Assembly: GCA_035635755.1 (NCBI GenBank) | Contig: DASQAK010000264.1 | Span: 1 to 35,852, forward strand | DNA: 35,852 nucleotides | Source of the DNA: Candidatus Methylomirabilota bacterium | Lineage (GTDB): Bacteria > Methylomirabilota > Methylomirabilia > Rokubacteriales > CSP1-6 | Direction: 5' to 3' | Shown here: positions 1 to 35,852 of the stretch, in pieces | Layout of the letters: every line of letters begins with the position of its first letter | How positions within the stretch are numbered: position 1 is the stretch's first letter | Notes under the pieces: generated by a model | What the model was told of the DNA's origin: nothing | What the model saw: the letters and a program-made list of their open reading frames with translations, nothing else | Databases searched by the model: none | Made by a program: the position numbers and the translations under genes

Positions 1-477
1 GACGGCGCGCGCGAGCACCGACTCGAGCACGGGCTGCCAGCGCTCGAAGAGCGCGCGATCCCCGCCCACGAAGAAGATGCCATCGCCCCGCTCGACCATG
101 CTGCTCGTGCCGCTGACGGGACAGTCGAGGAATCCGAGACCTCGGGCCGCCACCTCGCGGGCGAGACGCTCCGTCAGCGTCGGGGAGATGGTGCTCATCT
201 GGATGACCGCGAGGCCCGGGCGCGCGCCCGCGAGGATGCCGCCGGCCCCGAGGATAGCCGCCTCCGCGGTGGCGAGCGAGGGCAGGAGCGTGCAGACGGC
301 CTCGGCCGACTGAGCGACGGCGGCAGCCGAGGGAGCGGGCTTGCCGCCCATGGCGGCGAGGGCGGAGACGCGGTCCGGCAGCACGTCGAAGCCGATGACC
401 GCATGGCCCGCCTTGATCAGCCGCGAGGCGATGGCGTGGCCGAGAAGGCCGAGGCCGACTATGCCGATGGTGGACAT
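1..477 (-). CDS. NAD(P)-dependent oxidoreductase of the 3-hydroxyisobutyrate dehydrogenase (HIBADH/MmsB/GarR) family. N-terminal part only; the gene continues past the window start.
   Basis: Minus-strand translation from ATG (plus 475-477) reads MSTIGIVGLGLLGHAIASRLIKAGHAVIGFDVLPDRV... This is the Rossmann GxGxxG N-terminus typical of the HIBADH family. A purine-rich SD lies upstream. There is no stop before the window edge, so it is absent from the ORF track. Confidence 0.7.
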   Translation of the reverse strand, partial: MSTIGIVGLGLLGHAIASRLIKAGHAVIGFDVLPDRVSALAAMGGKPAPSAAAVAQSAEAVCTLLPSLATAEAAILGAGGILAGARPGLAVIQMSTISPTLTERLAREVAARGLGFLDCPVSGTSSMVERGDGIFFVGGDRALFERWQPVLESVLARAV

Positions 478-615
478 GATGCTCCCCCCTCTCTTTCCCT
501 GTCCGAGTGGCGCGGCTGACTGGGAGCGATAGCATACCCGGAGCCCCGATGCTAGTCTTGGGCGCCGACGGCAGGAGGCGGGGCACGATACCACCAGGAT
601 GGAGGAACGGCGACA

Positions 616-2087
616 TGGCGAAAGCGACGAAGCTTCGGTACCCGACGCGCTCATGGTCGAGCATGGCCTTGCTCTTAGCACTCCTGGCCGGCTCGGTCGG
701 ACACGGCTCCGCTCAGGCGCCACCCGCCCGGGAAGCGGAGCAGCGCGACATGCAGCTCCTCGGCCACGACGATCTCCAGGGCCGCTCCGCCTACCAGCCT
801 GTCATCCATCGCCAGGGCAGTCGCTGGATCGCCTATGTCGGCCATCACGGCGGGCTGAAATCGAATCCCCTCACCGGGCAGATGGAGCGGAGCGGCACCT
901 CCATCGTGGATGTGACCGATCCCCGTCGCCCGCGCTACCTGAGTCACATCCCGGGCTCCCCCGGCGAAGCGGAGGCGGGCGGGGCGCAGATGGTGCGCGT
1001 CTGCGACGGCGCGTCGCTGCCGCGAGGGACGCGCGGCAAGACCTATCTACTTCGCACGTTCGGCAATCTCGCCCACGAGGTGTGGGACGTCAGCGACTCC
1101 GCCAAGCCCGCACTCCTCACCACGGTGGTCGCGGGCCTCAACATGACCCACAAGAACTGGTGGGAGTGTGATAGCGGCATCGCCTACCTCGTCTCCGACG
1201 GCCACCCCCGCGGCTGGCGAACCCATCGCATGACGAAGATCTACGATCTCTCCGATCCCGCGCAGCCGCGCTTCATCCGCGACTTCGGGCTCGTGGGCCA
1301 GGAGCCGGGCTCCACGGGACCGGCGCCCGAAGGCGTCCACGGGCCCATCGTGTACAAGAACCGCGTCTACTTCGCCTATGGCACGGGCTCCGAGGGCGTG
1401 CTGCAGATCGTGGATCGCGACAAGCTGCTGGCCGGCGATCCCGGCGTGGCCGACCGCTTCGCTCCCACGCCCGCCAACCTGCTCTATCCGCAGATCGGCC
1501 GGCTCGACATGTCGCCGGCCTGGGGCGGGCACACGAGCTACCCCATCCTGGGCATGCCCGTCCCGGACTGGGCGGCGAATGCCAAGGGGCAGACGCGCGA
1601 CTTCCTGCTGCTCGTCTCGGAGTCGCTCCGCAACGAGTGCCAGGAGTTCCGTCAGCTCTCCTTCATGGTCGACATCACCACGGAGTCCAAGCCGTTCTCC
1701 GTCTCCACCATCCAGGTGCCGGCCTCCCCCGGCGACTTCTGCAGCCGCGGCGGGCGCTTCGGCCCCCACTCGAGCCACGAGTCGTTCACGCCGATCTACT
1801 ATGGCCGGCTCGTCTTCATCGCCTACTTCAACGCGGGCGTGCGCGCATTCGACATCCGCGATCCGTTCAACCCCAGGGAGGTCGCCTACTTCATCCCCGC
1901 CGTCACGGCGAAGACTGACAAGCGCTGCATCAAGGTCGATGGGGTCGACCGCTGCAAGGTGGCCATCCAGACCAACAACGTCGACCTGGACGATCGCGGG
2001 CTCGTTTATCTGGCCGATCGCGCGGACACGGGGCTGCACATCGTCGAGCTCACGGGCGCGGCTCGGGCGATCGCCCGCAAGCCGTAG
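616..2087 (+). CDS. Secreted beta-propeller protein with LVIVD-type repeats (cell-surface repeat protein).
   Basis: ORF 507..2087. ATG at 616 is preceded by GGAGGA and followed by a signal peptide (MAKATKLRYPTRSWSSMALLLALLAGSVGHGSAQA). Recurrent motifs such as SIVDVTDPRRP, KIYDLSDPAQP, VLQIVDRDKL and GLHIVELTG resemble LVIVD repeats. Confidence 0.6.
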
Positions 2088-2094
2088 CAGACTC

Positions 2095-2760
2095 ATGGGA
2101 CAGTTCGTCGATCTCTCGGTGACGGTGGACTCGAGCACCATGAGCCCGCCCTCGACCAACATGCGGCTCGAGGTGACGCCGCACCGTCGCGGCCCGGGCT
2201 TCTGGCAGGTCTCCAGCGTGCACCAGAGCCTCCACACGGGCGCGCACATCGACTCGCCCCTGCACGTCTTCAAGAACGGCATCACCACGGCGGAGATCAC
2301 CCTCGACCAGGTGATGGGCGAGGCTCTCGTGGTCGACCTGTCCTCGGTGGGCGCCAACCACGCGATCACCATCGACGATCTCAAGAAGGCCGGGGCGGGC
2401 GACGTGCAGCGCGGGGACATCGTGCTCTTGCGCACCGACTGGACGGACAAGATGTACGGGACGTGGCCCGACTACTTCACCCAGTCGCCGTACTTCCCGC
2501 CCGAGACCGCCCAGTGGCTCGTGGAGCGCGGCCCCAAGAACATCGGCTTCGACTTCTTCGAGGAGTACTGCGCGCGGCTGCCCGACTTCGGCTCGGAGGA
2601 CTTCGCCATGCATCGGGTCATCCTGGGCGCGGGCGTGGTCATCATGGAGGGGCTGACTAATCTCGGCGCGCTGCCCCGCCGCCGCGTGGACTTCGCCGCG
2701 CCCTTCTACAAGATCGCGGGCACCGAGGTCGCCCCCGCCCGCTTCTTCGCCACGGTGTAA
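2095..2760 (+). CDS. Cyclase-family protein (kynurenine formamidase-like, PF04199).
   Basis: MGQFVDLSV... carries the HxGTHxDxPxH signature (HTGAHIDSPLH). Begins 8 nt after the upstream stop. It is the 3' part of track ORF 1378..2760. Confidence 0.8.
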   Translation: MGQFVDLSVTVDSSTMSPPSTNMRLEVTPHRRGPGFWQVSSVHQSLHTGAHIDSPLHVFKNGITTAEITLDQVMGEALVVDLSSVGANHAITIDDLKKAGAGDVQRGDIVLLRTDWTDKMYGTWPDYFTQSPYFPPETAQWLVERGPKNIGFDFFEEYCARLPDFGSEDFAMHRVILGAGVVIMEGLTNLGALPRRRVDFAAPFYKIAGTEVAPARFFATV

Positions 2761-2764
2761 GCTC

Positions 2765-3823
2765 TCAGCGCGCCCCCGTCACGTCGACACGGACGCGCGC
2801 GGGCGAGTCCTGCGTCACCGCGATGGTGACGTCGAGGAACTGCCGGATCACCTCGATATTGGTGGCGCTGTGGCTGGAAAGCGGCAGGGTGTGGAAGCTG
2901 CCCCCGCCCGCCAGGCTCAACGGCACGAGGAGCTGGTCGGCCAGATAGGCGCCCACGGGCACTTGGGCCGCCATGTACTCGCGCGCTTCCTTGACGACGC
3001 GCTCGGCCACGGCCTCCGCGCGGACGTCGACCTCTCCGAATCCCGTGAAGAGCTCGGTCACGTGCTCGCTCTCGATCTCGATGATGATGACATTCCCCGG
3101 TCCCGGGGACGCCTGCGGCAAGTCTGACTCTTCCGGATCCTCCGCCTTGAGCACGAGGACCTCGACTTCTTCCGGCGTCCAGCCCATCCTCCGGAGCACC
3201 ACCTTGATCTCGCGGTGGCCAATGTTGCCGGGGAGATTCGCCACGACGGCCTGGGCCCGGCGGCGCTTCGTCTCGCCTCGGTCGAGCAGATTCAGGGCCT
3301 CGAGGCGCCGGCACGGCGTGATCTTCACCTGGAACCTTCCGCCGCCCGCCGGATAGAATCCGTAGCGCTCCAGCTCGGCGTGCACGGGTGCGCCCATCCG
3401 CTCGAGCAGGGGCAGGAAAGCCCGAGCGAGAAAATCGAAGGGGGGCGCCCACGGATTGTGCGTCCCCCCCTCGAGGACGAGGGTGGATGAAGCACTCGCG
3501 GTCAGGAGCGGGGGCAGTATGGTCTGCAGCACGAGACTGGCGCTTCCCGCCGTTCCCACCGCGAACCGATAGGCGCCCGGGCGCACCGAGCGCGGACGGA
3601 ACACGACCTCCTGCGAGCCCAGCTCGGCGCCGTCGACGAGCGCGTTGCCTACCTCGGTGGCGGCGTTCACCGCCGTCAGGTGCTGACGGAGAAGCCCCGG
3701 CTTGGCCCGTCCCGCCCGGACCTTCTCCATGCGAAAGGGCGTTTCCGTGACGAGCGAGAGGGCGAGGGCGCTGCGGAGGATCTGCCCGCCGCCCTCGCCC
3801 CGCGATCCGTCGATCAGCAGCAT
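2765..3823 (-). CDS. rtcA: RNA 3'-terminal phosphate cyclase RtcA.
   Basis: 352 aa. N-terminus MLLIDGSRGEGGGQILRSALALS matches the RtcA hallmark (E. coli ALDGAQGEGGGQILRSAL). AAGGGG SD upstream. Starts 5 nt after the rtcB stop. Confidence 0.9.
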   Translation of the reverse strand: MLLIDGSRGEGGGQILRSALALSLVTETPFRMEKVRAGRAKPGLLRQHLTAVNAATEVGNALVDGAELGSQEVVFRPRSVRPGAYRFAVGTAGSASLVLQTILPPLLTASASSTLVLEGGTHNPWAPPFDFLARAFLPLLERMGAPVHAELERYGFYPAGGGRFQVKITPCRRLEALNLLDRGETKRRRAQAVVANLPGNIGHREIKVVLRRMGWTPEEVEVLVLKAEDPEESDLPQASPGPGNVIIIEIESEHVTELFTGFGEVDVRAEAVAERVVKEAREYMAAQVPVGAYLADQLLVPLSLAGGGSFHTLPLSSHSATNIEVIRQFLDVTIAVTQDSPARVRVDVTGAR

Positions 3824-3827
3824 GGCG

Positions 3828-5054
3828 TTACCCCTTGACGCAGACGACCTGACGAAGCGTGTGCACGATCTCCACGAGGTCCTTCTGTGCCTCCATCACC
3901 GCGTCGATGGACTTGTAGGCTCCCGGCGTTTCGTCGATGACATCCGGATCCTTCCGGCACTCGATGCCCGCCGTCGCCTCCACGTGATCGGCCACCGAGA
4001 AGCGTCGCCTGGCCTCGGTGCGCGACATGGCCCGCCCCGCCCCGTGGCTGCAGCTGTGGAAGCTTTCCGGGTTGCCCTTCCCGCGCACGATGTACGACCG
4101 CGCCCCCATGCTGCCCGGAACGATCCCGAGATCGCCCTCGCGGGCTCTCACCGCCCCCTTGCGCGTGAGGAGCACGTTCTTGCCGTAGTGAAACTCCCGC
4201 GCCACGTAGTTGTGGTGGCAGTTCACGGCCTCCACGCCCGCCGCGAAGGGCGGAAGGCCGGGCACGGAGCCCACGGCGGCCACGATGGCGCTCATCATCA
4301 GGCGGCGGTTGGTCATGGCGAAGCTCTGGGCCCACTCCACCGCCTCCACGTACTCCTTGAAGTGGTCGGTCCCCTCCGGCAGATATGCCAAGTCCTCGTC
4401 CGGCAGGTTGATCATCCACTTGCGCATGTCCTTCTTCGCCAGCTCGATGAAGTAGCTGCCGATCTTGTTTCCCACACCGCGCGACCCGCTGTGCAGGAGG
4501 AACCACACGCGCTCGCCCTCGTCGAGACAGACCTCGATGAAGTGATTGCCCGTGCCGAGGGTGCCCAGGTGGGTCTGATGGTTCGAGTGCCCCACCGCGG
4601 CGTGCTTGGCCACGATGGCGTCGAAGCGGGGCTTCAATCCGCTCCAGGCCTCCACGGCCGGCGGGGGCGGCGTGTGCCACGAGCCCTTGTCGCGGCCCCG
4701 GGGCGTACGGCCGTGCGGCACCGCGGCTTCGATGGCGGAGCGCACCCCGCGCAGGCTCTCGGGCAGATCGCTCGCCGTCAGGGTCGTCTGCATCGCCATC
4801 ATGCCGCAGCCGATGTCCACGCCCACCGCGGCCGGGATGATGGCGCCCACCGTGGGGATGACGCTGCCCACGGTGGCCCCGATGCCCCAATGCACATCGG
4901 GCATGGCCGCCACCCACTGATGGATGAACGGCATGCGCGCGACGTTGGCGAGCTGCTTGGCCGCGGCCTCCTCGATGGGGACGCCGCGCGTCCAGGCCTT
5001 GATGGGGACGCCGCCCTCGGGGTGAATCACGTCGTACGAGCGCTCACTGGACAT
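3828..5054 (-). CDS. rtcB: RNA-splicing ligase RtcB (3'-phosphate/5'-OH RNA ligase).
   Basis: MSSERSYDV...MPFIHQWVAAMPDVHWGIGATVGSVIPT...GVDIGCGM matches RtcB family signatures. GAGGGAGA SD precedes the internal ATG at 5054. Track ORF 3828..5069. Confidence 0.9.
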   Translation of the reverse strand: MSSERSYDVIHPEGGVPIKAWTRGVPIEEAAAKQLANVARMPFIHQWVAAMPDVHWGIGATVGSVIPTVGAIIPAAVGVDIGCGMMAMQTTLTASDLPESLRGVRSAIEAAVPHGRTPRGRDKGSWHTPPPPAVEAWSGLKPRFDAIVAKHAAVGHSNHQTHLGTLGTGNHFIEVCLDEGERVWFLLHSGSRGVGNKIGSYFIELAKKDMRKWMINLPDEDLAYLPEGTDHFKEYVEAVEWAQSFAMTNRRLMMSAIVAAVGSVPGLPPFAAGVEAVNCHHNYVAREFHYGKNVLLTRKGAVRAREGDLGIVPGSMGARSYIVRGKGNPESFHSCSHGAGRAMSRTEARRRFSVADHVEATAGIECRKDPDVIDETPGAYKSIDAVMEAQKDLVEIVHTLRQVVCVKG

Positions 5055-5859
5055 GGTCGTCTCCCTCAATGTGAGTCGGCTCCGGGCCGGCCGGCTCCCC
5101 TCGACGCCCTTGCGATTCGCGGTCGAGGGGCAGCACCGAGCCCGGCAGGCCGAGCACGATCGTATTCTTTCCGTTGGCGACCGCCTGCAGCGTCTTCATG
5201 GTCAGGAGCGCCGGATTCCCCTCGAGCATGCGGGCCGCGTTCGCGAGCTGGCGAAGCGAGGCCGTTTCCCCGCGCGCGCGCTCGAGCGCCGCCTCCGATG
5301 CCTTCCGGGCTTCCACGACCTGGGCGAAGATCTGCTTGAGCGGAGTCGGGAACGTCACGTCCTTGATCCCCACGGTTTCCAGCTCGAGCCCGAGGACGGC
5401 CGCCTTGGCCTCGAGTCCCGCGCGCAGCTGGGCGGCCAGCTCGCCCCGTCGCTCCAGCAGGGTCTCCACGGCCACCGTGGACACGAGGTCGCGCAGTACG
5501 AGCTGCGCCTCCAGGTACAGCGTGTCCGCGAACGACTGCACCAGCTCCGTCGCCACCTCGGGACGGACGACCCGGTAGCGCAGGGCGAGAGTGATCCGCA
5601 GGGCGACGTTGTCGGCCGACAGGATCTCCTGGCCCGCCACCACCGCGAGCCGCGAGCGGACATCGACGATCTGCACGGCGGCGAAGGGCCGCCACATCCA
5701 GTGCAGCCCCGCGTCGAGCGTCCGGGACAGCCGGCCCGCGCGATAGAGAAGCCCCTTCTGGTAATCGTAGATCACGATCCTGAGGATCACGAAGCGGTTC
5801 AGCACCAGGATCATGGGCACGCCTACGGCCACGATCGCCAGCATGTCGGTCAGTGTCAT
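5044..5859 (-). CDS. SPFH/band-7 (stomatin/prohibitin-like) membrane protein; first gene of the rtcBA operon.
   Basis: N-terminal TM helix (MTLTDMLAIVAVGVPMILVL) followed by an SPFH-like core and a coiled-coil tail. AGGAGA SD 6 nt upstream of ATG at 5859. Its 3' end overlaps the rtcB start by 11 nt. Confidence 0.75.
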   Translation of the reverse strand: MTLTDMLAIVAVGVPMILVLNRFVILRIVIYDYQKGLLYRAGRLSRTLDAGLHWMWRPFAAVQIVDVRSRLAVVAGQEILSADNVALRITLALRYRVVRPEVATELVQSFADTLYLEAQLVLRDLVSTVAVETLLERRGELAAQLRAGLEAKAAVLGLELETVGIKDVTFPTPLKQIFAQVVEARKASEAALERARGETASLRQLANAARMLEGNPALLTMKTLQAVANGKNTIVLGLPGSVLPLDRESQGRRGEPAGPEPTHIEGDDHVQ

Positions 5860-5974
5860 TGCGCATCTCCTCATTTGTAAGGACCCCTGCCCGACGGGCC
5901 CGCCTCTGGCGGGGAGATCGAAGATCTCCTCAAGGCCAGGGCAGCGGAGAGGCTTGCGCCTCCGATGCCCGCGG

Positions 5975-6150
5975 GGCAGGGGGATCGGGGATTCGAACCC
6001 CTTTTACGGAGGCGGCCGGGCCGAGCGTGGAACGTCGCCCGGACGAATCGCCGGACTCGCCACCGAGCCCGACCGCTGATTGCCCATGTTCCTTCCAGGG
6101 GGGTCACGGCCCCGCTTCGCCGTGACCCCCCACGCTCCTTGCCGACTAGG
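5975..6150 (-). ncRNA. Highly structured 5' leader of the sigma54-driven SPFH-rtcB-rtcA transcript, containing a tRNA T-arm mimic (GGGG-UUCGAAU-CCCC). Possible tRNA-like or Y-RNA-like regulatory RNA module.
   Basis: Minus-strand RNA carries a perfect 12-bp GC hairpin (6089-6122), a canonical T-stem-loop GGGGUUCGAAUCCCC (5987-6001) and a GGAGAUC-UUCG-GAUCUCC tetraloop hairpin (5923-5939). It sits between the predicted sigma54 promoter and the first CDS. Confidence 0.3.
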
Positions 6151-6159
6151 CATCCATAG

Positions 6160-6176
6160 AGCACGAGCCGTGCCTC
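6160..6176 (-). promoter_or_regulatory. Candidate sigma54 (-24/-12) promoter of the rtc operon.
   Basis: Minus-strand AGGCACGGCTCGTGCT versus consensus TGGCACG-N4-TTGCW. GG and GC have the correct 12-nt register. It lies between rtcR and the operon and is oriented toward SPFH-rtcBA. Confidence 0.5.
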
Positions 6177-6223
6177 CTGACCGTACCTGGAGGGTCGACT
6201 GGAACACTTTGGAAAGTAAGGAA

Positions 6224-6285
6224 TTGAGCTAGCTACCGGCTTCCTCTAGGTCCAGATCCTAGATGAGAAGCTAATGAGCTAGCGG
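6224..6285. promoter_or_regulatory. AT-rich divergent control region with repeated palindromic TGAGCTAGC boxes (candidate RtcR upstream activating sites) and the rtcR promoter.
   Basis: Two copies of TGAGCTAGC (6225-6233, 6275-6283) lie 50 bp apart. They contain the AGCTAGCT/GCTAGC palindromes. CTAGG-N7-CCTAG lies between them. Local GC is ~50% versus ~70% background. Confidence 0.3.
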
Positions 6286-6297
6286 ATAATATCGGGC

Positions 6298-7884
6298 ATG
6301 CGAACGGTGGTGATCGGATTCCTTGGAACGACTCTCGACCGCGGTGGCCAGAACCGCTGGGATCCGTGGCGACCCTCGGTGGATCTGTGCCGTCACGAGG
6401 ACCTGGTGGTCGGGCGCTTCGAACTGCTGAGCCAGGTCCGGTCCCGGGGGCTCGCCAACGAAGTCACCGCCGACATCCTGTCGGTCTCGCCGGAGACCGA
6501 GGTTCGAACCCACGACCTCGAATTCAGGGACCCCTGGGACTTCGAGGAAGTGTACGGGGCGCTCCTCGATTTCGCCCGGGCCTATCCCTTCAAACCGGAC
6601 GAAGAGAGCCACCTCGTCCACATGACCACGGGCACGCATGTCGCGCAGATCTGTCTCTTCCTGCTTGCCGAGTCACGAGAAATTCCCGGGCGGCTCATCC
6701 AGACGTCTCCGCCCCCCCGGCGCCGCGGCGTGGAGCCGGGCACGTACGCGATCATCGACCTCGACCTGTCCAAGTACGACCGGCTGGCCTCGCGATTCCA
6801 GGCGCGGCATCGCGAGGACCTCTCGTATCTCAAGTCCGGCATCGACACTCGCAACGCCGGGTTCAACAGGCTCATCGAGCGGATCGAGCAGGTGGCCATC
6901 GCCTCACAGTCGCCCCTGCTCCTCATGGGCCCGACGGGCGCGGGCAAGGCGCAGCTCGCGCGACGGATCTACGAGCTGAGGAAGGCCCGCCGCCAGGTGG
7001 AAGGCGCCTTCGTTGAGGTCAACTGCGCCACCTTGCGCGGGGATGCCGCGATGTCCGCCCTCTTCGGGCACGTCAAGGGCGCGTTCACGGGCGCCCTGCA
7101 GCCTCGCCCCGGTCTCTTGCGCACCGCCGATAAGGGCATCCTCTTCCTGGAAGAGATCGCAGAGCTGGGCTCCGACGAGCAGGCCATGCTCCTGCACGCG
7201 CTGGAGGAGAAGCGATTCCTGCCCATGGGCACGGACCGCGAGGTGCACAGCGACTTTCAGCTGATCGCAGGAACGAACCGGGATCTGGGCGAGGCCGTCC
7301 GGGCTGGCCGTTTTCGTGACGACCTGTTCTCCCGCATCAACCTGTGGACGTTTCGCCTGCCCGGCTTGCAGGAGCGCGTCGAGGACCTCGAGCCGAATCT
7401 CGAGTACGAGCTCGACCAGTGGGCCGTCCAGCAGGGCCGCCGCATCACCTTCAACAAGGAGGCCCGCGAGGCCTTCCTGCGCTTCGCGACCTCGCCCGAC
7501 GCTCTGTGGACGGCGAACTTCCGCGACTTCAACGCGGCCATCGTGCGGATGGCGACGCTGGCCGCGGGCGGGCGCATCACCACCGAGATCGTGCGGGACG
7601 AGATCGCCCGGCTCAAGGCTCTCTGGGAACCCGCGAGCGCCGGGACGACCGATGACGCGCTGAGCCGCTTCGTCGATGCCGCCAAGCTGGCGGAGCTCGA
7701 TCACTTCGACAGGGTCCAGCTCGCCGAGGTCCTGCGCGTGTGCGCGCGGTCGCGAAGCCTTTCCGATGCCGGTCGTGCCCTCTTCTCCGTGTCCCGGCAC
7801 CGCCGCTCGACCACCAACGACGCCGACCGGCTGCGCAAGTATCTGGCCCGGTTCGGGCTGGCCTGGCAGGATACTCAAGCCTGA
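6298..7884 (+). CDS. rtcR: Sigma54-dependent transcriptional activator RtcR (CARF-like N-domain + AAA+ with GAFTGA + C-terminal HTH region).
   Basis: 528 aa. Walker A GPTGAGKAQLARRIY. GAFTGA motif (GHVKGAFTGALQ). N-terminus MRTVVIGFLGTTLDRGGQNRWDPWRP resembles E. coli RtcR. Divergent from rtcBA. Confidence 0.9.
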   Translation: MRTVVIGFLGTTLDRGGQNRWDPWRPSVDLCRHEDLVVGRFELLSQVRSRGLANEVTADILSVSPETEVRTHDLEFRDPWDFEEVYGALLDFARAYPFKPDEESHLVHMTTGTHVAQICLFLLAESREIPGRLIQTSPPPRRRGVEPGTYAIIDLDLSKYDRLASRFQARHREDLSYLKSGIDTRNAGFNRLIERIEQVAIASQSPLLLMGPTGAGKAQLARRIYELRKARRQVEGAFVEVNCATLRGDAAMSALFGHVKGAFTGALQPRPGLLRTADKGILFLEEIAELGSDEQAMLLHALEEKRFLPMGTDREVHSDFQLIAGTNRDLGEAVRAGRFRDDLFSRINLWTFRLPGLQERVEDLEPNLEYELDQWAVQQGRRITFNKEAREAFLRFATSPDALWTANFRDFNAAIVRMATLAAGGRITTEIVRDEIARLKALWEPASAGTTDDALSRFVDAAKLAELDHFDRVQLAEVLRVCARSRSLSDAGRALFSVSRHRRSTTNDADRLRKYLARFGLAWQDTQA

Positions 7885-7885
7885 G

Positions 7886-8308
7886 CTACAGGAAGGCTCT
7901 CTCCAGTGAAGTCACGAACTGAACGCCCGGAACAATCTTCTGACTCAGACGTTCGTCGTTCGTGATGAAGAGATCAACTCGGGCTTGGGAGGCACAGGCG
8001 AGCTGGATGGCGTCAGGCGGGCGGATGGCACGATCAATTCGGATCGCCGCGTAGACCCCTGCTGCGGATCGATCGAACGGAACAATCGTTGCACCGGTGA
8101 CGATGGCCTGCTCGTATGTCTCACGGAGTGTGTCATCTTGCATCTCGATCGGTCTAACGAGTACCTCCCCCAGTGTCAGGGTCGAGGTATAGAGTTGGTC
8201 TCCACGGACGAGCATGCGCTCGCGAAGCCGCGTCACGCGGTCTGCACGTTCTCCTGAGCCCTCGATGAGATAGATGAAGAGGTTTGTATCCCAGAAGACG
8301 CGGCTCAT
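7886..8308 (-). CDS. PIN-domain ribonuclease toxin (VapC-like).
   Basis: 140 aa. Conserved acidic residues in VFWDTN, GEV, PPDAIQ and FITND contexts. ATGA start/stop overlap with the upstream gene. Locus GC ~50%. Confidence 0.85.
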   Translation of the reverse strand: MSRVFWDTNLFIYLIEGSGERADRVTRLRERMLVRGDQLYTSTLTLGEVLVRPIEMQDDTLRETYEQAIVTGATIVPFDRSAAGVYAAIRIDRAIRPPDAIQLACASQARVDLFITNDERLSQKIVPGVQFVTSLERAFL

Positions 8309-8799
8309 ACCCAGCGTTCCCGGAGGCGGAGCACATAGTCGTCCGGATCTTCACCGGCCCAGATGTGCTTCCCCACGCCTCGCAACTGCAAAATCGGGTC
8401 GGCCGTTCCATGCTCCGTCGCCTCCGGGGCGTACTCGGAGCGGTACCAGTCGAGGAGGTGCCGGTACTCCCTTGGCAGATCTTCGATCTCGGGAACAATC
8501 TTGGCGCCGCGACGGTCCGGGTGATAGGGATCGCCTGGGCGGAAGAGTCGCCTCGTCTTGCCGATCGCGTACAGCATGCGATACCGGCCCGGGTCCGGTG
8601 GCTTGTTCGCCACGCAGTGTTGCACCGCATGCTGATAGACCGCAGGTCTAACCTTGTCGGGGGCCGCCTCCTCTGCCGCGCGCCTCAGGATCTCCCTTGG
8701 AGTGAAGGTAGTGCGCTCGGGATGCTCTCGATGGAGAAGCGCCGTTGCGACCCAGACCTCGTCTGCGGCTTTCATGCTGGTCTTGCGTAGCCCTTTCAC
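8305..8799 (-). CDS. Hypothetical 164-aa protein translationally coupled upstream of the PIN toxin; putative atypical antitoxin or partner.
   Basis: Track ORF 8305..8805. GGAGG sits 5 nt before the GTG at 8799. It overlaps the VapC start by 4 nt. No recognisable RHH/AbrB/Phd motif could be seen by eye. Confidence 0.5.
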   Translation of the reverse strand: MKGLRKTSMKAADEVWVATALLHREHPERTTFTPREILRRAAEEAAPDKVRPAVYQHAVQHCVANKPPDPGRYRMLYAIGKTRRLFRPGDPYHPDRRGAKIVPEIEDLPREYRHLLDWYRSEYAPEATEHGTADPILQLRGVGKHIWAGEDPDDYVLRLRERWV

Positions 8800-8823
8800 T
8801 AGCACCTCCCTGTCTAATAAGAT

Positions 8824-8854
8824 ACATATACTACAATGTAATATTTGTTGTCAA
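8824..8854 (-). promoter_or_regulatory. Sigma70-like promoter (TTGACA-N17/18-GTATAT/TATATG) with TACATTGTA palindrome; likely promoter/operator of the toxin-partner operon.
   Basis: Minus-strand reading is cTTGACAacaaatattacattgtaGTATATg in an AT-rich stretch immediately upstream of the 8799 start. Confidence 0.4.
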
Positions 8855-9049
8855 GTAGAGCGTCGCCCAACCGGCTACAGGACGGTCTTTTCCGTGAGAT
8901 GATCCGGCCCGAGCATGGATCGGAATGGATGGGACCATCATCGCGGGCGACGATGAATCCGAGCGGCAGGCCGCGCTCGCCTTCGACCTGCTGCGTCTCG
9001 AGCTCGGCTTTCTCGAAGACCCGTTCCCGATCTATCATCGGCAGCGGCG

Positions 9050-10168
9050 ATGGGATCCGGTGCACCGCTGCCCCGACGGCCTTATTTCCTGACGCGCTAC
9101 GATGATGTCGCCGCTGTCTATCGTGACCATGCGCGGCTCTCCTCCGACAAGAAGGTCGAGTTCAAGCCGAAGTTCGGTGACGCTCCGCTCTTCGAGCACC
9201 ACACGGCGAGCCTGGTCTTCCGCGACCCGCCCGATCACACGCGTCTCCGCCGCCTCTTTGCCGCCGCCTTCACTCCCAAGGCCCTGGCCGCGCTACGGCC
9301 CCGCGTCGTCCGCTTGGTCGATGGCATGCTCGACCGCGCGCAGAGCCAAGGCGGGATGGACCTCATCGCCGACTATGCCTTCGCCCTGCCCGTCGAGCTG
9401 ATCGGCGACATGCTGGGGGTGCCGCGGGCCGACCGCCCGCGACTGCGCGACTGGTCGCTGGCCATCCTGGGCGCGCTGGAGCCCGTGCCCGGAACTGAGC
9501 GCCTCGACAAGGGCAATCGCGCCGTGGAGGAGTTCAAGGCCTTCCTGCGCGCGCTGTGCGAGGACAGGCGCCGCCATCCGCCCCTCGATGACGACGACGA
9601 GGTGCTGAGCAAGCTCATGGCCGCCGAGGACGAGCAGGGAGCCTTGAGCGAGATCGAGCTCTTGCATCAGTGCGTCTTTCTCTTGAACGCGGGGCACGAG
9701 ACGACGACCAATCTGATCGGCAATGGGGGGCATGCGCTGCTCGAACATCCCGGCAAGCTCCGGCGGCTGCAAGACGATCCATCGCTGATCGAGGCGGGCG
9801 TGGAGGAGTTCCTGCGCTACGAGAGCTCTAACCAGCTGGGCAATCGCCGCGCCCTCGCCGACGTCGAGATCGGGGGCGTGGCCATGCCGGCCGGCACCCT
9901 CATCACGCTCTGCATCGGCGCGGCCAACCGGGACCCCGCCCAGTTCCCGGAGCCGGACCGCCTCGACATCACGCGCACGCCCAACCGGCATCTCGCCTTC
10001 GCGACGGGCATCCATGCCTGCGCGGGGATGTGGCTGGCACGCATGGAGGGGCAGGTCGCCATCGGGCGGCTGGTGCGCCGCTTTCCGAAGATTCGGTCGG
10101 CGGGGCCCGTGGTGCGTGGAGGGCGCGCCAGGTTTCGCGGGCTGGCGCAGTTCCCGGTGGGCGTGTAG
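9050..10168 (+). CDS. Cytochrome P450. The N-terminal ~55 codons lie in another frame at 8925..9092, indicating an apparent 1-nt frameshift near 9083-9088 (pseudogene or sequencing error).
   Basis: P450 Cys-ligand loop FATGIHACAGMWLA. ETTT I-helix motif AGHETTTN. ExxR motif. Upstream frame encodes MDGTIIAGDDESERQAALAFDLLRLELGFLEDPFPIYHRQRRWDPVHRCPDGLIS*, the expected P450 N-terminus. Confidence 0.7.
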   Translation: MGSGAPLPRRPYFLTRYDDVAAVYRDHARLSSDKKVEFKPKFGDAPLFEHHTASLVFRDPPDHTRLRRLFAAAFTPKALAALRPRVVRLVDGMLDRAQSQGGMDLIADYAFALPVELIGDMLGVPRADRPRLRDWSLAILGALEPVPGTERLDKGNRAVEEFKAFLRALCEDRRRHPPLDDDDEVLSKLMAAEDEQGALSEIELLHQCVFLLNAGHETTTNLIGNGGHALLEHPGKLRRLQDDPSLIEAGVEEFLRYESSNQLGNRRALADVEIGGVAMPAGTLITLCIGAANRDPAQFPEPDRLDITRTPNRHLAFATGIHACAGMWLARMEGQVAIGRLVRRFPKIRSAGPVVRGGRARFRGLAQFPVGV

Positions 10169-10191
10169 GCTTCCTCCAGGAGGGCACAGCC

Positions 10192-11502
10192 GTGGACAAA
10201 TTCGAATACTTCAGCGGCATTCCCGAGGTCGGCATCGTCCCTCGGGCGCCCCATGCCGGTCCGCTCCTCCGCCATGTCTATGAGCAGGAGCTGGGCCGCG
10301 GCGGCTTTGCGGGGAAGGTGACGCACACCTATCACCTCTACCCGCCCAACAACTGGCTGCCCGACGAGACCAAGACGCTCGAGGGCGCCGCCTGGGCGCC
10401 CCACTGGGATTCGCCGCTCCGGGACGTCGGAGGGACGCATCACGCGCTCGGCACCATCGAGCCCGCGGCCACGGGCGACGTCTATCGCGGCATGGCGCGG
10501 CTGATCGCCAACGCCACGGTGGCCATGAACGTGACGGCGCCCGGCGCATCCATGGACTACTTCTTCGAGCATCATGGCGCCACCCTCGTCTTCTTCATCC
10601 ACCAGGGCTCGGGCACGCTGGAAACCCTGCTCGGCCCCATCGCGTATCGGCGCGGGGATTTCCTCATCGTGCCGAAGGGGCTGACGCATCGCTTCGAGCT
10701 GGGCCCCGGGCCGCACTACTACTGGGTCTACGAGAGCTTCACGGGCGACCCGGAGAAGGCCGAAGCCGTCACCACGGGGCAATTCCTGACGCACAGCCGG
10801 AGCGACTACAAGTTTCCGCGCTCGCTCGAGACGCGCAACGAGGCGGGCCGCTTCGAGATCGTGTCCAAGGTGGGCGGGAGCTACACGCGGCGCGTGCACC
10901 CGACGCACCCCTTCGACGTGGTCGGGTGGCGCGGCACGTATCTGCCCTACCGCTTCGCGGTGGAAGACGTCCGTCCCCTCGTGGCGGACCGCTCGCACGT
11001 GCCGCCCTCGGGGCATACGGTGTTCATCCTGCCCGGCTGCTACATCTGCGTCTTCACCGTGCGCTCCGCCGAGAAGGAAGGGCTCTGGGTGCCCTTCTTC
11101 CACAAGAACCTGGATTACTGTGAGACGCTCGGCTATCACTCAGGACAGTTCTTCAGCCGGGGCGGCGTCTTCACCGAAGGCATGGTCTCCGTCCACCCGG
11201 TGGGGCTGCCGCATGGTCCGCATCCCACCGCCCTCAAGGCTCTGCTCGACGGCAAGCGCCCGGAGCGCTTCGAGGAAGTGGGAATCATGGCTGACTTCGC
11301 AAACCCGGCGCAGATCTCCGACTTCGCGCTGGGGATCTCGCGCCCCGACTACATGAAGACCTGGTCGGGCTATGTGTCCGACCCGCGCTTCCAGCACAGC
11401 CCGACCCGGCTCGGGGACGTCCAGGCGGCCGCGGAGAGCGTGGCCGACGTGCGCGACGTGCTCAGGCCCAAGGGCTCGGAGGGCGAGGCAGGCTCGCTCT
11501 GA
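10192..11502 (+). CDS. Homogentisate 1,2-dioxygenase family protein (HmgA-like cupin ring-cleavage dioxygenase).
   Basis: C-terminal FFHKNLDYCETLGYHSGQF...GMVSVHPVGLPHGPHP aligns with the HmgA FHRN...SLH..M.PHGPD region. The N-terminus is divergent. AGGAGGG SD 7 nt before GTG at 10192. Track ORF 10030..11502 extends 5' over the P450 end. Confidence 0.7.
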   Translation: MDKFEYFSGIPEVGIVPRAPHAGPLLRHVYEQELGRGGFAGKVTHTYHLYPPNNWLPDETKTLEGAAWAPHWDSPLRDVGGTHHALGTIEPAATGDVYRGMARLIANATVAMNVTAPGASMDYFFEHHGATLVFFIHQGSGTLETLLGPIAYRRGDFLIVPKGLTHRFELGPGPHYYWVYESFTGDPEKAEAVTTGQFLTHSRSDYKFPRSLETRNEAGRFEIVSKVGGSYTRRVHPTHPFDVVGWRGTYLPYRFAVEDVRPLVADRSHVPPSGHTVFILPGCYICVFTVRSAEKEGLWVPFFHKNLDYCETLGYHSGQFFSRGGVFTEGMVSVHPVGLPHGPHPTALKALLDGKRPERFEEVGIMADFANPAQISDFALGISRPDYMKTWSGYVSDPRFQHSPTRLGDVQAAAESVADVRDVLRPKGSEGEAGSL

Positions 11503-11504
11503 CC

Positions 11505-12365
11505 ATGGCCTGCGGCGAAGCCCGCGCTGTCGAGGCCAACGGGCTTCGCCTCAGGCTCTGGAAGTGGGGAGGCGGTGGCCCGCCCGCGCTCCTCCTTCAC
11601 TCGCTGGCCGCTCACAGTCACTGGTGGGACTGGGCGGCCCCCCTCCTCGCCACCCGCTTCACGGCGATCGCGCTCGACCTTCGCGGCCACGGCGAAAGCG
11701 GCTGGGCCGAACCGGCCGCGTATCATGCCTCCGACTATGCTGGCGACATCGTGGCCGTGCTCGACTCTCTGGGCTGGCAGGCGCCGCTCGTCATCGGGCA
11801 CTCGCTGGGTGGCTATGTCGGCGCCTGGCTGGCCGCTCATCACGCCGACCGGGTCGGCGCTCTCGTCATCGCCGACACCTTGATCCAGTGGTCGGAGGAG
11901 GAGACGGCCTGGGTGCTCGGACAGTCGGAGCGGCCTGGTCCCCGGTTCGCCGATCCTGGTGAAGCGGGTGGTCGCTTCCGACTGTCGCCCCCCGAGACCG
12001 CGGCCCCCGCGGAGTGCTTGCGTCACCTCGGTGAGGCCGCCGTCGTCGAGCGCGCGGCCGGGGTCTGGCACTACGCCTTCGACCGCAGGGTCTTTGCCCA
12101 GGCAAGACCCGAGGACTGGTCCATCCTGGCCAAGATCGCCTGTCCCACGCTGGTCGTGCGCGGCGAAGGCAGCCGCATGATGGACCGCGCCGCCATGCTG
12201 CACGTCGCCACCACCGTGTCGCGCGGCCAGTTCGCCGAGCTCAAGGGCGCCTGGCACCATCTCGTTCTCGACGATCCCGCCCGCTTCGTCTCCCTCGTGA
12301 CAGACTGGTTCGAGCGGCTCAATCCGGCCGCCGCCGCCCGAGGCGTACGTGGCAGTTCGAGCTGA
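11505..12365 (+). CDS. Alpha/beta hydrolase fold protein.
   Basis: HSLGG nucleophile elbow (VIGHSLGGYVGA) and HGESG motif. Begins 3 nt after the preceding stop. The last ~7 codons run into repeat element R1. Confidence 0.8.
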   Translation: MACGEARAVEANGLRLRLWKWGGGGPPALLLHSLAAHSHWWDWAAPLLATRFTAIALDLRGHGESGWAEPAAYHASDYAGDIVAVLDSLGWQAPLVIGHSLGGYVGAWLAAHHADRVGALVIADTLIQWSEEETAWVLGQSERPGPRFADPGEAGGRFRLSPPETAAPAECLRHLGEAAVVERAAGVWHYAFDRRVFAQARPEDWSILAKIACPTLVVRGEGSRMMDRAAMLHVATTVSRGQFAELKGAWHHLVLDDPARFVSLVTDWFERLNPAAAARGVRGSSS

Positions 12366-12498
12366 GGGGCGCAGCCGCGAGGCGAGGGCTGAGTGGAACG
12401 TACGTTGAGGGTTGCCGGCTCGCTCGCAACGTGGCAGTTCGGGCTGAGCGGCTCGGCCGCGAAGCGAGGGCAGAATCGATCTGGCGAAGCAAATTGGC
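12340..12498 (+). repeat. Composite REP/MITE-like structured repeat, copy R1. Two forward 'units' (GTTCG[A/G]GCTGAG...GAGGCGAGGGCTGAGT) plus tail GGCGAAGCAAATTGGCCCAGTGCC.
   Basis: Shares 30-40-nt modules with copies at 15021-15290, 26271-26350, 30421-30685 and 33300-33415. Internal palindrome ACGTTGAGGG...CTCGCAACGT. Confidence 0.75.
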
Positions 12499-12525
12499 CC
12501 AGTGCCGCTCGAAGAGGAGGTCGAC

Positions 12526-13575
12526 GTGAATCCTGCCATGACCACGCGCGACGCGAACCTGCCCGCGGAATATTCGGCAGGGCTCGATAGGCTCTCCCTC
12601 GCCCCGTTGTGGACCGCGCTCCACGTCCTGCTCCCGCAGGAGCGCGTGACGGAGGCGGTACCCCACCGCTGGCGCTGGGCCGAGATGCGCGAGCCGCTTC
12701 TCGAGGCCGCGCGCCTCGTGCCGCTCGATCAGGCCGAGCGTCGCGTCCTCGTGCTTCGCAATCCCGGGCTCGGAGGCGCCTACGCTGTGACGGCCACGCT
12801 CTTCGCGGGGCTGCAGATCATCCTGCCGGGGGAAGCGGCCCCGAGCCATCACCATACCCCGGCGGCCCTCCGGCTCATCGTCGAGGGGCGGGGGGCTTTC
12901 ACCACCGTGGACGGCATCAAGTGCGCGATGGAGCCGGGCGACCTCATCATCACACCGCCCATGCGCTGGCACGATCATGGTCACGAGGGAAGCGAGCCCG
13001 TGATCTGGCTCGACGGTCTCGACATCCCCCTGGTGAGGAGTTTCGAGGCGGCCTGGGCATCCAAGATGCGCCCGGCCGTCGTCCCCGCCACGGCGACCGA
13101 TTCCTCGCAGGACGAGTTCACCGCCGCGGGCGTGGTGCCGCGCGCCTCGCGCTATGAAGACACGGGCTACCCGCAGGTGCGCTGGCCGTGGACGACCGTG
13201 CGGCGGGCGCTCGAGGCCATGGCGGCCGCCGCTCCGGCTGATCAGCCCGTCGTGCTCCGCTACGTGAATCCGCAGACCGGCAGCTTCCCGCTCCGCACCA
13301 TCGGCTGCGAGGCGCAGTGGCTGCGGCCGGGCGAAGCGACCCGCGCCGAGCGCCGCACGGCCAGCGGGGTCTTCCACGTGATCGAAGGACAGGGGGAGAG
13401 TCGCATCGGCGACGAGGTCCTCACCTGGGAGCGGGGCGACTGCGTGGTGGCGCCGCCGTGGCACTGGGTCCAGCACAAGAACCTCTCGCGATCGGCGCCG
13501 GCCAGTCTTTTCCACTTCAACGACGAGCCCGCCCTCCGGTCACTGGGCCTCTGGCTGGAGGAGGTCCGCGCGTGA
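12526..13575 (+). CDS. Gentisate 1,2-dioxygenase-like bicupin dioxygenase.
   Basis: PSHHHTPAALRLIVEGRGAFTTVDG...EPGDLIITPPMRWHDHGHEGSEPVIWLDGLDIPL matches the GDO cupin metal-binding signature. GAGGAGG SD 5 nt before the GTG at 12526. Track ORF 12502..13575. Confidence 0.8.
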   Translation: MNPAMTTRDANLPAEYSAGLDRLSLAPLWTALHVLLPQERVTEAVPHRWRWAEMREPLLEAARLVPLDQAERRVLVLRNPGLGGAYAVTATLFAGLQIILPGEAAPSHHHTPAALRLIVEGRGAFTTVDGIKCAMEPGDLIITPPMRWHDHGHEGSEPVIWLDGLDIPLVRSFEAAWASKMRPAVVPATATDSSQDEFTAAGVVPRASRYEDTGYPQVRWPWTTVRRALEAMAAAAPADQPVVLRYVNPQTGSFPLRTIGCEAQWLRPGEATRAERRTASGVFHVIEGQGESRIGDEVLTWERGDCVVAPPWHWVQHKNLSRSAPASLFHFNDEPALRSLGLWLEEVRA

Positions 13576-13586
13576 AGTAGAGCGCG

Positions 13587-14009
13587 TCAGGTGTCCTTGG
13601 TGAACGCCCAGGTGCCGCCGCCCAGGAAGAACTGGGCGATGGTGGCGATGAGGACCACCAGGGCGTACTCGTAGCCGACCACATGCGGCTTGCCTCGGGA
13701 GGCTTCCGTCATGACGGCGCGGAGGAAGAAGCCGTCATTGAGCTGGAGGACGAGGACGACCACGAGCATGACGGGGACATTGACGAGGGTCGCCCAGCGC
13801 GTGAACAAGCCCAGGACGAGCATGATCCCGCCCATGAGCTGCGCGGTGAGCAGATAGAAGACGAGGGCATCGGGAAAGGGCAGCCCGAGGTCCTTGGTGA
13901 TCATGGTGGCCATGGCATCCGGCGTCACGTCGAAGTACGCGTGGTACGCGTGGGCGATGTAGACGACGCCGAGCATGAGGCGAAGGATCGTGGCGCCGAA
14001 CGGGCTCAA
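13587..14009 (-). CDS. DoxX-family membrane protein.
   Basis: 140 aa with four hydrophobic helices; typical DoxX size and topology. Confidence 0.75.
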   Translation of the reverse strand: MSPFGATILRLMLGVVYIAHAYHAYFDVTPDAMATMITKDLGLPFPDALVFYLLTAQLMGGIMLVLGLFTRWATLVNVPVMLVVVLVLQLNDGFFLRAVMTEASRGKPHVVGYEYALVVLIATIAQFFLGGGTWAFTKDT

Positions 14010-14063
14010 GATCGTCCCACGCTGAAATATTACAGCCCGGTCATCCAGCCCCCGGCGAGAATT

Positions 14064-15017
14064 CTAGCCTGGGATATCCCGCGCCGTGGGTAGCCCGGGC
14101 AGGGGCGTGGCGCACAGGACGGCCCGCGCGATGGCCGTGGCCACCGCCTCGGCCGCGGCGGCGCCCACGCCGGCCAGGTCCGCCGGCTGCTTCCCTATGG
14201 CGAGGCAGAAGAGACAGTCGCCGTCCGTGTCGAGATGCGGGGGAGAGAGCGCCCGCCCGAATCCCGCGAGGCCGAGCCGCGCCACGCGCGCGGCCTCCGC
14301 CTTGCTCAAGCCGGCCGTGGTCGCGACCACGCCGATGGTGGTATGGGCGGGGCGGAAGCGCGGCGGACTCGCCCCCGCCGCCAGCGCGGCCGCGGTATCC
14401 ACGAGCTGCCGACCATCGGGCGCGTCGCGGGCGCCGGCGAGGAGCCGCCCCGTGACGGGATCCCGCACGTCGCCCACGGCATTCACGACCATGAGCGCGG
14501 CCGTGACGATTCCGTCCCGGTCCACGCGGGCCACGCCCAGTCCGCCGCGCATGGCGCGCTCGATGCCGTAGAGCTTGCCGACGGTGGCGCCCGTGCCCGC
14601 GCCCACGCTGCCTTCGGCCACGGGGCTTGCGCTCGCCGCCGCGGCGGCGGCATGGCCCATGGCCCGGTCGGGTCTCGCGCGATGGTCGCCCACGGAGAGA
14701 TCGAAGATGATGGCGCCCGCCACGTGCGGGACGACGGTGCGGGACACGGGAAAGCCCCGCCCGCGCTCCTCGAGCCACTGCATCACGCCCCAGATCGCCT
14801 CGAGGCCGTAGGCGCTGCCGCCGGCCAACACGACCGCGTCCACCGTCGGCGCGAGGTGACGCGGGTCGAGGAACTCGAGCCCGTGCACGGCGGCCGCCCG
14901 TCCGGCGATCTCGAGCGCGCCCGTGGCGGGGCGCTCGGGCATGATGACGGTGCACCCGGTGAGCCCGCGGTTGTCGGTGACATGGCCCACGCTCAGGCCG
15001 GGAATCACGCTGGCCAC
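14064..15017 (-). CDS. DmpA/S58 (P1) family aminopeptidase-like protein (start uncertain; 15008-15074 all possible).
   Basis: VGHVTD near the N-terminus plus Gly-rich GAGTGAT motifs of the P1/DmpA family. The track start at 15074 is a TTG that lies inside repeat R2. Confidence 0.7.
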   Translation of the reverse strand: MASVIPGLSVGHVTDNRGLTGCTVIMPERPATGALEIAGRAAAVHGLEFLDPRHLAPTVDAVVLAGGSAYGLEAIWGVMQWLEERGRGFPVSRTVVPHVAGAIIFDLSVGDHRARPDRAMGHAAAAAASASPVAEGSVGAGTGATVGKLYGIERAMRGGLGVARVDRDGIVTAALMVVNAVGDVRDPVTGRLLAGARDAPDGRQLVDTAAALAAGASPPRFRPAHTTIGVVATTAGLSKAEAARVARLGLAGFGRALSPPHLDTDGDCLFCLAIGKQPADLAGVGAAAAEAVATAIARAVLCATPLPGLPTARDIPG

Positions 15018-15020
15018 TCT

Positions 15021-15290
15021 AGCAAATTCTGGGTACCAGCCCGCGCGGCTAAGCCGTTGTGGGTACTGGGCCAAGTTGCGAGCCAGATCAACTCAGCCCT
15101 CGCCTCGGGCTGCGCCCTCAGCTCGAACCGCCACGCCCGAGGGAGCCAGCAATGCGAGGCGTACGTGGTGTAAGTTGAGCGTTGCTGGCGACCGAGAACG
15201 TGGGCGTTCGAGCTGAGCAGCGCAGCTGCGAGGCGAGGGCTGAGTCAATGTGGCGAAGCAAATTGGCCCAGTACCAAATTCTGGCGGGCA
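15021..15290. repeat. Composite structured repeat, copy R2; MITE-like with terminal inverted repeats. Order: reverse tail, reverse unit, GCGAGGCGTACGTGG / GTTGAGCGTTGC spacer, forward unit, forward tail.
   Basis: Ends CAAATTCTGGGTACCAG (15024-15040) and CCAGTACCAAATTCTGG (15270-15286) are inverted. Units at 15087-15125 (reverse) and 15209-15247 (forward). Confidence 0.75.
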
Positions 15291-15319
15291 TTGACCCCAC
15301 GGTGCTACGCTCGGACCAC

Positions 15320-15655
15320 ATGCGCAGGGGAGACGCCCCGGACGATGAGCAGGCCGACCATCGGGAGCGCCACCGGCAGCCGCGCCGGCCGTGGTTTCTC
15401 ATCGCCGCCTGCCTCACCCTGGTCGTGCTCTCCTGGGTGCTGTGGGTCAAGTGGACCGGCTATCAGAAAGAAGCGCGCCGGCTCCAGCGGGAGTTGACGC
15501 GCGTTTACAAAGAGGCCGAAGATCTGCGCATGCAGGCCACCCTCGGCCAAGAGCGTATCGCGCGGCTGGAGCGGGAGCTGCGCGCGCTCAGAGCCGAGAG
15601 CCAGGCCCGGCCCGCGGAAGACAAGAAGGGTGGGCGGTCCGTGCCCAAGCGGTAG
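15320..15655 (+). CDS. Small membrane-anchored coiled-coil protein (hypothetical).
   Basis: 111 aa. One TM helix (WFLIAACLTLVVLSWVLWV) then a heptad-rich segment. High GC3. The upstream part of track ORF 15182..15655 is repeat-derived. Confidence 0.45.
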   Translation: MRRGDAPDDEQADHRERHRQPRRPWFLIAACLTLVVLSWVLWVKWTGYQKEARRLQRELTRVYKEAEDLRMQATLGQERIARLERELRALRAESQARPAEDKKGGRSVPKR

Positions 15656-15679
15656 CGTTCCGACGCTCGAGGAGATCGC

Positions 15680-16189
15680 ATGGAATTGATCAGTCGCATC
15701 TTGGACGGCTCCATCCCGCAGGATCTGAAGGACGCGCTCCGCCGGGCCGAGCCCGCCGGGCCCCGCATGAGCCATGACGAGAAGATCGCCCATCTCGAGG
15801 ACGTGCCGCTCTTCGCGGACTGCAGCCAGAAGCAGCTCCGCTCGGTCTCCGACATCTCGCGCGTGGTCGAGGTGCCCATGGGGACCTCGCTGACGCGGGC
15901 CGGTCAGCCCGGCGACGAGTTCTTCGTGCTCGTCGACGGCACCGCGGCCGTCGAGAAGCCGGGCAAGAAGAAGCAGTTCCTCAAGCCCGGCGCCTTCTTC
16001 GGTGAGATGAGCTTGCTCGATGGCGGCCCGCGCTCGGTGACGGTGCGCGCGGCCACGCCGTTGCGGGTGCTCGTGATAGACCGGAAGAACTTCCAGATCC
16101 TGCTGCGGGATGTGCCCGACCTGACCTACAAGCTGCTCGTCACCCTGTCGAAGCGCGTCCGGATGCTGGAACAGGCCGAGCAGCCCTGA
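15680..16189 (+). CDS. Cyclic-nucleotide-binding domain protein (Crp-family cNMP-binding domain only, no HTH).
   Basis: FGEMSLLDGGPRSVTVRA matches the phosphate-binding cassette. GAGGAG SD 5 nt upstream. Confidence 0.8.
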   Translation: MELISRILDGSIPQDLKDALRRAEPAGPRMSHDEKIAHLEDVPLFADCSQKQLRSVSDISRVVEVPMGTSLTRAGQPGDEFFVLVDGTAAVEKPGKKKQFLKPGAFFGEMSLLDGGPRSVTVRAATPLRVLVIDRKNFQILLRDVPDLTYKLLVTLSKRVRMLEQAEQP

Positions 16190-16204
16190 CCCGCCCGCGG
16201 TCCC

Positions 16205-17311
16205 TCAGGGGGCTGCCAGAGTCTTGTCCAGGATTTCCAGAAGTCGAGTATTGTCCTCGGGCCGCCCGATGGCGATCCGAAGGTGCCCCGGGAAGCCCAC
16301 CGCTTCCCCGTCTCGCACCAGGATGCCCGCCTTGAGCAGCGCGGCGGCGAGCTCGCGCGACTGCGCACCGACTTTCGGCAGGAGAAAGTTCGCCTGGGAG
16401 GGCGGCGCCGGACAGCCGCGCCGGGCGAACTCGGCCAGGAGGCGCGGACGTTCCGACAGGACTAGCGCGCGCGTGCGCTCGAGATGGGCGCGATCTTCGA
16501 GGGCGGCCACCGCCGCGACCTGGGCGAAGCGGTTGACGTTGTAGGGCGCGCGGACGCGGTTGAGCCAGCCCATGATCTCGGGCGACCCCACGAGATAGCC
16601 CACGCGAAGGCCGGCGAGCGCGGCGATCTTGGAGAACGTGCGGAGCGCGATCAGCCGTGGCCGCCGCCTCGCCAGCGCCACCCCGTCGGGGGTCTCCGGG
16701 TCATCGGAGAAGTCCCGGTACGCCTCGTCGAGGATCACGAGCGGGCTGTCATCGCCGAGCCTCTCCAGGAACTGGTCGAGGGGCCCTCTCCGGATGATCG
16801 TCGTGGCGGGATTGTGCGGCGTGCACAGGAAGATGGCCTTGGTCTTGGGCCCCACGCGCGCAAGCATGGCGTCGAGGTCGGTGTCGTACCCGCGGAGCGG
16901 GACTTCCACCGGCGTGGCCCCGGACAGACGCGCCTCGATCCCATAAGGCTCGAAGGCCGGCTTCGGCATGAGGATCTCGTCCCCGGGCTCGAAGGCTGCG
17001 CGCGCGATCAGCCCGAGCAGCTCGTCTCCGCCATTGCCCGCCATCAGCCAGTCGGGCGGCACGCCGAGCCAGGAGCCCAGGGCCTCACGGAGTCGCGTCG
17101 AGCCCGCGTCCGGGTAGAGATGGGCCCGCACCGCCTCCTGCCTGAGCGCCTCGATCACCAGAGGGGAGGGGCCGAGCGGGTTCTCGTTGGACGAAAGCCG
17201 CACGATGGCCGGCAGTCCGAGCTCCTGAGACAGAGCCTCGAGGGACTTGCCTGCCTCATATGGCGTCACCGACTCGAGGGCCCGTCGCCAGATCCGTCGC
17301 ACGCAAGTCAT
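16205..17311 (-). CDS. hisC: Histidinol-phosphate aminotransferase.
   Basis: SSNENPLGPSP, the PLP-lysine region FSKIAALAGLRVGY and overall class II aminotransferase architecture. Confidence 0.85.
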   Translation of the reverse strand: MTCVRRIWRRALESVTPYEAGKSLEALSQELGLPAIVRLSSNENPLGPSPLVIEALRQEAVRAHLYPDAGSTRLREALGSWLGVPPDWLMAGNGGDELLGLIARAAFEPGDEILMPKPAFEPYGIEARLSGATPVEVPLRGYDTDLDAMLARVGPKTKAIFLCTPHNPATTIIRRGPLDQFLERLGDDSPLVILDEAYRDFSDDPETPDGVALARRRPRLIALRTFSKIAALAGLRVGYLVGSPEIMGWLNRVRAPYNVNRFAQVAAVAALEDRAHLERTRALVLSERPRLLAEFARRGCPAPPSQANFLLPKVGAQSRELAAALLKAGILVRDGEAVGFPGHLRIAIGRPEDNTRLLEILDKTLAAP

Positions 17312-17361
17312 TCTATCCCGCCGTCCAAGTCCGCGCCAGATTTGACATCCCTGATACCGAC

Positions 17362-20082
17362 ATGTACCGTTTCGTCATGTCCACAGACCTTTTCCGCCAG
17401 GTGAAGCGCGTGGAGGTGCAGGCGGAGAGGGGCTTCGACGGGTCGTCCATCGAGCGCGCGGAAAGGAAGCGGCGGCTCCGGCTCGAGCTCCTCCGCCAGC
17501 ACCTGACCTCCAATGTCGACTTCCTCAAGGCGGCACACCTGGGGGGCGCGTCGGGCCAGCAATCGGTGCAGGTCCACGCCGCCTTCATGGATGGATTCCT
17601 CTCGACGCTCTTCCGCCTGACCGTGGACGACGCCAAGCGGGAAGGCACCGCGCCGGCTCCGCTCGTCCTGGTTGCCCTCGGCGGCTATGGGCGCGGAGAG
17701 CTGGGCCCGCTCTCCGACCTCGACCTCATGGTCATCTACGACGGCGCCATGGAGCCTTTCATCCAGCGCGCCACCCAGGGCCTCCTCTACACCCTGTGGG
17801 ACCTGGGCCTCACCGTCGGGCATTCCGTGCGCAGCCTGCCCGACTGCGTGGCCATGGCCACGACGGATTTCCCCTCACGCACCTCCATGCAGGAGGCGCG
17901 GTACCTCGTGGGCGACCGTCGGCTCTTCCAGCGCTTCCGCAAGGTGCTCTCGGCCAACGTCTACCGCAAAGACTTCGGCCAGTTCCTGGAGACGGCGCTC
18001 GCCGAGCGCGACCAGCGCTATCGCAAGTTCGGGGGCTCGCCGTACATGGGCGAGCCCAACGTCAAGGAGTCCGCGGGCGGCCTGCGCGACCTCCACACGG
18101 CCATGTGGCTCGCCTCGACCAAGTTCGGCGCGCGCACCCTCCGTGACCTTTTCGAGAAAGGCATGATCACCGAGCGCGAGCAGCGGCAGACTGACGAGGC
18201 CCTGACCTTCCTCTGGCGGGTACGGAACGAGCTCCACTTCCTCTCCGGCCACAAGAACGACGTGCTCTCGCGCGACATCCAGCCCGAGATCGCCGCGCAC
18301 TTCGGTTACGTCAGCGACGACGATTCCCTCGCCGTCGAGAAGTTCATGCGCGACTACTATCTCCACGCGCGCGTCGTCCACCGGGTGTCGAGCCAGCTGA
18401 TCTTGCGCTGCCAGGAGACGCTCTCGCGTCGCGGTACCGTCCAGCGGCGCCTGCGACAGGAGGCGCTCGCCGACGGTCTCTACGTCATGGACGAGCGCAT
18501 CCATCTCGTGCATCCCGACGGCCGCGACCTGCGCGAGGACCCGGCGCGACTCATGAAGATTTACTGGCACTCGCACCGGCTCGGGCTTGAGCTCGGCGTG
18601 GGCGCCGAGCGGGCGGTCGAGGAGGCATTGGACCTCGTCGACGACCGCTTCCGCCGGTCGCCCGAAGTGCGCGATCTGTTCCTCGACATCTGCCGGAGCT
18701 GGGGGAGGGTAGCCCAGACCCTCCGGTCCATGCACCACGTGGGCTTTCTCGGGCGCTACCTGCCGGAGTTCGGTGCCCTCACCTGTCTGGTGCAGTACGA
18801 CGTCTATCACAAATTCACGGCCGACCAGCACTCGCTCATCGCTGTGGAAAGTCTGGAGGCGCTGGCCCCCGGGGCCTCCACGGAGACCCAGGGCTTGGCC
18901 CAGGTGCTCAACGAGATCGAGCATCCCGACCTCCTGATGCTGGGCATGCTCCTGCACGATATCGGCAAGGGTAAGGGGCACGGGCATGTCGCCAAGGGTA
19001 TCCCGCTCGCCGAGGAGCTGACGGCGCGACTGGGGCTCGCTGGCGATGCCGCGGGCGCCGTGATTTTCCTCGTGGCCAAGCACGTGGCCCTCTCGCACGT
19101 CGCGCAGCGGCGGGACGTCAACGATCCGAAGACCGTGGAGACTCTGGCCGAGATGTGCGGCACCCCGGAGCGCCTGCGCATGCTCTACCTCCTGACTTTC
19201 GCCGACATGCGCGCCGTGGGTCCCGGCGTCATGACGGGCTGGCAGGCGCAGGTGCTCTGGGAGCTGTACTCGGGCGCCATGCGGCGTCTGACGGGAAGCC
19301 GTCCGGAGAGCCTGACGCGGGAGGAGGCGAGCCAGCGCGTGGCCGCGGAGCTGACGGATCCCGCTCTTCGACGCGCGGTGCCGGGGCATCTGGCCATGGT
19401 CTCTGAGCGATACCTCGCCACCACCGCGTCCGCGCGGATGGCCGCGCACATGAGGCTGATCGAGCGGCTGGACGAGGATCCCGTGGCCACGGAGCTCTTC
19501 CATCACCACGATCTCGGCTCCTCCGATCTCGTGATCGTCACCCGCGACGTGCCGGGGCTCTTCTCGCTCATCGCGGGCAGCCTCGCCGCCCACGGCATCA
19601 ACATCCTCTCGGCGCAGATCCACACGCGGGCCGACGGCATCGCCATCGATACCTTCCAGGTCAATGATCCGTTCGGCGAGGCCGTCACCGAGGAGGCGCG
19701 CTGGCGCCGCACCCTCGAATCCCTCCGCCGCGCGGTGCTGGGCGAGCAGCCCATCGAGGCGCTGCTCGCGGCGCGCAAGGGGGCGCGATCGGAGCACGCC
19801 GCGGCGCCGGGGCCGCCCAAGGTCTCCGTGGACAATCACCTCTCGGACACGCATACGGTGGTCGAGGTCAAGTGCCCCGACCGCGTCGGCCTTCTCTACC
19901 TCATCACCGTCACCCTCTCGAAGCTCGGCCTCAGTATCGCGAGCGCGCGCATCGCCACCGATATCGACCACGCCTTCGACACCTTCTACGTGGTGGACCG
20001 GCGGGGCCGGCGCATCGAGGACTCCGACGAGATGGCCCGGATCCGGGCAGCGCTGGAAGACGCCCTGCTGAAGCCGTGCTAG
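17362..20082 (+). CDS. glnD: Bifunctional [protein-PII] uridylyltransferase/uridylyl-removing enzyme GlnD.
   Basis: Nucleotidyltransferase motif LVALGGYGRGELGPLSDLDLMVIY. HD domain (LLHDIGKG). Two C-terminal ACT-like domains. The track ORF starts at 17260 inside hisC; the first plausible ATG is 17362. Confidence 0.85.
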   Translation: MYRFVMSTDLFRQVKRVEVQAERGFDGSSIERAERKRRLRLELLRQHLTSNVDFLKAAHLGGASGQQSVQVHAAFMDGFLSTLFRLTVDDAKREGTAPAPLVLVALGGYGRGELGPLSDLDLMVIYDGAMEPFIQRATQGLLYTLWDLGLTVGHSVRSLPDCVAMATTDFPSRTSMQEARYLVGDRRLFQRFRKVLSANVYRKDFGQFLETALAERDQRYRKFGGSPYMGEPNVKESAGGLRDLHTAMWLASTKFGARTLRDLFEKGMITEREQRQTDEALTFLWRVRNELHFLSGHKNDVLSRDIQPEIAAHFGYVSDDDSLAVEKFMRDYYLHARVVHRVSSQLILRCQETLSRRGTVQRRLRQEALADGLYVMDERIHLVHPDGRDLREDPARLMKIYWHSHRLGLELGVGAERAVEEALDLVDDRFRRSPEVRDLFLDICRSWGRVAQTLRSMHHVGFLGRYLPEFGALTCLVQYDVYHKFTADQHSLIAVESLEALAPGASTETQGLAQVLNEIEHPDLLMLGMLLHDIGKGKGHGHVAKGIPLAEELTARLGLAGDAAGAVIFLVAKHVALSHVAQRRDVNDPKTVETLAEMCGTPERLRMLYLLTFADMRAVGPGVMTGWQAQVLWELYSGAMRRLTGSRPESLTREEASQRVAAELTDPALRRAVPGHLAMVSERYLATTASARMAAHMRLIERLDEDPVATELFHHHDLGSSDLVIVTRDVPGLFSLIAGSLAAHGINILSAQIHTRADGIAIDTFQVNDPFGEAVTEEARWRRTLESLRRAVLGEQPIEALLAARKGARSEHAAAPGPPKVSVDNHLSDTHTVVEVKCPDRVGLLYLITVTLSKLGLSIASARIATDIDHAFDTFYVVDRRGRRIEDSDEMARIRAALEDALLKPC

Positions 20083-20663
20083 GCCACTACAAGGCCCCCC
20101 TCCACCGGCTCTTCGATCCCGTGGCGAAGCTTCTCTTCCGGGCCCGCCTCCGCCCCAATCACCTGACGGTGGCGGGACTGGGCGTGAGCATCGCCGCAGC
20201 CTACGTTTTCTCCATGGGGCGGCTGCGCTGGGGCGCCGTCCTTCTCGCCGTGGCCGGGCTCTTCGATTTCTTCGACGGCGCGGTGGCGCGCCTCGCCGGC
20301 TCGGACAGCGACTATGGCGCCTTTCTGGATTCCGTGGTGGACCGCTACTCGGATCTCGCCGTGCTCCTGGGCATCCTCGTCTACTACGAGACGCGGGGTG
20401 ACACCACTGGCTCCATCGCCACCATGGCCACGCTCGCCGGCACCTTCATGGTCAGCTATACCAAGGCGCGGGCCCAGTCCATCGGTCTCCGCTGCGAGGT
20501 CGGCATCATGGAGCGCCCCGAGCGACTCATCACCCTGATCGCGGGCGCCACCTTCCTCGTGCTCACGCCCATCATGGTGCTGCTCGCCGTCCTCACCAAT
20601 GTCACGGCCGTCCAGCGCATCATCTACACGCGCCGGATCGCCCGGGATCTGACGCTGCGGTAG
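20076..20663 (+). CDS. CDP-alcohol phosphatidyltransferase family protein (start uncertain: GTG 20076 or GTG 20121).
   Basis: PNHLTVAGLGVSIAAAYVF, the DFFDGAVAR...DSVVDRYSD motif (D-G-x2-A-R...D-x3-D) and multiple TM helices. Confidence 0.7.
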   Translation: MLGHYKAPLHRLFDPVAKLLFRARLRPNHLTVAGLGVSIAAAYVFSMGRLRWGAVLLAVAGLFDFFDGAVARLAGSDSDYGAFLDSVVDRYSDLAVLLGILVYYETRGDTTGSIATMATLAGTFMVSYTKARAQSIGLRCEVGIMERPERLITLIAGATFLVLTPIMVLLAVLTNVTAVQRIIYTRRIARDLTLR

Positions 20664-20672
20664 ACTCGCCAT

Positions 20673-22766
20673 ATGCGGCGCGCGTGCACGGCCGTCGTGT
20701 GTGTCCTCTTCGTGGCCCTCCTCGCGTCCGTGTCCACGGCGGCGGGGCCCGCGCCCGTCCGCCTCGCCCCCGAGACGCGCGACCGCTTTGCCGCGGCTCT
20801 GCAGAGCTATCGGGCGGGCGACTGGGCGACGGCCACCCGCGAGCTCGCCGACATCGCGCGCTCGGCGGCCCCCATCGGCGACTACGCGCTCCTCTACCAG
20901 GCGGAAAGCCTGGCGCGCCTGGGTGACGCCGCGGGCGCGCGCGTGGTTGCCCAGCAGATCCCCGACCAGTGGCCCGAGAGCCGCGCCGTGCCCGCCGCGC
21001 TCATCCTCGCCGCCGAGCAGGCCTCGCGCGCGGGCGACGAGGCGGGGGCTGCGGCTCTCTGGCGCCGCGTCCTCGATCGCTTCCCGGATCTGCCCGATCT
21101 CCCGCGCGTGCGCCTGGCCTGGGCGCAGGCCCTCGCCAGTGCCGGGCGACTCGGCGAGGCCGCCGCGGCGTACCGCGAGCTGTGGCTCCTCCTCCCTGGC
21201 TCACCGCAGGGCGACGCGGCGGCGCGCGAGCTCCGCGCCCTCGAGGGACGCGGCGTGCCCGTGGCCGCGCCCACCCCGGTCCAGCGCGTGGAGCGCGCCG
21301 AGCGGCTCGTGGCGGCGGGAACGGCGGAGGCGGCGCGCAGCGAAGCCGATCTCCTCCTCGGGGAGCGGCCCTCGACGGAAGTGGCGCTGCGCGCCCTTCA
21401 CGTGGTCATGGAAGCCTCGCGCCGCCTCAATCGCGATGACGCCGCGCTGCTCGCCGTCAACCGGGCTCTCGCCCTCGCCCCCGCCGACAAGCGCGCGCCC
21501 TGGATCCTCGACTCCGCGAAGATCCAGCAGAAGAAGAATCGCGAGGGCGCCATCGTGCAGCTCGACCGGCTCCTCGCCGCCGAGCCCAAGAGCGCGGAGG
21601 CGCCGGAGGCCTTGCTGCTCAAGGCGCGCCTCCTGGGGGCGGGGAGCGCGCCCAAGTCGGCGGAGCCCGTCTACGTCAAGCTGGCCCAGAGCTATCCGGA
21701 GAGTGACGAGGGCTTGGCCGCGTCATGGCGGCTCGGCTGGCTCTCGTGGCTGCGCGGGGACTACGGAGAGGCGGTCGAGCGGTGGGGTCGCATTTCCTCG
21801 GTCCGCACGGCGAGCCAGGGGTATCGGGACGCCTCGACCTACTGGATCGGCCGCGCCCACGCGGAGCTCGGCCAGACCGAGGCCGCGACCCGTCAGTTCA
21901 CCCAGCTCATCGCGGAGGCGCCGCGCAGCTACTACGGGATCCTCGCCTCCCGCCGGGCCCCGCACGTCCAGCCGGGCCCGGGACGCAATCCCTCCTCCGC
22001 CCAGCTCGCGGCATCGCTGCCCGCAGACCCTCGCGAGATGCTCCAGGCCGAGGCGCCATGGGCGCGCGTCGAAGCGCTGCGGGCGGTGGGGCTCGGCGAC
22101 TACGCCGACGACGAGATGGACTCCATGGTCCGGCGGTCCGCCGACAATCCACGGCGGCTCTATGCGCTCTCCGCCGCCTATGCCCAGGAGTCGCGCTTCT
22201 ACCTCTCCCTGCGCATCCTGCGGCGGAACTTCCTCGGGGTGGCGCGGAGCGCGCCGCCCGTGCCGCGGACCTTCTGGGATCTCTTCTATCCGATGGGCTG
22301 GCGCAATGAGCTGACCGACGCCGCCTCGCGAGCGGCCCTCGACCCGTACTTCGTGGCGGCCATCGTACGCGAGGAGTCCTCGTTCCATCCGCAGGCACGC
22401 TCGCGCGTGGGGGCGCGCGGGCTCATGCAGCTCATGCCCGCCACGGCGCGCCAGCTCGTCAAGAGCCGCGGGCTTCCCACGAGCGAGGAGGCACTGGACG
22501 ACCCAGCGGTCAATCTCGTCCTGGGCAGCGCCTACCTGGGGGTGCTCATGAAGGAGTTCGGCGAGCCCCGCCTGGCCGTGGCCGCCTACAATGCCGGCCC
22601 CACGAGCGTGCGCGAGTGGTGGAAGGGCCGCCCCACGGAGGACCTCGAAGTGTGGGTCGAGCTCATCCCCTACGACGAGACCCGCCGCTTCGTCCGGCGG
22701 GTCATGCTCGCCTGGGAAGAGTATCGTCGTCTCTACGCTCCGGCGGCAGGGAACGTCAAGCCATGA
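20673..22766 (+). CDS. Soluble lytic murein transglycosylase (Slt70-like: signal peptide, superhelical TPR-like domain, C-terminal SLT domain).
   Basis: Signal peptide MRRACTAVVCVLFVALLASVSTAAG. Catalytic ES motif AIVREESSFHPQARSRVGARGLMQLMPATA. AYNAGP motif. Confidence 0.85.
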   Translation: MRRACTAVVCVLFVALLASVSTAAGPAPVRLAPETRDRFAAALQSYRAGDWATATRELADIARSAAPIGDYALLYQAESLARLGDAAGARVVAQQIPDQWPESRAVPAALILAAEQASRAGDEAGAAALWRRVLDRFPDLPDLPRVRLAWAQALASAGRLGEAAAAYRELWLLLPGSPQGDAAARELRALEGRGVPVAAPTPVQRVERAERLVAAGTAEAARSEADLLLGERPSTEVALRALHVVMEASRRLNRDDAALLAVNRALALAPADKRAPWILDSAKIQQKKNREGAIVQLDRLLAAEPKSAEAPEALLLKARLLGAGSAPKSAEPVYVKLAQSYPESDEGLAASWRLGWLSWLRGDYGEAVERWGRISSVRTASQGYRDASTYWIGRAHAELGQTEAATRQFTQLIAEAPRSYYGILASRRAPHVQPGPGRNPSSAQLAASLPADPREMLQAEAPWARVEALRAVGLGDYADDEMDSMVRRSADNPRRLYALSAAYAQESRFYLSLRILRRNFLGVARSAPPVPRTFWDLFYPMGWRNELTDAASRAALDPYFVAAIVREESSFHPQARSRVGARGLMQLMPATARQLVKSRGLPTSEEALDDPAVNLVLGSAYLGVLMKEFGEPRLAVAAYNAGPTSVREWWKGRPTEDLEVWVELIPYDETRRFVRRVMLAWEEYRRLYAPAAGNVKP

Positions 22767-23269
22767 CGGAGCTGGTGGCGGCCGGCTTCTGGCGTCGCCT
22801 CGCCGCGCACTTCCTGGACTGTCTCGTCGGCTTCGGCGCCTGGCTCCTGGGCTCGATGTGGCTCTTGATCGGCGTCTGGGAGCTTCGCGGTGCCCCGACC
22901 GATCTGCGAGAGATCTTCGTGCTAGCCCTGGCCGTGCCCGCCTTCGCGGTGGTTCTCCACCTCGCCTACCACGTTCTCATGCTCGTCGCGTGCGGCCAGA
23001 CGCTGGGCAAGATGGCCGTCGGCGTGATCGTCGTGCGCCGCGACGGCGGTCCCGTCGGGGCGCTGGCGGCTTGCCTCCGCTGTCTGGGCGGCCTTCTCTC
23101 CGCCGCCACCCTGGGATTGGGCTATGTGGGCATCCTGGTGACGCCGCAGCGACGCGGGCTGGCGGACATGCTGGCGGGTACGCGGGTCGTGGACGCGCGC
23201 TCGGCGCACGCGGTGGCGGAGCATGAGCCGGAAGCGCCGACGGTGATCGAGCACCGGCTCAGCGCCTGA
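22763..23269 (+). CDS. RDD-family membrane protein.
   Basis: ATGA start/stop overlap with the slt stop. Two TM segments plus the RDD motif. Confidence 0.7.
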   Translation: MTELVAAGFWRRLAAHFLDCLVGFGAWLLGSMWLLIGVWELRGAPTDLREIFVLALAVPAFAVVLHLAYHVLMLVACGQTLGKMAVGVIVVRRDGGPVGALAACLRCLGGLLSAATLGLGYVGILVTPQRRGLADMLAGTRVVDARSAHAVAEHEPEAPTVIEHRLSA

Positions 23270-23285
23270 CGGACGCCCCGCGCCG

Positions 23286-23975
23286 TCACCGCTTCTTGTC
23301 AGGGACCTCGGCGACGGCGGCCGGCTCGAGCGGCTCGAGCGCCTTGAGTCGGGCCTCGAGGGTGGGATGGGTGTCGAGTACGCTCCCGCCCTCGTCGCGA
23401 GTGCGGACGAGCACGGCGTCCACCGCGCGGAGCGACTCGGCGAGGCTCCGGCGCGGCGCGTGATTGCCCATGGCGCGAAGGATCTCGATGGCCCGCTGGT
23501 CGGCGGCGAGCTCTTGCTGGCGCGAGAACGCGCGTACCACGAGAGGATTGACGACGAAGTCGAGGAGTCCCACGCCGGGGGCAAAGAAACCCGCGGTGCC
23601 GAAACCGGCGTTGAGCGACAGTGCGAGGCGTCGGCGAGTGCCCACGTGATCGAGGACCTCGTGGGCGACCTCGTGGGCGACGGCGGCCTCGAGCACCGGG
23701 CTCGGGAGCCGGGCCAGACCGTCCGTGATGTAGAAGGTCGCGCCCTCGTCCGTGTAGGCCGCGGCGTGCTGGCTCTTGATGAAGGCGAAGCTGTAGCGCG
23801 TGGGATCGTCACCGGCTGCCACGGCGGCGCGGTGCAGGATATGAGCGACACGGACCGTGTTCGGATCCGCGGGTGAGGGATAGTACGTGCCCGCGGGCAG
23901 GGAGGCACAGCCGGCCGACCATGCGGCCACGACGAGGATGACGAGCAGGGCGCGCTGTCGCATCGGGGGAAACAT
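23286..23975 (-). CDS. M48-family Zn-metallopeptidase lipoprotein.
   Basis: Lipobox-like signal (VVAAWSAGCAS) and HEVAHEVLDH (HExxH) motif. Confidence 0.8.
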   Translation of the reverse strand: MFPPMRQRALLVILVVAAWSAGCASLPAGTYYPSPADPNTVRVAHILHRAAVAAGDDPTRYSFAFIKSQHAAAYTDEGATFYITDGLARLPSPVLEAAVAHEVAHEVLDHVGTRRRLALSLNAGFGTAGFFAPGVGLLDFVVNPLVVRAFSRQQELAADQRAIEILRAMGNHAPRRSLAESLRAVDAVLVRTRDEGGSVLDTHPTLEARLKALEPLEPAAVAEVPDKKR

Positions 23976-24020
23976 CCTATCGCCCCCCCCTTCTCGAAAT
24001 CAAGAAAACTGCGAGGGGCG

Positions 24021-24575
24021 TCAGGGGTCGTCGGGGCGGATCGTCTCCCACTCCGCCTCGAACGCCCTGGCCAGGGCTGCGCAATCGAGGGCCAGGACAT
24101 TCTCCCGGTTCCGGCGCTCCGCCCCCTCGGTCCAGTTGAAGCTCCCCGTGACGACCCAGCGGCCGTCCACGATCACGAACTTGTCATGGAGCAGGCGCCC
24201 GACGCGGGAGACCTCCACCTCGATGCCGGCCGCGCGCAGCCGGGACAAGAGCGTGGCCTGGGTCTTGCCCGCGCTCTGGACATGATCAGCCTTGATGAAG
24301 ACGCGAACGCCGGACTGGGCCAGGTCCAGGAGCGCCTGCTCGATCTTGCGGCTGGTCAGCCCGTAGATCGCGATGTGCACCGAGACGCGGGCCTGGGCGA
24401 GGGTGTCGACGACGAGGGCCTCGGCGCCGCCATGGGGAGAGAAGCGGGCGGTCCCCGGGCAGCTGAATTCCACTTCCGGAGGGTGCTGGGCGTGGGAGGC
24501 GAAAGCCGGACGGGAAGCGGGGGCGAGAAGCGTCAGCGCGAGCGCCCACCCTGCCCATGGCCGGGGCCGGATCAC
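24021..24575 (-). CDS. Secreted phospholipase-D-like / Nuc-family (HKD) nuclease domain protein.
   Basis: Signal peptide. HKD motif HDKFVIVDGRWVVTGSFNWTEGAERRNRENV (HxK-x4-D-x6-GSxN). Confidence 0.8.
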   Translation of the reverse strand: MIRPRPWAGWALALTLLAPASRPAFASHAQHPPEVEFSCPGTARFSPHGGAEALVVDTLAQARVSVHIAIYGLTSRKIEQALLDLAQSGVRVFIKADHVQSAGKTQATLLSRLRAAGIEVEVSRVGRLLHDKFVIVDGRWVVTGSFNWTEGAERRNRENVLALDCAALARAFEAEWETIRPDDP

Positions 24576-24689
24576 CCGGTCATTATCTCAATGGGGGTGC
24601 GCAGGCCCAAGGTTTCCGGGCTGAGCGAACCTCTTCCCGCGCGAACCTGTTAGGATGATCGAGGAGTCAAAGGGGAGGGAGGTCAACCC

Positions 24690-25652
24690 ATGCTGATCAA
24701 GCGTGACCAGGACAGGAAACTGCGCGGCGAGGACATTCCCTCCTCGGAGATCACCGCGGAGCGGCTCTATCTCGACCGCCGGGCCTTCATTGCAGGAGCG
24801 GCCGCGCTGGCCCTGGCCCCGTCCGGGGTGAGAGCCGAGAGTCATCTCGCCCCGCTCAAGGCGACCAAGAACCCGGCCTTCACGCTGCCCGATGCGTTGA
24901 CCTCCTACAAAAACGTCACCTCCTACAACAACTTCTATGAGTTCGGCACCAACAAGGAGGACCCGGAGCGCCTGCAGGCCTCGCTGAAGACGCGGCCGTG
25001 GACAGTCAAGGTCGAGGGGCTCTGCGCCAAGCCCAAGAGCTTCGACATCGAGGAGCTCCTGAAGTTCTCCCTCGAGGAGCGCGTCTACCGGCTCCGCTGC
25101 GTGGAGGCGTGGTCCATGGTCATTCCGTGGATCGGCTTTCCCCTGAAGGATCTGCTCAAGCGCGTGGAGCCCACGGGCCAGGCCAAGTACGTCGAGTTCA
25201 CCACCCTCGTCAACCCCGACATGTTTCCCGGGCAGAAGCGGGGATTCTTCGGCTTCTCCCTCGACTGGCCCTACACCGAGGGGCTCCGGCTCGACGAGGC
25301 GATGCACCCGCTCACCCTCATGACCGTCGGGCTCTACGGCCAGGTGCTGCCGAACCAGAACGGCGCGCCGTTCCGCGTGGTAGTGCCGTGGAAGTACGGC
25401 TTCAAGAGCGGCAAGTCCATCGTGAAGATTCGCCTGACCGCGGACGAGCCCAAGACCGCCTGGAACAAGGCGGCGCCGAGCGAGTACGGCTTCTATTCGA
25501 ACGTGAACCCGCAGGTCGACCATCCGCGCTGGAGCCAGGCGACGGAGCGACGCATTCCCGAGGTGCGTCGCCGGGAGACCCTCATGTTCAACGGGTACGG
25601 CGATCAGGTCGCGTCGATGTACACGGGGATGGACCTGAAGAAGTTCTACTAG
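24690..25652 (+). CDS. msrP: Protein-methionine-sulfoxide reductase catalytic subunit MsrP (YedY; molybdopterin, Tat-exported).
   Basis: Tat-like [14 protein letters not shown] signal. Motifs [14 protein letters not shown] and [13 protein letters not shown]. Confidence 0.9.
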
Positions 25653-25659
25653 GACTCGC

Positions 25660-26352
25660 GTGACGTATCGCGGTCGGCTCGTCCTCAAGGCCGCCGTCTG
25701 GGTGGCCAGCCTCTGGCCGCTCGGCGTGCTGGTGCGCGGCTGGCTCGCGGACGATCTCACCGCCAATCCCATCGATTACATCACGCGCACCCTGGGGCTC
25801 ACCGCCCTCGTCCTGCTTCTCGCGAGCCTCGGCATGACTCCGCTGCGCATTCTGTTCCGCTGGTCCTGGCCCATCCAGCTCCGGCGACTCCTCGGCCTCC
25901 TGGCTTTCTTCTACATCTGTGTGCACTTCTCCGTCTGGATAGGTCTCGACCATTTCTTCGCCTGGAAACGCATGGGACAGGACGTCCTCAAGCGGCCCTT
26001 CATCACGGTGGGCGTGCTCGCCCTCGCGCTGCTCACTCCGCTCGCCATCACCTCGACGCAGGGCATGATCAAGCGCCTGGGGGGCGCCCGATGGCGGCTG
26101 CTCCACCGCCTCGTCTATGTGGCGGGCGTGCTGGGGGTGCTCCACTTCCTGTGGCTGGCCAAGAAGGGTCGTACCACGCCCTACTACTACGCCATCGTGC
26201 TCGGGGTCCTGCTGGCCGTGCGCCTCTGGGACTGGGGACGGGGGCGGGTGATCTCGAGAGCCCCTAAAAACGAACCCTCTCCCCCACTGGGGGAGAGGGC
26301 CGCGGTTCGAGCTGAGACGCTCGCTTCGAGCGACGAGGCGAGGGCTGAGTAA
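25660..26352 (+). CDS. msrQ: MsrQ (YedZ) haem-binding membrane subunit. The C-terminal ~25 codons are encoded by repeat copy R3.
   Basis: Six-TM ferric-reductase-like protein with conserved His residues immediately downstream of msrP. GTG start 25660. The tail ...APKNEPSPPLGERAAVRAETLASSDEARAE overlaps the repeat. Confidence 0.8.
   Translation: MTYRGRLVLKAAVWVASLWPLGVLVRGWLADDLTANPIDYITRTLGLTALVLLLASLGMTPLRILFRWSWPIQLRRLLGLLAFFYICVHFSVWIGLDHFFAWKRMGQDVLKRPFITVGVLALALLTPLAITSTQGMIKRLGGARWRLLHRLVYVAGVLGVLHFLWLAKKGRTTPYYYAIVLGVLLAVRLWDWGRGRVISRAPKNEPSPPLGERAAVRAETLASSDEARAE
26271..26350 (+). repeat. Short variant of the structured repeat, copy R3. GC hairpin head CCCTCTCCCCC-N5-GGGGAGAGGG plus forward unit.
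   Basis: Near-identical head and unit to the copy at 33333-33415. Lies at the msrQ 3' end, before the convergent nfu gene. Confidence 0.7.
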
Positions 26353-26366
26353 AAGAGCCTCAGGCG

Positions 26367-26645
26367 TTACTTGGCTGGCGTGTAGTAAGGGTTGGTGCCG
26401 GACGCGTGGTCGGTGGAGTCCAGCACTTCCTCGATCTCCGGAAGCTCTTCCTTGATGAGGCGCTCGATGCCGGCCTTCAGCGTGACGTCAGCCGCGCCGC
26501 AGCCCTGACAGCCGCCGCCCATCTGGATGTAGACCTTGTTGTCCTTGACGTCCATCAGCTGGACGAAGCCACCATGGCCCGCCACGGCCGGATTGATGGT
26601 CGAATCGATCAGTTCCTGCACCTTGGCCGCCAGATCCTCGCTCAT
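26367..26645 (-). CDS. NifU-like / Nfu-type Fe-S cluster carrier domain protein (92 aa).
   Basis: MSEDLAAKVQELIDSTINPAVAGHGGFVQLMDV...GGGCQGCG matches the NifU C-terminal CxxC motif. GGAGGTGAGG SD. It is the 3' part of track ORF 26367..27392. Confidence 0.8.
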   Translation of the reverse strand: MSEDLAAKVQELIDSTINPAVAGHGGFVQLMDVKDNKVYIQMGGGCQGCGAADVTLKAGIERLIKEELPEIEEVLDSTDHASGTNPYYTPAK

Positions 26646-26705
26646 GTCCTCACCTCCCTGGGAGGCCCAGTCTACACCCAATCGGCTGGCAAATGCGCGC
26701 TTGCC

Positions 26706-26740
26706 TTGACAGTGGGGGCGGGTGCCCCTAGCATCGCGCG
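26706..26740 (+). promoter_or_regulatory. Sigma70-like promoter TTGACA-N17-TAGCAT upstream of the enoyl-CoA hydratase gene.
   Basis: cTTGACAgtgggggcgggtgccccTAGCATcgcg, 22 nt upstream of the GGAGG SD of the 26763 start. Confidence 0.35.
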
Positions 26741-26762
26741 AGACCCTACCGGAGGCCCGCCC

Positions 26763-27560
26763 ATGGACTACGCCGACTACCAGCACCTGCTCTTCGACCG
26801 CCGTCCGAACGGCGTCGTGCTCATCACCATCAATCGCCCCGAGGTGATGAACGCCACCAATGCGCGCCTGCACTGGGAGCTGACCCAGGTGTGGTTGACA
26901 ATCGACGCCGACCCGGCGGCGCGGGTGGCCCTCGTGACGGGGGCGGGGCGCGCCTTCTCGGCGGGCGGGGACATCTCGCTCGTGGAGGAGATGACGACGA
27001 ATCACGAGGCGGTGGCCCGCACGTTGCGCGAGGCCGCCGACCTCGTCTACAACATGATCAATCTCGACAAGCCGGTGATCTCCGCCATCAATGGGGTGGC
27101 CGTCGGCGCCGGCCTCGTGGTCGCCCTCCTCGCCGATGTCAGCATCATCTCCGAGACGGCCCGATTCACCGACGGCCACACGCGCCTCGGGGTGGCCGCG
27201 GGCGATCACGCCGCCATCATCTGGCCTCTCCTCTGCGGCATGGCCAAGGCCAAGTACTATCTCCTCACGAGCGACTTCATCGACGGCCGGGAGGCCGAAC
27301 GCATAGGGCTCGTCAGCCGCTGCGTCCCCGCGGACAAGGTCATGGAGACGGCGCTGGGCGTGGCCGAGGCGCTGGCCGGCGGAAGCCAGCACGCGATCCG
27401 GTTCACCAAGCGCGCGCTCAACAACTGGCTGCGCCAGGCCGGACCCATCTTCGACCAGTCCCTGGCCCTCGAGATGCTGTGCTTCGGCTTCGAGGATGTG
27501 AAGGAAGGCGCCCGCGCCATACGCGAGAAGCGCGCCCCGTCCTTTCCTTCGGCGCGGTGA
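26763..27560 (+). CDS. Enoyl-CoA hydratase/isomerase (crotonase) family protein.
   Basis: VALVTGAGRAFSAGGDI and INGVAVGAGLVVALLADV oxyanion-hole motifs. GGAGG SD 9 nt upstream. It is the 3' part of track ORF 26406..27560. Confidence 0.85.
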   Translation: MDYADYQHLLFDRRPNGVVLITINRPEVMNATNARLHWELTQVWLTIDADPAARVALVTGAGRAFSAGGDISLVEEMTTNHEAVARTLREAADLVYNMINLDKPVISAINGVAVGAGLVVALLADVSIISETARFTDGHTRLGVAAGDHAAIIWPLLCGMAKAKYYLLTSDFIDGREAERIGLVSRCVPADKVMETALGVAEALAGGSQHAIRFTKRALNNWLRQAGPIFDQSLALEMLCFGFEDVKEGARAIREKRAPSFPSAR

Positions 27561-29134
27561 GCTTCGCGGTCGCCCTCGCCCTCTTCCTTCTCTCGCCCGC
27601 CTGGGTGATGGCGCAAGCGCCGGACTGGGAGAGCCTGATGAGCGCGGCCCAGCGCGCCGAGGAGGGAGGACGCCTGGGCGACGCGGAGCAGCTCTATGCC
27701 GCCGCCATCGCCAAGACGCAGGGCTTCGACGAGAAGGATCGGCGCATCGAGCAGAGCCTCACCGCGCTCGGTGAGCTGTACGGCGCGCAGGGACGCTATG
27801 CCGACGCAGCGCGCTTCTACGACCGGGCCCTGACCGCGCTCGAAAAGGCGCTCCCCGCCGGCGATCCCGGGCTGGTGCAGGGATTGAATCGCCTGGGCGC
27901 CATGTGGCGGCTCCAGGGACGCGCGCTCGATGCCGAGCCGCTCCATCGGCGCGCCCTTGCCATCGCCGAGAAGACGCTCGGCGCCGACGATCCGGCCGTC
28001 GCGGTGTCCATGGCCAATCTCGCGGAGATCTACATGGCGCGAGGCCGCTTTGCCGAGGCGGAGCCGCTCTTCCGCGGCGCCCGGAGCATCTACGAAAAGG
28101 CGCTCGGCGCGGGCCATCCGGAGGTGGCGAAGTCGCTGGCGAGCCTGGGAACGCTCTACAAGGAGCAGGGGCGCTTCCGGGAGGCCGAGCCGCTCTATCT
28201 CCAGTCCATCGGCATCGTCGAGGGCGCCCTCGGCGCGAACGACGCGCAGATGGCGCTCCCGGTGGCGAGCCTGGCCGCCCTCTACGCGACGCAGGGACGT
28301 TACCGCGAGGCCGAACCGCTCTTCACGCGCGCGCTCGCCATCCAGGAGAAGACCCGCGGGCCCCATCATCCAGCGGTGTCCACCACCCTCAACGAGCTGG
28401 GGGAGCTGTATCGGACGCAGGCGCGCTGGGCCGAGGCCGAGCCGCTTTATCGCCGGTCGCTGGCCATTCGCGAGCGCGTTTTTGGCCCGGACAGCTCGAG
28501 CGTCGCGGTGGTCCTCGCCAACCTTGGTCTGCTCGACTTCGATCGAGGCCGCTACGCCGACGCGGAATCGGCCTTCAAGCGCGCGCTGGCCATCGACGAT
28601 AGGCCACCGGGGCGCGAGCATCCCGATGTGGCGACCGACCTGAGCAACCTCGGCGATGTCTACCGCGTCCAGCGCCGCTACGCCGAGGCCGAGCCACTGT
28701 ACCGGCGGGCGCTCGGCATTCGCGAGCGCACCCTCGGCTCCGATCACGCCAAGGTGGCGACGAGCCTCAACAACCTGGCCGTGCTCTACCAGTACCAGGG
28801 CCGCTTTGCCGAGGCGGAGCCGCTCTTCCGGCGCACCCTCGGCGTCCTCGAGAGGTCATTGGGGCCCGATCACCCGAACGTGGCTTTCACCCTCAACAAT
28901 CTGGCGGAGGTTTACAAGGCCCAGGGACGGTACGCCGCGGCGGTCCCCCTCTATCCGCGCGCCATCGCCATCGCGGAGAAGCGCCTGGGGCCAGATCATC
29001 CGACGCTGGCCGCGCTCCTGGACAACTACGCCGTGGTGCTGCGCGGAGCCAAGCGGGATGCTGAGGCCCTCGAGGTCGAGGAGCGGGCGCGAGACATCCG
29101 CACTCGCCACGCCCAGCAAAACCCTCGGCGCTGA
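27557..29134 (+). CDS. Secreted tetratricopeptide-repeat protein with ~11 tandem 42-aa TPR pairs (KLC-like TPR_10/12 type); start uncertain.
   Basis: Signal-like VSFAVALALFLLSPAWVMAQA, then repeated AEAEPLYRRALAIREKTLGPDHPDVA...NLA.LY..QGRY units. Candidate GTG start 27557 overlaps the upstream stop. It is the 3' part of track ORF 26891..29134. Confidence 0.75.
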   Translation: MSFAVALALFLLSPAWVMAQAPDWESLMSAAQRAEEGGRLGDAEQLYAAAIAKTQGFDEKDRRIEQSLTALGELYGAQGRYADAARFYDRALTALEKALPAGDPGLVQGLNRLGAMWRLQGRALDAEPLHRRALAIAEKTLGADDPAVAVSMANLAEIYMARGRFAEAEPLFRGARSIYEKALGAGHPEVAKSLASLGTLYKEQGRFREAEPLYLQSIGIVEGALGANDAQMALPVASLAALYATQGRYREAEPLFTRALAIQEKTRGPHHPAVSTTLNELGELYRTQARWAEAEPLYRRSLAIRERVFGPDSSSVAVVLANLGLLDFDRGRYADAESAFKRALAIDDRPPGREHPDVATDLSNLGDVYRVQRRYAEAEPLYRRALGIRERTLGSDHAKVATSLNNLAVLYQYQGRFAEAEPLFRRTLGVLERSLGPDHPNVAFTLNNLAEVYKAQGRYAAAVPLYPRAIAIAEKRLGPDHPTLAALLDNYAVVLRGAKRDAEALEVEERARDIRTRHAQQNPRR

Positions 29135-29258
29135 GGCGGCTCAAAAAGGTCCAGATGCGAGGCGTCGCCCGAAGGCCGCAGGCGAGGCGTAGTCTCTCTA
29201 CGTTGAGCCTGCGGTCGAGGGCGACAACGAAGCAGATGGGCCTTTTTCAGCCGCCTCA
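29132..29258. repeat. 127-bp inverted-repeat element between convergent genes. 21-nt arms TGAGGCGGCTCAAAAAGGTCC / GGGCCTTTTTCAGCCGCCTCA each include the TGA stop codon of the flanking gene.
   Basis: Arms at 29132-29152 and 29238-29258 (2 mismatches). The interior shares GCGAGGCGTAG and TACGTTGAGC modules with the main repeat family. Confidence 0.6.
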
Positions 29259-29624
29259 GGCTTGGCCGTGAGGACGGCGGCGCTCCGCGGGTGCGCCGGG
29301 GTCGAGTTCGACCACGAGACCGTCGCCCCAGCCGTACTTGATCTTCGAGCGGGACTGGATGTCGCGGACCAGCTCGGGCGCGCCCGCCGCGCGCAGCACA
29401 CGCGCGCGGCCGCGGAACCTCCGGCCGTCCACGCTCCAGCGCACGCGCGGCTCCTCCAGGAGGTTCTGCACCCAGTGCGCGCGCCGCCGGCGCTCTGATA
29501 CGAGATAGAAGCAGCGCCCGCGCCGCGTGAACCAGATCTCGATCTCGCGCGGCTTGCCCGTCTTCCGGCCCCGCGTCGTGAGATAGAGATATTGCGGTTC
29601 GTCGGAGGCCGCCGGCCCCGGCAT
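29256..29624 (-). CDS. DUF385 / PNPOx-like deazaflavin-dependent nitroreductase family protein.
   Basis: YLYLTTRGRKTGKPREIEIWF...HWVQNLLEEPRVRW matches the LTTTGRKSG.P...WYRNL..P family signature. The internal ATG at 29624 avoids overlap with the upstream gene. Track ORF 29256..29735. Confidence 0.65.
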   Translation of the reverse strand: MPGPAASDEPQYLYLTTRGRKTGKPREIEIWFTRRGRCFYLVSERRRRAHWVQNLLEEPRVRWSVDGRRFRGRARVLRAAGAPELVRDIQSRSKIKYGWGDGLVVELDPGAPAERRRPHGQA

Positions 29625-29631
29625 CGGCGCC

Positions 29632-30372
29632 CTAGGCCGTGATGTCGCTCGACTGGATCCGCTTGACGCCCGCCTTCTGCATCGCCGTCCAGGCCTTGGC
29701 CAGCGATCCCTCCGTGTCGATGCCGCGGCAGGCATCCTCGATTACCAGGGCCTGCAGCCCGACCTTCCGGGCGTCGAGGGCCGACCACCCTACGCAGAAG
29801 TCGGTGGCGAGGCCGACGAAGTAGAGGGTGCGGAACCCACGGTCCCGGACATAGCCCCGGAGCCCCGTGGTCGCCTTGCCATCGGCTTCGAAGAAGGCCG
29901 AGTAGGAATCCATGTGCTGGCGGTATCCCTTGCGAATGATGAGCTCGGCGTGCGGGATCCGCAGGTCCTTGTGAAAGTCTGCGCCGGGGGTGCCCTGGAC
30001 GCAGTGATCCGGCCACAGCACCTGGGTACCGTAGTCGAGCGCGACCGTCTCGAAGGGCTTCTTGCCCGCATGCGTCGAGGCGAAGGAGATGTGCCCGGGG
30101 GTGTGCCAGTCCTGCGTCAGGATCACGTGCCGGAAGCCGGCGGCGATCTTGTTCACCAGCGGGACGATCTGGTCTCCCTCCTTGACGGGCAGAGCGCCGC
30201 CGGGGATGAAGTCGTTCTGGACATCCACGATCACGAGCAGAGCCCGATCGTCCGGCTTGATCTTGCCCGCCATGCCCTGGGCGCCGGCCTCACCGGCCCG
30301 CGCCATGAGCCCGGCCGCTGCCGCCCCCGCCATCACGCCCGAGAGGAACTCGCGTCGATTCGATCTCGCCAT
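29632..30372 (-). CDS. Tat-secreted isochorismatase-family hydrolase (nicotinamidase/pyrazinamidase PncA-like).
   Basis: Tat signal MARSNRREFLSGVMAGAAAAGLMARAGEAGA. LLVIVDVQNDF motif and catalytic Cys region. AGGGGGTG SD. Track ORF 29632..30450 extends into the repeat. Confidence 0.8.
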   Translation of the reverse strand: MARSNRREFLSGVMAGAAAAGLMARAGEAGAQGMAGKIKPDDRALLVIVDVQNDFIPGGALPVKEGDQIVPLVNKIAAGFRHVILTQDWHTPGHISFASTHAGKKPFETVALDYGTQVLWPDHCVQGTPGADFHKDLRIPHAELIIRKGYRQHMDSYSAFFEADGKATTGLRGYVRDRGFRTLYFVGLATDFCVGWSALDARKVGLQALVIEDACRGIDTEGSLAKAWTAMQKAGVKRIQSSDITA

Positions 30373-30420
30373 GGGACACCCCCTGATTGGGGGCAAGTAT
30401 AGTCGCAAGCCGCGCGACCC

Positions 30421-30685
30421 GCGAGGTACTGGGCCAATTTGCTTCGCCATATCAACTCAGCTCTCGCCTCGCGGCGGGGCCGCTCAGCTCGAAGTGCCAC
30501 GTTCTCGGTCGCCCGCAACGCTCAACGTACGATCCACTCAGCCCTCGCCTCGGGCTTCGCCCTCAGCTCGAAGGGTCACGTACGCCTCGCGTTGCAGGCT
30601 CCCTCGGGCGTGGCCGTTCGAGCGGAGGGGCGGAGCCCCGAGGCGAGGGCTGAGTTAGTCTGGCTCGCAACTTGACCCAGTACCG
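30421..30685. repeat. Largest composite copy (R4) of the structured repeat family: reverse tail, two reverse units, spacers, forward unit, forward tail. Lies in the divergent promoter region.
   Basis: Reverse units at 30453-30493 and 30536-30575. Forward unit at 30616-30654. Tails at 30425-30452 and 30655-30685. Spacer modules CACGTACGCCTCGC and GCAACGCTCAACGTAC are reverse complements of those in R1/R2. Confidence 0.75.
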
Positions 30686-30778
30686 CCGACTGCGCACCAC
30701 CGGCGCGGCGGGTTCTCCTGTGCGATAATCCTCCCACGCAAACGCCCGCCGGGTCGCGGGCGGAGCCCGAGGGCCTCG

Positions 30779-31651
30779 ATGCCGAAGCTGAAGAATCCGC
30801 GCGAAACGACGTCGCCGCCTGCCCCTTCGCGGCCGGACTGGATCATCGCGGGGCTGGCGCTCGTCGGACTCGCCGTCGCCGGCTACCTGACCGCGCTCAA
30901 GCTCGGCGGCAACCAGGCCTTCCTCTGCCGCGACGGCAGCGGCTGCGACATCGTTCAGGCCAGCCGGTACTCGCTCCTGGCCGGCGTGCCCACCGCTCTC
31001 TGGGGCGCGGCCGTCTACGCCGCCATCCTCGTCCTGAGCGTGATACCGCGGACCGTGCGGCGCTGGCAGATGGCCTTCATGCTCGCCGCGGCCGCCGTCG
31101 CCTTCTCGATCTACCTCACGTACCTGTCGATCTTCGTGATCGGCGCCACCTGCCGGTACTGCCTCGCCTCGGGCGCCATCTCCGTCCTGCTCCTCGTGAC
31201 CATGCTCGTGAGGCGGCCCGTGGCCCAGGGGCGGGCTGCCCAGGCCTATACCCTGAAGCGGCTGGCCGGGCTCGGCATCACCGCGGGAGTGGCGGCCGTG
31301 CTCGTCGGCGCCTTCATCTTCGCCGCCGATTTCTCCACCCCCGCGGGCTACCAGGTCGCCCTCGCCGAGCACCTCAAGAGGAACCAGGCCATATTCTATG
31401 GCGCCTACTGGTGACCCGCGTGCAAGGAGCAAAAGGCCCGGTTCGGGTCTGCCGCCGACCGCTTGCCGTACGTGGAGTGCAATCCCCTCGGGGATCACAA
31501 GACCCTCGATGAGCGCTGCGTGAAGGCGGGCGTACGCGCCTATCCCACCTGGATGATCAACGGCCAGAAGCACGAGGGCGTGCTCACGCTCGAGCGTCTG
31601 GCCGAGCTTTCCAAGTTCCGCTACACGGCTCAAGCGGGGGCCACGCAGTGA
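30779..31651 (+). CDS. VKOR (vitamin K epoxide reductase)-thioredoxin fusion protein with in-frame TGA (31412-31414) at the first Cys position of the Trx CxxC motif; candidate selenoprotein (W-U-P-A-C).
   Basis: Track ORFs 30779..31414 (VKOR TM domain, ends ...FYGAYW*) and 31463..31651 (Trx-like ...YVECNPLG...GVRAYPTWMINGQ) are in the same frame, separated only by the TGA. Codons after the TGA read PACKEQKARFG, the conserved VKOR-Trx WCxxCxxQK context. GAGGG SD before 30779. Confidence 0.6.
31422..31466 (+). other. SECIS-like stem-loop immediately downstream of the in-frame UGA.
   Basis: Lower stem GCAAG/CUUGC. Upper stem AGGCCCG/CGGGUCU. Apical loop GUU lies 27 nt after the UGA, within the 16-37 nt window typical of bacterial SECIS. 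Confidence 0.3.
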
Positions 31652-31717
31652 CCGGGATCGACGATGCGGTGCTCAGGGTGTCTGCGAACGGCGTGAAACC
31701 AAGGAGGCCTACCTGAA

Positions 31718-32692
31718 ATGGGAAGTCGATCTCGACCCCGCCGCTCACGACGCCGCGCAGTCACCGTGAGCCGCCGCGGCAAGCGTTCCCCGCGACCGAC
31801 CGCGCGTAAGGCTGGGGCCCGCAGGAAGGCGGCCCGCGGGCCGGCCGCCTTCAAGAACCCCGGCCTCGTGGTGAGCACTGAGTGGCTGGCCTCGAATCTC
31901 GAACACCCCCGCGTGCGCGTTGTGGACGGCACCTGGCACATGCCGCAGCTGCAGCGGGACGCGCGACGGGAATTCGAAGAGGCGCATGTCCCGGGGGCCG
32001 TCTTCTTCGACATCGACGCGATCGCCGACCGCACCACGGCGCTTCCCCACATGCTCCCCACACCGGCGGAGTTCTCGCGTCACATGGGCGCCCTCGGCCT
32101 GTCGAGCAATGACTTCATCGTGGTCTACGACACCCGGGGCGTGGTCAGCGCCGCGCGCGTCTGGTGGACCTTCCGGGCCTTCGGGCACGACCGGGTGGCC
32201 GTGCTCGACGGCGGGCTCAGGAAATGGAAGGCGGAGAACCGTCCCCTCGCCACGGGCGCGGCCACGCCCGCGGCCCGTCGCTTCCGCGCCAAGATCCGGC
32301 CGGCCCTCGTGCGCGGGATCGAGCAGATGGGACGCAACATCGAGACGCGGCGTGAGCAAGTGCTGGACGCTCGCTCGCGCGGCCGCTTCTATGGCACCGA
32401 GCCCGAGCCGCGCCAGGGGCTTCGCGCGGGCCATATCCCGGGCAGCTTCAACCTCCCCTATGACATGCTGTACCGGCCGGACGGCACGCTTCTCCCTCCC
32501 GAGGGGCTCAAGGAGGCCTTTCGCGAGGCGGGACTCGATTCGCGCAAGCCGGTGGCGACCACCTGCGGGTCGGGGGTGACGGCTTCAGTCCTGGCCCTCG
32601 GCCTCCACGTGATCGGGCACAAGAAGGTCGCGGTCTATGACGGCTCGTGGACGGAGTGGGGCGGCCGCGCCGACACGCCGGTCGAGCTCTGA
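31718..32692 (+). CDS. sseA: 3-mercaptopyruvate sulfurtransferase (tandem rhodanese domains) with an Arg-rich ~50-aa N-terminal extension.
   Basis: Active-site CGSGVTA (MST-type CG[ST]GVT). Two rhodanese domains. Strong AAGGAGG SD 10 nt before ATG 31718. Confidence 0.8.
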   Translation: MGSRSRPRRSRRRAVTVSRRGKRSPRPTARKAGARRKAARGPAAFKNPGLVVSTEWLASNLEHPRVRVVDGTWHMPQLQRDARREFEEAHVPGAVFFDIDAIADRTTALPHMLPTPAEFSRHMGALGLSSNDFIVVYDTRGVVSAARVWWTFRAFGHDRVAVLDGGLRKWKAENRPLATGAATPAARRFRAKIRPALVRGIEQMGRNIETRREQVLDARSRGRFYGTEPEPRQGLRAGHIPGSFNLPYDMLYRPDGTLLPPEGLKEAFREAGLDSRKPVATTCGSGVTASVLALGLHVIGHKKVAVYDGSWTEWGGRADTPVEL

Positions 32693-32704
32693 GGGGGCGC
32701 TCTC

Positions 32705-33262
32705 ATGGAATACACGTTCAAGCAGTTCATCGAGGACCTCGAGGCGATCACGAGCGCTTCGCTGGACCATGACGTGATCACCCGCCGGGCCGCGCCGTTC
32801 CTCGCGAAGCTCTGCGCCAATCCGGAGGCGATTCCTGCCGAATATCGCACCGCGCCCGCGGGCCAGCGGGGCCGCTACATCCTCCATCGGGGCCCGCGAT
32901 TCAACGTCACCTCCGTGATCTGGAGGCCGGGTGATGAAGCGCGCTCTCACGATCACGAGACGTGGGGGCTGGTGGGCGTGGTCGAGAACGAGATCCAGGA
33001 GACGCGCTACGTGTCGAGGGGCGCGCGCTCCCTGGGAGACAAGGTGGCTCTCGAGGTCCGTGAGGTGCTCCGCCACAAGGCCGGTGCCGTGTCGCGTCTC
33101 GTGCCTCCCCACGACGAGATCCACGCCATGCACAACCCCACCACCAAGGACACGCTGGAGATCCACGTCTACGGCAAGGACCTCATGGGACTCCAGCGCC
33201 ACGTCTTCGACGCGGACGGCACCGTGAAGTCGCTCGTGAGCGGCAAGTACATGAACTGCTGA
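32705..33262 (+). CDS. Cysteine dioxygenase type I-like cupin (thiol dioxygenase).
   Basis: His-containing cupin motifs (RSHDHETWGLVGVVENE; HAMHN) with CDO-like spacing. 185 aa. Confidence 0.7.
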   Translation: MEYTFKQFIEDLEAITSASLDHDVITRRAAPFLAKLCANPEAIPAEYRTAPAGQRGRYILHRGPRFNVTSVIWRPGDEARSHDHETWGLVGVVENEIQETRYVSRGARSLGDKVALEVREVLRHKAGAVSRLVPPHDEIHAMHNPTTKDTLEIHVYGKDLMGLQRHVFDADGTVKSLVSGKYMNC

Positions 33263-33299
33263 GCATGGACATGCTTCAGGGTGCGATCGGCCACCCTCA

Positions 33300-33415
33300 C
33301 CCCGGCCCTCTCCTTGGAAGCGAGAGGGAGACTTTTGAACCCTCTCCCCAGGAGGGGGAGAGGGCCGCAGTTCGAGCTGAGCGGCAGAGCCGCGAGGCGA
33401 GAGCTGAGTTAGTGA
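33300..33415 (+). repeat. Short-variant structured repeat copy R5. Two successive GC hairpins (CCCTCTCC...GAGAGGGAG, then CCCTCTCCCC-AGGA-GGGGGAGAGGG) plus forward unit.
   Basis: The head and unit at 33333-33415 are near-identical to 26271-26350. Lies at the 3' end of the CDO gene and immediately upstream of the next gene's SD. Confidence 0.7.
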
Positions 33416-33428
33416 GGGGGAGTCCTTG

Positions 33429-34568
33429 ATGAGGATCGCGGATGTTCGCGCGTTTCCGACGTCGTTCCCCGTGCCGCCCGAGGCCCGTGTCTCGCTCGGC
33501 ATCGGGACGGCGGTCAAGCGCGACGCCGTCGTGGTCAAGGTGACGACGGATGAAGGGCTGGTGGGCTGGGGCGAATCGCATCATGGCCGCTCGCCCGGCG
33601 CCGTCGCCCATCACGCCAATACCACGCTCAAGCAGCTCGTCATGGGAATGGACGCCGCCGACGTGGTCGGCGTCTGGGCCAAGATCTACAAGATGCAGCT
33701 GGGCTCCCACGGAATGGGCGCGGCCACGGCCATCGCCATGAGCGGCATCGACATGGCGCTCTGGGACATCCGCGGCAAGGCGGTGGGCTGGCCGCTCTAT
33801 CGTCTCCTCGGGGGCGCCGCGCGGCCCATCCCGGCCTATGCGGGGGGCGTCTCTCTCGGTTACCAGGAGCCCGCGGCGCTCGTCGACGAGGCGCGCCGCC
33901 ACGTCGAGGCGGGCTACCGCGCGGTGAAGCTCCGTATCGGCGACGCTCCCACGCGGGACCTCGAGCGCGTGGCGGCGGTGCGCAAGGCTTTCGGTGAGGG
34001 ACTGGCCATTCTCTCCGACGCCAACACGGGCTACACCGTGGCCGATGCGCGTCAGGCCATGCCGGGGCTGGAGGCGCACGCCGTCGGCTGGCTCGAGGAG
34101 CCGTTTCCGCCCCACGATCACCGGAGCTATGCGCAGGCGGCCACCTTTGCCCGCGTGCCCCTGGCCGCGGGCGAGAACCACTACACGCGCTTCGAGTTCT
34201 CCCGCGTCATCGAGGACCGCGTCATCACCATCCTGCAGCCCGATCTCTCCAAGACGGGGGGCATCACGGAAGGGCTGCGCATCGCAGCCCTCGCCTCGAC
34301 GTGGAAGCTCTCCATCAACCCGCATACCTCGATGACCGGCCTCAACATGGCCGCGTGCATCCATTTCCTGGCCGCCATCGACAATGCCGGTTACTTCGAG
34401 GCGGACGTCTCCAGGTACAACCTCTTCCGCGACAAGCTCGGCAGCGAGCCCTACCGGATAGACACGGACGGCTGCGTGCGGCCGCTGGAGAAGCCCGGCC
34501 TCGGGGTCGAGATCGACGAGGCGTTTCTGACTGCTCACCCGGTGATCGAGGGCCCCGGCTATGTTTGA
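33429..34568 (+). CDS. Mandelate racemase / muconate lactonizing enzyme family protein (enolase superfamily).
   Basis: KVDAN-type catalytic region (AVKLRIG), metal ligands (LSDANTGY, EEP) and the C-terminal barrel. GGGGGAG SD 6 nt before ATG 33429. Confidence 0.85.
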   Translation: MRIADVRAFPTSFPVPPEARVSLGIGTAVKRDAVVVKVTTDEGLVGWGESHHGRSPGAVAHHANTTLKQLVMGMDAADVVGVWAKIYKMQLGSHGMGAATAIAMSGIDMALWDIRGKAVGWPLYRLLGGAARPIPAYAGGVSLGYQEPAALVDEARRHVEAGYRAVKLRIGDAPTRDLERVAAVRKAFGEGLAILSDANTGYTVADARQAMPGLEAHAVGWLEEPFPPHDHRSYAQAATFARVPLAAGENHYTRFEFSRVIEDRVITILQPDLSKTGGITEGLRIAALASTWKLSINPHTSMTGLNMAACIHFLAAIDNAGYFEADVSRYNLFRDKLGSEPYRIDTDGCVRPLEKPGLGVEIDEAFLTAHPVIEGPGYV

Positions 34569-35852
34569 GGACCGCGGCGGGCTGCGCCTGTCCACCACTT
34601 CCGAGCGCGCCGCCGAGCACTACCGGCTTGGCGTCGACGCGTTCCTCTCCGCCAGCGCGGGCGTCGAGGAGGCTTTCGAGTCGGCGCTCGCGGCGGACCC
34701 AGATTTCGCGCTGGGCCATGCCGCGCGGGCCCGGGGCCTCCAGGCCCGCGGCGCCGTCCCCGCCGCCAAGGAGGCGATTGGCCGCGCGCGCGGGCTCGCG
34801 GCCGCCGTCACGCCGCGCGAGCGCCGCCACATCGAGGCGCTCTCCCTCGCCATCGAGGGCGATCTGACGGGCGGCCTCGCCCTCGTGCGCGAGCATCTCG
34901 CGGACACGCCGCGCGATGCCCTCGTGCTGTCGCTCGTCACCGGGGTCTACAGCCTCGTCGGGGCCAGCGGCCGGCGGGATCGCGACACGCTGCTGCGGGA
35001 CCTGCTCGACGGGGTCGCGACCGCCTACGAGGACGACTGGTGGTTCCTGGGCATGCACGGCTTTGCCTGCACGGAGTCGGGCAACCCGGCGGAGGGCCGG
35101 CGCAAGATCGAGCGGTCGCTGACTCTCCGGCCGCGCAACGCGAACGCGGCCCACGCCCTCGCGCACGTCTTCTATGAAGAGGGCGATAGCCTCGGCGGGG
35201 CGGACTTCGTGAACGGGTGGATCCCGGGGTACGAGCGCACCGCCCAGCTGCATTGCCATCTCTCCTGGCATCTCTCGCTCTTCGAGCTCGGGGCGGGGCG
35301 CGGCGCGCGCGCGCTCGCCGTCTACGAGGACAGCATCCGTCCCGGCGTGGCGCGCTCCGCGGCCACGGGGGCGGTGGCGGACAGCAGCGCGTTCCTGTGG
35401 CGCTGCCAGCTCTGGGGAGTGGGGCCTCCCGAGCTTCCCTGGAGCGAGATCCGGGATTTCGCGACGCGGTCCTTTCCGCGGCCGAGCACGGCCTTCGCCG
35501 AGGCCCACATCGTCATGGCGCTGGCGGCTGCCGGCGACCACGCGGCGGTCGAGAGCCGGCTCGCGGAGCTGCGGCGCATGGAGCGCGAAGGACGCCAGCC
35601 TGCCGGCCCCGTGGTCGCCGACGTCGCCGAGGGCATGGCCGCCTACGCGCGGGGTGACTACGCCGAGGCGATCCGGCTCATCCAGCCGGTCTTCGAGGAG
35701 ATCGTGCGGGTGGGGGGCAGCCGCGCCCAGCGCGACGTCTTCGAGCAGACGCTGCTGAGCTCGTATCTGCGGGCGGGCCGCGTCGAGGATGCCGAAGGAC
35801 TTTTCCGCCGGCGCCTCGAGGGCCGCCCCGCCGTGCCGGGCCATCTCTCCCC
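34561..35852 (+). CDS. Tetratricopeptide-repeat protein (TTC38-like family). Partial; continues beyond window end. Not in the ORF track because no stop is reached.
   Basis: Open frame from ATG 34561 (overlapping the upstream TGA) to the window end with high GC3: MFEDRGGLRLSTTSERAAEHYRLGVDAFLS...WWFLGMHGFACTESG...HALAHVFYEEGD...LHCHLSWHLSLFELG... The 500-aa minus-strand ORF opposite is antisense. Confidence 0.6.
   Translation, partial: MFEDRGGLRLSTTSERAAEHYRLGVDAFLSASAGVEEAFESALAADPDFALGHAARARGLQARGAVPAAKEAIGRARGLAAAVTPRERRHIEALSLAIEGDLTGGLALVREHLADTPRDALVLSLVTGVYSLVGASGRRDRDTLLRDLLDGVATAYEDDWWFLGMHGFACTESGNPAEGRRKIERSLTLRPRNANAAHALAHVFYEEGDSLGGADFVNGWIPGYERTAQLHCHLSWHLSLFELGAGRGARALAVYEDSIRPGVARSAATGAVADSSAFLWRCQLWGVGPPELPWSEIRDFATRSFPRPSTAFAEAHIVMALAAAGDHAAVESRLAELRRMEREGRQPAGPVVADVAEGMAAYARGDYAEAIRLIQPVFEEIVRVGGSRAQRDVFEQTLLSSYLRAGRVEDAEGLFRRRLEGRPAVPGHLS

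Follow-up and report, generated by a model that had tools for sequence, protein, structure and literature searches.

The 35.8-kb stretch of DNA analysed here (the window) belongs to a Methylomirabilota MAG and carries a slipin(Band_7)-rtcB-rtcA operon on the minus strand, which is driven by sigma54 and RtcR and preceded by a leader of about 290 nt. The first gene of the operon encodes a slipin, or SPFH (Band_7), protein (5044-5859; Pfam Band_7, 7.6e-28) with a hydrophobic N-terminus that scores under the HflK cut-offs; the NCBI annotation holds an identical 271-aa protein with the same start under the name 'slipin family protein'. It is followed by rtcB (about 5069-3828; Pfam RtcB, 5.8e-127) and rtcA (3823-2765; Pfam RTC, 2.6e-77). 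The regulator gene rtcR (6298-7884, plus strand) combines a CARF-type RtcR domain (Pfam RtcR, 1.6e-79) with a sigma54-interaction domain (Sigma54_activat, 1.8e-46). Divergent from rtcR, a sigma54-type -24/-12 promoter element, GGCACG-N4-GTGC, sits at 6174-6161 on the minus strand, and a GGCACG-N4-NTGC counterpart is found at the equivalent place in relatives. From the position of this element, transcription probably starts near 6150. The slipin gene has a Shine-Dalgarno sequence, GAGGAG (5872-5867), upstream of its ATG (5859-5857), and the positions of the promoter element and the ATG agree with the leader length of about 290 nt that had been given in an earlier interpretation of this DNA from its letters alone (the sequence-only reading). 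The same interpretation saw no Ro/Rsr gene at the locus, and a tblastn search with an Rsr protein query was indeed empty across the 35.8-kb window.

The whole leader folds at -171 kcal/mol with a z-score of -5.7, a value matched by 0 of 100 shuffled sequences. Towards the transcript's 5' end, sequence and folding define hairpin 1 (6131-6098, minus strand), a perfect 13-bp GC stem with the arms GGGGGGUCACGGC and GCCGUGACCCCCC and an 8-nt loop. The sequence-only reading had already noticed this hairpin, but counted 12 bp and placed it 9 nt away, at 6089-6122. Hairpin 1 is kept in all relatives, with compensatory changes, and L162, L163 and L169, operons without a slipin gene, retain no other element of the leader. 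It carries no U-tract and is therefore not a terminator; most likely, it serves as a 5' stabiliser. Hairpin 1 is a separate, promoter-proximal element of the leader, independent of the tRNA-like RNA downstream of it.

That RNA spans positions 6076 to 5884 on the minus strand and is conserved as a long irregular hairpin, followed by a T-arm and then by a three-way-junction domain. The irregular hairpin, domain 2 (6076-6012), was defined by covariation and consists of a stem S1, in which 6076-6067 pairs with 6021-6012, around an internal loop and a long hairpin P2 (6063-6027). A linker, CUCCGUAAAA (6011-6002), connects domain 2 to the T-arm (6001-5987), GGGGUUCGAAUCCCC, whose GGGG/CCCC stem closes a UUCGAAU loop that fits the tRNA T-loop consensus GTTCRANYC. 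This is exactly the T-stem-loop, on the correct strand, that the sequence-only reading had proposed at 5987-6001. The G-UUC-A-UC core of the T-arm is invariant in 15 of 15 sequences, and its position is identical in all slipin-first relatives. In L003, L005, L166, L168, L099, L020 and L172, a D-loop-like YUGGU motif precedes the T-arm by 5-25 nt; it is absent from the corresponding linker of the window itself. In domain 3 (5982-5884), as drawn from the RNAalifold consensus, a long stem P3 closes a three-way junction with two arms, namely P3a (5963-5948) and a CUGGC/GCCAG arm, which is interrupted by an internal loop and capped by an apical hairpin. The apical hairpin, GGAGAUCUUCGAUCUCC (5929-5913), has a 7-bp stem, GGAGAUC/GAUCUCC, with a 3-nt UUC loop, or alternatively 6 bp with a CUUCG loop; five of the seven pairs show compensatory changes. 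It had been described as a UUCG tetraloop hairpin at 5923-5939; the hairpin is real, but the tetraloop is not, and the position was 10 nt off. Of the three strong elements that had been listed separately, the 13-bp hairpin is indeed separate, but the other two belong together in a single, larger fold that is conserved.

Ten distinct relatives, with RtcR proteins 74-84% identical, share this fold. For the T-arm and domain 3, 92.6% of the cells are paired in the MAFFT alignment A3, compared to 48-59% in slid controls, with compensatory changes at 17 of the 38 pairs; in the model-fitted alignment A7 the corresponding values are 94.5% and 25 of 38. Domain 2 has 86% of its cells paired in alignment A4 against 44-54% in slid controls, a level that was reached by 0 of 500 shuffles, and 10 of its 25 pairs change in a compensatory manner. 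Moreover, the paired cells include 37 G-U but only 3 A-C combinations, which points to an RNA on the minus strand and speaks against a DNA palindrome. Covariation and the strand-specific excess of G-U both support the fold. The covariance model R2 detects domain 2 solely in the clade of the window, at 66-100 bits. Domain 2 was accordingly rejected as a universal component, and more distant members have other 5' domains.

These data bear directly on the reading in which the leader holds no functional feature at all and merely combines chance GC hairpins, a DNA-level palindrome or a piece of the 97-aa open reading frame at 5871-6164. The window is GC-rich and hairpins are therefore common in it, the open reading frame does span the region, and the T-loop core is not beyond chance by itself: GGTTCRANTCC occurs once against 0.15 expected, with at least one match in 15 of 100 shuffles. 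However, chance accounts neither for the folding z-score nor for compensatory changes above both shuffled and slid controls, a palindrome would not favour G-U over A-C, relatives differ by indels of 1, 2 and 5 nt, and the open reading frame has no Pfam match. We regard this reading as extremely improbable. The leader is a real conserved folded RNA with a tRNA-type T-arm, the decisive basis being conservation with covariation in related loci; on this point, the structured leader with a T-arm mimic of the sequence-only reading is supported.

The likeness to tRNA ends with the T-arm. At default settings, ARAGORN found 0 tRNA genes and no tmRNA in the window, and the search with the Rfam covariance models for tRNA and YrlA that had been suggested as a check gave no match in the window at gathering score. 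Below threshold, the highest-scoring Rfam match is tRNA-Sec, with 19.3 bits where 47 are required (E = 0.44). This identity was rejected, as its 'anticodon stem' is not conserved among relatives because stem S1 takes that sequence. A cloverleaf with the acceptor stem GAGGUG/CACCUC, returned by relaxed ARAGORN (-ps80), was rejected as well: the candidate acceptor pairing has 63.6% of its cells paired, no better than the 58-62% of several slid registers, it is reached by 34 of 500 shuffles, and it reflects a G-rich segment facing a C-rich one. Nor is an anticodon arm supported, since the anticodon called by relaxed ARAGORN differs in every relative and the covarying S1/P2 occupies that sequence. 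As for Y RNA, Rfam RF02553 (YrlA) has no match in the window even at E <= 10, with the positive controls L008, L038, L051 and L080 scoring 74-78 bits. The consensus fold has neither a closing stem formed from its 5' and 3' ends nor a D arm after the T-arm. Altogether, the window RNA is not a cloverleaf, and the proposal of a tRNA-like or Y-RNA-like fold finds no support beyond the T-arm, given the empty Rfam and ARAGORN searches at these settings and the unsupported acceptor stem.

Genuine tRNAs nevertheless occur in the leaders of RtcR/sigma54 operons (L080, L125, L137, L158, L159, L131, L071 and L070), and in general other RtcR operons have real tRNAs or YrlA at places equivalent to that of the window RNA. 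The leader tRNAs resemble it in that they, too, follow the sigma54 promoter and precede the first gene, often after a GC hairpin, and in having the same T-arm sequence class, but they are full cloverleaves called by ARAGORN and Rfam at 43-66 bits and mostly precede rsr; the window element is not a tRNA of this kind. The equivalent placement of tRNAs in L080, L125, L137, L158, L159, L071 and L131 would suit a decayed tRNA gene that has lost its acceptor and anticodon arms and keeps the T-arm as a cleavage signal for RNase P, RNase Z or RNase E. So would a degenerate tRNA with an encoded CCA in L038, elements with D, anticodon and T arms that are not called by ARAGORN in L101 and L124, and a weak call of relaxed ARAGORN that ends 8-12 nt past the T-arm in most relatives, although not in the window at that setting. 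Yet about 190 nt of non-tRNA structure, comprising S1/P2 and the three-way junction, is kept by compensatory changes across several phyla, which is far beyond the needs of a cleavage signal, and the acceptor stem used by RNase P and RNase Z is the very part that is unsupported. We therefore consider a decayed tRNA gene unlikely.

The distribution of the RNA follows the slipin gene, not rtcB or rtcR. Among the rtc loci, L161, L165, L166, L167 and L168 have Band_7 together with the full leader, whereas L162, L163/L164 and L169 are without Band_7 and have hairpin 1 alone, followed directly by rtcB. Besides the window, the RNA adjoins a slipin gene in at least 16 related loci, and it does so in three contexts: ahead of the first gene of an rtc operon, internally after rsr, and at stand-alone slipin genes. 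The covariance model R1 matches immediately ahead of the slipin gene in L099/L104 (52 bits; Verrucomicrobiales), between rsr and a Band_7 gene confirmed by Pfam in L020 (38 bits), and at L171 (73 bits), L172 (70 bits) and L173 (23 bits), three loci with no rtc genes over the 7-8 kb shown. The part of the RNA that precedes slipin in the rsr operon and at these last loci is the T-arm with the junction. One of these stand-alone slipin loci, L172, has its own promoter, TTGACT-17-TATAAT. In 13 loci the 3' end of the RNA lies on the same strand as the slipin start codon and 16-46 nt away from it, the distance being 22 nt in the window. Across the three contexts the RNA keeps strictly to one slipin subfamily. 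The linkage is not absolute, since for the L170 slipin (48% identical) the 667 nt upstream contain no RNA of this type.

Searches of other collections were also made. No near relative of the window turned up in the scan of genome contigs, where RtcR matched at 69% identity at best, and the slipin protein query against the plasmid collection found distant slipins only (at most 41% identical). A phage origin was rejected: the scan of viral contigs with the T-arm and domain 3 pattern yielded 15 loci, nearly all of which are tRNA genes or arrays, with R1 below 24 bits and no Band_7. The R1 match in L131 (30 bits) was set aside as a Y-RNA-like element beside a YrlA-like RNA, the next open reading frame not being Band_7.

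It had been suggested that the leader could be a cis-acting decoy or sensor. In an rtc-specific role of this kind, it would feed back on the CARF domain of RtcR or soak up the anticodon nuclease or RtcB. The window RNA is under RtcR/sigma54 control, and Hughes et al. 2020 (PMC7790460) describe the activation of RtcR by tRNA fragments and suggest that YrlA's tRNA-like domain might competitively inhibit an anticodon nuclease, both of which would suit such a role. The RNA is, however, missing from the closest slipin-less RtcR-rtcBA operons and present upstream of slipin genes around which the 7-8 kb shown contain neither rtcR nor rtcB nor rtcA, and it has no anticodon stem-loop that a nuclease could cleave. 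These findings largely contradict an rtc-specific role, which we judge very unlikely.

The sequence-only reading also allowed for a Y-RNA-like RNA in a new operon context. A tRNA associated with Band-7 (b7a-tRNA) has reportedly been predicted by Burroughs and Aravind in 2016. According to the account of that prediction in bioRxiv 10.1101/312249, it adjoins Band-7 and RtcB, is interchangeable with YrlA, closely resembles authentic tRNA, and lacks experimental validation; the context of a tRNA-like RNA beside Band-7 and RtcB, as that account gives it, is thus not new. As described there, b7a-tRNA and the window RNA are both non-coding tRNA-related RNAs of RNA-repair operons, encoded beside RtcB and a Band-7/SPFH gene, and both take the place held elsewhere by Rsr and Y RNA. 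They differ in that the window RNA, set against that description, has the T-arm only, with its acceptor stem and anticodon arm unsupported, and fails the tRNA detectors. It further differs in carrying a conserved three-way-junction domain of about 100 nt, and in that RNAs of its type also stand beside slipin genes without rtc genes (L171, L172 and L173). No family for b7a-tRNA is among the Rfam matches searched. Compared with the published description of b7a-tRNA, the window RNA looks like a divergent relative of it.

Comparison with YrlA (RF02553; Chen et al. 2014, PMC4201824; Wang et al. 2018) revealed a T-arm tRNA mimic with the T-loop consensus retained in both RNAs, and both are encoded in RtcR-controlled operons beside a putative scaffold protein. 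However, the window has no RF02553 match, no rsr and no Ro-binding-type stem formed from the RNA ends, and the order of elements differs: YrlA consists of a T arm, an acceptor-like stem-loop and a D arm, compared to the hairpin, T-arm and three-way junction of the window RNA. A T-arm or T-loop outside a cloverleaf and joined to long helices is also found in the tRNA-like domain of tmRNA, in RNase P and in T-box RNAs. Compared to tmRNA, the window RNA is without an acceptor end, CCA and tag reading frame, in line with the ARAGORN result. The T-arm of L171 has a local tmRNA match as its sole clan-level match in Rfam.

We propose, with a slight preference over all other readings taken together, that the RNA at 6076-5884 belongs with the downstream slipin gene and acts as an RNA partner of the slipin oligomer. 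RtcR would activate the sigma54 promoter, and the RNA would be produced within the 5' portion of the slipin-rtcB-rtcA transcript and is expected to fold into the long hairpin S1/P2, the canonical T-arm and the three-way-junction domain with P3. The T-loop would then present a surface like the tRNA elbow, to which the upstream YUGGU may contribute in most relatives, and which may be recognised by factors that handle tRNA, such as RNase P, TruB, TrmA or RtcB. Whether cut out of the mRNA or left as part of it, the RNA may act together with the membrane-anchored slipin oligomer, in a manner that parallels Y RNA with Rsr. Against this proposal, a slipin is a membrane scaffold that is not known to bind RNA.

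The RNA lies in an invariable position shortly before the start codon, and no terminator was found between it and the slipin gene, both of which also fit a cis-regulatory leader. Such a leader could resemble a riboswitch or be bound by a protein or tRNA. A factor that binds the T-arm and junction fold would then adjust how well the slipin mRNA is translated or how stable it is, possibly in autoregulation by slipin, and no free non-coding RNA would be made. This is a possible but less probable reading, which we hold tentatively. Besides the missing terminator, it is favoured by the constant placement of the RNA in all three genomic contexts, where it shares the strand of the slipin gene and ends 16-46 nt before the start codon, and by a small anti-SD/SD hairpin in some members. 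The anti-SD pairing is, however, weak and inconsistent (0 to -8 kcal/mol) and missing in several members, so that sequestration of the Shine-Dalgarno sequence was rejected as a conserved expression platform and no clear platform of another kind is seen; moreover, a perfect T-loop would be unusual for a riboswitch, and no Rfam family matches. The two readings are compatible, since processing of a leader can yield a stable RNA as well. The function of the RNA would accordingly appear to be that of either an RNP partner or a cis-regulator of slipin.

Returning to the proposed partnership with slipin, a broader version of it can be offered with some reserve, as it is perhaps true but rather doubtful at present: the T-arm and junction RNA could form a distinct uncatalogued family that is dedicated to one slipin (SPFH) subfamily and is not an RNA-repair cofactor, serving either as a stable RNP partner or as an autoregulatory leader that senses tRNA-binding factors. 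The loci covered by this reading come from several phyla, some of them within rtc operons and others not. If it is true, a membrane SPFH cage protein would have its own RNA that mimics the tRNA elbow, a bacterial 'vault-like' pairing parallel to that of Rsr with Y RNA. The vault particle is eukaryotic and contains MVP, which has an SPFH-like shoulder domain, together with vault RNA and the TROVE protein TEP1. The parallel is an analogy only, in that a small structured RNA accompanies an SPFH-type cage or scaffold protein, alongside the pairing of a TROVE protein with Y or vault RNA. Should the pairing of RNA and SPFH protein hold true, no bacterial SPFH scaffold would have had an RNA partner before this one.

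The locus and its relatives give a covariation-backed structure and a genetic rule for a Band-7-type RNA, along with the two covariance models R1 and R2, and make this RNA family a sensible candidate for an Rfam entry. Near more distant Band_7 genes, elements that look like classical tRNAs are found (L071, L082, L101 and L124).

In the window, rtcR (6298-7884, plus strand; Pfam RtcR 1.6e-79 and Sigma54_activat 1.8e-46) is divergent from three minus-strand genes, namely the slipin (SPFH/Band_7) gene (5859-5044; Pfam Band_7 7.6e-28), rtcB (about 5069-3828; Pfam RtcB 5.8e-127) and rtcA (3823-2765; Pfam RTC 2.6e-77). A sigma54 -24/-12 element, GGCACG-N4-GTGC, was read from the sequence at 6174-6161 (minus strand) and recurs at the equivalent place in every relative examined. 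Given this gene layout and this element, 5875-6160 makes up the leader, ~290 nt long, of a slipin-rtcB-rtcA operon driven by sigma54/RtcR with a transcription start that we infer, in agreement with the sequence-only reading, which had also correctly noted that the 35.8-kb window holds no Rsr gene. A near-identical Methylomirabilota contig encodes a 271-aa product annotated 'slipin family protein' with the identical ATG start. A PIN-domain (VapC-like) gene (7886-8308, minus strand; Pfam PIN 7e-14) abuts the 3' end of rtcR; as tRNA is a frequent cleavage target of PIN toxins, this neighbourhood may be meaningful.

The T-arm proposed earlier, GGGG-UUCGAAU-CCCC, lies exactly at 6001-5987 (minus strand). 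The two hairpins described with it are present in altered form: the GC hairpin, given as 12 bp at 6089-6122, proves to be a perfect 13-bp stem spanning 6131-6098, and the third one, given as a UUCG tetraloop at 5923-5939, is instead GGAGAUC-UUC-GAUCUCC and occupies 5929-5913. The leader folds at -171 kcal/mol (z = -5.7), far more stable than shuffled sequences, and the T-loop core by itself is within chance (1 match vs 0.15 expected). A 97-aa ORF spanning the leader is judged noncoding from its sequence, having no Pfam match and 1-, 2- and 5-nt indels among relatives.

Comparison of loci gathered via RtcR (80 metagenome and 80 genome loci, plus look-ups of single homologues) revealed that the whole leader is common to 10 distinct relatives whose RtcR is 74-84% identical. 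Four elements make up the consensus fold: hairpin 1; domain 2, composed of an 8-10-bp stem S1, an internal loop and a long hairpin P2; a linker of 9-12 nt followed by the invariant T-arm; and, 4 nt further on, domain 3, in which a 15-bp stem P3 closes a three-way junction. One arm of this junction is the hairpin P3a, and the other runs through CUGGC/GCCAG and an internal loop to the apical hairpin at 5929-5913. Covariation was measured as the share of cells able to form a standard pair. Domain 2 reaches 86% against 44-54% in slid registers, the pairing controls, with compensatory changes in 10 of 25 pairs. The T-arm plus domain 3 reach 92.6% against 48-59% in a plain MAFFT alignment (17 of 38 pairs compensatory), and 94.5% with 25 of 38 in a model-fitted alignment that also covers two distant members. 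Neither the domain 2 level nor the MAFFT level was attained by any of 500 shuffles, and this covariation makes a chance structure unlikely, in a set of RNAs that spans only about five independent lineages. Among the paired cells, G-U outnumbers A-C by 37 to 3, an excess that fits an RNA read from the minus strand and not a DNA palindrome.

Hairpin 1 sits just 3' of the sigma54 promoter and is conserved with compensatory changes. The full leader occurs in every close-relative operon that begins with Band_7 (L001, L002, L006, L003, L161, L165, L166, L167 and L168). In equally close operons that begin with rtcB (L162, L163/L164 and L169), the intergenic region is ~220 nt and hairpin 1 is the sole leader element kept, running in L163 directly into a Shine-Dalgarno sequence and then the rtcB start. 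Hairpin 1 is a separate promoter-proximal element that persists without the tRNA-like RNA, and it may act as a 5' stabiliser. Its equivalents in these slipin-less operons lie at 4800-4860 in L162, at 4790-4830 in L163 and in L169; a comparable GC hairpin is found 3' of the promoter in the RtcR loci L038 and L080. The long leaders carry a purine-rich GGGANGG 3' of hairpin 1, which looks like a leftover of the rtcB Shine-Dalgarno sequence and thereby suggests that the RNA plus slipin was inserted or deleted as a unit.

Two covariance models, R1 for the T-arm plus domain 3 and R2 for domain 2, were used to trace the RNA further. R2 matches are confined to the window's clade, which leaves the T-arm and the junction domain as the family's conserved core; its invariant positions are G-UUC-A-UC, GGC..UG and the CC of CCGCC. 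R1 scores 87-119 bits in this clade, 52 bits in L099/L104 (Verrucomicrobiales), where the match lies upstream of a Band_7-rtcA-rtcB operon, and 38 bits in L020, where it is mid-operon, flanked by rsr and by a Band_7 gene that Pfam confirms. Three further loci, reached via slipin homologues about 50% identical, have R1 matches of 73 (L171), 70 (L172) and 23 bits (L173, Chloroflexi), with no rtc gene within the 7-8 kb shown; in L172 the RNA lies downstream of its own TTGACT-17-TATAAT promoter. One slipin locus, L170, is without the RNA. Overall, the RNA travels with slipin genes of one subfamily and not with the rtc genes, a distribution that makes the rtc-specific decoy or sensor suggested by the sequence-only reading unlikely. 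In L171 (231-4106), slipin and its leader RNA are flanked on one side by a Fic-domain gene and on the other by an overlapping 455-aa ORF with no Pfam or NCBIfam match, and no rtc gene is in view.

A tRNA or Y-RNA identity is not supported: the window has no Rfam match at gathering score, ARAGORN reports 0 tRNA and 0 tmRNA, and a permissive Rfam search yields at best tRNA-Sec, with 19.3 bits where the threshold is 47. The T-loop fits the tRNA consensus in 15/15 members, and a D-loop-like YUGGU occurs 5-25 nt upstream of the T-arm in 7 of the 15 listed members from four lineages (L003, L005, L166, L168, L099, L020 and L172, where it forms a small hairpin GUGC-UGGUAA-GCAC); the window itself lacks it. 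An acceptor-like pairing, plausible by eye and used by relaxed ARAGORN, was rejected at 63.6% paired vs 58-62% in slid registers, and the 'anticodons' from that search differ in each relative. Judged by sequence, the RNA shares with tRNA the T-arm, perhaps the elbow, and not a cloverleaf. That the RNA is no more than a tRNA relic kept for processing is unlikely, given its large conserved non-tRNA domains.

In each of the 13 measurable loci, the gap separating the RNA from the slipin start codon measures 16-46 nt. This fixed 5' position favours the main rival, in which the RNA acts purely in cis as a leader that regulates slipin; no convincing expression platform was found, however, and we hold this explanation to be rather doubtful. 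No terminator separates the RNA from slipin in the leader checked, and the geometry is that of co-transcription. We propose, with slightly better than even confidence and by analogy, that the RNA would be co-produced with the slipin message on RtcR activation, or elsewhere from a sigma70-type promoter, would display a tRNA-type T-loop between two long helical domains, and would partner the slipin scaffold as Y RNA partners Rsr. In the abstract of their 2016 paper, Burroughs and Aravind reportedly proposed that Rot/TROVE and SPFH/Band-7 modules serve as scaffolds and have cognate ncRNAs. An RNA that is related to tRNA and paired with Band-7 in RNA-repair operons is of an already predicted kind, the b7a-tRNA, a tRNA associated with Band-7. 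Compared with b7a-tRNA as described, the window's RNA is not a cloverleaf, has a conserved three-way-junction domain, belongs to a family that also accompanies slipin outside rtc operons, and has no Rfam family; these features appear to go beyond that description. Among the literature searched, the term b7a-tRNA is used only in bioRxiv 10.1101/312249. Its discussion presents b7a-tRNA as a predicted, strongly tRNA-like RNA beside Band-7 and RtcB that is interchangeable with YrlA, and it places b7a-tRNA sometimes beside Rsr and YrlA sometimes beside Band-7. According to Chen et al. 2014 (PMC4201824) and Hughes et al. 2020 (PMC7790460), Y RNAs mimic tRNA and tRNA fragments activate RtcR.

Several other RtcR loci have genuine tRNAs between the sigma54 promoter and the first gene, all on the minus strand: tRNA-Pro(UGG) in L080 (2122-2197), L125 (4165-4242), L137 (4174-4246), L158 (4156-4233) and L159 (4143-4220), three tRNAs in L131 (3959-4281), five followed by Band_7 in L071 (2905-3669), and tRNA-Lys in L070 (868-940). 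Most are tRNA-Pro(UGG) in Sphingomonadales. Lying inside RtcR/sigma54-controlled leaders, they would be co-induced with the repair genes. L038 has a degenerate tRNA with CCA encoded, L101 and L124 have D, anticodon and T arms missed by ARAGORN upstream of distant Band_7 genes, and YrlA (RF02553, 74-78 bits) lies downstream of rsr in L008, L038, L051 and L080. Altogether, tRNA-derived RNAs are recurrent in RtcR operons.

Four unrelated loci (L070, L071, L101 and L124) share a conserved motif, CCGCCGGGCCAGCGGCGC ... GUUCCGNGAA.GGAUUCUGACGAAGG, which stands 5' of their tRNA or tRNA-like elements and some 60-130 nt 3' of the sigma54 promoter; it has no Rfam match at gathering score in the two loci scanned, L070 and L071. 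Large tRNA arrays lie a few kb from rtcR in L096 (6560-10100, 20 tRNAs), L054 (7644-9269, 9) and L094 (17-687, 8). Downstream of rsr in L131 (1870-2340, minus strand) is a YrlA-like permuted tRNA with a T arm, an acceptor-like stem-loop and a D arm. GAAUGC..GGGACUACA modules, which may be Ro-binding Y-RNA stems, are repeated there and in L020 (2140-2235, minus strand); a weak R1 match at one of them is false. Finally, ordinary-looking tRNAs (Asn and Met, or His and Gln) flank a more distant Band_7, 40-43% identical and placed after rtcA, in L034 and L048 (124-294, minus strand) and L082 (1186-1490, minus strand), which may represent the 'classical' b7a-tRNA situation.

Follow-up and report, generated by a model that had tools for sequence, protein, structure and literature searches.

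Results

A repeat family in five intergenic clusters

The window analyzed here, the whole stretch of 35,852 nt from a Rokubacteriales bacterium, carries nine copies of a 40-nt unit, grouped in five intergenic clusters (A–E) and flanked by ordinary metabolic genes. Clusters B, D and E lie entirely between genes, and clusters A and C overlap the last codons of the upstream ORFs (11505–12365 and 25660–26352, respectively). An earlier note on this DNA had proposed a novel composite structured repeat of the REP/MITE type, located at gene ends and between genes. That reading was largely right, in location as well as in kind: the repeats are found elsewhere, belong to no known family, are folded, and are polymorphic. 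It had not recognized the nesting of units in a distinct carrier, the fold confined to one strand, the target-site duplication at one copy, or the Rokubacterial origin of the DNA. All of its modules were recovered at or within a few bases of where it had placed them, and its cluster limits were near those given below, to which we corrected them. The elements span 115–260 nt and have no ORF of their own.

A covariance model recovered the same nine units, and only these, at E ≤ 1e-12 (54–74 bits), while the next match in the window scored 12 bits. The 16-mer GAGGCGAGGGCTGAGT had 12 matches in the window at up to three mismatches, against 1.1 expected, and none of 100 shuffles reached 12. The tail TGGCGAAGCAAATTGGCCCAGTACC occurred three times in the window, against 0 expected, and its variant CTGGCTCGCAACTTGRCCCAGTACC was present at 15062 (minus strand) and 30659 (plus strand).

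Cluster A (12339–12506, plus strand) is a half element between a hydrolase and a cupin gene. It is comprised of CGAGGCGTACGTGG, unit A1 (12355–12394, plus), a spacer ACGTACGTTGAGGGTTGC..GCAACGTGGCA, the degenerate unit A2 (12437–12476, plus), and the tail TGGCGAAGCAAATTGGCCCAGTGCC (12482–12506). Cluster B is a clean 243-nt insertion (15033–15275) forming one long hairpin, with a degenerate outer end GGTACCAG.., an inner end GGTACTGGGCCAAGTTGCGAGCC, a minus unit (15091–15128), a 77-nt spacer, a plus unit (15206–15245), and a tail ..GGCCCAGTACC. It is bordered on the left (15024–15032) and on the right (15276–15284) by a target-site duplication, AAATTCTGG, of 8–9 bp, its edge being ambiguous by one G. 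The two-unit architecture of B is repeated in L042, L047, L048, L058, L082 and L153. Cluster C (26272–26353, plus strand) separates convergent ferric-reductase-like and NifU-like genes, and consists of a terminator-like hairpin GAACCCTCTCCCCCACTGGGGGAGAGGG (26272–26301), CCGCG, and a unit with a long inner hairpin (26305–26350, plus).

Cluster D, a 260-nt composite (30425–30684) between divergent isochorismatase and VKOR genes, is a carrier with inverted ends GGTACTGGGCCAA.../...TTGACCCAGTACC that holds three units (30455–30494 and 30536–30573, both minus, and 30616–30655, plus). Cluster E (33306–33423, plus strand) lies directly upstream of the ATG of an MR/MLE gene, in the order hairpin 1 (33306–33328), AGACTTTTGAA, hairpin 2 (33340–33364), CCGCA, unit (33370–33409, plus) and TAGTGAGGGGGAG. 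The carrier is a rod-forming element of ~127 nt with imperfect inverted ends that start with GGTACTG; it folds at −74 versus −49 kcal/mol on its two strands. Its terminal inverted repeats, GGTACTGGGCCAA... / ...TTGGCCCAGTACC, were seen in nine copies and match GGnnnTG. Units occur in four settings: within the 127-nt carrier, at the base of terminator-like hairpins, as tandem arrays, and singly.

A degenerate relative had also been noted at 29132–29258. An element does exist there (29135–29249, 115 nt), inserted into the loop of a short hairpin immediately past the stop of a TPR gene, but it lacks the 40-nt unit and belongs to a separate sister family, T3, with the core TCAAAAAGGTCCAGATGCGAGGCG...GCGAGGCGTAGTCTCTCTACGTTGAGC...CAACGAAGCAGATGGGCCTTTTTCA. 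In the fetched loci, the family is represented by about 26 copies or fragments, and several of them host the 40-nt unit. T3 elements have neither GGTACTG-type ends nor a direct target duplication; their complementary ends are copy-specific and resemble an inverted copy of the target.

Anatomy and fold of the unit

The unit reads GTTC-GA-GCT-GA, a variable stem-loop, and GA-GGC-GA-GRGC. Its length of about 40 nt stands as first described, but the middle, put earlier at 12–14 nt, is mostly 12 nt and ranges from 10 to 18. The predicted fold is a rod with two symmetric GA/GA loops and G-U (G-T) pairs, the loops of the hairpin being two CGAG/CGAG tandem G.A motifs; single-sequence folding and RNAalifold predicted it independently. 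The G-rich strand was the more stable one in 79 of 79 units, with both RNA and DNA parameters. Paired cells made up 93.6% of the unit alignment, compared with 32–54% when the partners were slid. The inner stem covaries, with 41 double-change cells versus 11.5 in shuffles. Since the outer stems never vary in the alignment, covariation backs only two pairs. In palindromic DNA, apparent compensation is possible without selection on function.

The large hairpins that the earlier note predicted hold in silico for the composites (cluster B, −162 kcal/mol, z = −14.5; cluster D, z = −9.2). Across species the sequence of the unit is nearly unchanged, and 164 units were found in ~1.1 Mb of related DNA.

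Turnover between close genomes

In relatives 94–98% identical to the window, every window cluster was absent or altered, and copies absent from the window were present. Presence/absence polymorphism between strains was abundant, and every site examined was polymorphic, as in MITEs. Clusters A and B are missing in L161 (94.6% identical to the window), in which the stretch of A is occupied by 53 nt of unrelated spacer. The empty sites of B in L161, L163 and L164 have a single AAATTCTGG; in the window, the 243-nt insertion has a copy at either end. AR4, L089 and L090 have cluster C, L082 lacks it, and L153 and L117 have only its hairpin. Cluster E is carried by L081 minus 31 nt, the difference lying between two GAGAGGG repeats, and L088 has hairpin 1 only; a 26-nt spacer takes its place in L082, L083, L089 and L090 (by alignment), with the same gene spacing in L084. 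The T3 element at 29135–29249 is missing in six relatives.

The site of cluster D presents a series of states at orthologous positions in different genomes: empty in L081 (97.7% identical to the window), L083, L090 and AR4, occupied by the bare 127-nt carrier in L084 and L089 and by a two-unit version of 216 nt in L082, and filled with three units in the window. Conversely, at 31665/31666 the window is empty, with the same junction as in L082 and the more distant L088, while L081, L083, L084, L089, L090 and AR4 have one solitary 49–50-nt unit exactly here, in minus orientation. A further difference is a 218-nt composite near position 23990, carried by relatives and missing from the window, and the 216–218-nt architecture is kept at unrelated sites in different genomes.

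No target duplication accompanied the solitary or nested gains of units. Among ~9 composite copies, a target duplication was present only at B; none was detectable at the eight others, D included. Several of the apparent insertions were not clean but had taken the place of a few bases. Given these replacements and a duplication at one copy only, recombination or gene conversion could explain part of the variation. The elements were also seen to supply stop codons, to replace a promoter-like stretch, and to push divergent start codons apart.

Taxonomic range and density

As the earlier note had expected, the modules occur elsewhere: at least 80 stretches carry them, nearly all in Rokubacteria/Methylomirabilota MAGs, and the same unit is present in at least eight of these MAGs. 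Related MAGs have one further cluster per 24–78 kb, and the hundreds of copies per genome implied by the earlier note are compatible with these figures. At the same locus, the density of units per 10 kb was 2.5 in the window, 1.2 in relatives with at least 85% VKOR protein identity, and 0.13 in those with 59–79%. In line with the expectation of a family distinct from known repeats and ncRNAs, Rfam gave no gathering-score match across the window and none at E ≤ 1 over 12300–15320 (clusters A and B). Viral contigs had no match to the unit pattern, and a literature search returned nothing on the unit sequence, on Rokubacteria repeats, or on RAYT/REPIN together with Rokubacteria. One candidate outside the group, an Aquiluna locus (L029), was rejected as a chance match within a gene, with a GC content of 53% and no hairpin.

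Some repeat-bearing contigs carry the labels Actinobacteria, Opitutaceae, Thermoanaerobaculia and Chloroflexia. Over 907 nt, the contig labelled "Actinobacteria" matches one from Rokubacteria at 92% identity; the other three labels were queried solely through the repeats that the contigs carry. A contig labelled "Bathyarchaeia" is repeat-poor and has the gene order of the window. The repeats are usable as a lineage marker for contigs, and the abundance of the family suffices to break assemblies. Rokubacteria are soil bacteria that have not been cultured and are known solely through metagenome bins; we found no earlier description of a repeat family for them.

Search for a mobilizing enzyme

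A search of the window and of ~1.2 Mb of related DNA, a sample that covers a small part of each genome, revealed no transposase of any type. For HUH enzymes, tblastn with IS200 TnpA and E. coli RayT gave nothing below E = 0.4, either in the window or in 80 loci. For DDE enzymes, tblastn with IS1 InsA/InsB and IS26 Tnp gave nothing credible; the single weak match, in L050, was discarded as lying antisense to a genuine gene. Genes between unit pairs ~1 kb apart encode ordinary enzymes and no transposases.

Discussion

Probable nested miniature mobile elements

We consider it likely, with a probability of roughly 70%, that the repeats are non-autonomous miniature mobile elements of this Rokubacteriales bacterium, built in two layers. 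Because copies come and go between near-identical strains, they are better seen as mobile elements than as conserved regulators. Since no transposase was found, enzymatic movement and the identity of the enzymes are inferred, as is any effect on expression.

The first layer would be made of carriers that behave like MITEs, namely the ~127-nt GGTACTG-ended rod element and the ~115-nt T3. Given the GGnnnTG ends of the GGTACTG carrier and the one 8–9 bp target duplication, a DDE transposase of the IS1/IS6 type probably mobilizes this carrier in trans. IS1 has GGnnnTG ends and direct repeats of 8–9 bp, and IS6/IS26 has GGnnnTG ends and 8 bp (PMC10425158 Table 8, PMC6807381). The second layer would be the 40-nt unit, gained and lost independently of the carrier. 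It appears to land in the loops of the carrier rod, both apical and internal, at the feet of terminator-like hairpins, beside another unit, or alone. The unit may move by a strand-specific route that recognizes hairpins, as in HUH enzymes (IS200/IS605, RAYT); alternatively, hairpin-driven replication errors could have spread this layer. Effects on the host would be secondary: longer intergenic regions, with stop codons occasionally supplied or promoters displaced. Where transcribed, the elements would place very stable rods in UTRs.

Alternative explanations

A strict REP/REPIN system would explain many of the same observations. The unit would then be the REP and inverted two-unit composites the REPINs, copied by a single-copy, vertically inherited RAYT acting on the folded G-rich strand (defining features from 10.1101/2021.07.10.451892). 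The unit is a 40-nt imperfect palindrome, extragenic or at gene ends and in many copies, that folds well on one strand only and persists in several Rokubacteria species. The inverted pair required of REPINs is present in cluster B, whose opposed units, 77 nt apart, form a single hairpin. Gains at the level of the unit leave no target duplication, and the empty site at 31665/31666 is seamless, its immediate flanks matching the filled relative. Nevertheless, we regard this explanation as rather unlikely. The direct duplication of 8–9 bp at B is at odds with HUH single-strand transposition, which makes none, and 1.2 Mb of sequence, a weak test, held no RAYT or IS200-like ORF. Moreover, turnover at 94–98% identity is far above the ~1e-8 per generation of REPINs, and RAYT-linked REPINs were described in Gammaproteobacteria and Neisseria (10.1101/2021.07.10.451892).

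A more speculative reading, which we hold to be improbable, makes the 40-nt CGAG-rod unit a mobile module of its own. It would home to the loops or feet of other DNA hairpins, such as terminators, carrier rods and other units, on one strand only and without duplication, be lost seamlessly, and be driven by an enzyme so far unconnected with repeats of this type. T3 might insert likewise, as its outermost arms resemble an inverted copy of the target. If true, the repeats would represent a "hairpin-in-hairpin" class of nested element.

The repeats could instead be structured elements selected by the host, serving many genes as terminators or insulators, mRNA 3′-end stabilizers, RNase III sites or protein-binding sites. 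Their folds are very stable and strand-specific, with a covarying inner stem and a near-invariant unit sequence across species. One associated hairpin, CCCTCTCCCC...GGGGAGAGGG (26273–26301, minus strand), is terminator-like and has a T-run. By crude calls, in which gene sense was taken from a flank-window score, 21 of 29 terminator-linked units lie downstream of a same-sense gene, a mild sense bias that leaves room for a role at the RNA level. However, carrier-linked units occur in both orientations with no sense bias, and clusters B and D lie between divergent start codons rather than at 3′ ends. The terminator-like hairpin is separate from the units and the only feature flagged: none of the nine units or the composites was flagged as an intrinsic terminator, and the units have no U-tract. 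Each window copy is absent or different at 94–98% identity with the flanking genes intact, and orthologous regions at 59–79% protein identity have ~20-fold fewer copies than the window. Rfam has no match. A conserved regulatory role is thus unsupported, because every copy is dispensable in a close relative, both orientations occur, and the T-run is confined to the one hairpin. We consider host selection very unlikely. Of the roles proposed in the earlier note, non-autonomous mobility is favored, while termination, insulation and mRNA stability are not supported as the reason for which the elements exist. The orientation of units relative to GC skew (89 of 144 units, which are non-independent) is uninformative, the skew being too weak (mean |skew| 0.019).

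Finally, the repeats might not be mobile at all, arising and disappearing locally through slippage during replication, hairpin-induced template switching and gene conversion among the copies already there, with no dedicated enzyme. Tandem arrays with a period of 44–48 nt (L043, L005, L056), the 31-nt difference between GAGAGGG repeats that separates the window from L081, the changes that replace a few bases, and the T3 ends resembling an inverted target are all in accord with such processes. This explanation is scarcely tenable for copies that are scattered over many unrelated loci, where their boundaries are clean and the flanks share no homology, that include a direct target duplication, and that repeat one 216–218-nt architecture at unrelated sites in different genomes. 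Integron attC sites were ruled out by the two unit orientations and the lack of cassette arrays, uptake sequences by the intergenic location and far greater length of the repeats, a coding repeat by the intergenic location and the lack of a consistent frame, CRISPR by the lack of spacers, and known ribozymes by the lack of an Rfam match.

The repeats are a likely source of regulatory variation between strains, since they alter intergenic regions at 94–98% identity. As a structure that can fold on just one strand, the rod of repeated CGAG tandem G.A loops offers a clear and testable clue to the enzyme that would recognize it. Empty, carrier-only, two-unit and three-unit states at one site provide a start for studying how nested repeats grow.

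Comparison with known systems

The REP, BIME and REPIN sequences of Enterobacteria and Pseudomonas, which are mobilized by RAYT, resemble the Rokubacteria repeats in being short extragenic imperfect palindromes that occur in high copy number and are common to related species. In both, units form mosaics of mixed orientation with short motifs, inverted pairs make one long hairpin, and no target duplication is seen at the level of the unit. The Rokubacteria repeats differ in having no sequence similarity to these and no RAYT found with them. In addition, the stem of their unit is kept by repeated CGAG tandem G.A loops while the inner stem varies and covaries, and the units are nested in a separate carrier that has inverted ends itself. 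A target duplication of 8–9 bp flanks one composite, close strains show rapid turnover, and the host belongs to an uncultured phylum outside the Proteobacteria.

The carriers recall the MITEs of IS1 and IS6/IS26 in their non-coding length of 127–260 nt, their imperfect terminal inverted repeats starting with GGTACTG, the 8–9 bp duplication at B, and their presence or absence between strains. Adjacent deletions occur with IS1-type elements, and cluster A is a one-ended truncated copy beside a small deletion. Unlike such MITEs, the carriers have no parent IS found with their ends, most copies are without a duplication, the ends of the sister family T3 are different and no direct duplication flanks it, and the carrier hosts a second hairpin module that varies separately.

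The anatomy of the repeats also suggests a resemblance to IS200/IS605 and its miniature derivatives, which move by "peel and paste": imperfect hairpins are strand-specific, target duplications are absent, loss is apparently seamless, and insertion occurs beside or within other hairpins. In contrast to these, no TnpA or TnpB gene was seen, and no conserved short target motif could be defined. Correia elements of Neisseria, ERIC, BOX/RUP of Streptococcus, and SMAG of Stenotrophomonas are likewise small, structured, intergenic and polymorphic between strains, and are sometimes fused to gene ends. They have no sequence relation to the Rokubacteria repeats, have defining ends and duplications of their own (TA in the case of Correia), and none has been reported with a nested design of unit in carrier. 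In conclusion, the family is previously undescribed, and it belongs among the known kinds of small mobile repeats.

Repeat clusters and the fold of their unit

An earlier note had proposed that shared modules recur at five intergenic regions, and the same modules were present when those regions were read. A mechanical repeat search of the window returned them as families D2, D3, D5, D7, D12 and D17 and as long inverted pairs I1–I7. In the window, the 16-mer GAGGCGAGGGCTGAGT had 12 matches at ≤3 mismatches (1.1 expected), and the 25-nt tail occurred three times (0 expected). The regions stood, while their boundaries shifted to 12339-12506 (cluster A), 15033-15275 (B), 26272-26353 (C), 30425-30684 (D) and 33306-33423 (E). 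A profile HMM found exactly nine copies of the 40-nt hairpin repeat (the unit) in the window; a covariance model with filters off recovered the same nine at 54–74 bits, the next match scoring 12 bits.

The unit reads GTTC-GA-GCT-GA-G-NNNN-loop-NNNN-C-GA-GGC-GA-GRGC, then TGAG, with a variable middle that spans 12 nt in most copies (67 of 95) and 18 nt in a further 17. Single-sequence folding and RNAalifold (79 distinct copies) predicted the same rod, in which two symmetric GA/GA internal loops, each with C-GA-G or U-GA-G as its context, divide the stem into three short helices; several pairs are G-U. In the gapless alignment, 93.6% of cells were paired, compared with 88.3% in shuffles and 32–54% with slid partners, and 41 double-change cells were observed vs 11.5 in shuffles. 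Variation is confined to two inner pairs (CG/GC; GC/CG/AU). The outer helices do not vary; they agree with the fold, and the covariation bears on the inner pairs only. On the complementary strand, C·A and UC/UC mismatches are expected. The G-rich strand had the more stable predicted fold in 79/79 units, with energies of -19.6 vs -10.0 kcal/mol under RNA parameters and -7.4 vs -5.6 kcal/mol under DNA parameters.

Settings of the units

Units recurred in four settings: a carrier, the foot of a terminator-like hairpin, tandem arrays and the T3 family. The carrier is a rod-forming element of ~127 nt with ends GGTACTGGGCCAAGTTGCGAGCC and GGCGAAGCAAATTGGCCCAGTACC, in which units lie between ACGTGGCA and TNGATC. 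Its central stem, CGAGGCGTAC/GTACGTTGAG, pairs via a C-GA-G/U-GA-G loop; CGAG-type mismatches are common to carrier and unit, and the carrier, too, is predicted to fold much better on one strand (-74 vs -49 kcal/mol). A composite of ~215–220 nt with one inverted unit per arm was present in at least six fetched relatives; cluster B is such a two-armed composite, with a predicted fold of -162 kcal/mol (z -14.5).

In clusters C and E, a CCCTCTCCCC-N-GGGGAGAGGG hairpin has CCGCR and then the unit at its 3' foot, with (T)GAGGGGG next. L153 and L117, loci orthologous to 26272-26360, have the hairpin and GGGTGAGGGGG but no unit, and on the minus strand at 26273-26301 the hairpin carries a terminator-like T-run. 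This hairpin seems to form a widespread terminator-like repeat of its own, to which units attach. L088, orthologous to 33306-33423, likewise has the hairpin and then GGGTGAGGGGG with no 40-nt unit. Tandem arrays with a period of 44–48 nt were found in L043, L005 and L056.

T3 is a sister family of ~115 nt, whose window copy (29135-29249) lacks a unit; copies in L016, L026, L031, L062 and L118 carry one. Just beyond the conserved core, T3 has outer arms of 6–12 nt that are copy-specific yet complementary between both sides, a pattern noted in the window copy and in L001, L036, L040, L050, L054, L095, L106 and L107. The site of the window copy is a small hairpin after the stop of a TPR gene, and the copy looks like the core together with the target loop copied in inverse orientation. 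That gene (26891-29134) encodes a large TPR_12/TPR_10 protein and contains at least seven tandem 126-nt (42-residue) repeats at 27834-28826, which are ordinary TPR periodicity.

Host range

Scanning one genome per species with TTCGAGCTGAG-N10-20-GAGGCGAGRGCTGAG gave at least 80 matches. Those listed fell nearly all in Candidatus Rokubacteria/Rokuibacteriota or Methylomirabilota MAGs, from at least eight assemblies; none was found in viral contigs. The window has ~69% G+C, and QHSC01000089.1 of Rokubacteria bin AR4 is syntenic with it at 94–95% identity. The match in L029 was rejected as a chance match within a gene of a 53% G+C genome.

Some repeat carriers bear other labels: Actinobacteria (L055), Opitutaceae (L040), Thermoanaerobaculia (L065) and Chloroflexia (L036, CAVVDB010000003.1, which has a T3 element as well as a unit). 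L164 (DATJPC010000061.1), labelled Bathyarchaeia, is syntenic with the window and has a single unit match. L055 is 92% identical over 907 nt to a Rokubacteria AR4 contig, and the likeness of L036, L040 and L065 to Rokubacteria DNA is limited to the carried repeats. These labels probably reflect mis-binning or mislabelling.

Gain and loss among relatives

The window's VKOR protein (30779-31414), used as a metagenome query, yielded 80 orthologous loci, and a cupin protein search added four. Repeat sites differed in presence or form among them. In L161 (94.6% identical), 53 nt of other sequence take the place of cluster A. Cluster B is a clean 243-nt insertion, with AAATTCTGG on both sides in the window and a single AAATTCTGG in L161, L163 and L164. 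Cluster C is shared with AR4, L089 and L090 and absent from L082; L153 and L117 have the hairpin only, and L118 an inverted unit pair. The T3 copy is absent from AR4, L082, L083, L088, L089 and L090. Cluster D, 260 nt with three units, is empty in L083, L090, AR4 and L081, the last being 97.7% identical to the window overall and 99.7% in the adjacent gene. At the same site, L084 and L089 have the 127-nt carrier without units and L082 has 216 nt with two; the extra units of D occupy the apical loop and both sides of one internal loop of the carrier rod. Cluster E recurs in L081 minus 31 nt between two GAGAGGG repeats; L082, L083, L089 and L090 have a 26-nt spacer there, and L084 has equal gene spacing.

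Two sites are empty in the window. At 31665/6, L081, L083, L084, L089, L090 and AR4 have a solitary unit of 49–50 nt; the window's junction is that of the more distant L088, while its immediate flanks match L081, which suggests that a unit was lost seamlessly or that an empty allele was imported. At ~23990, L153 has a 218-nt composite. Several "insertions" swap out 3–8 bases rather than adding cleanly, and thus exchange between copies probably contributes too.

Unit density at the same locus dropped with distance, from 2.5 per 10 kb in the window to 1.2 in relatives with ≥85% VKOR protein identity and 0.13 at 59–79% identity. MAG contigs chosen by one copy held one further cluster per 24–78 kb. 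From this spacing a genome would contain some hundred clusters or more, a floor because repeats also break assemblies.

Apart from the repeats, window positions 2765-10170 (~7.4 kb) are missing from L162, L163 and L164, where 2094-2760 adjoins 10177 directly. This stretch encodes RtcA, RtcB, a Band7 protein, RtcR and a PIN-domain protein preceded by a small ORF; it also contains a P450-like ORF, and its G+C drops to 0.61 at 8–9 kb. The stretch resembles an inserted islet with an RNA-repair operon and a toxin-antitoxin-like pair.

Neighboring genes

Every cluster is either placed between ordinary genes or reaches into their last codons; B and D are between divergent start codons, A and E between co-directional genes, and C between convergent genes. 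The neighbors encode a hydrolase, a cupin dioxygenase-like protein, an S58 peptidase, ferric-reductase-like, NifU-like and TPR proteins, an isochorismatase, VKOR, a rhodanese, a CDO-like protein and an MR/MLE enzyme. By crude gene calls, terminator-linked units were downstream of a same-sense gene in 21/29 cases, and carrier-linked units had no sense bias. The earlier note had entertained regulatory roles; each copy is dispensable in some close relative, and a conserved regulatory role is therefore not supported as the cause of their existence.

Side effects on the host are plausible. Two ORFs end inside repeats, so that repeats supply C-terminal tails and stop codons: the hydrolase ORF (11505-12365) takes its TGA from inside unit 1, and the ferric-reductase-like ORF (25660-26352) runs 27 codons through hairpin and unit to a TAA just past the unit. 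In L161 (~2470-2537) and L163 (~7561-7625), orthologous to 12337-12494, a promoter-like TTGACG-17 nt-TAAGCT/TATGCT (TAWGCT), read by eye, lies upstream of the cupin gene. Cluster A replaces this stretch in the window, and the gene may have lost its own promoter through that insertion.

Proposed mode of spread

We consider the repeats to be non-autonomous mobile elements, with a probability of roughly 0.7; our confidence in any one particular enzyme as their mover is much lower. The carrier has imperfect terminal inverted repeats starting GGTACTG, and an 8–9 bp direct duplication flanks the insertion at B. IS1 has GGnnnTG ends and direct repeats of 8–9 bp, and IS6/IS26 has the same ends and 8 bp repeats (PMC10425158 Table 8; PMC6807381). 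Judged by its ends and this duplication, the carrier looks like an IS1/IS6-kind MITE. Against this reading, no target duplication was found at eight other composites examined, and approximate queries of the window and ~1.2 Mb of related DNA, a small part of each genome, found no parent IS or DDE transposase.

Unit-level changes left no duplication, lay in or beside hairpins and involved a strand-specific fold, which points to a single-strand hairpin route or to replication errors. By analogy with IS200/IS605 and RAYT, units would have moved by a route that recognises hairpins in single strands; alternatively, hairpin-driven replication errors would have produced them. Approximate queries of the same DNA found no HUH gene, and genes between close unit pairs were ordinary.

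Comparison with known systems

The earlier note had called the family novel, and comparison with known RNA families agreed: Rfam searches were negative, both at gathering score across the window and at E ≤ 1 across 12300-15320. The searchable literature held no mention of the family. Its nested unit-in-carrier design is unusual, as is a rod predicted to be held by repeated CGAG tandem G·A loops and to fold on one strand only. The family cannot be filed under REP/BIME/REPIN or IS-derived MITEs because the defining enzyme was not found. In conclusion, these are the closest known systems, and the repeat family works like both.

Follow-up and report, generated by a model that had tools for sequence, protein, structure and literature searches.

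Does the TGA codon at positions 31412–31414 end a gene for a VKOR-type membrane protein, or is it an internal codon, decoded as selenocysteine (Sec), of a longer gene in which the VKOR domain is joined to a thioredoxin-like (Trx) domain? All features considered here lie on the forward (+) strand of the whole 35,852-nucleotide stretch of DNA that was analysed, which we call the window. A VKOR open reading frame begins with the ATG at 30779 and runs for 211 codons (30779–31411), and the frame past the TGA remains open for another 78 codons, encoding a thioredoxin-like domain, until a stop at 31649–31651. The original prediction had the VKOR frame ending in ...FYGAYW at this TGA and Trx sequence following in the same frame; the ORF coordinates and translation bear out both points, as the downstream frame reads PACKEQKARFGSAADRLPYVECNPLG...YPTWMINGQ... 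up to the TGA at 31649–31651. We take that second TGA to be the true stop, as the genes of relatives end in the corresponding position, with TGA, TAG or TAA. The complete read-through gene occupies 30779–31651 (290 codons plus stop). Our preferred reading, to which we give a probability of about 0.88, is that one gene here encodes a five-helix VKOR, a quinone reductase resembling vitamin K epoxide reductase, fused to a periplasmic Trx-like domain whose redox motif begins with Sec (U212-P-A-C215), the Sec coming from the UGA at 31412–31414.

The databases present the gene differently. GenBank (HYR41347.1) and JGI annotate it as a 211-residue VKOR protein, and the best 120 database homologues (72–96% identity) are 204–222 residues long, bar two outliers of 254 and 262. 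All of these 120 match the query only up to the UGA position (58–76% coverage), and since they all end there, gene callers have stopped at the same codon everywhere. Hundreds of relatives in GenBank and JGI are accordingly called "VKOR family" or "uncharacterized membrane" proteins of about 211 residues, so that on our reading the databases miss both the catalytic partner domain and the selenium site of these VKOR-Trx proteins. The full-length product, on the other hand, matches the Synechococcus VKORC1/thioredoxin domain protein (4NV2/3KP9) over residues 21–280 with an E value of 1.6e-46.

The VKOR domain (residues 1–211, 30779–31411) is assigned from Pfam, hydropathy and the positions of its cysteines. 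Pfam PF07884 matches residues 21–141 at 92.9 bits (cut-off 27.5), and five hydrophobic segments are seen at residues of about 19–44, 66–91, 98–125, 125–146 and 161–189. The loop cysteines Cys50 (30926–30928) and Cys56 (30944–30946) and the active site Cys125-x-x-Cys128 of TM4 (31151–31162) are conserved in 91–92 of 92 Sec-type and in all 73 Cys-type sequences.

The Trx-like domain (residues 213–290, 31415–31648) is defined by its open, conserved frame and by its match to the isolated Trx domain structure 3KP8 (E 9e-26); it contains the resolving Cys215 (31421–31423), Cys234, Cys247 and the cis-Pro motif YPTW. Pfam Thioredoxin (PF00085) gives a weak match across the TGA (residues 204–263, 19.9 bits, under the cut-off of 23.5), and among the NCBIfam models the best matches are to VKOR models, all below their cut-offs, with none to a selenoprotein model. 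The protein is not a stand-alone Sec-thioredoxin (PF00085): the domain is sub-threshold and makes up the C-terminal end of a membrane protein of 290 residues. Relatives that carry the TGA fall in two separate clades, one in Methylomirabilota (clade A) and one in a SAR324/Myxococcota-like group (clade B). The frame after the TGA is open in 132 of 133 loci, for up to 95 codons (about 70–95 where the contig is complete; about ten of the 132 are shortened by a contig end), and a single locus, L173, diverges after the TGA. Frame, length and invariant residues are preserved in some 130 sequences down to about 40% identity, with F206, Y207, G208, W211, C215, K219, F222, G223, P230, Y231, E233, C234, C247, Y255, P256 and W258 as invariant alignment columns. 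The median dN/dS of the Trx domain is 0.22 in clade B and 0.42 in clade A; the latter value is no more than moderately low, owing to near-saturated dS and to the inclusion of the variable C-terminal tails. By these measures the reading frame beyond the UGA is conserved and under purifying selection.

The in-frame UGA (31412–31414), read as Sec212, would be the first, exposed residue of U-P-A-C; this rests on its alignment with Cys and on the retention of TGA in relatives. The original prediction had placed the TGA at the first, nucleophilic Cys of a CxxC motif, and indeed the aligned codon is TGC or TGT in 73 Cys-type homologues, in which the column is invariant Cys (the first Cys of W-C-P-x-C). 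It also aligns with Cys209 of the Synechococcus protein (3KP9/4NV2), which forms an interdomain disulfide with the loop cysteine Cys50 (PMC4555152). W-TGA-P-x-C followed by a conserved Trx domain is found in loci L001–L005, in seven species-representative genomes (L009, L010, L012, L015, L016, L056 and L060) and, by a DNA pattern scan that specified W-TGA-P-x-C, in at least 120 metagenome contigs. That scan was added to compensate for a genome-contig scan with Cys-containing peptide patterns, which under-samples Sec forms. Where the search pattern left the codon unspecified, all seven stop-containing genome loci have TGA, and overall the codon at the Sec position is TGA, and neither TAA nor TAG, in every stop-containing relative. 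Thus close and distant relatives alike carry TGA here with Trx in frame behind it, and in none of the orthologues does the Trx sequence form a gene of its own that begins at a start codon downstream, the two comparisons that the original prediction had proposed. The codon change is accompanied by another: the histidine of C-P-H-C is present in 40 of the 73 Cys forms and replaced in 97 of 98 TGA forms. In DsbA-type oxidants the CPHC histidine tunes the Cys thiolate.

A UGA that is decoded as Sec in bacteria should be followed by a SECIS hairpin, and a candidate upper stem-loop, AGGCCCG-GUU-CGGGUCU, lies at 31434–31450, within the coding sequence for K-A-R-F-G-S. It has a 7-bp stem and a GUU loop (G-GUU-C) at 31441–31443, or alternatively a GGUUC loop at 31440–31444; the loop starts 26 nt after the UGA and the free energy is -9.2 kcal/mol. 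The bSECIS model of Zhang and Gladyshev, as quoted in PMC13188914, calls for an apical loop of 3–9 nt on a stem of 4–16 bp, a G in the first two loop positions, a distance of 16–37 nt from the UGA and a free energy of -7.5 kcal/mol or lower, and the window hairpin agrees with it on all four criteria. Taken as a single sequence, the fold of 31412–31480 is unexceptional for G+C-rich sequence (z = -0.63; 48 of 200 shuffles were as stable), and we therefore judged the hairpin on comparison with relatives, which is the sole evidence beyond chance. In that comparison stem pairs 24–28/34–38 are formed in 80 of 80 relatives, with pair 25–37 occurring as G-U, G-C and A-U. Of the hairpin originally proposed, the upper stem-loop therefore stands, but its lower stem (GCAAG/CUUGC) does not; it is present in the window, but three of its five pairs form in only 30–40% of the 80 relatives. 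Since the stems hardly vary, there is little classical covariation: in clade A one pair occurs in three types, and in clade B a single compensatory change is seen.

Across 86 clade A sequences codons +7 to +12 are frozen (AAG 83/83, CGG 83/83, TTC 86/86, GGG 86/86), and flanking codons have a synonymous entropy of 0.8–2.1 bits. In the 73 Cys forms these codons show ordinary variation (Gly as GGC in 45, GGA in 8 and GGG in 7; Lys as AAG in 37 and AAA in 24), a contrast that is somewhat inflated in that the Cys forms span a wider phylogenetic range than the Sec forms do. Judged by this comparison, the hairpin is under RNA-level constraint in the TGA forms only. Rfam gave nothing relevant, either for the whole window at gathering thresholds or for 31350–31560 at E values up to 10; its models do not cover bacterial SECIS elements of this kind. 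In the second clade the hairpin is another one, an invariant GAACAGA-AGNN-UCUGUUC in which one pair shows a double change from G-C to A-U, and the two clades use different codons of one peptide, K-A-R-F-G-S in the first and E-Q-K-x-L-F in the second. That the two clades have different hairpins suggests at least two Cys/Sec switches in VKOR-Trx. The Methylomirabilota loci come mostly from soil metagenomes, and considerably more than a hundred bacterial sequences from soil and sediment have the UGA arrangement.

Pfam annotation of the window shows an RtcR/RtcB/RtcA RNA repair cluster and P450-like, cupin, DoxX, aminotransferase, enoyl-CoA hydratase, isochorismatase, rhodanese and enolase-superfamily genes, and no selenium-related genes; GlnD, an SLT transglycosylase and an MsrPQ-like pair are also assigned to it, by synteny with L001 and L005. 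A functional link with the downstream rhodanese was considered and set aside, as the two are adjacent in only 23 of 62 clade A and in none of 15 clade B loci. The Sec machinery (selA, selB, selD and tRNA-Sec) was not found in the 35.9-kb window or in 1.9 Mb of related loci: ARAGORN found no tRNA-Sec in the window and all 206 related sequences, and tblastn with approximate E. coli SelA, SelB and SelD queries had no match in the related loci, a negative of little weight, as these loci are small pieces of many genomes. Support for Sec decoding does exist at the level of the phylum: the window comes from a Methylomirabilota MAG, and Methylomirabilota have been reported to have Sec-type hydrogenases, and one MAG to have 63 predicted selenoprotein genes. 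A candidate Prx-like selenoprotein gene is also present in Rokubacteria locus L014; it is of the AhpC/TSA type, the U of its UxxC motif is an in-frame UGA, and a hairpin accompanies it.

Could the UGA be more than a Sec codon? Termination is the default at a bacterial Sec-UGA when Sec-tRNA is limiting, and the codon might thus be a selenium-dependent switch that yields VKOR-Trx with selenium and a functional stand-alone five-helix VKOR without it. The truncated product would keep all four VKOR cysteines and TM5, and there are known VKORs that have a fifth helix but lack a Trx domain (PMC4555120), stand-alone five-helix VKORs occurring in actinobacteria. However, no separate DsbA-like partner gene adjoins the VKOR gene, and we think it unlikely that both products are functional. 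Such a switch would extend the Sec reading and not replace it.

A second possibility is that the UGA is recoded by way of the same hairpin, but as cysteine by a tRNA(ReC)/SelC*-type tRNA, in which case the product would be an ordinary CxxC VKOR-Trx. Such tRNAs were found in about 13–17% of genomes surveyed, and bioinformatics alone cannot separate Sec from Cys insertion at a SECIS-dependent UGA (PMC13582414); our own sequence tests of VKOR-Trx likewise do not discriminate between them. Insertion of Cys would nevertheless leave the loss of the CPHC histidine from nearly all TGA forms unexplained, and it offers no evident gain over a plain TGC for a costly UGA-plus-SECIS arrangement that is kept in more than 100 diverged sequences. 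The many selenoproteins predicted for Methylomirabilota also speak against it, and we regard Cys insertion as improbable.

Still less probable is that the TGA is a real stop, the gene product being a 211-residue VKOR and the Trx sequence either an independent gene or what is left of a former fusion in decay. The 211-residue protein of GenBank (HYR41347.1) and JGI is what it would predict, and some callers do predict an ORF of 56–62 residues from the TTG of LPYVEC. But the 17 codons from the TGA to that TTG are among the most conserved of the protein (P-x-C-x-E-Q-K-x-x-F-G), and a product starting at LPYVEC would be without the redox motif and without the strand and helix that open the fold. 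Also against a stop are the frame, length and invariant residues kept in some 130 sequences and dN/dS below 1, and a remnant would be expected to gather frameshifts and stops, whereas L173 is the only one of 133 loci to diverge. Finally, the chance of a sequencing or assembly error (TGC read as TGA, a way to fail that the original prediction had raised) or of a genome-wide reassignment of TGA is negligible, since more than 120 independent assemblies from different projects share the TGA, the true stops of relatives are TGA, TAG or TAA, TGA ends most window genes and most VKOR-Trx relatives, and the only other in-frame TGA in the window that is flanked on either side by coding-type base composition, at the junction of the rhodanese and the next gene, is an ordinary gene boundary.

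We conclude that the internal UGA almost certainly encodes Sec at the reactive site, as judged from these comparisons. Decoding would begin with binding of SelB, carrying Sec-tRNA(Sec), to the hairpin at 31434–31450, after which Sec would be brought to the UGA; failure at this step would release the 211-residue VKOR without its Trx partner. By analogy with the Synechococcus homologue, the Trx-like domain would oxidise cysteine pairs in exported proteins, with Sec212 in the place of Cys209 forming first a mixed bond with the substrate and then a selenylsulfide with loop Cys50. Electrons would pass from Cys50/Cys56 to Cys125/Cys128 in TM4 and on to the membrane quinone, so that VKOR-Trx may be inferred by the same analogy to carry out quinone-dependent disulfide formation. 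Sec would speed the exchange steps because it is more nucleophilic, is ionised at neutral pH and is a better leaving group.

We regard this as a genuine selenoprotein gene, whose family is probably one that selenoprotein lists do not yet include, though of the usual UxxC thioredoxin-fold type. The original prediction had held that VKOR is not a commonly listed selenoprotein family, and no VKOR appears among the 119 prokaryotic selenoprotein families catalogued in May 2026. We lean, with some reserve, towards a broader proposal: that this unlisted family is the first membrane quinone-linked (VKOR/DsbB-type) selenoenzyme, that soil Methylomirabilota and marine or sediment SAR324/Myxococcota-like bacteria commonly carry it, and that Cys ancestors gave rise to it at least twice, on each occasion with a different SECIS from the same coding stretch and with loss of the CPHC histidine. 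If this is true, the selenoproteome gains a membrane-embedded, quinone-coupled disulfide-forming enzyme, and selenium use is tied to cell-envelope oxidative protein folding in Methylomirabilota (Rokubacteria), for one MAG of which a very large selenoproteome has recently been predicted. With two SECIS types, many close Cys-form relatives as natural controls, a CPHC to UPAC change that is correlated with the switch and a crystallised homologue, VKOR-Trx would be a clean system in which to study Sec versus Cys in a disulfide oxidant and the evolution of a SECIS inside constrained coding sequence.

How does the candidate compare with known systems? Its hairpin resembles SECIS elements of the E. 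coli fdhF type in being an in-coding stem-loop right after the UGA, with a small loop that has G and then U or G, and it resembles the bSECIS consensus in its spacing within 16–37 nt and its free energy below -7.5 kcal/mol; unlike fdhF, its sequence is unrelated, the two VKOR clades have two hairpins, and Rfam has no match. Table 1 of PMC13188914 lists as UxxC Trx-fold families Trx (PF00085), DsbA-like form 1, DsbG-like, thiol:disulfide interchange protein and Prx-like. The present protein is like these in having a predicted Sec for the N-terminal nucleophilic Cys, common Cys homologues and a candidate bSECIS just downstream, and several of them are likewise extracytoplasmic disulfide enzymes; unlike them it is a VKOR membrane fusion, and PF07884 is absent from that table. 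The closest parallel is the Synechococcus VKOR-Trx (3KP9, 4NV2, 4NV5 and 4NV6; Trx domain 3KP8), which has the same architecture along its whole length. The two have in common a four-helix VKOR core, loop Cys50/Cys56, the TM4 CxxC, a fifth helix and a periplasmic Trx-like domain, as well as the motifs W-x-P-x-C-x-x-Q-K, LPYVEC and YPTW, and the electron path based on the Synechococcus enzyme leads from the substrate through the Trx motif, Cys50/56 and the TM4 CxxC to quinone (PMC4555152). Unlike the C-P-H-C of Synechococcus, the motif here is predicted to be U-P-A-C, with the equivalent of Cys209 specified by UGA (Sec) and a candidate SECIS hairpin in the coding sequence just downstream.

The VKOR open reading frame in this G+C-rich window (68.9%) starts at an ATG at position 30779 on the plus strand and runs for 211 codons to 31411, ending ...NQAIFYGAYW at an in-frame TGA (31412–31414). 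Read through this TGA as codon 212, the frame stays open for a further 78 codons (PACKEQKARFGSAADRLPYVECNPLGDHKTLDERCVKAGVRAYPTWMINGQKHEGVLTLERLAELSKFRYTAQAGATQ) and closes with another TGA (31649–31651). With cysteine written at the first stop, Pfam places VKOR (PF07884; 92.9 bits, cut-off 27.5) at residues 21–141, and a Thioredoxin match, sub-threshold at 19.9 bits against 23.5, crosses the stop at residues 204–263. Translation and Pfam thus bear out the original prediction that a VKOR frame is interrupted by TGA and carried on in frame by a thioredoxin-like (Trx) domain. Only one other in-frame TGA in the whole window has coding-type composition on both sides, and it is the ordinary end of the rhodanese gene, the following gene having its own ATG four codons on. 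The 211-residue frame is exactly GenBank HYR41347.1, filed under Methylomirabilota bacterium, as are two neighbouring proteins of the window; GenBank and JGI carry this gene as a VKOR-family or uncharacterized membrane protein ending at the TGA, and some gene callers place an extra hypothetical ORF of 56–62 residues at the TTG of LPYVEC.

Searched against a database, the read-through protein gave 440 matches. The best 120 of them (72–96% identity) are 204–222 residues long, apart from two of 254 and 262, and span no more than 58–76% of the query, so gene callers had ended them at the same codon. In the DNA of two of them, L001 (at about 75% identity) and L005 (at 96%), the sequence is W-TGA-PACKEQKARFG and the Trx domain is kept in frame. 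A scan of species-representative genomes, in which Sec forms (TGA at the site) are under-sampled because one of its two patterns included the cysteine, returned 80 loci: 73 have TGC or TGT at the site, seven have TGA and none has TAA or TAG. The TGA loci come from Methylomirabilota/Rokubacteria (L009, L010, L015 and L016), Myxococcota (L056), SAR324 (L060) and a genome binned as Thermodesulfobacteriota (L012). Metagenome contigs were scanned for TAYGGNGCNTWYTGGTGACCNNNNTGY (Y-G-A-[FY]-W-TGA-P-x-C), and at least 120 match; all of those listed have a VKOR gene, which in all except L173 has a conserved in-frame Trx continuation, ended in about ten by the contig edge. In the contig L173 (oriented offset about 908, 0-based) similarity in the frame stops beyond 14 codons (PACKDQKARFGSAARPARG...); this is the sole such case among the 133 TGA-type loci listed, and its likely cause is a frameshift, a chimeric assembly or a true pseudogene. 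Rokubacteria-like VKOR-Trx genes also occur in oddly labelled MAGs, namely an archaeon, Nitrosotalea sp. (L011, Cys form), the Thermodesulfobacteriota bin L012 (Sec form) and Candidatus Limnocylindrales (P0051), which suggests mis-binning or lateral transfer.

A sequencing error is excluded by the presence of the same TGA in the DNA of independent relatives. Decay into a pseudogene is likewise excluded by the conserved Trx continuation and by the median dN/dS downstream of the hairpin, which is 0.42 in the Methylomirabilota-type Sec forms (clade A) and 0.22 in a second, SAR324/Myxococcota-like group (clade B). A split gene would need a restart, for which the TTG of LPYVEC is the first possible codon; the 17 codons that separate the TGA from this TTG are among the most conserved of the protein, and a product restarting there would be without the redox motif, which excludes that reading as well. 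Finally, a real stop is excluded by the conserved TGA, the open frame behind it and the dN/dS values. Nor is TGA reassigned genome-wide, since the true stops of TGA-type VKOR-Trx genes are TGA, TAG or TAA and most window genes end in TGA. The TGC or TGT of the 73 homologues at this site, and its alignment with Cys209 of the Synechococcus enzyme, uphold the claim that TGA replaces the first cysteine of the CxxC motif.

Downstream of the TGA, the hairpin AGGCCCG-GUU-CGGGUCU (31434–31450, plus strand; −9.2 kcal/mol) pairs nt 23–29 with 33–39, counting the U of UGA as 1, around a G30-U31-U32 loop that is equally readable as five nucleotides, G-GUU-C; the loop starts 26 nt past the UGA. The bacterial SECIS consensus calls for a loop of 3–9 nt on a stem of 4–16 bp, a G within the first two loop positions (as a rule with G or U after it), a spacing of 16–37 nt from the UGA and a free energy of −7.5 kcal/mol or lower (PMC13188914), and the window hairpin agrees with it on all four points. 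As a single sequence its fold is ordinary for this composition (z = −0.63), so the case for it rests on comparative data. Pairs 24–28/34–38 form in 100% of 80 distinct clade-A sequences, in which pair 25–37 is G-U in 40, G-C in 38 and A-U in two. Synonymous codon entropy in clade A collapses at codons +7 to +12 (AAG 83/83, GCC 82/84, CGG 83/83, TTC 86/86, GGG 86/86, TCT 45/46), against 0.8–2.1 bits at flanking codons of the same sequences; elsewhere in the clade-A gene glycine is mostly GGC. At the corresponding codons the 73 Cys-type genes show ordinary variation, with AAG (37) and AAA (24) for lysine, GGC (45), GGA (8) and GGG (7) for glycine, and six codons for leucine, and the fold of nt 13–45 is less stable in Cys forms than in Sec forms (−7.6 vs −13.5 kcal/mol, P = 4e-20). 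The hairpin thus stands as consistent with a bacterial SECIS. Of the two features that the original prediction proposed to look for in relatives, the TGA occurs in the seven genome loci and at least 120 metagenome contigs, and the core of the hairpin stem in all 80 clade-A sequences. The lower stem GCAAG/CUUGC that the original prediction had included does not belong to the element, as no more than 30–40% of sequences form three of its five pairs.

Clade B (30 distinct sequences from SAR324, Myxococcota and unbinned metagenome contigs) shares the motif W-U-P-[AST]-C-x-E-Q-K-D-L-F-E-A-S and has a different hairpin, a 7-bp stem GAACAGA/UCUGUUC at nt 16–33 with loop A-G-N-N. This stem is paired in 100% of the 30 sequences, with a G-C to A-U double change in one and A-U to G-U in four, and codon choice is invariant (CAG, AAG, GAT and CTG, each 29/29). 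A neighbour-joining tree places the two Sec clades at opposite ends with about 65 Cys forms between them and Cys-type Rokubacteria sequences at the base of clade A; this rough tree and the different hairpins point to at least two independent switches between Cys and Sec. In clade A, GAGC at nt 16–19 (31427–31430) could pair with GUUC at nt 30–33 (31441–31444), a pairing that corresponds to the outer segment of the clade-B stem; the E-Q-K...F coding sequence common to both clades therefore offers a latent complementarity from which two different SECIS hairpins may have been built.

The active-site motif differs as well. Sec forms (n = 98) carry UPAC (85), UPSC (6), UPTC, UPVC and UPGC (2 each) or UPHC (1), and Cys forms (n = 73) carry CPHC (39), CPAC (14) or others; in raw counts that ignore kinship, histidine occupies the third position in 40/73 Cys forms vs 1/98 Sec forms, and it is present in the closest Cys relatives of each Sec clade. 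In DsbA-type oxidants this histidine tunes the reactive thiolate; a selenolate would do without it.

The conserved UGA, the cysteine alignment and the constrained hairpin uphold both the observation and the interpretation of a selenocysteine-containing VKOR-Trx fusion. That the UGA is a sense codon recoded under direction of the hairpin is highly probable, and we put the probability that the inserted residue is Sec only slightly lower, at roughly 0.88. An unlikely rival that fits the same data is that tRNA(ReC) inserts cysteine, which it can do at SECIS-dependent UGA codons (PMC13582414). Sel genes and tRNA-Sec are absent from the window and from 1.9 Mb of related loci. Indirectly in favour of Sec insertion, a Methylomirabilota MAG is reported to have 63 predicted selenoprotein genes (2026 review, PMC13188914), and Sec-type group 4 hydrogenases occur in nine phyla including Methylomirabilota (PMC13582414). 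An uncultured Candidatus Rokubacteria MAG (L014, CAWGVS010000006.1) has an AhpC/TSA gene (PF00578, E 1e-27) with an in-frame TGA at 4140–4142 on the minus strand (L014 plus-strand coordinates) in W-U-P-F-C (...HRSADW-U-PFCKTQL...) and a hairpin GCAGCUC-GUC-GAGCUGC with a GUC loop 17–33 nt downstream; it looks like a Prx-like UxxC protein, a selenoprotein family already known. The VKOR-Trx of that genome is of the Cys type.

Directly downstream of VKOR-Trx lies a two-domain rhodanese (31718–32692, plus strand; 3-mercaptopyruvate sulfurtransferase-like, with the active-site cysteine), whose annotated ATG gives an odd Arg-rich N-terminus; relatives are called at 250–274 residues. It adjoins VKOR-Trx in the relatives L001–L005, in 23/62 clade-A loci and in 0/15 clade-B loci, and so represents subclade synteny, not a fixed operon. 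Elsewhere in the window, an RNA repair cluster (2765–7884) comprises minus-strand genes for RtcA, an RNA 3'-phosphate cyclase (2765–3823), RtcB ligase (3828–5069) and a Band 7/SPFH protein (5044–5874), with the sigma-54 activator RtcR divergent on the plus strand (6298–7884). A plus-strand P450-like ORF (9050–10168), whose Pfam match is confined to the C-terminal half of the model, is overlapped by about 140 nt by an ORF whose homogentisate dioxygenase/cupin matches are weak (10030–11502, plus strand); the assignment of both starts is uncertain.

The kind of selenoprotein is ordinary (Sec for the first cysteine of CxxC, a thioredoxin fold, a bSECIS just downstream), and the VKOR family seems to be unlisted. 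In a May 2026 review (PMC13188914), Table 1, self-described as the most comprehensive inventory (119 families and subfamilies), has no VKOR or PF07884 entry and no NCBIfam release 20 model claims the protein, so the original claim that VKOR is not a commonly listed family holds in both. VKOR goes without mention in the text of the BSepDB paper, the deep-Sep paper and its supplements, the GOS, Olavius and ISME J 2016 studies and a 2022 review, as does selenocysteine in the 2015 VKOR family phylogeny; full-text literature joining VKOR with SECIS or selenoproteome consists of ferroptosis and nutrition papers only. There is a minor but real chance that the family already has an entry elsewhere with a different name, because some sources lie outside this comparison and homology-based pipelines may have classed its C-terminal domain as 'thioredoxin'. 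No new principle is involved: the selenoenzyme is widespread, mis-annotated and apparently not yet listed, and it offers built-in natural controls and a homologue of solved structure.

That homologue is the Synechococcus enzyme: read-through residues 21–280 align with 4NV2, 4NV5, 4NV6 and 3KP9 (E 1.6e-46), and the isolated Trx-like domain 3KP8 matches the C-terminal part (E 9e-26). The Synechococcus protein is built of a four-helix core, with the loop cysteines Cys50 and Cys56 on the periplasmic side and a CxxC in TM4, and of a fifth helix running to the periplasmic Trx-like domain; in its crystal structure Cys209 is disulfide-bonded to Cys50 (PMC4555152, summarising Li et al. 2010); Cys209 is the partner of the window TGA in the HMMER alignment. 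In the window gene, SelB with Sec-tRNA would bind the hairpin and insert Sec212, and failed decoding would leave a 211-residue VKOR without the Trx domain. By analogy with the Synechococcus enzyme, the periplasmic Trx-like domain would oxidise substrate cysteine pairs, Sec212 forming a mixed bond with the substrate and then a selenylsulfide with Cys50, and electrons would pass from Cys50/56 to Cys125/128 and on to quinone. The relay cysteines are kept in 91–92 of 92 Sec forms. With five hydrophobic segments, cysteines at 50, 56, 125, 128, 215, 234 and 247 and the TGA at 212, the window protein has the same arrangement of helices, cysteine pairs and Trx domain as the Synechococcus VKORC1/thioredoxin domain protein.
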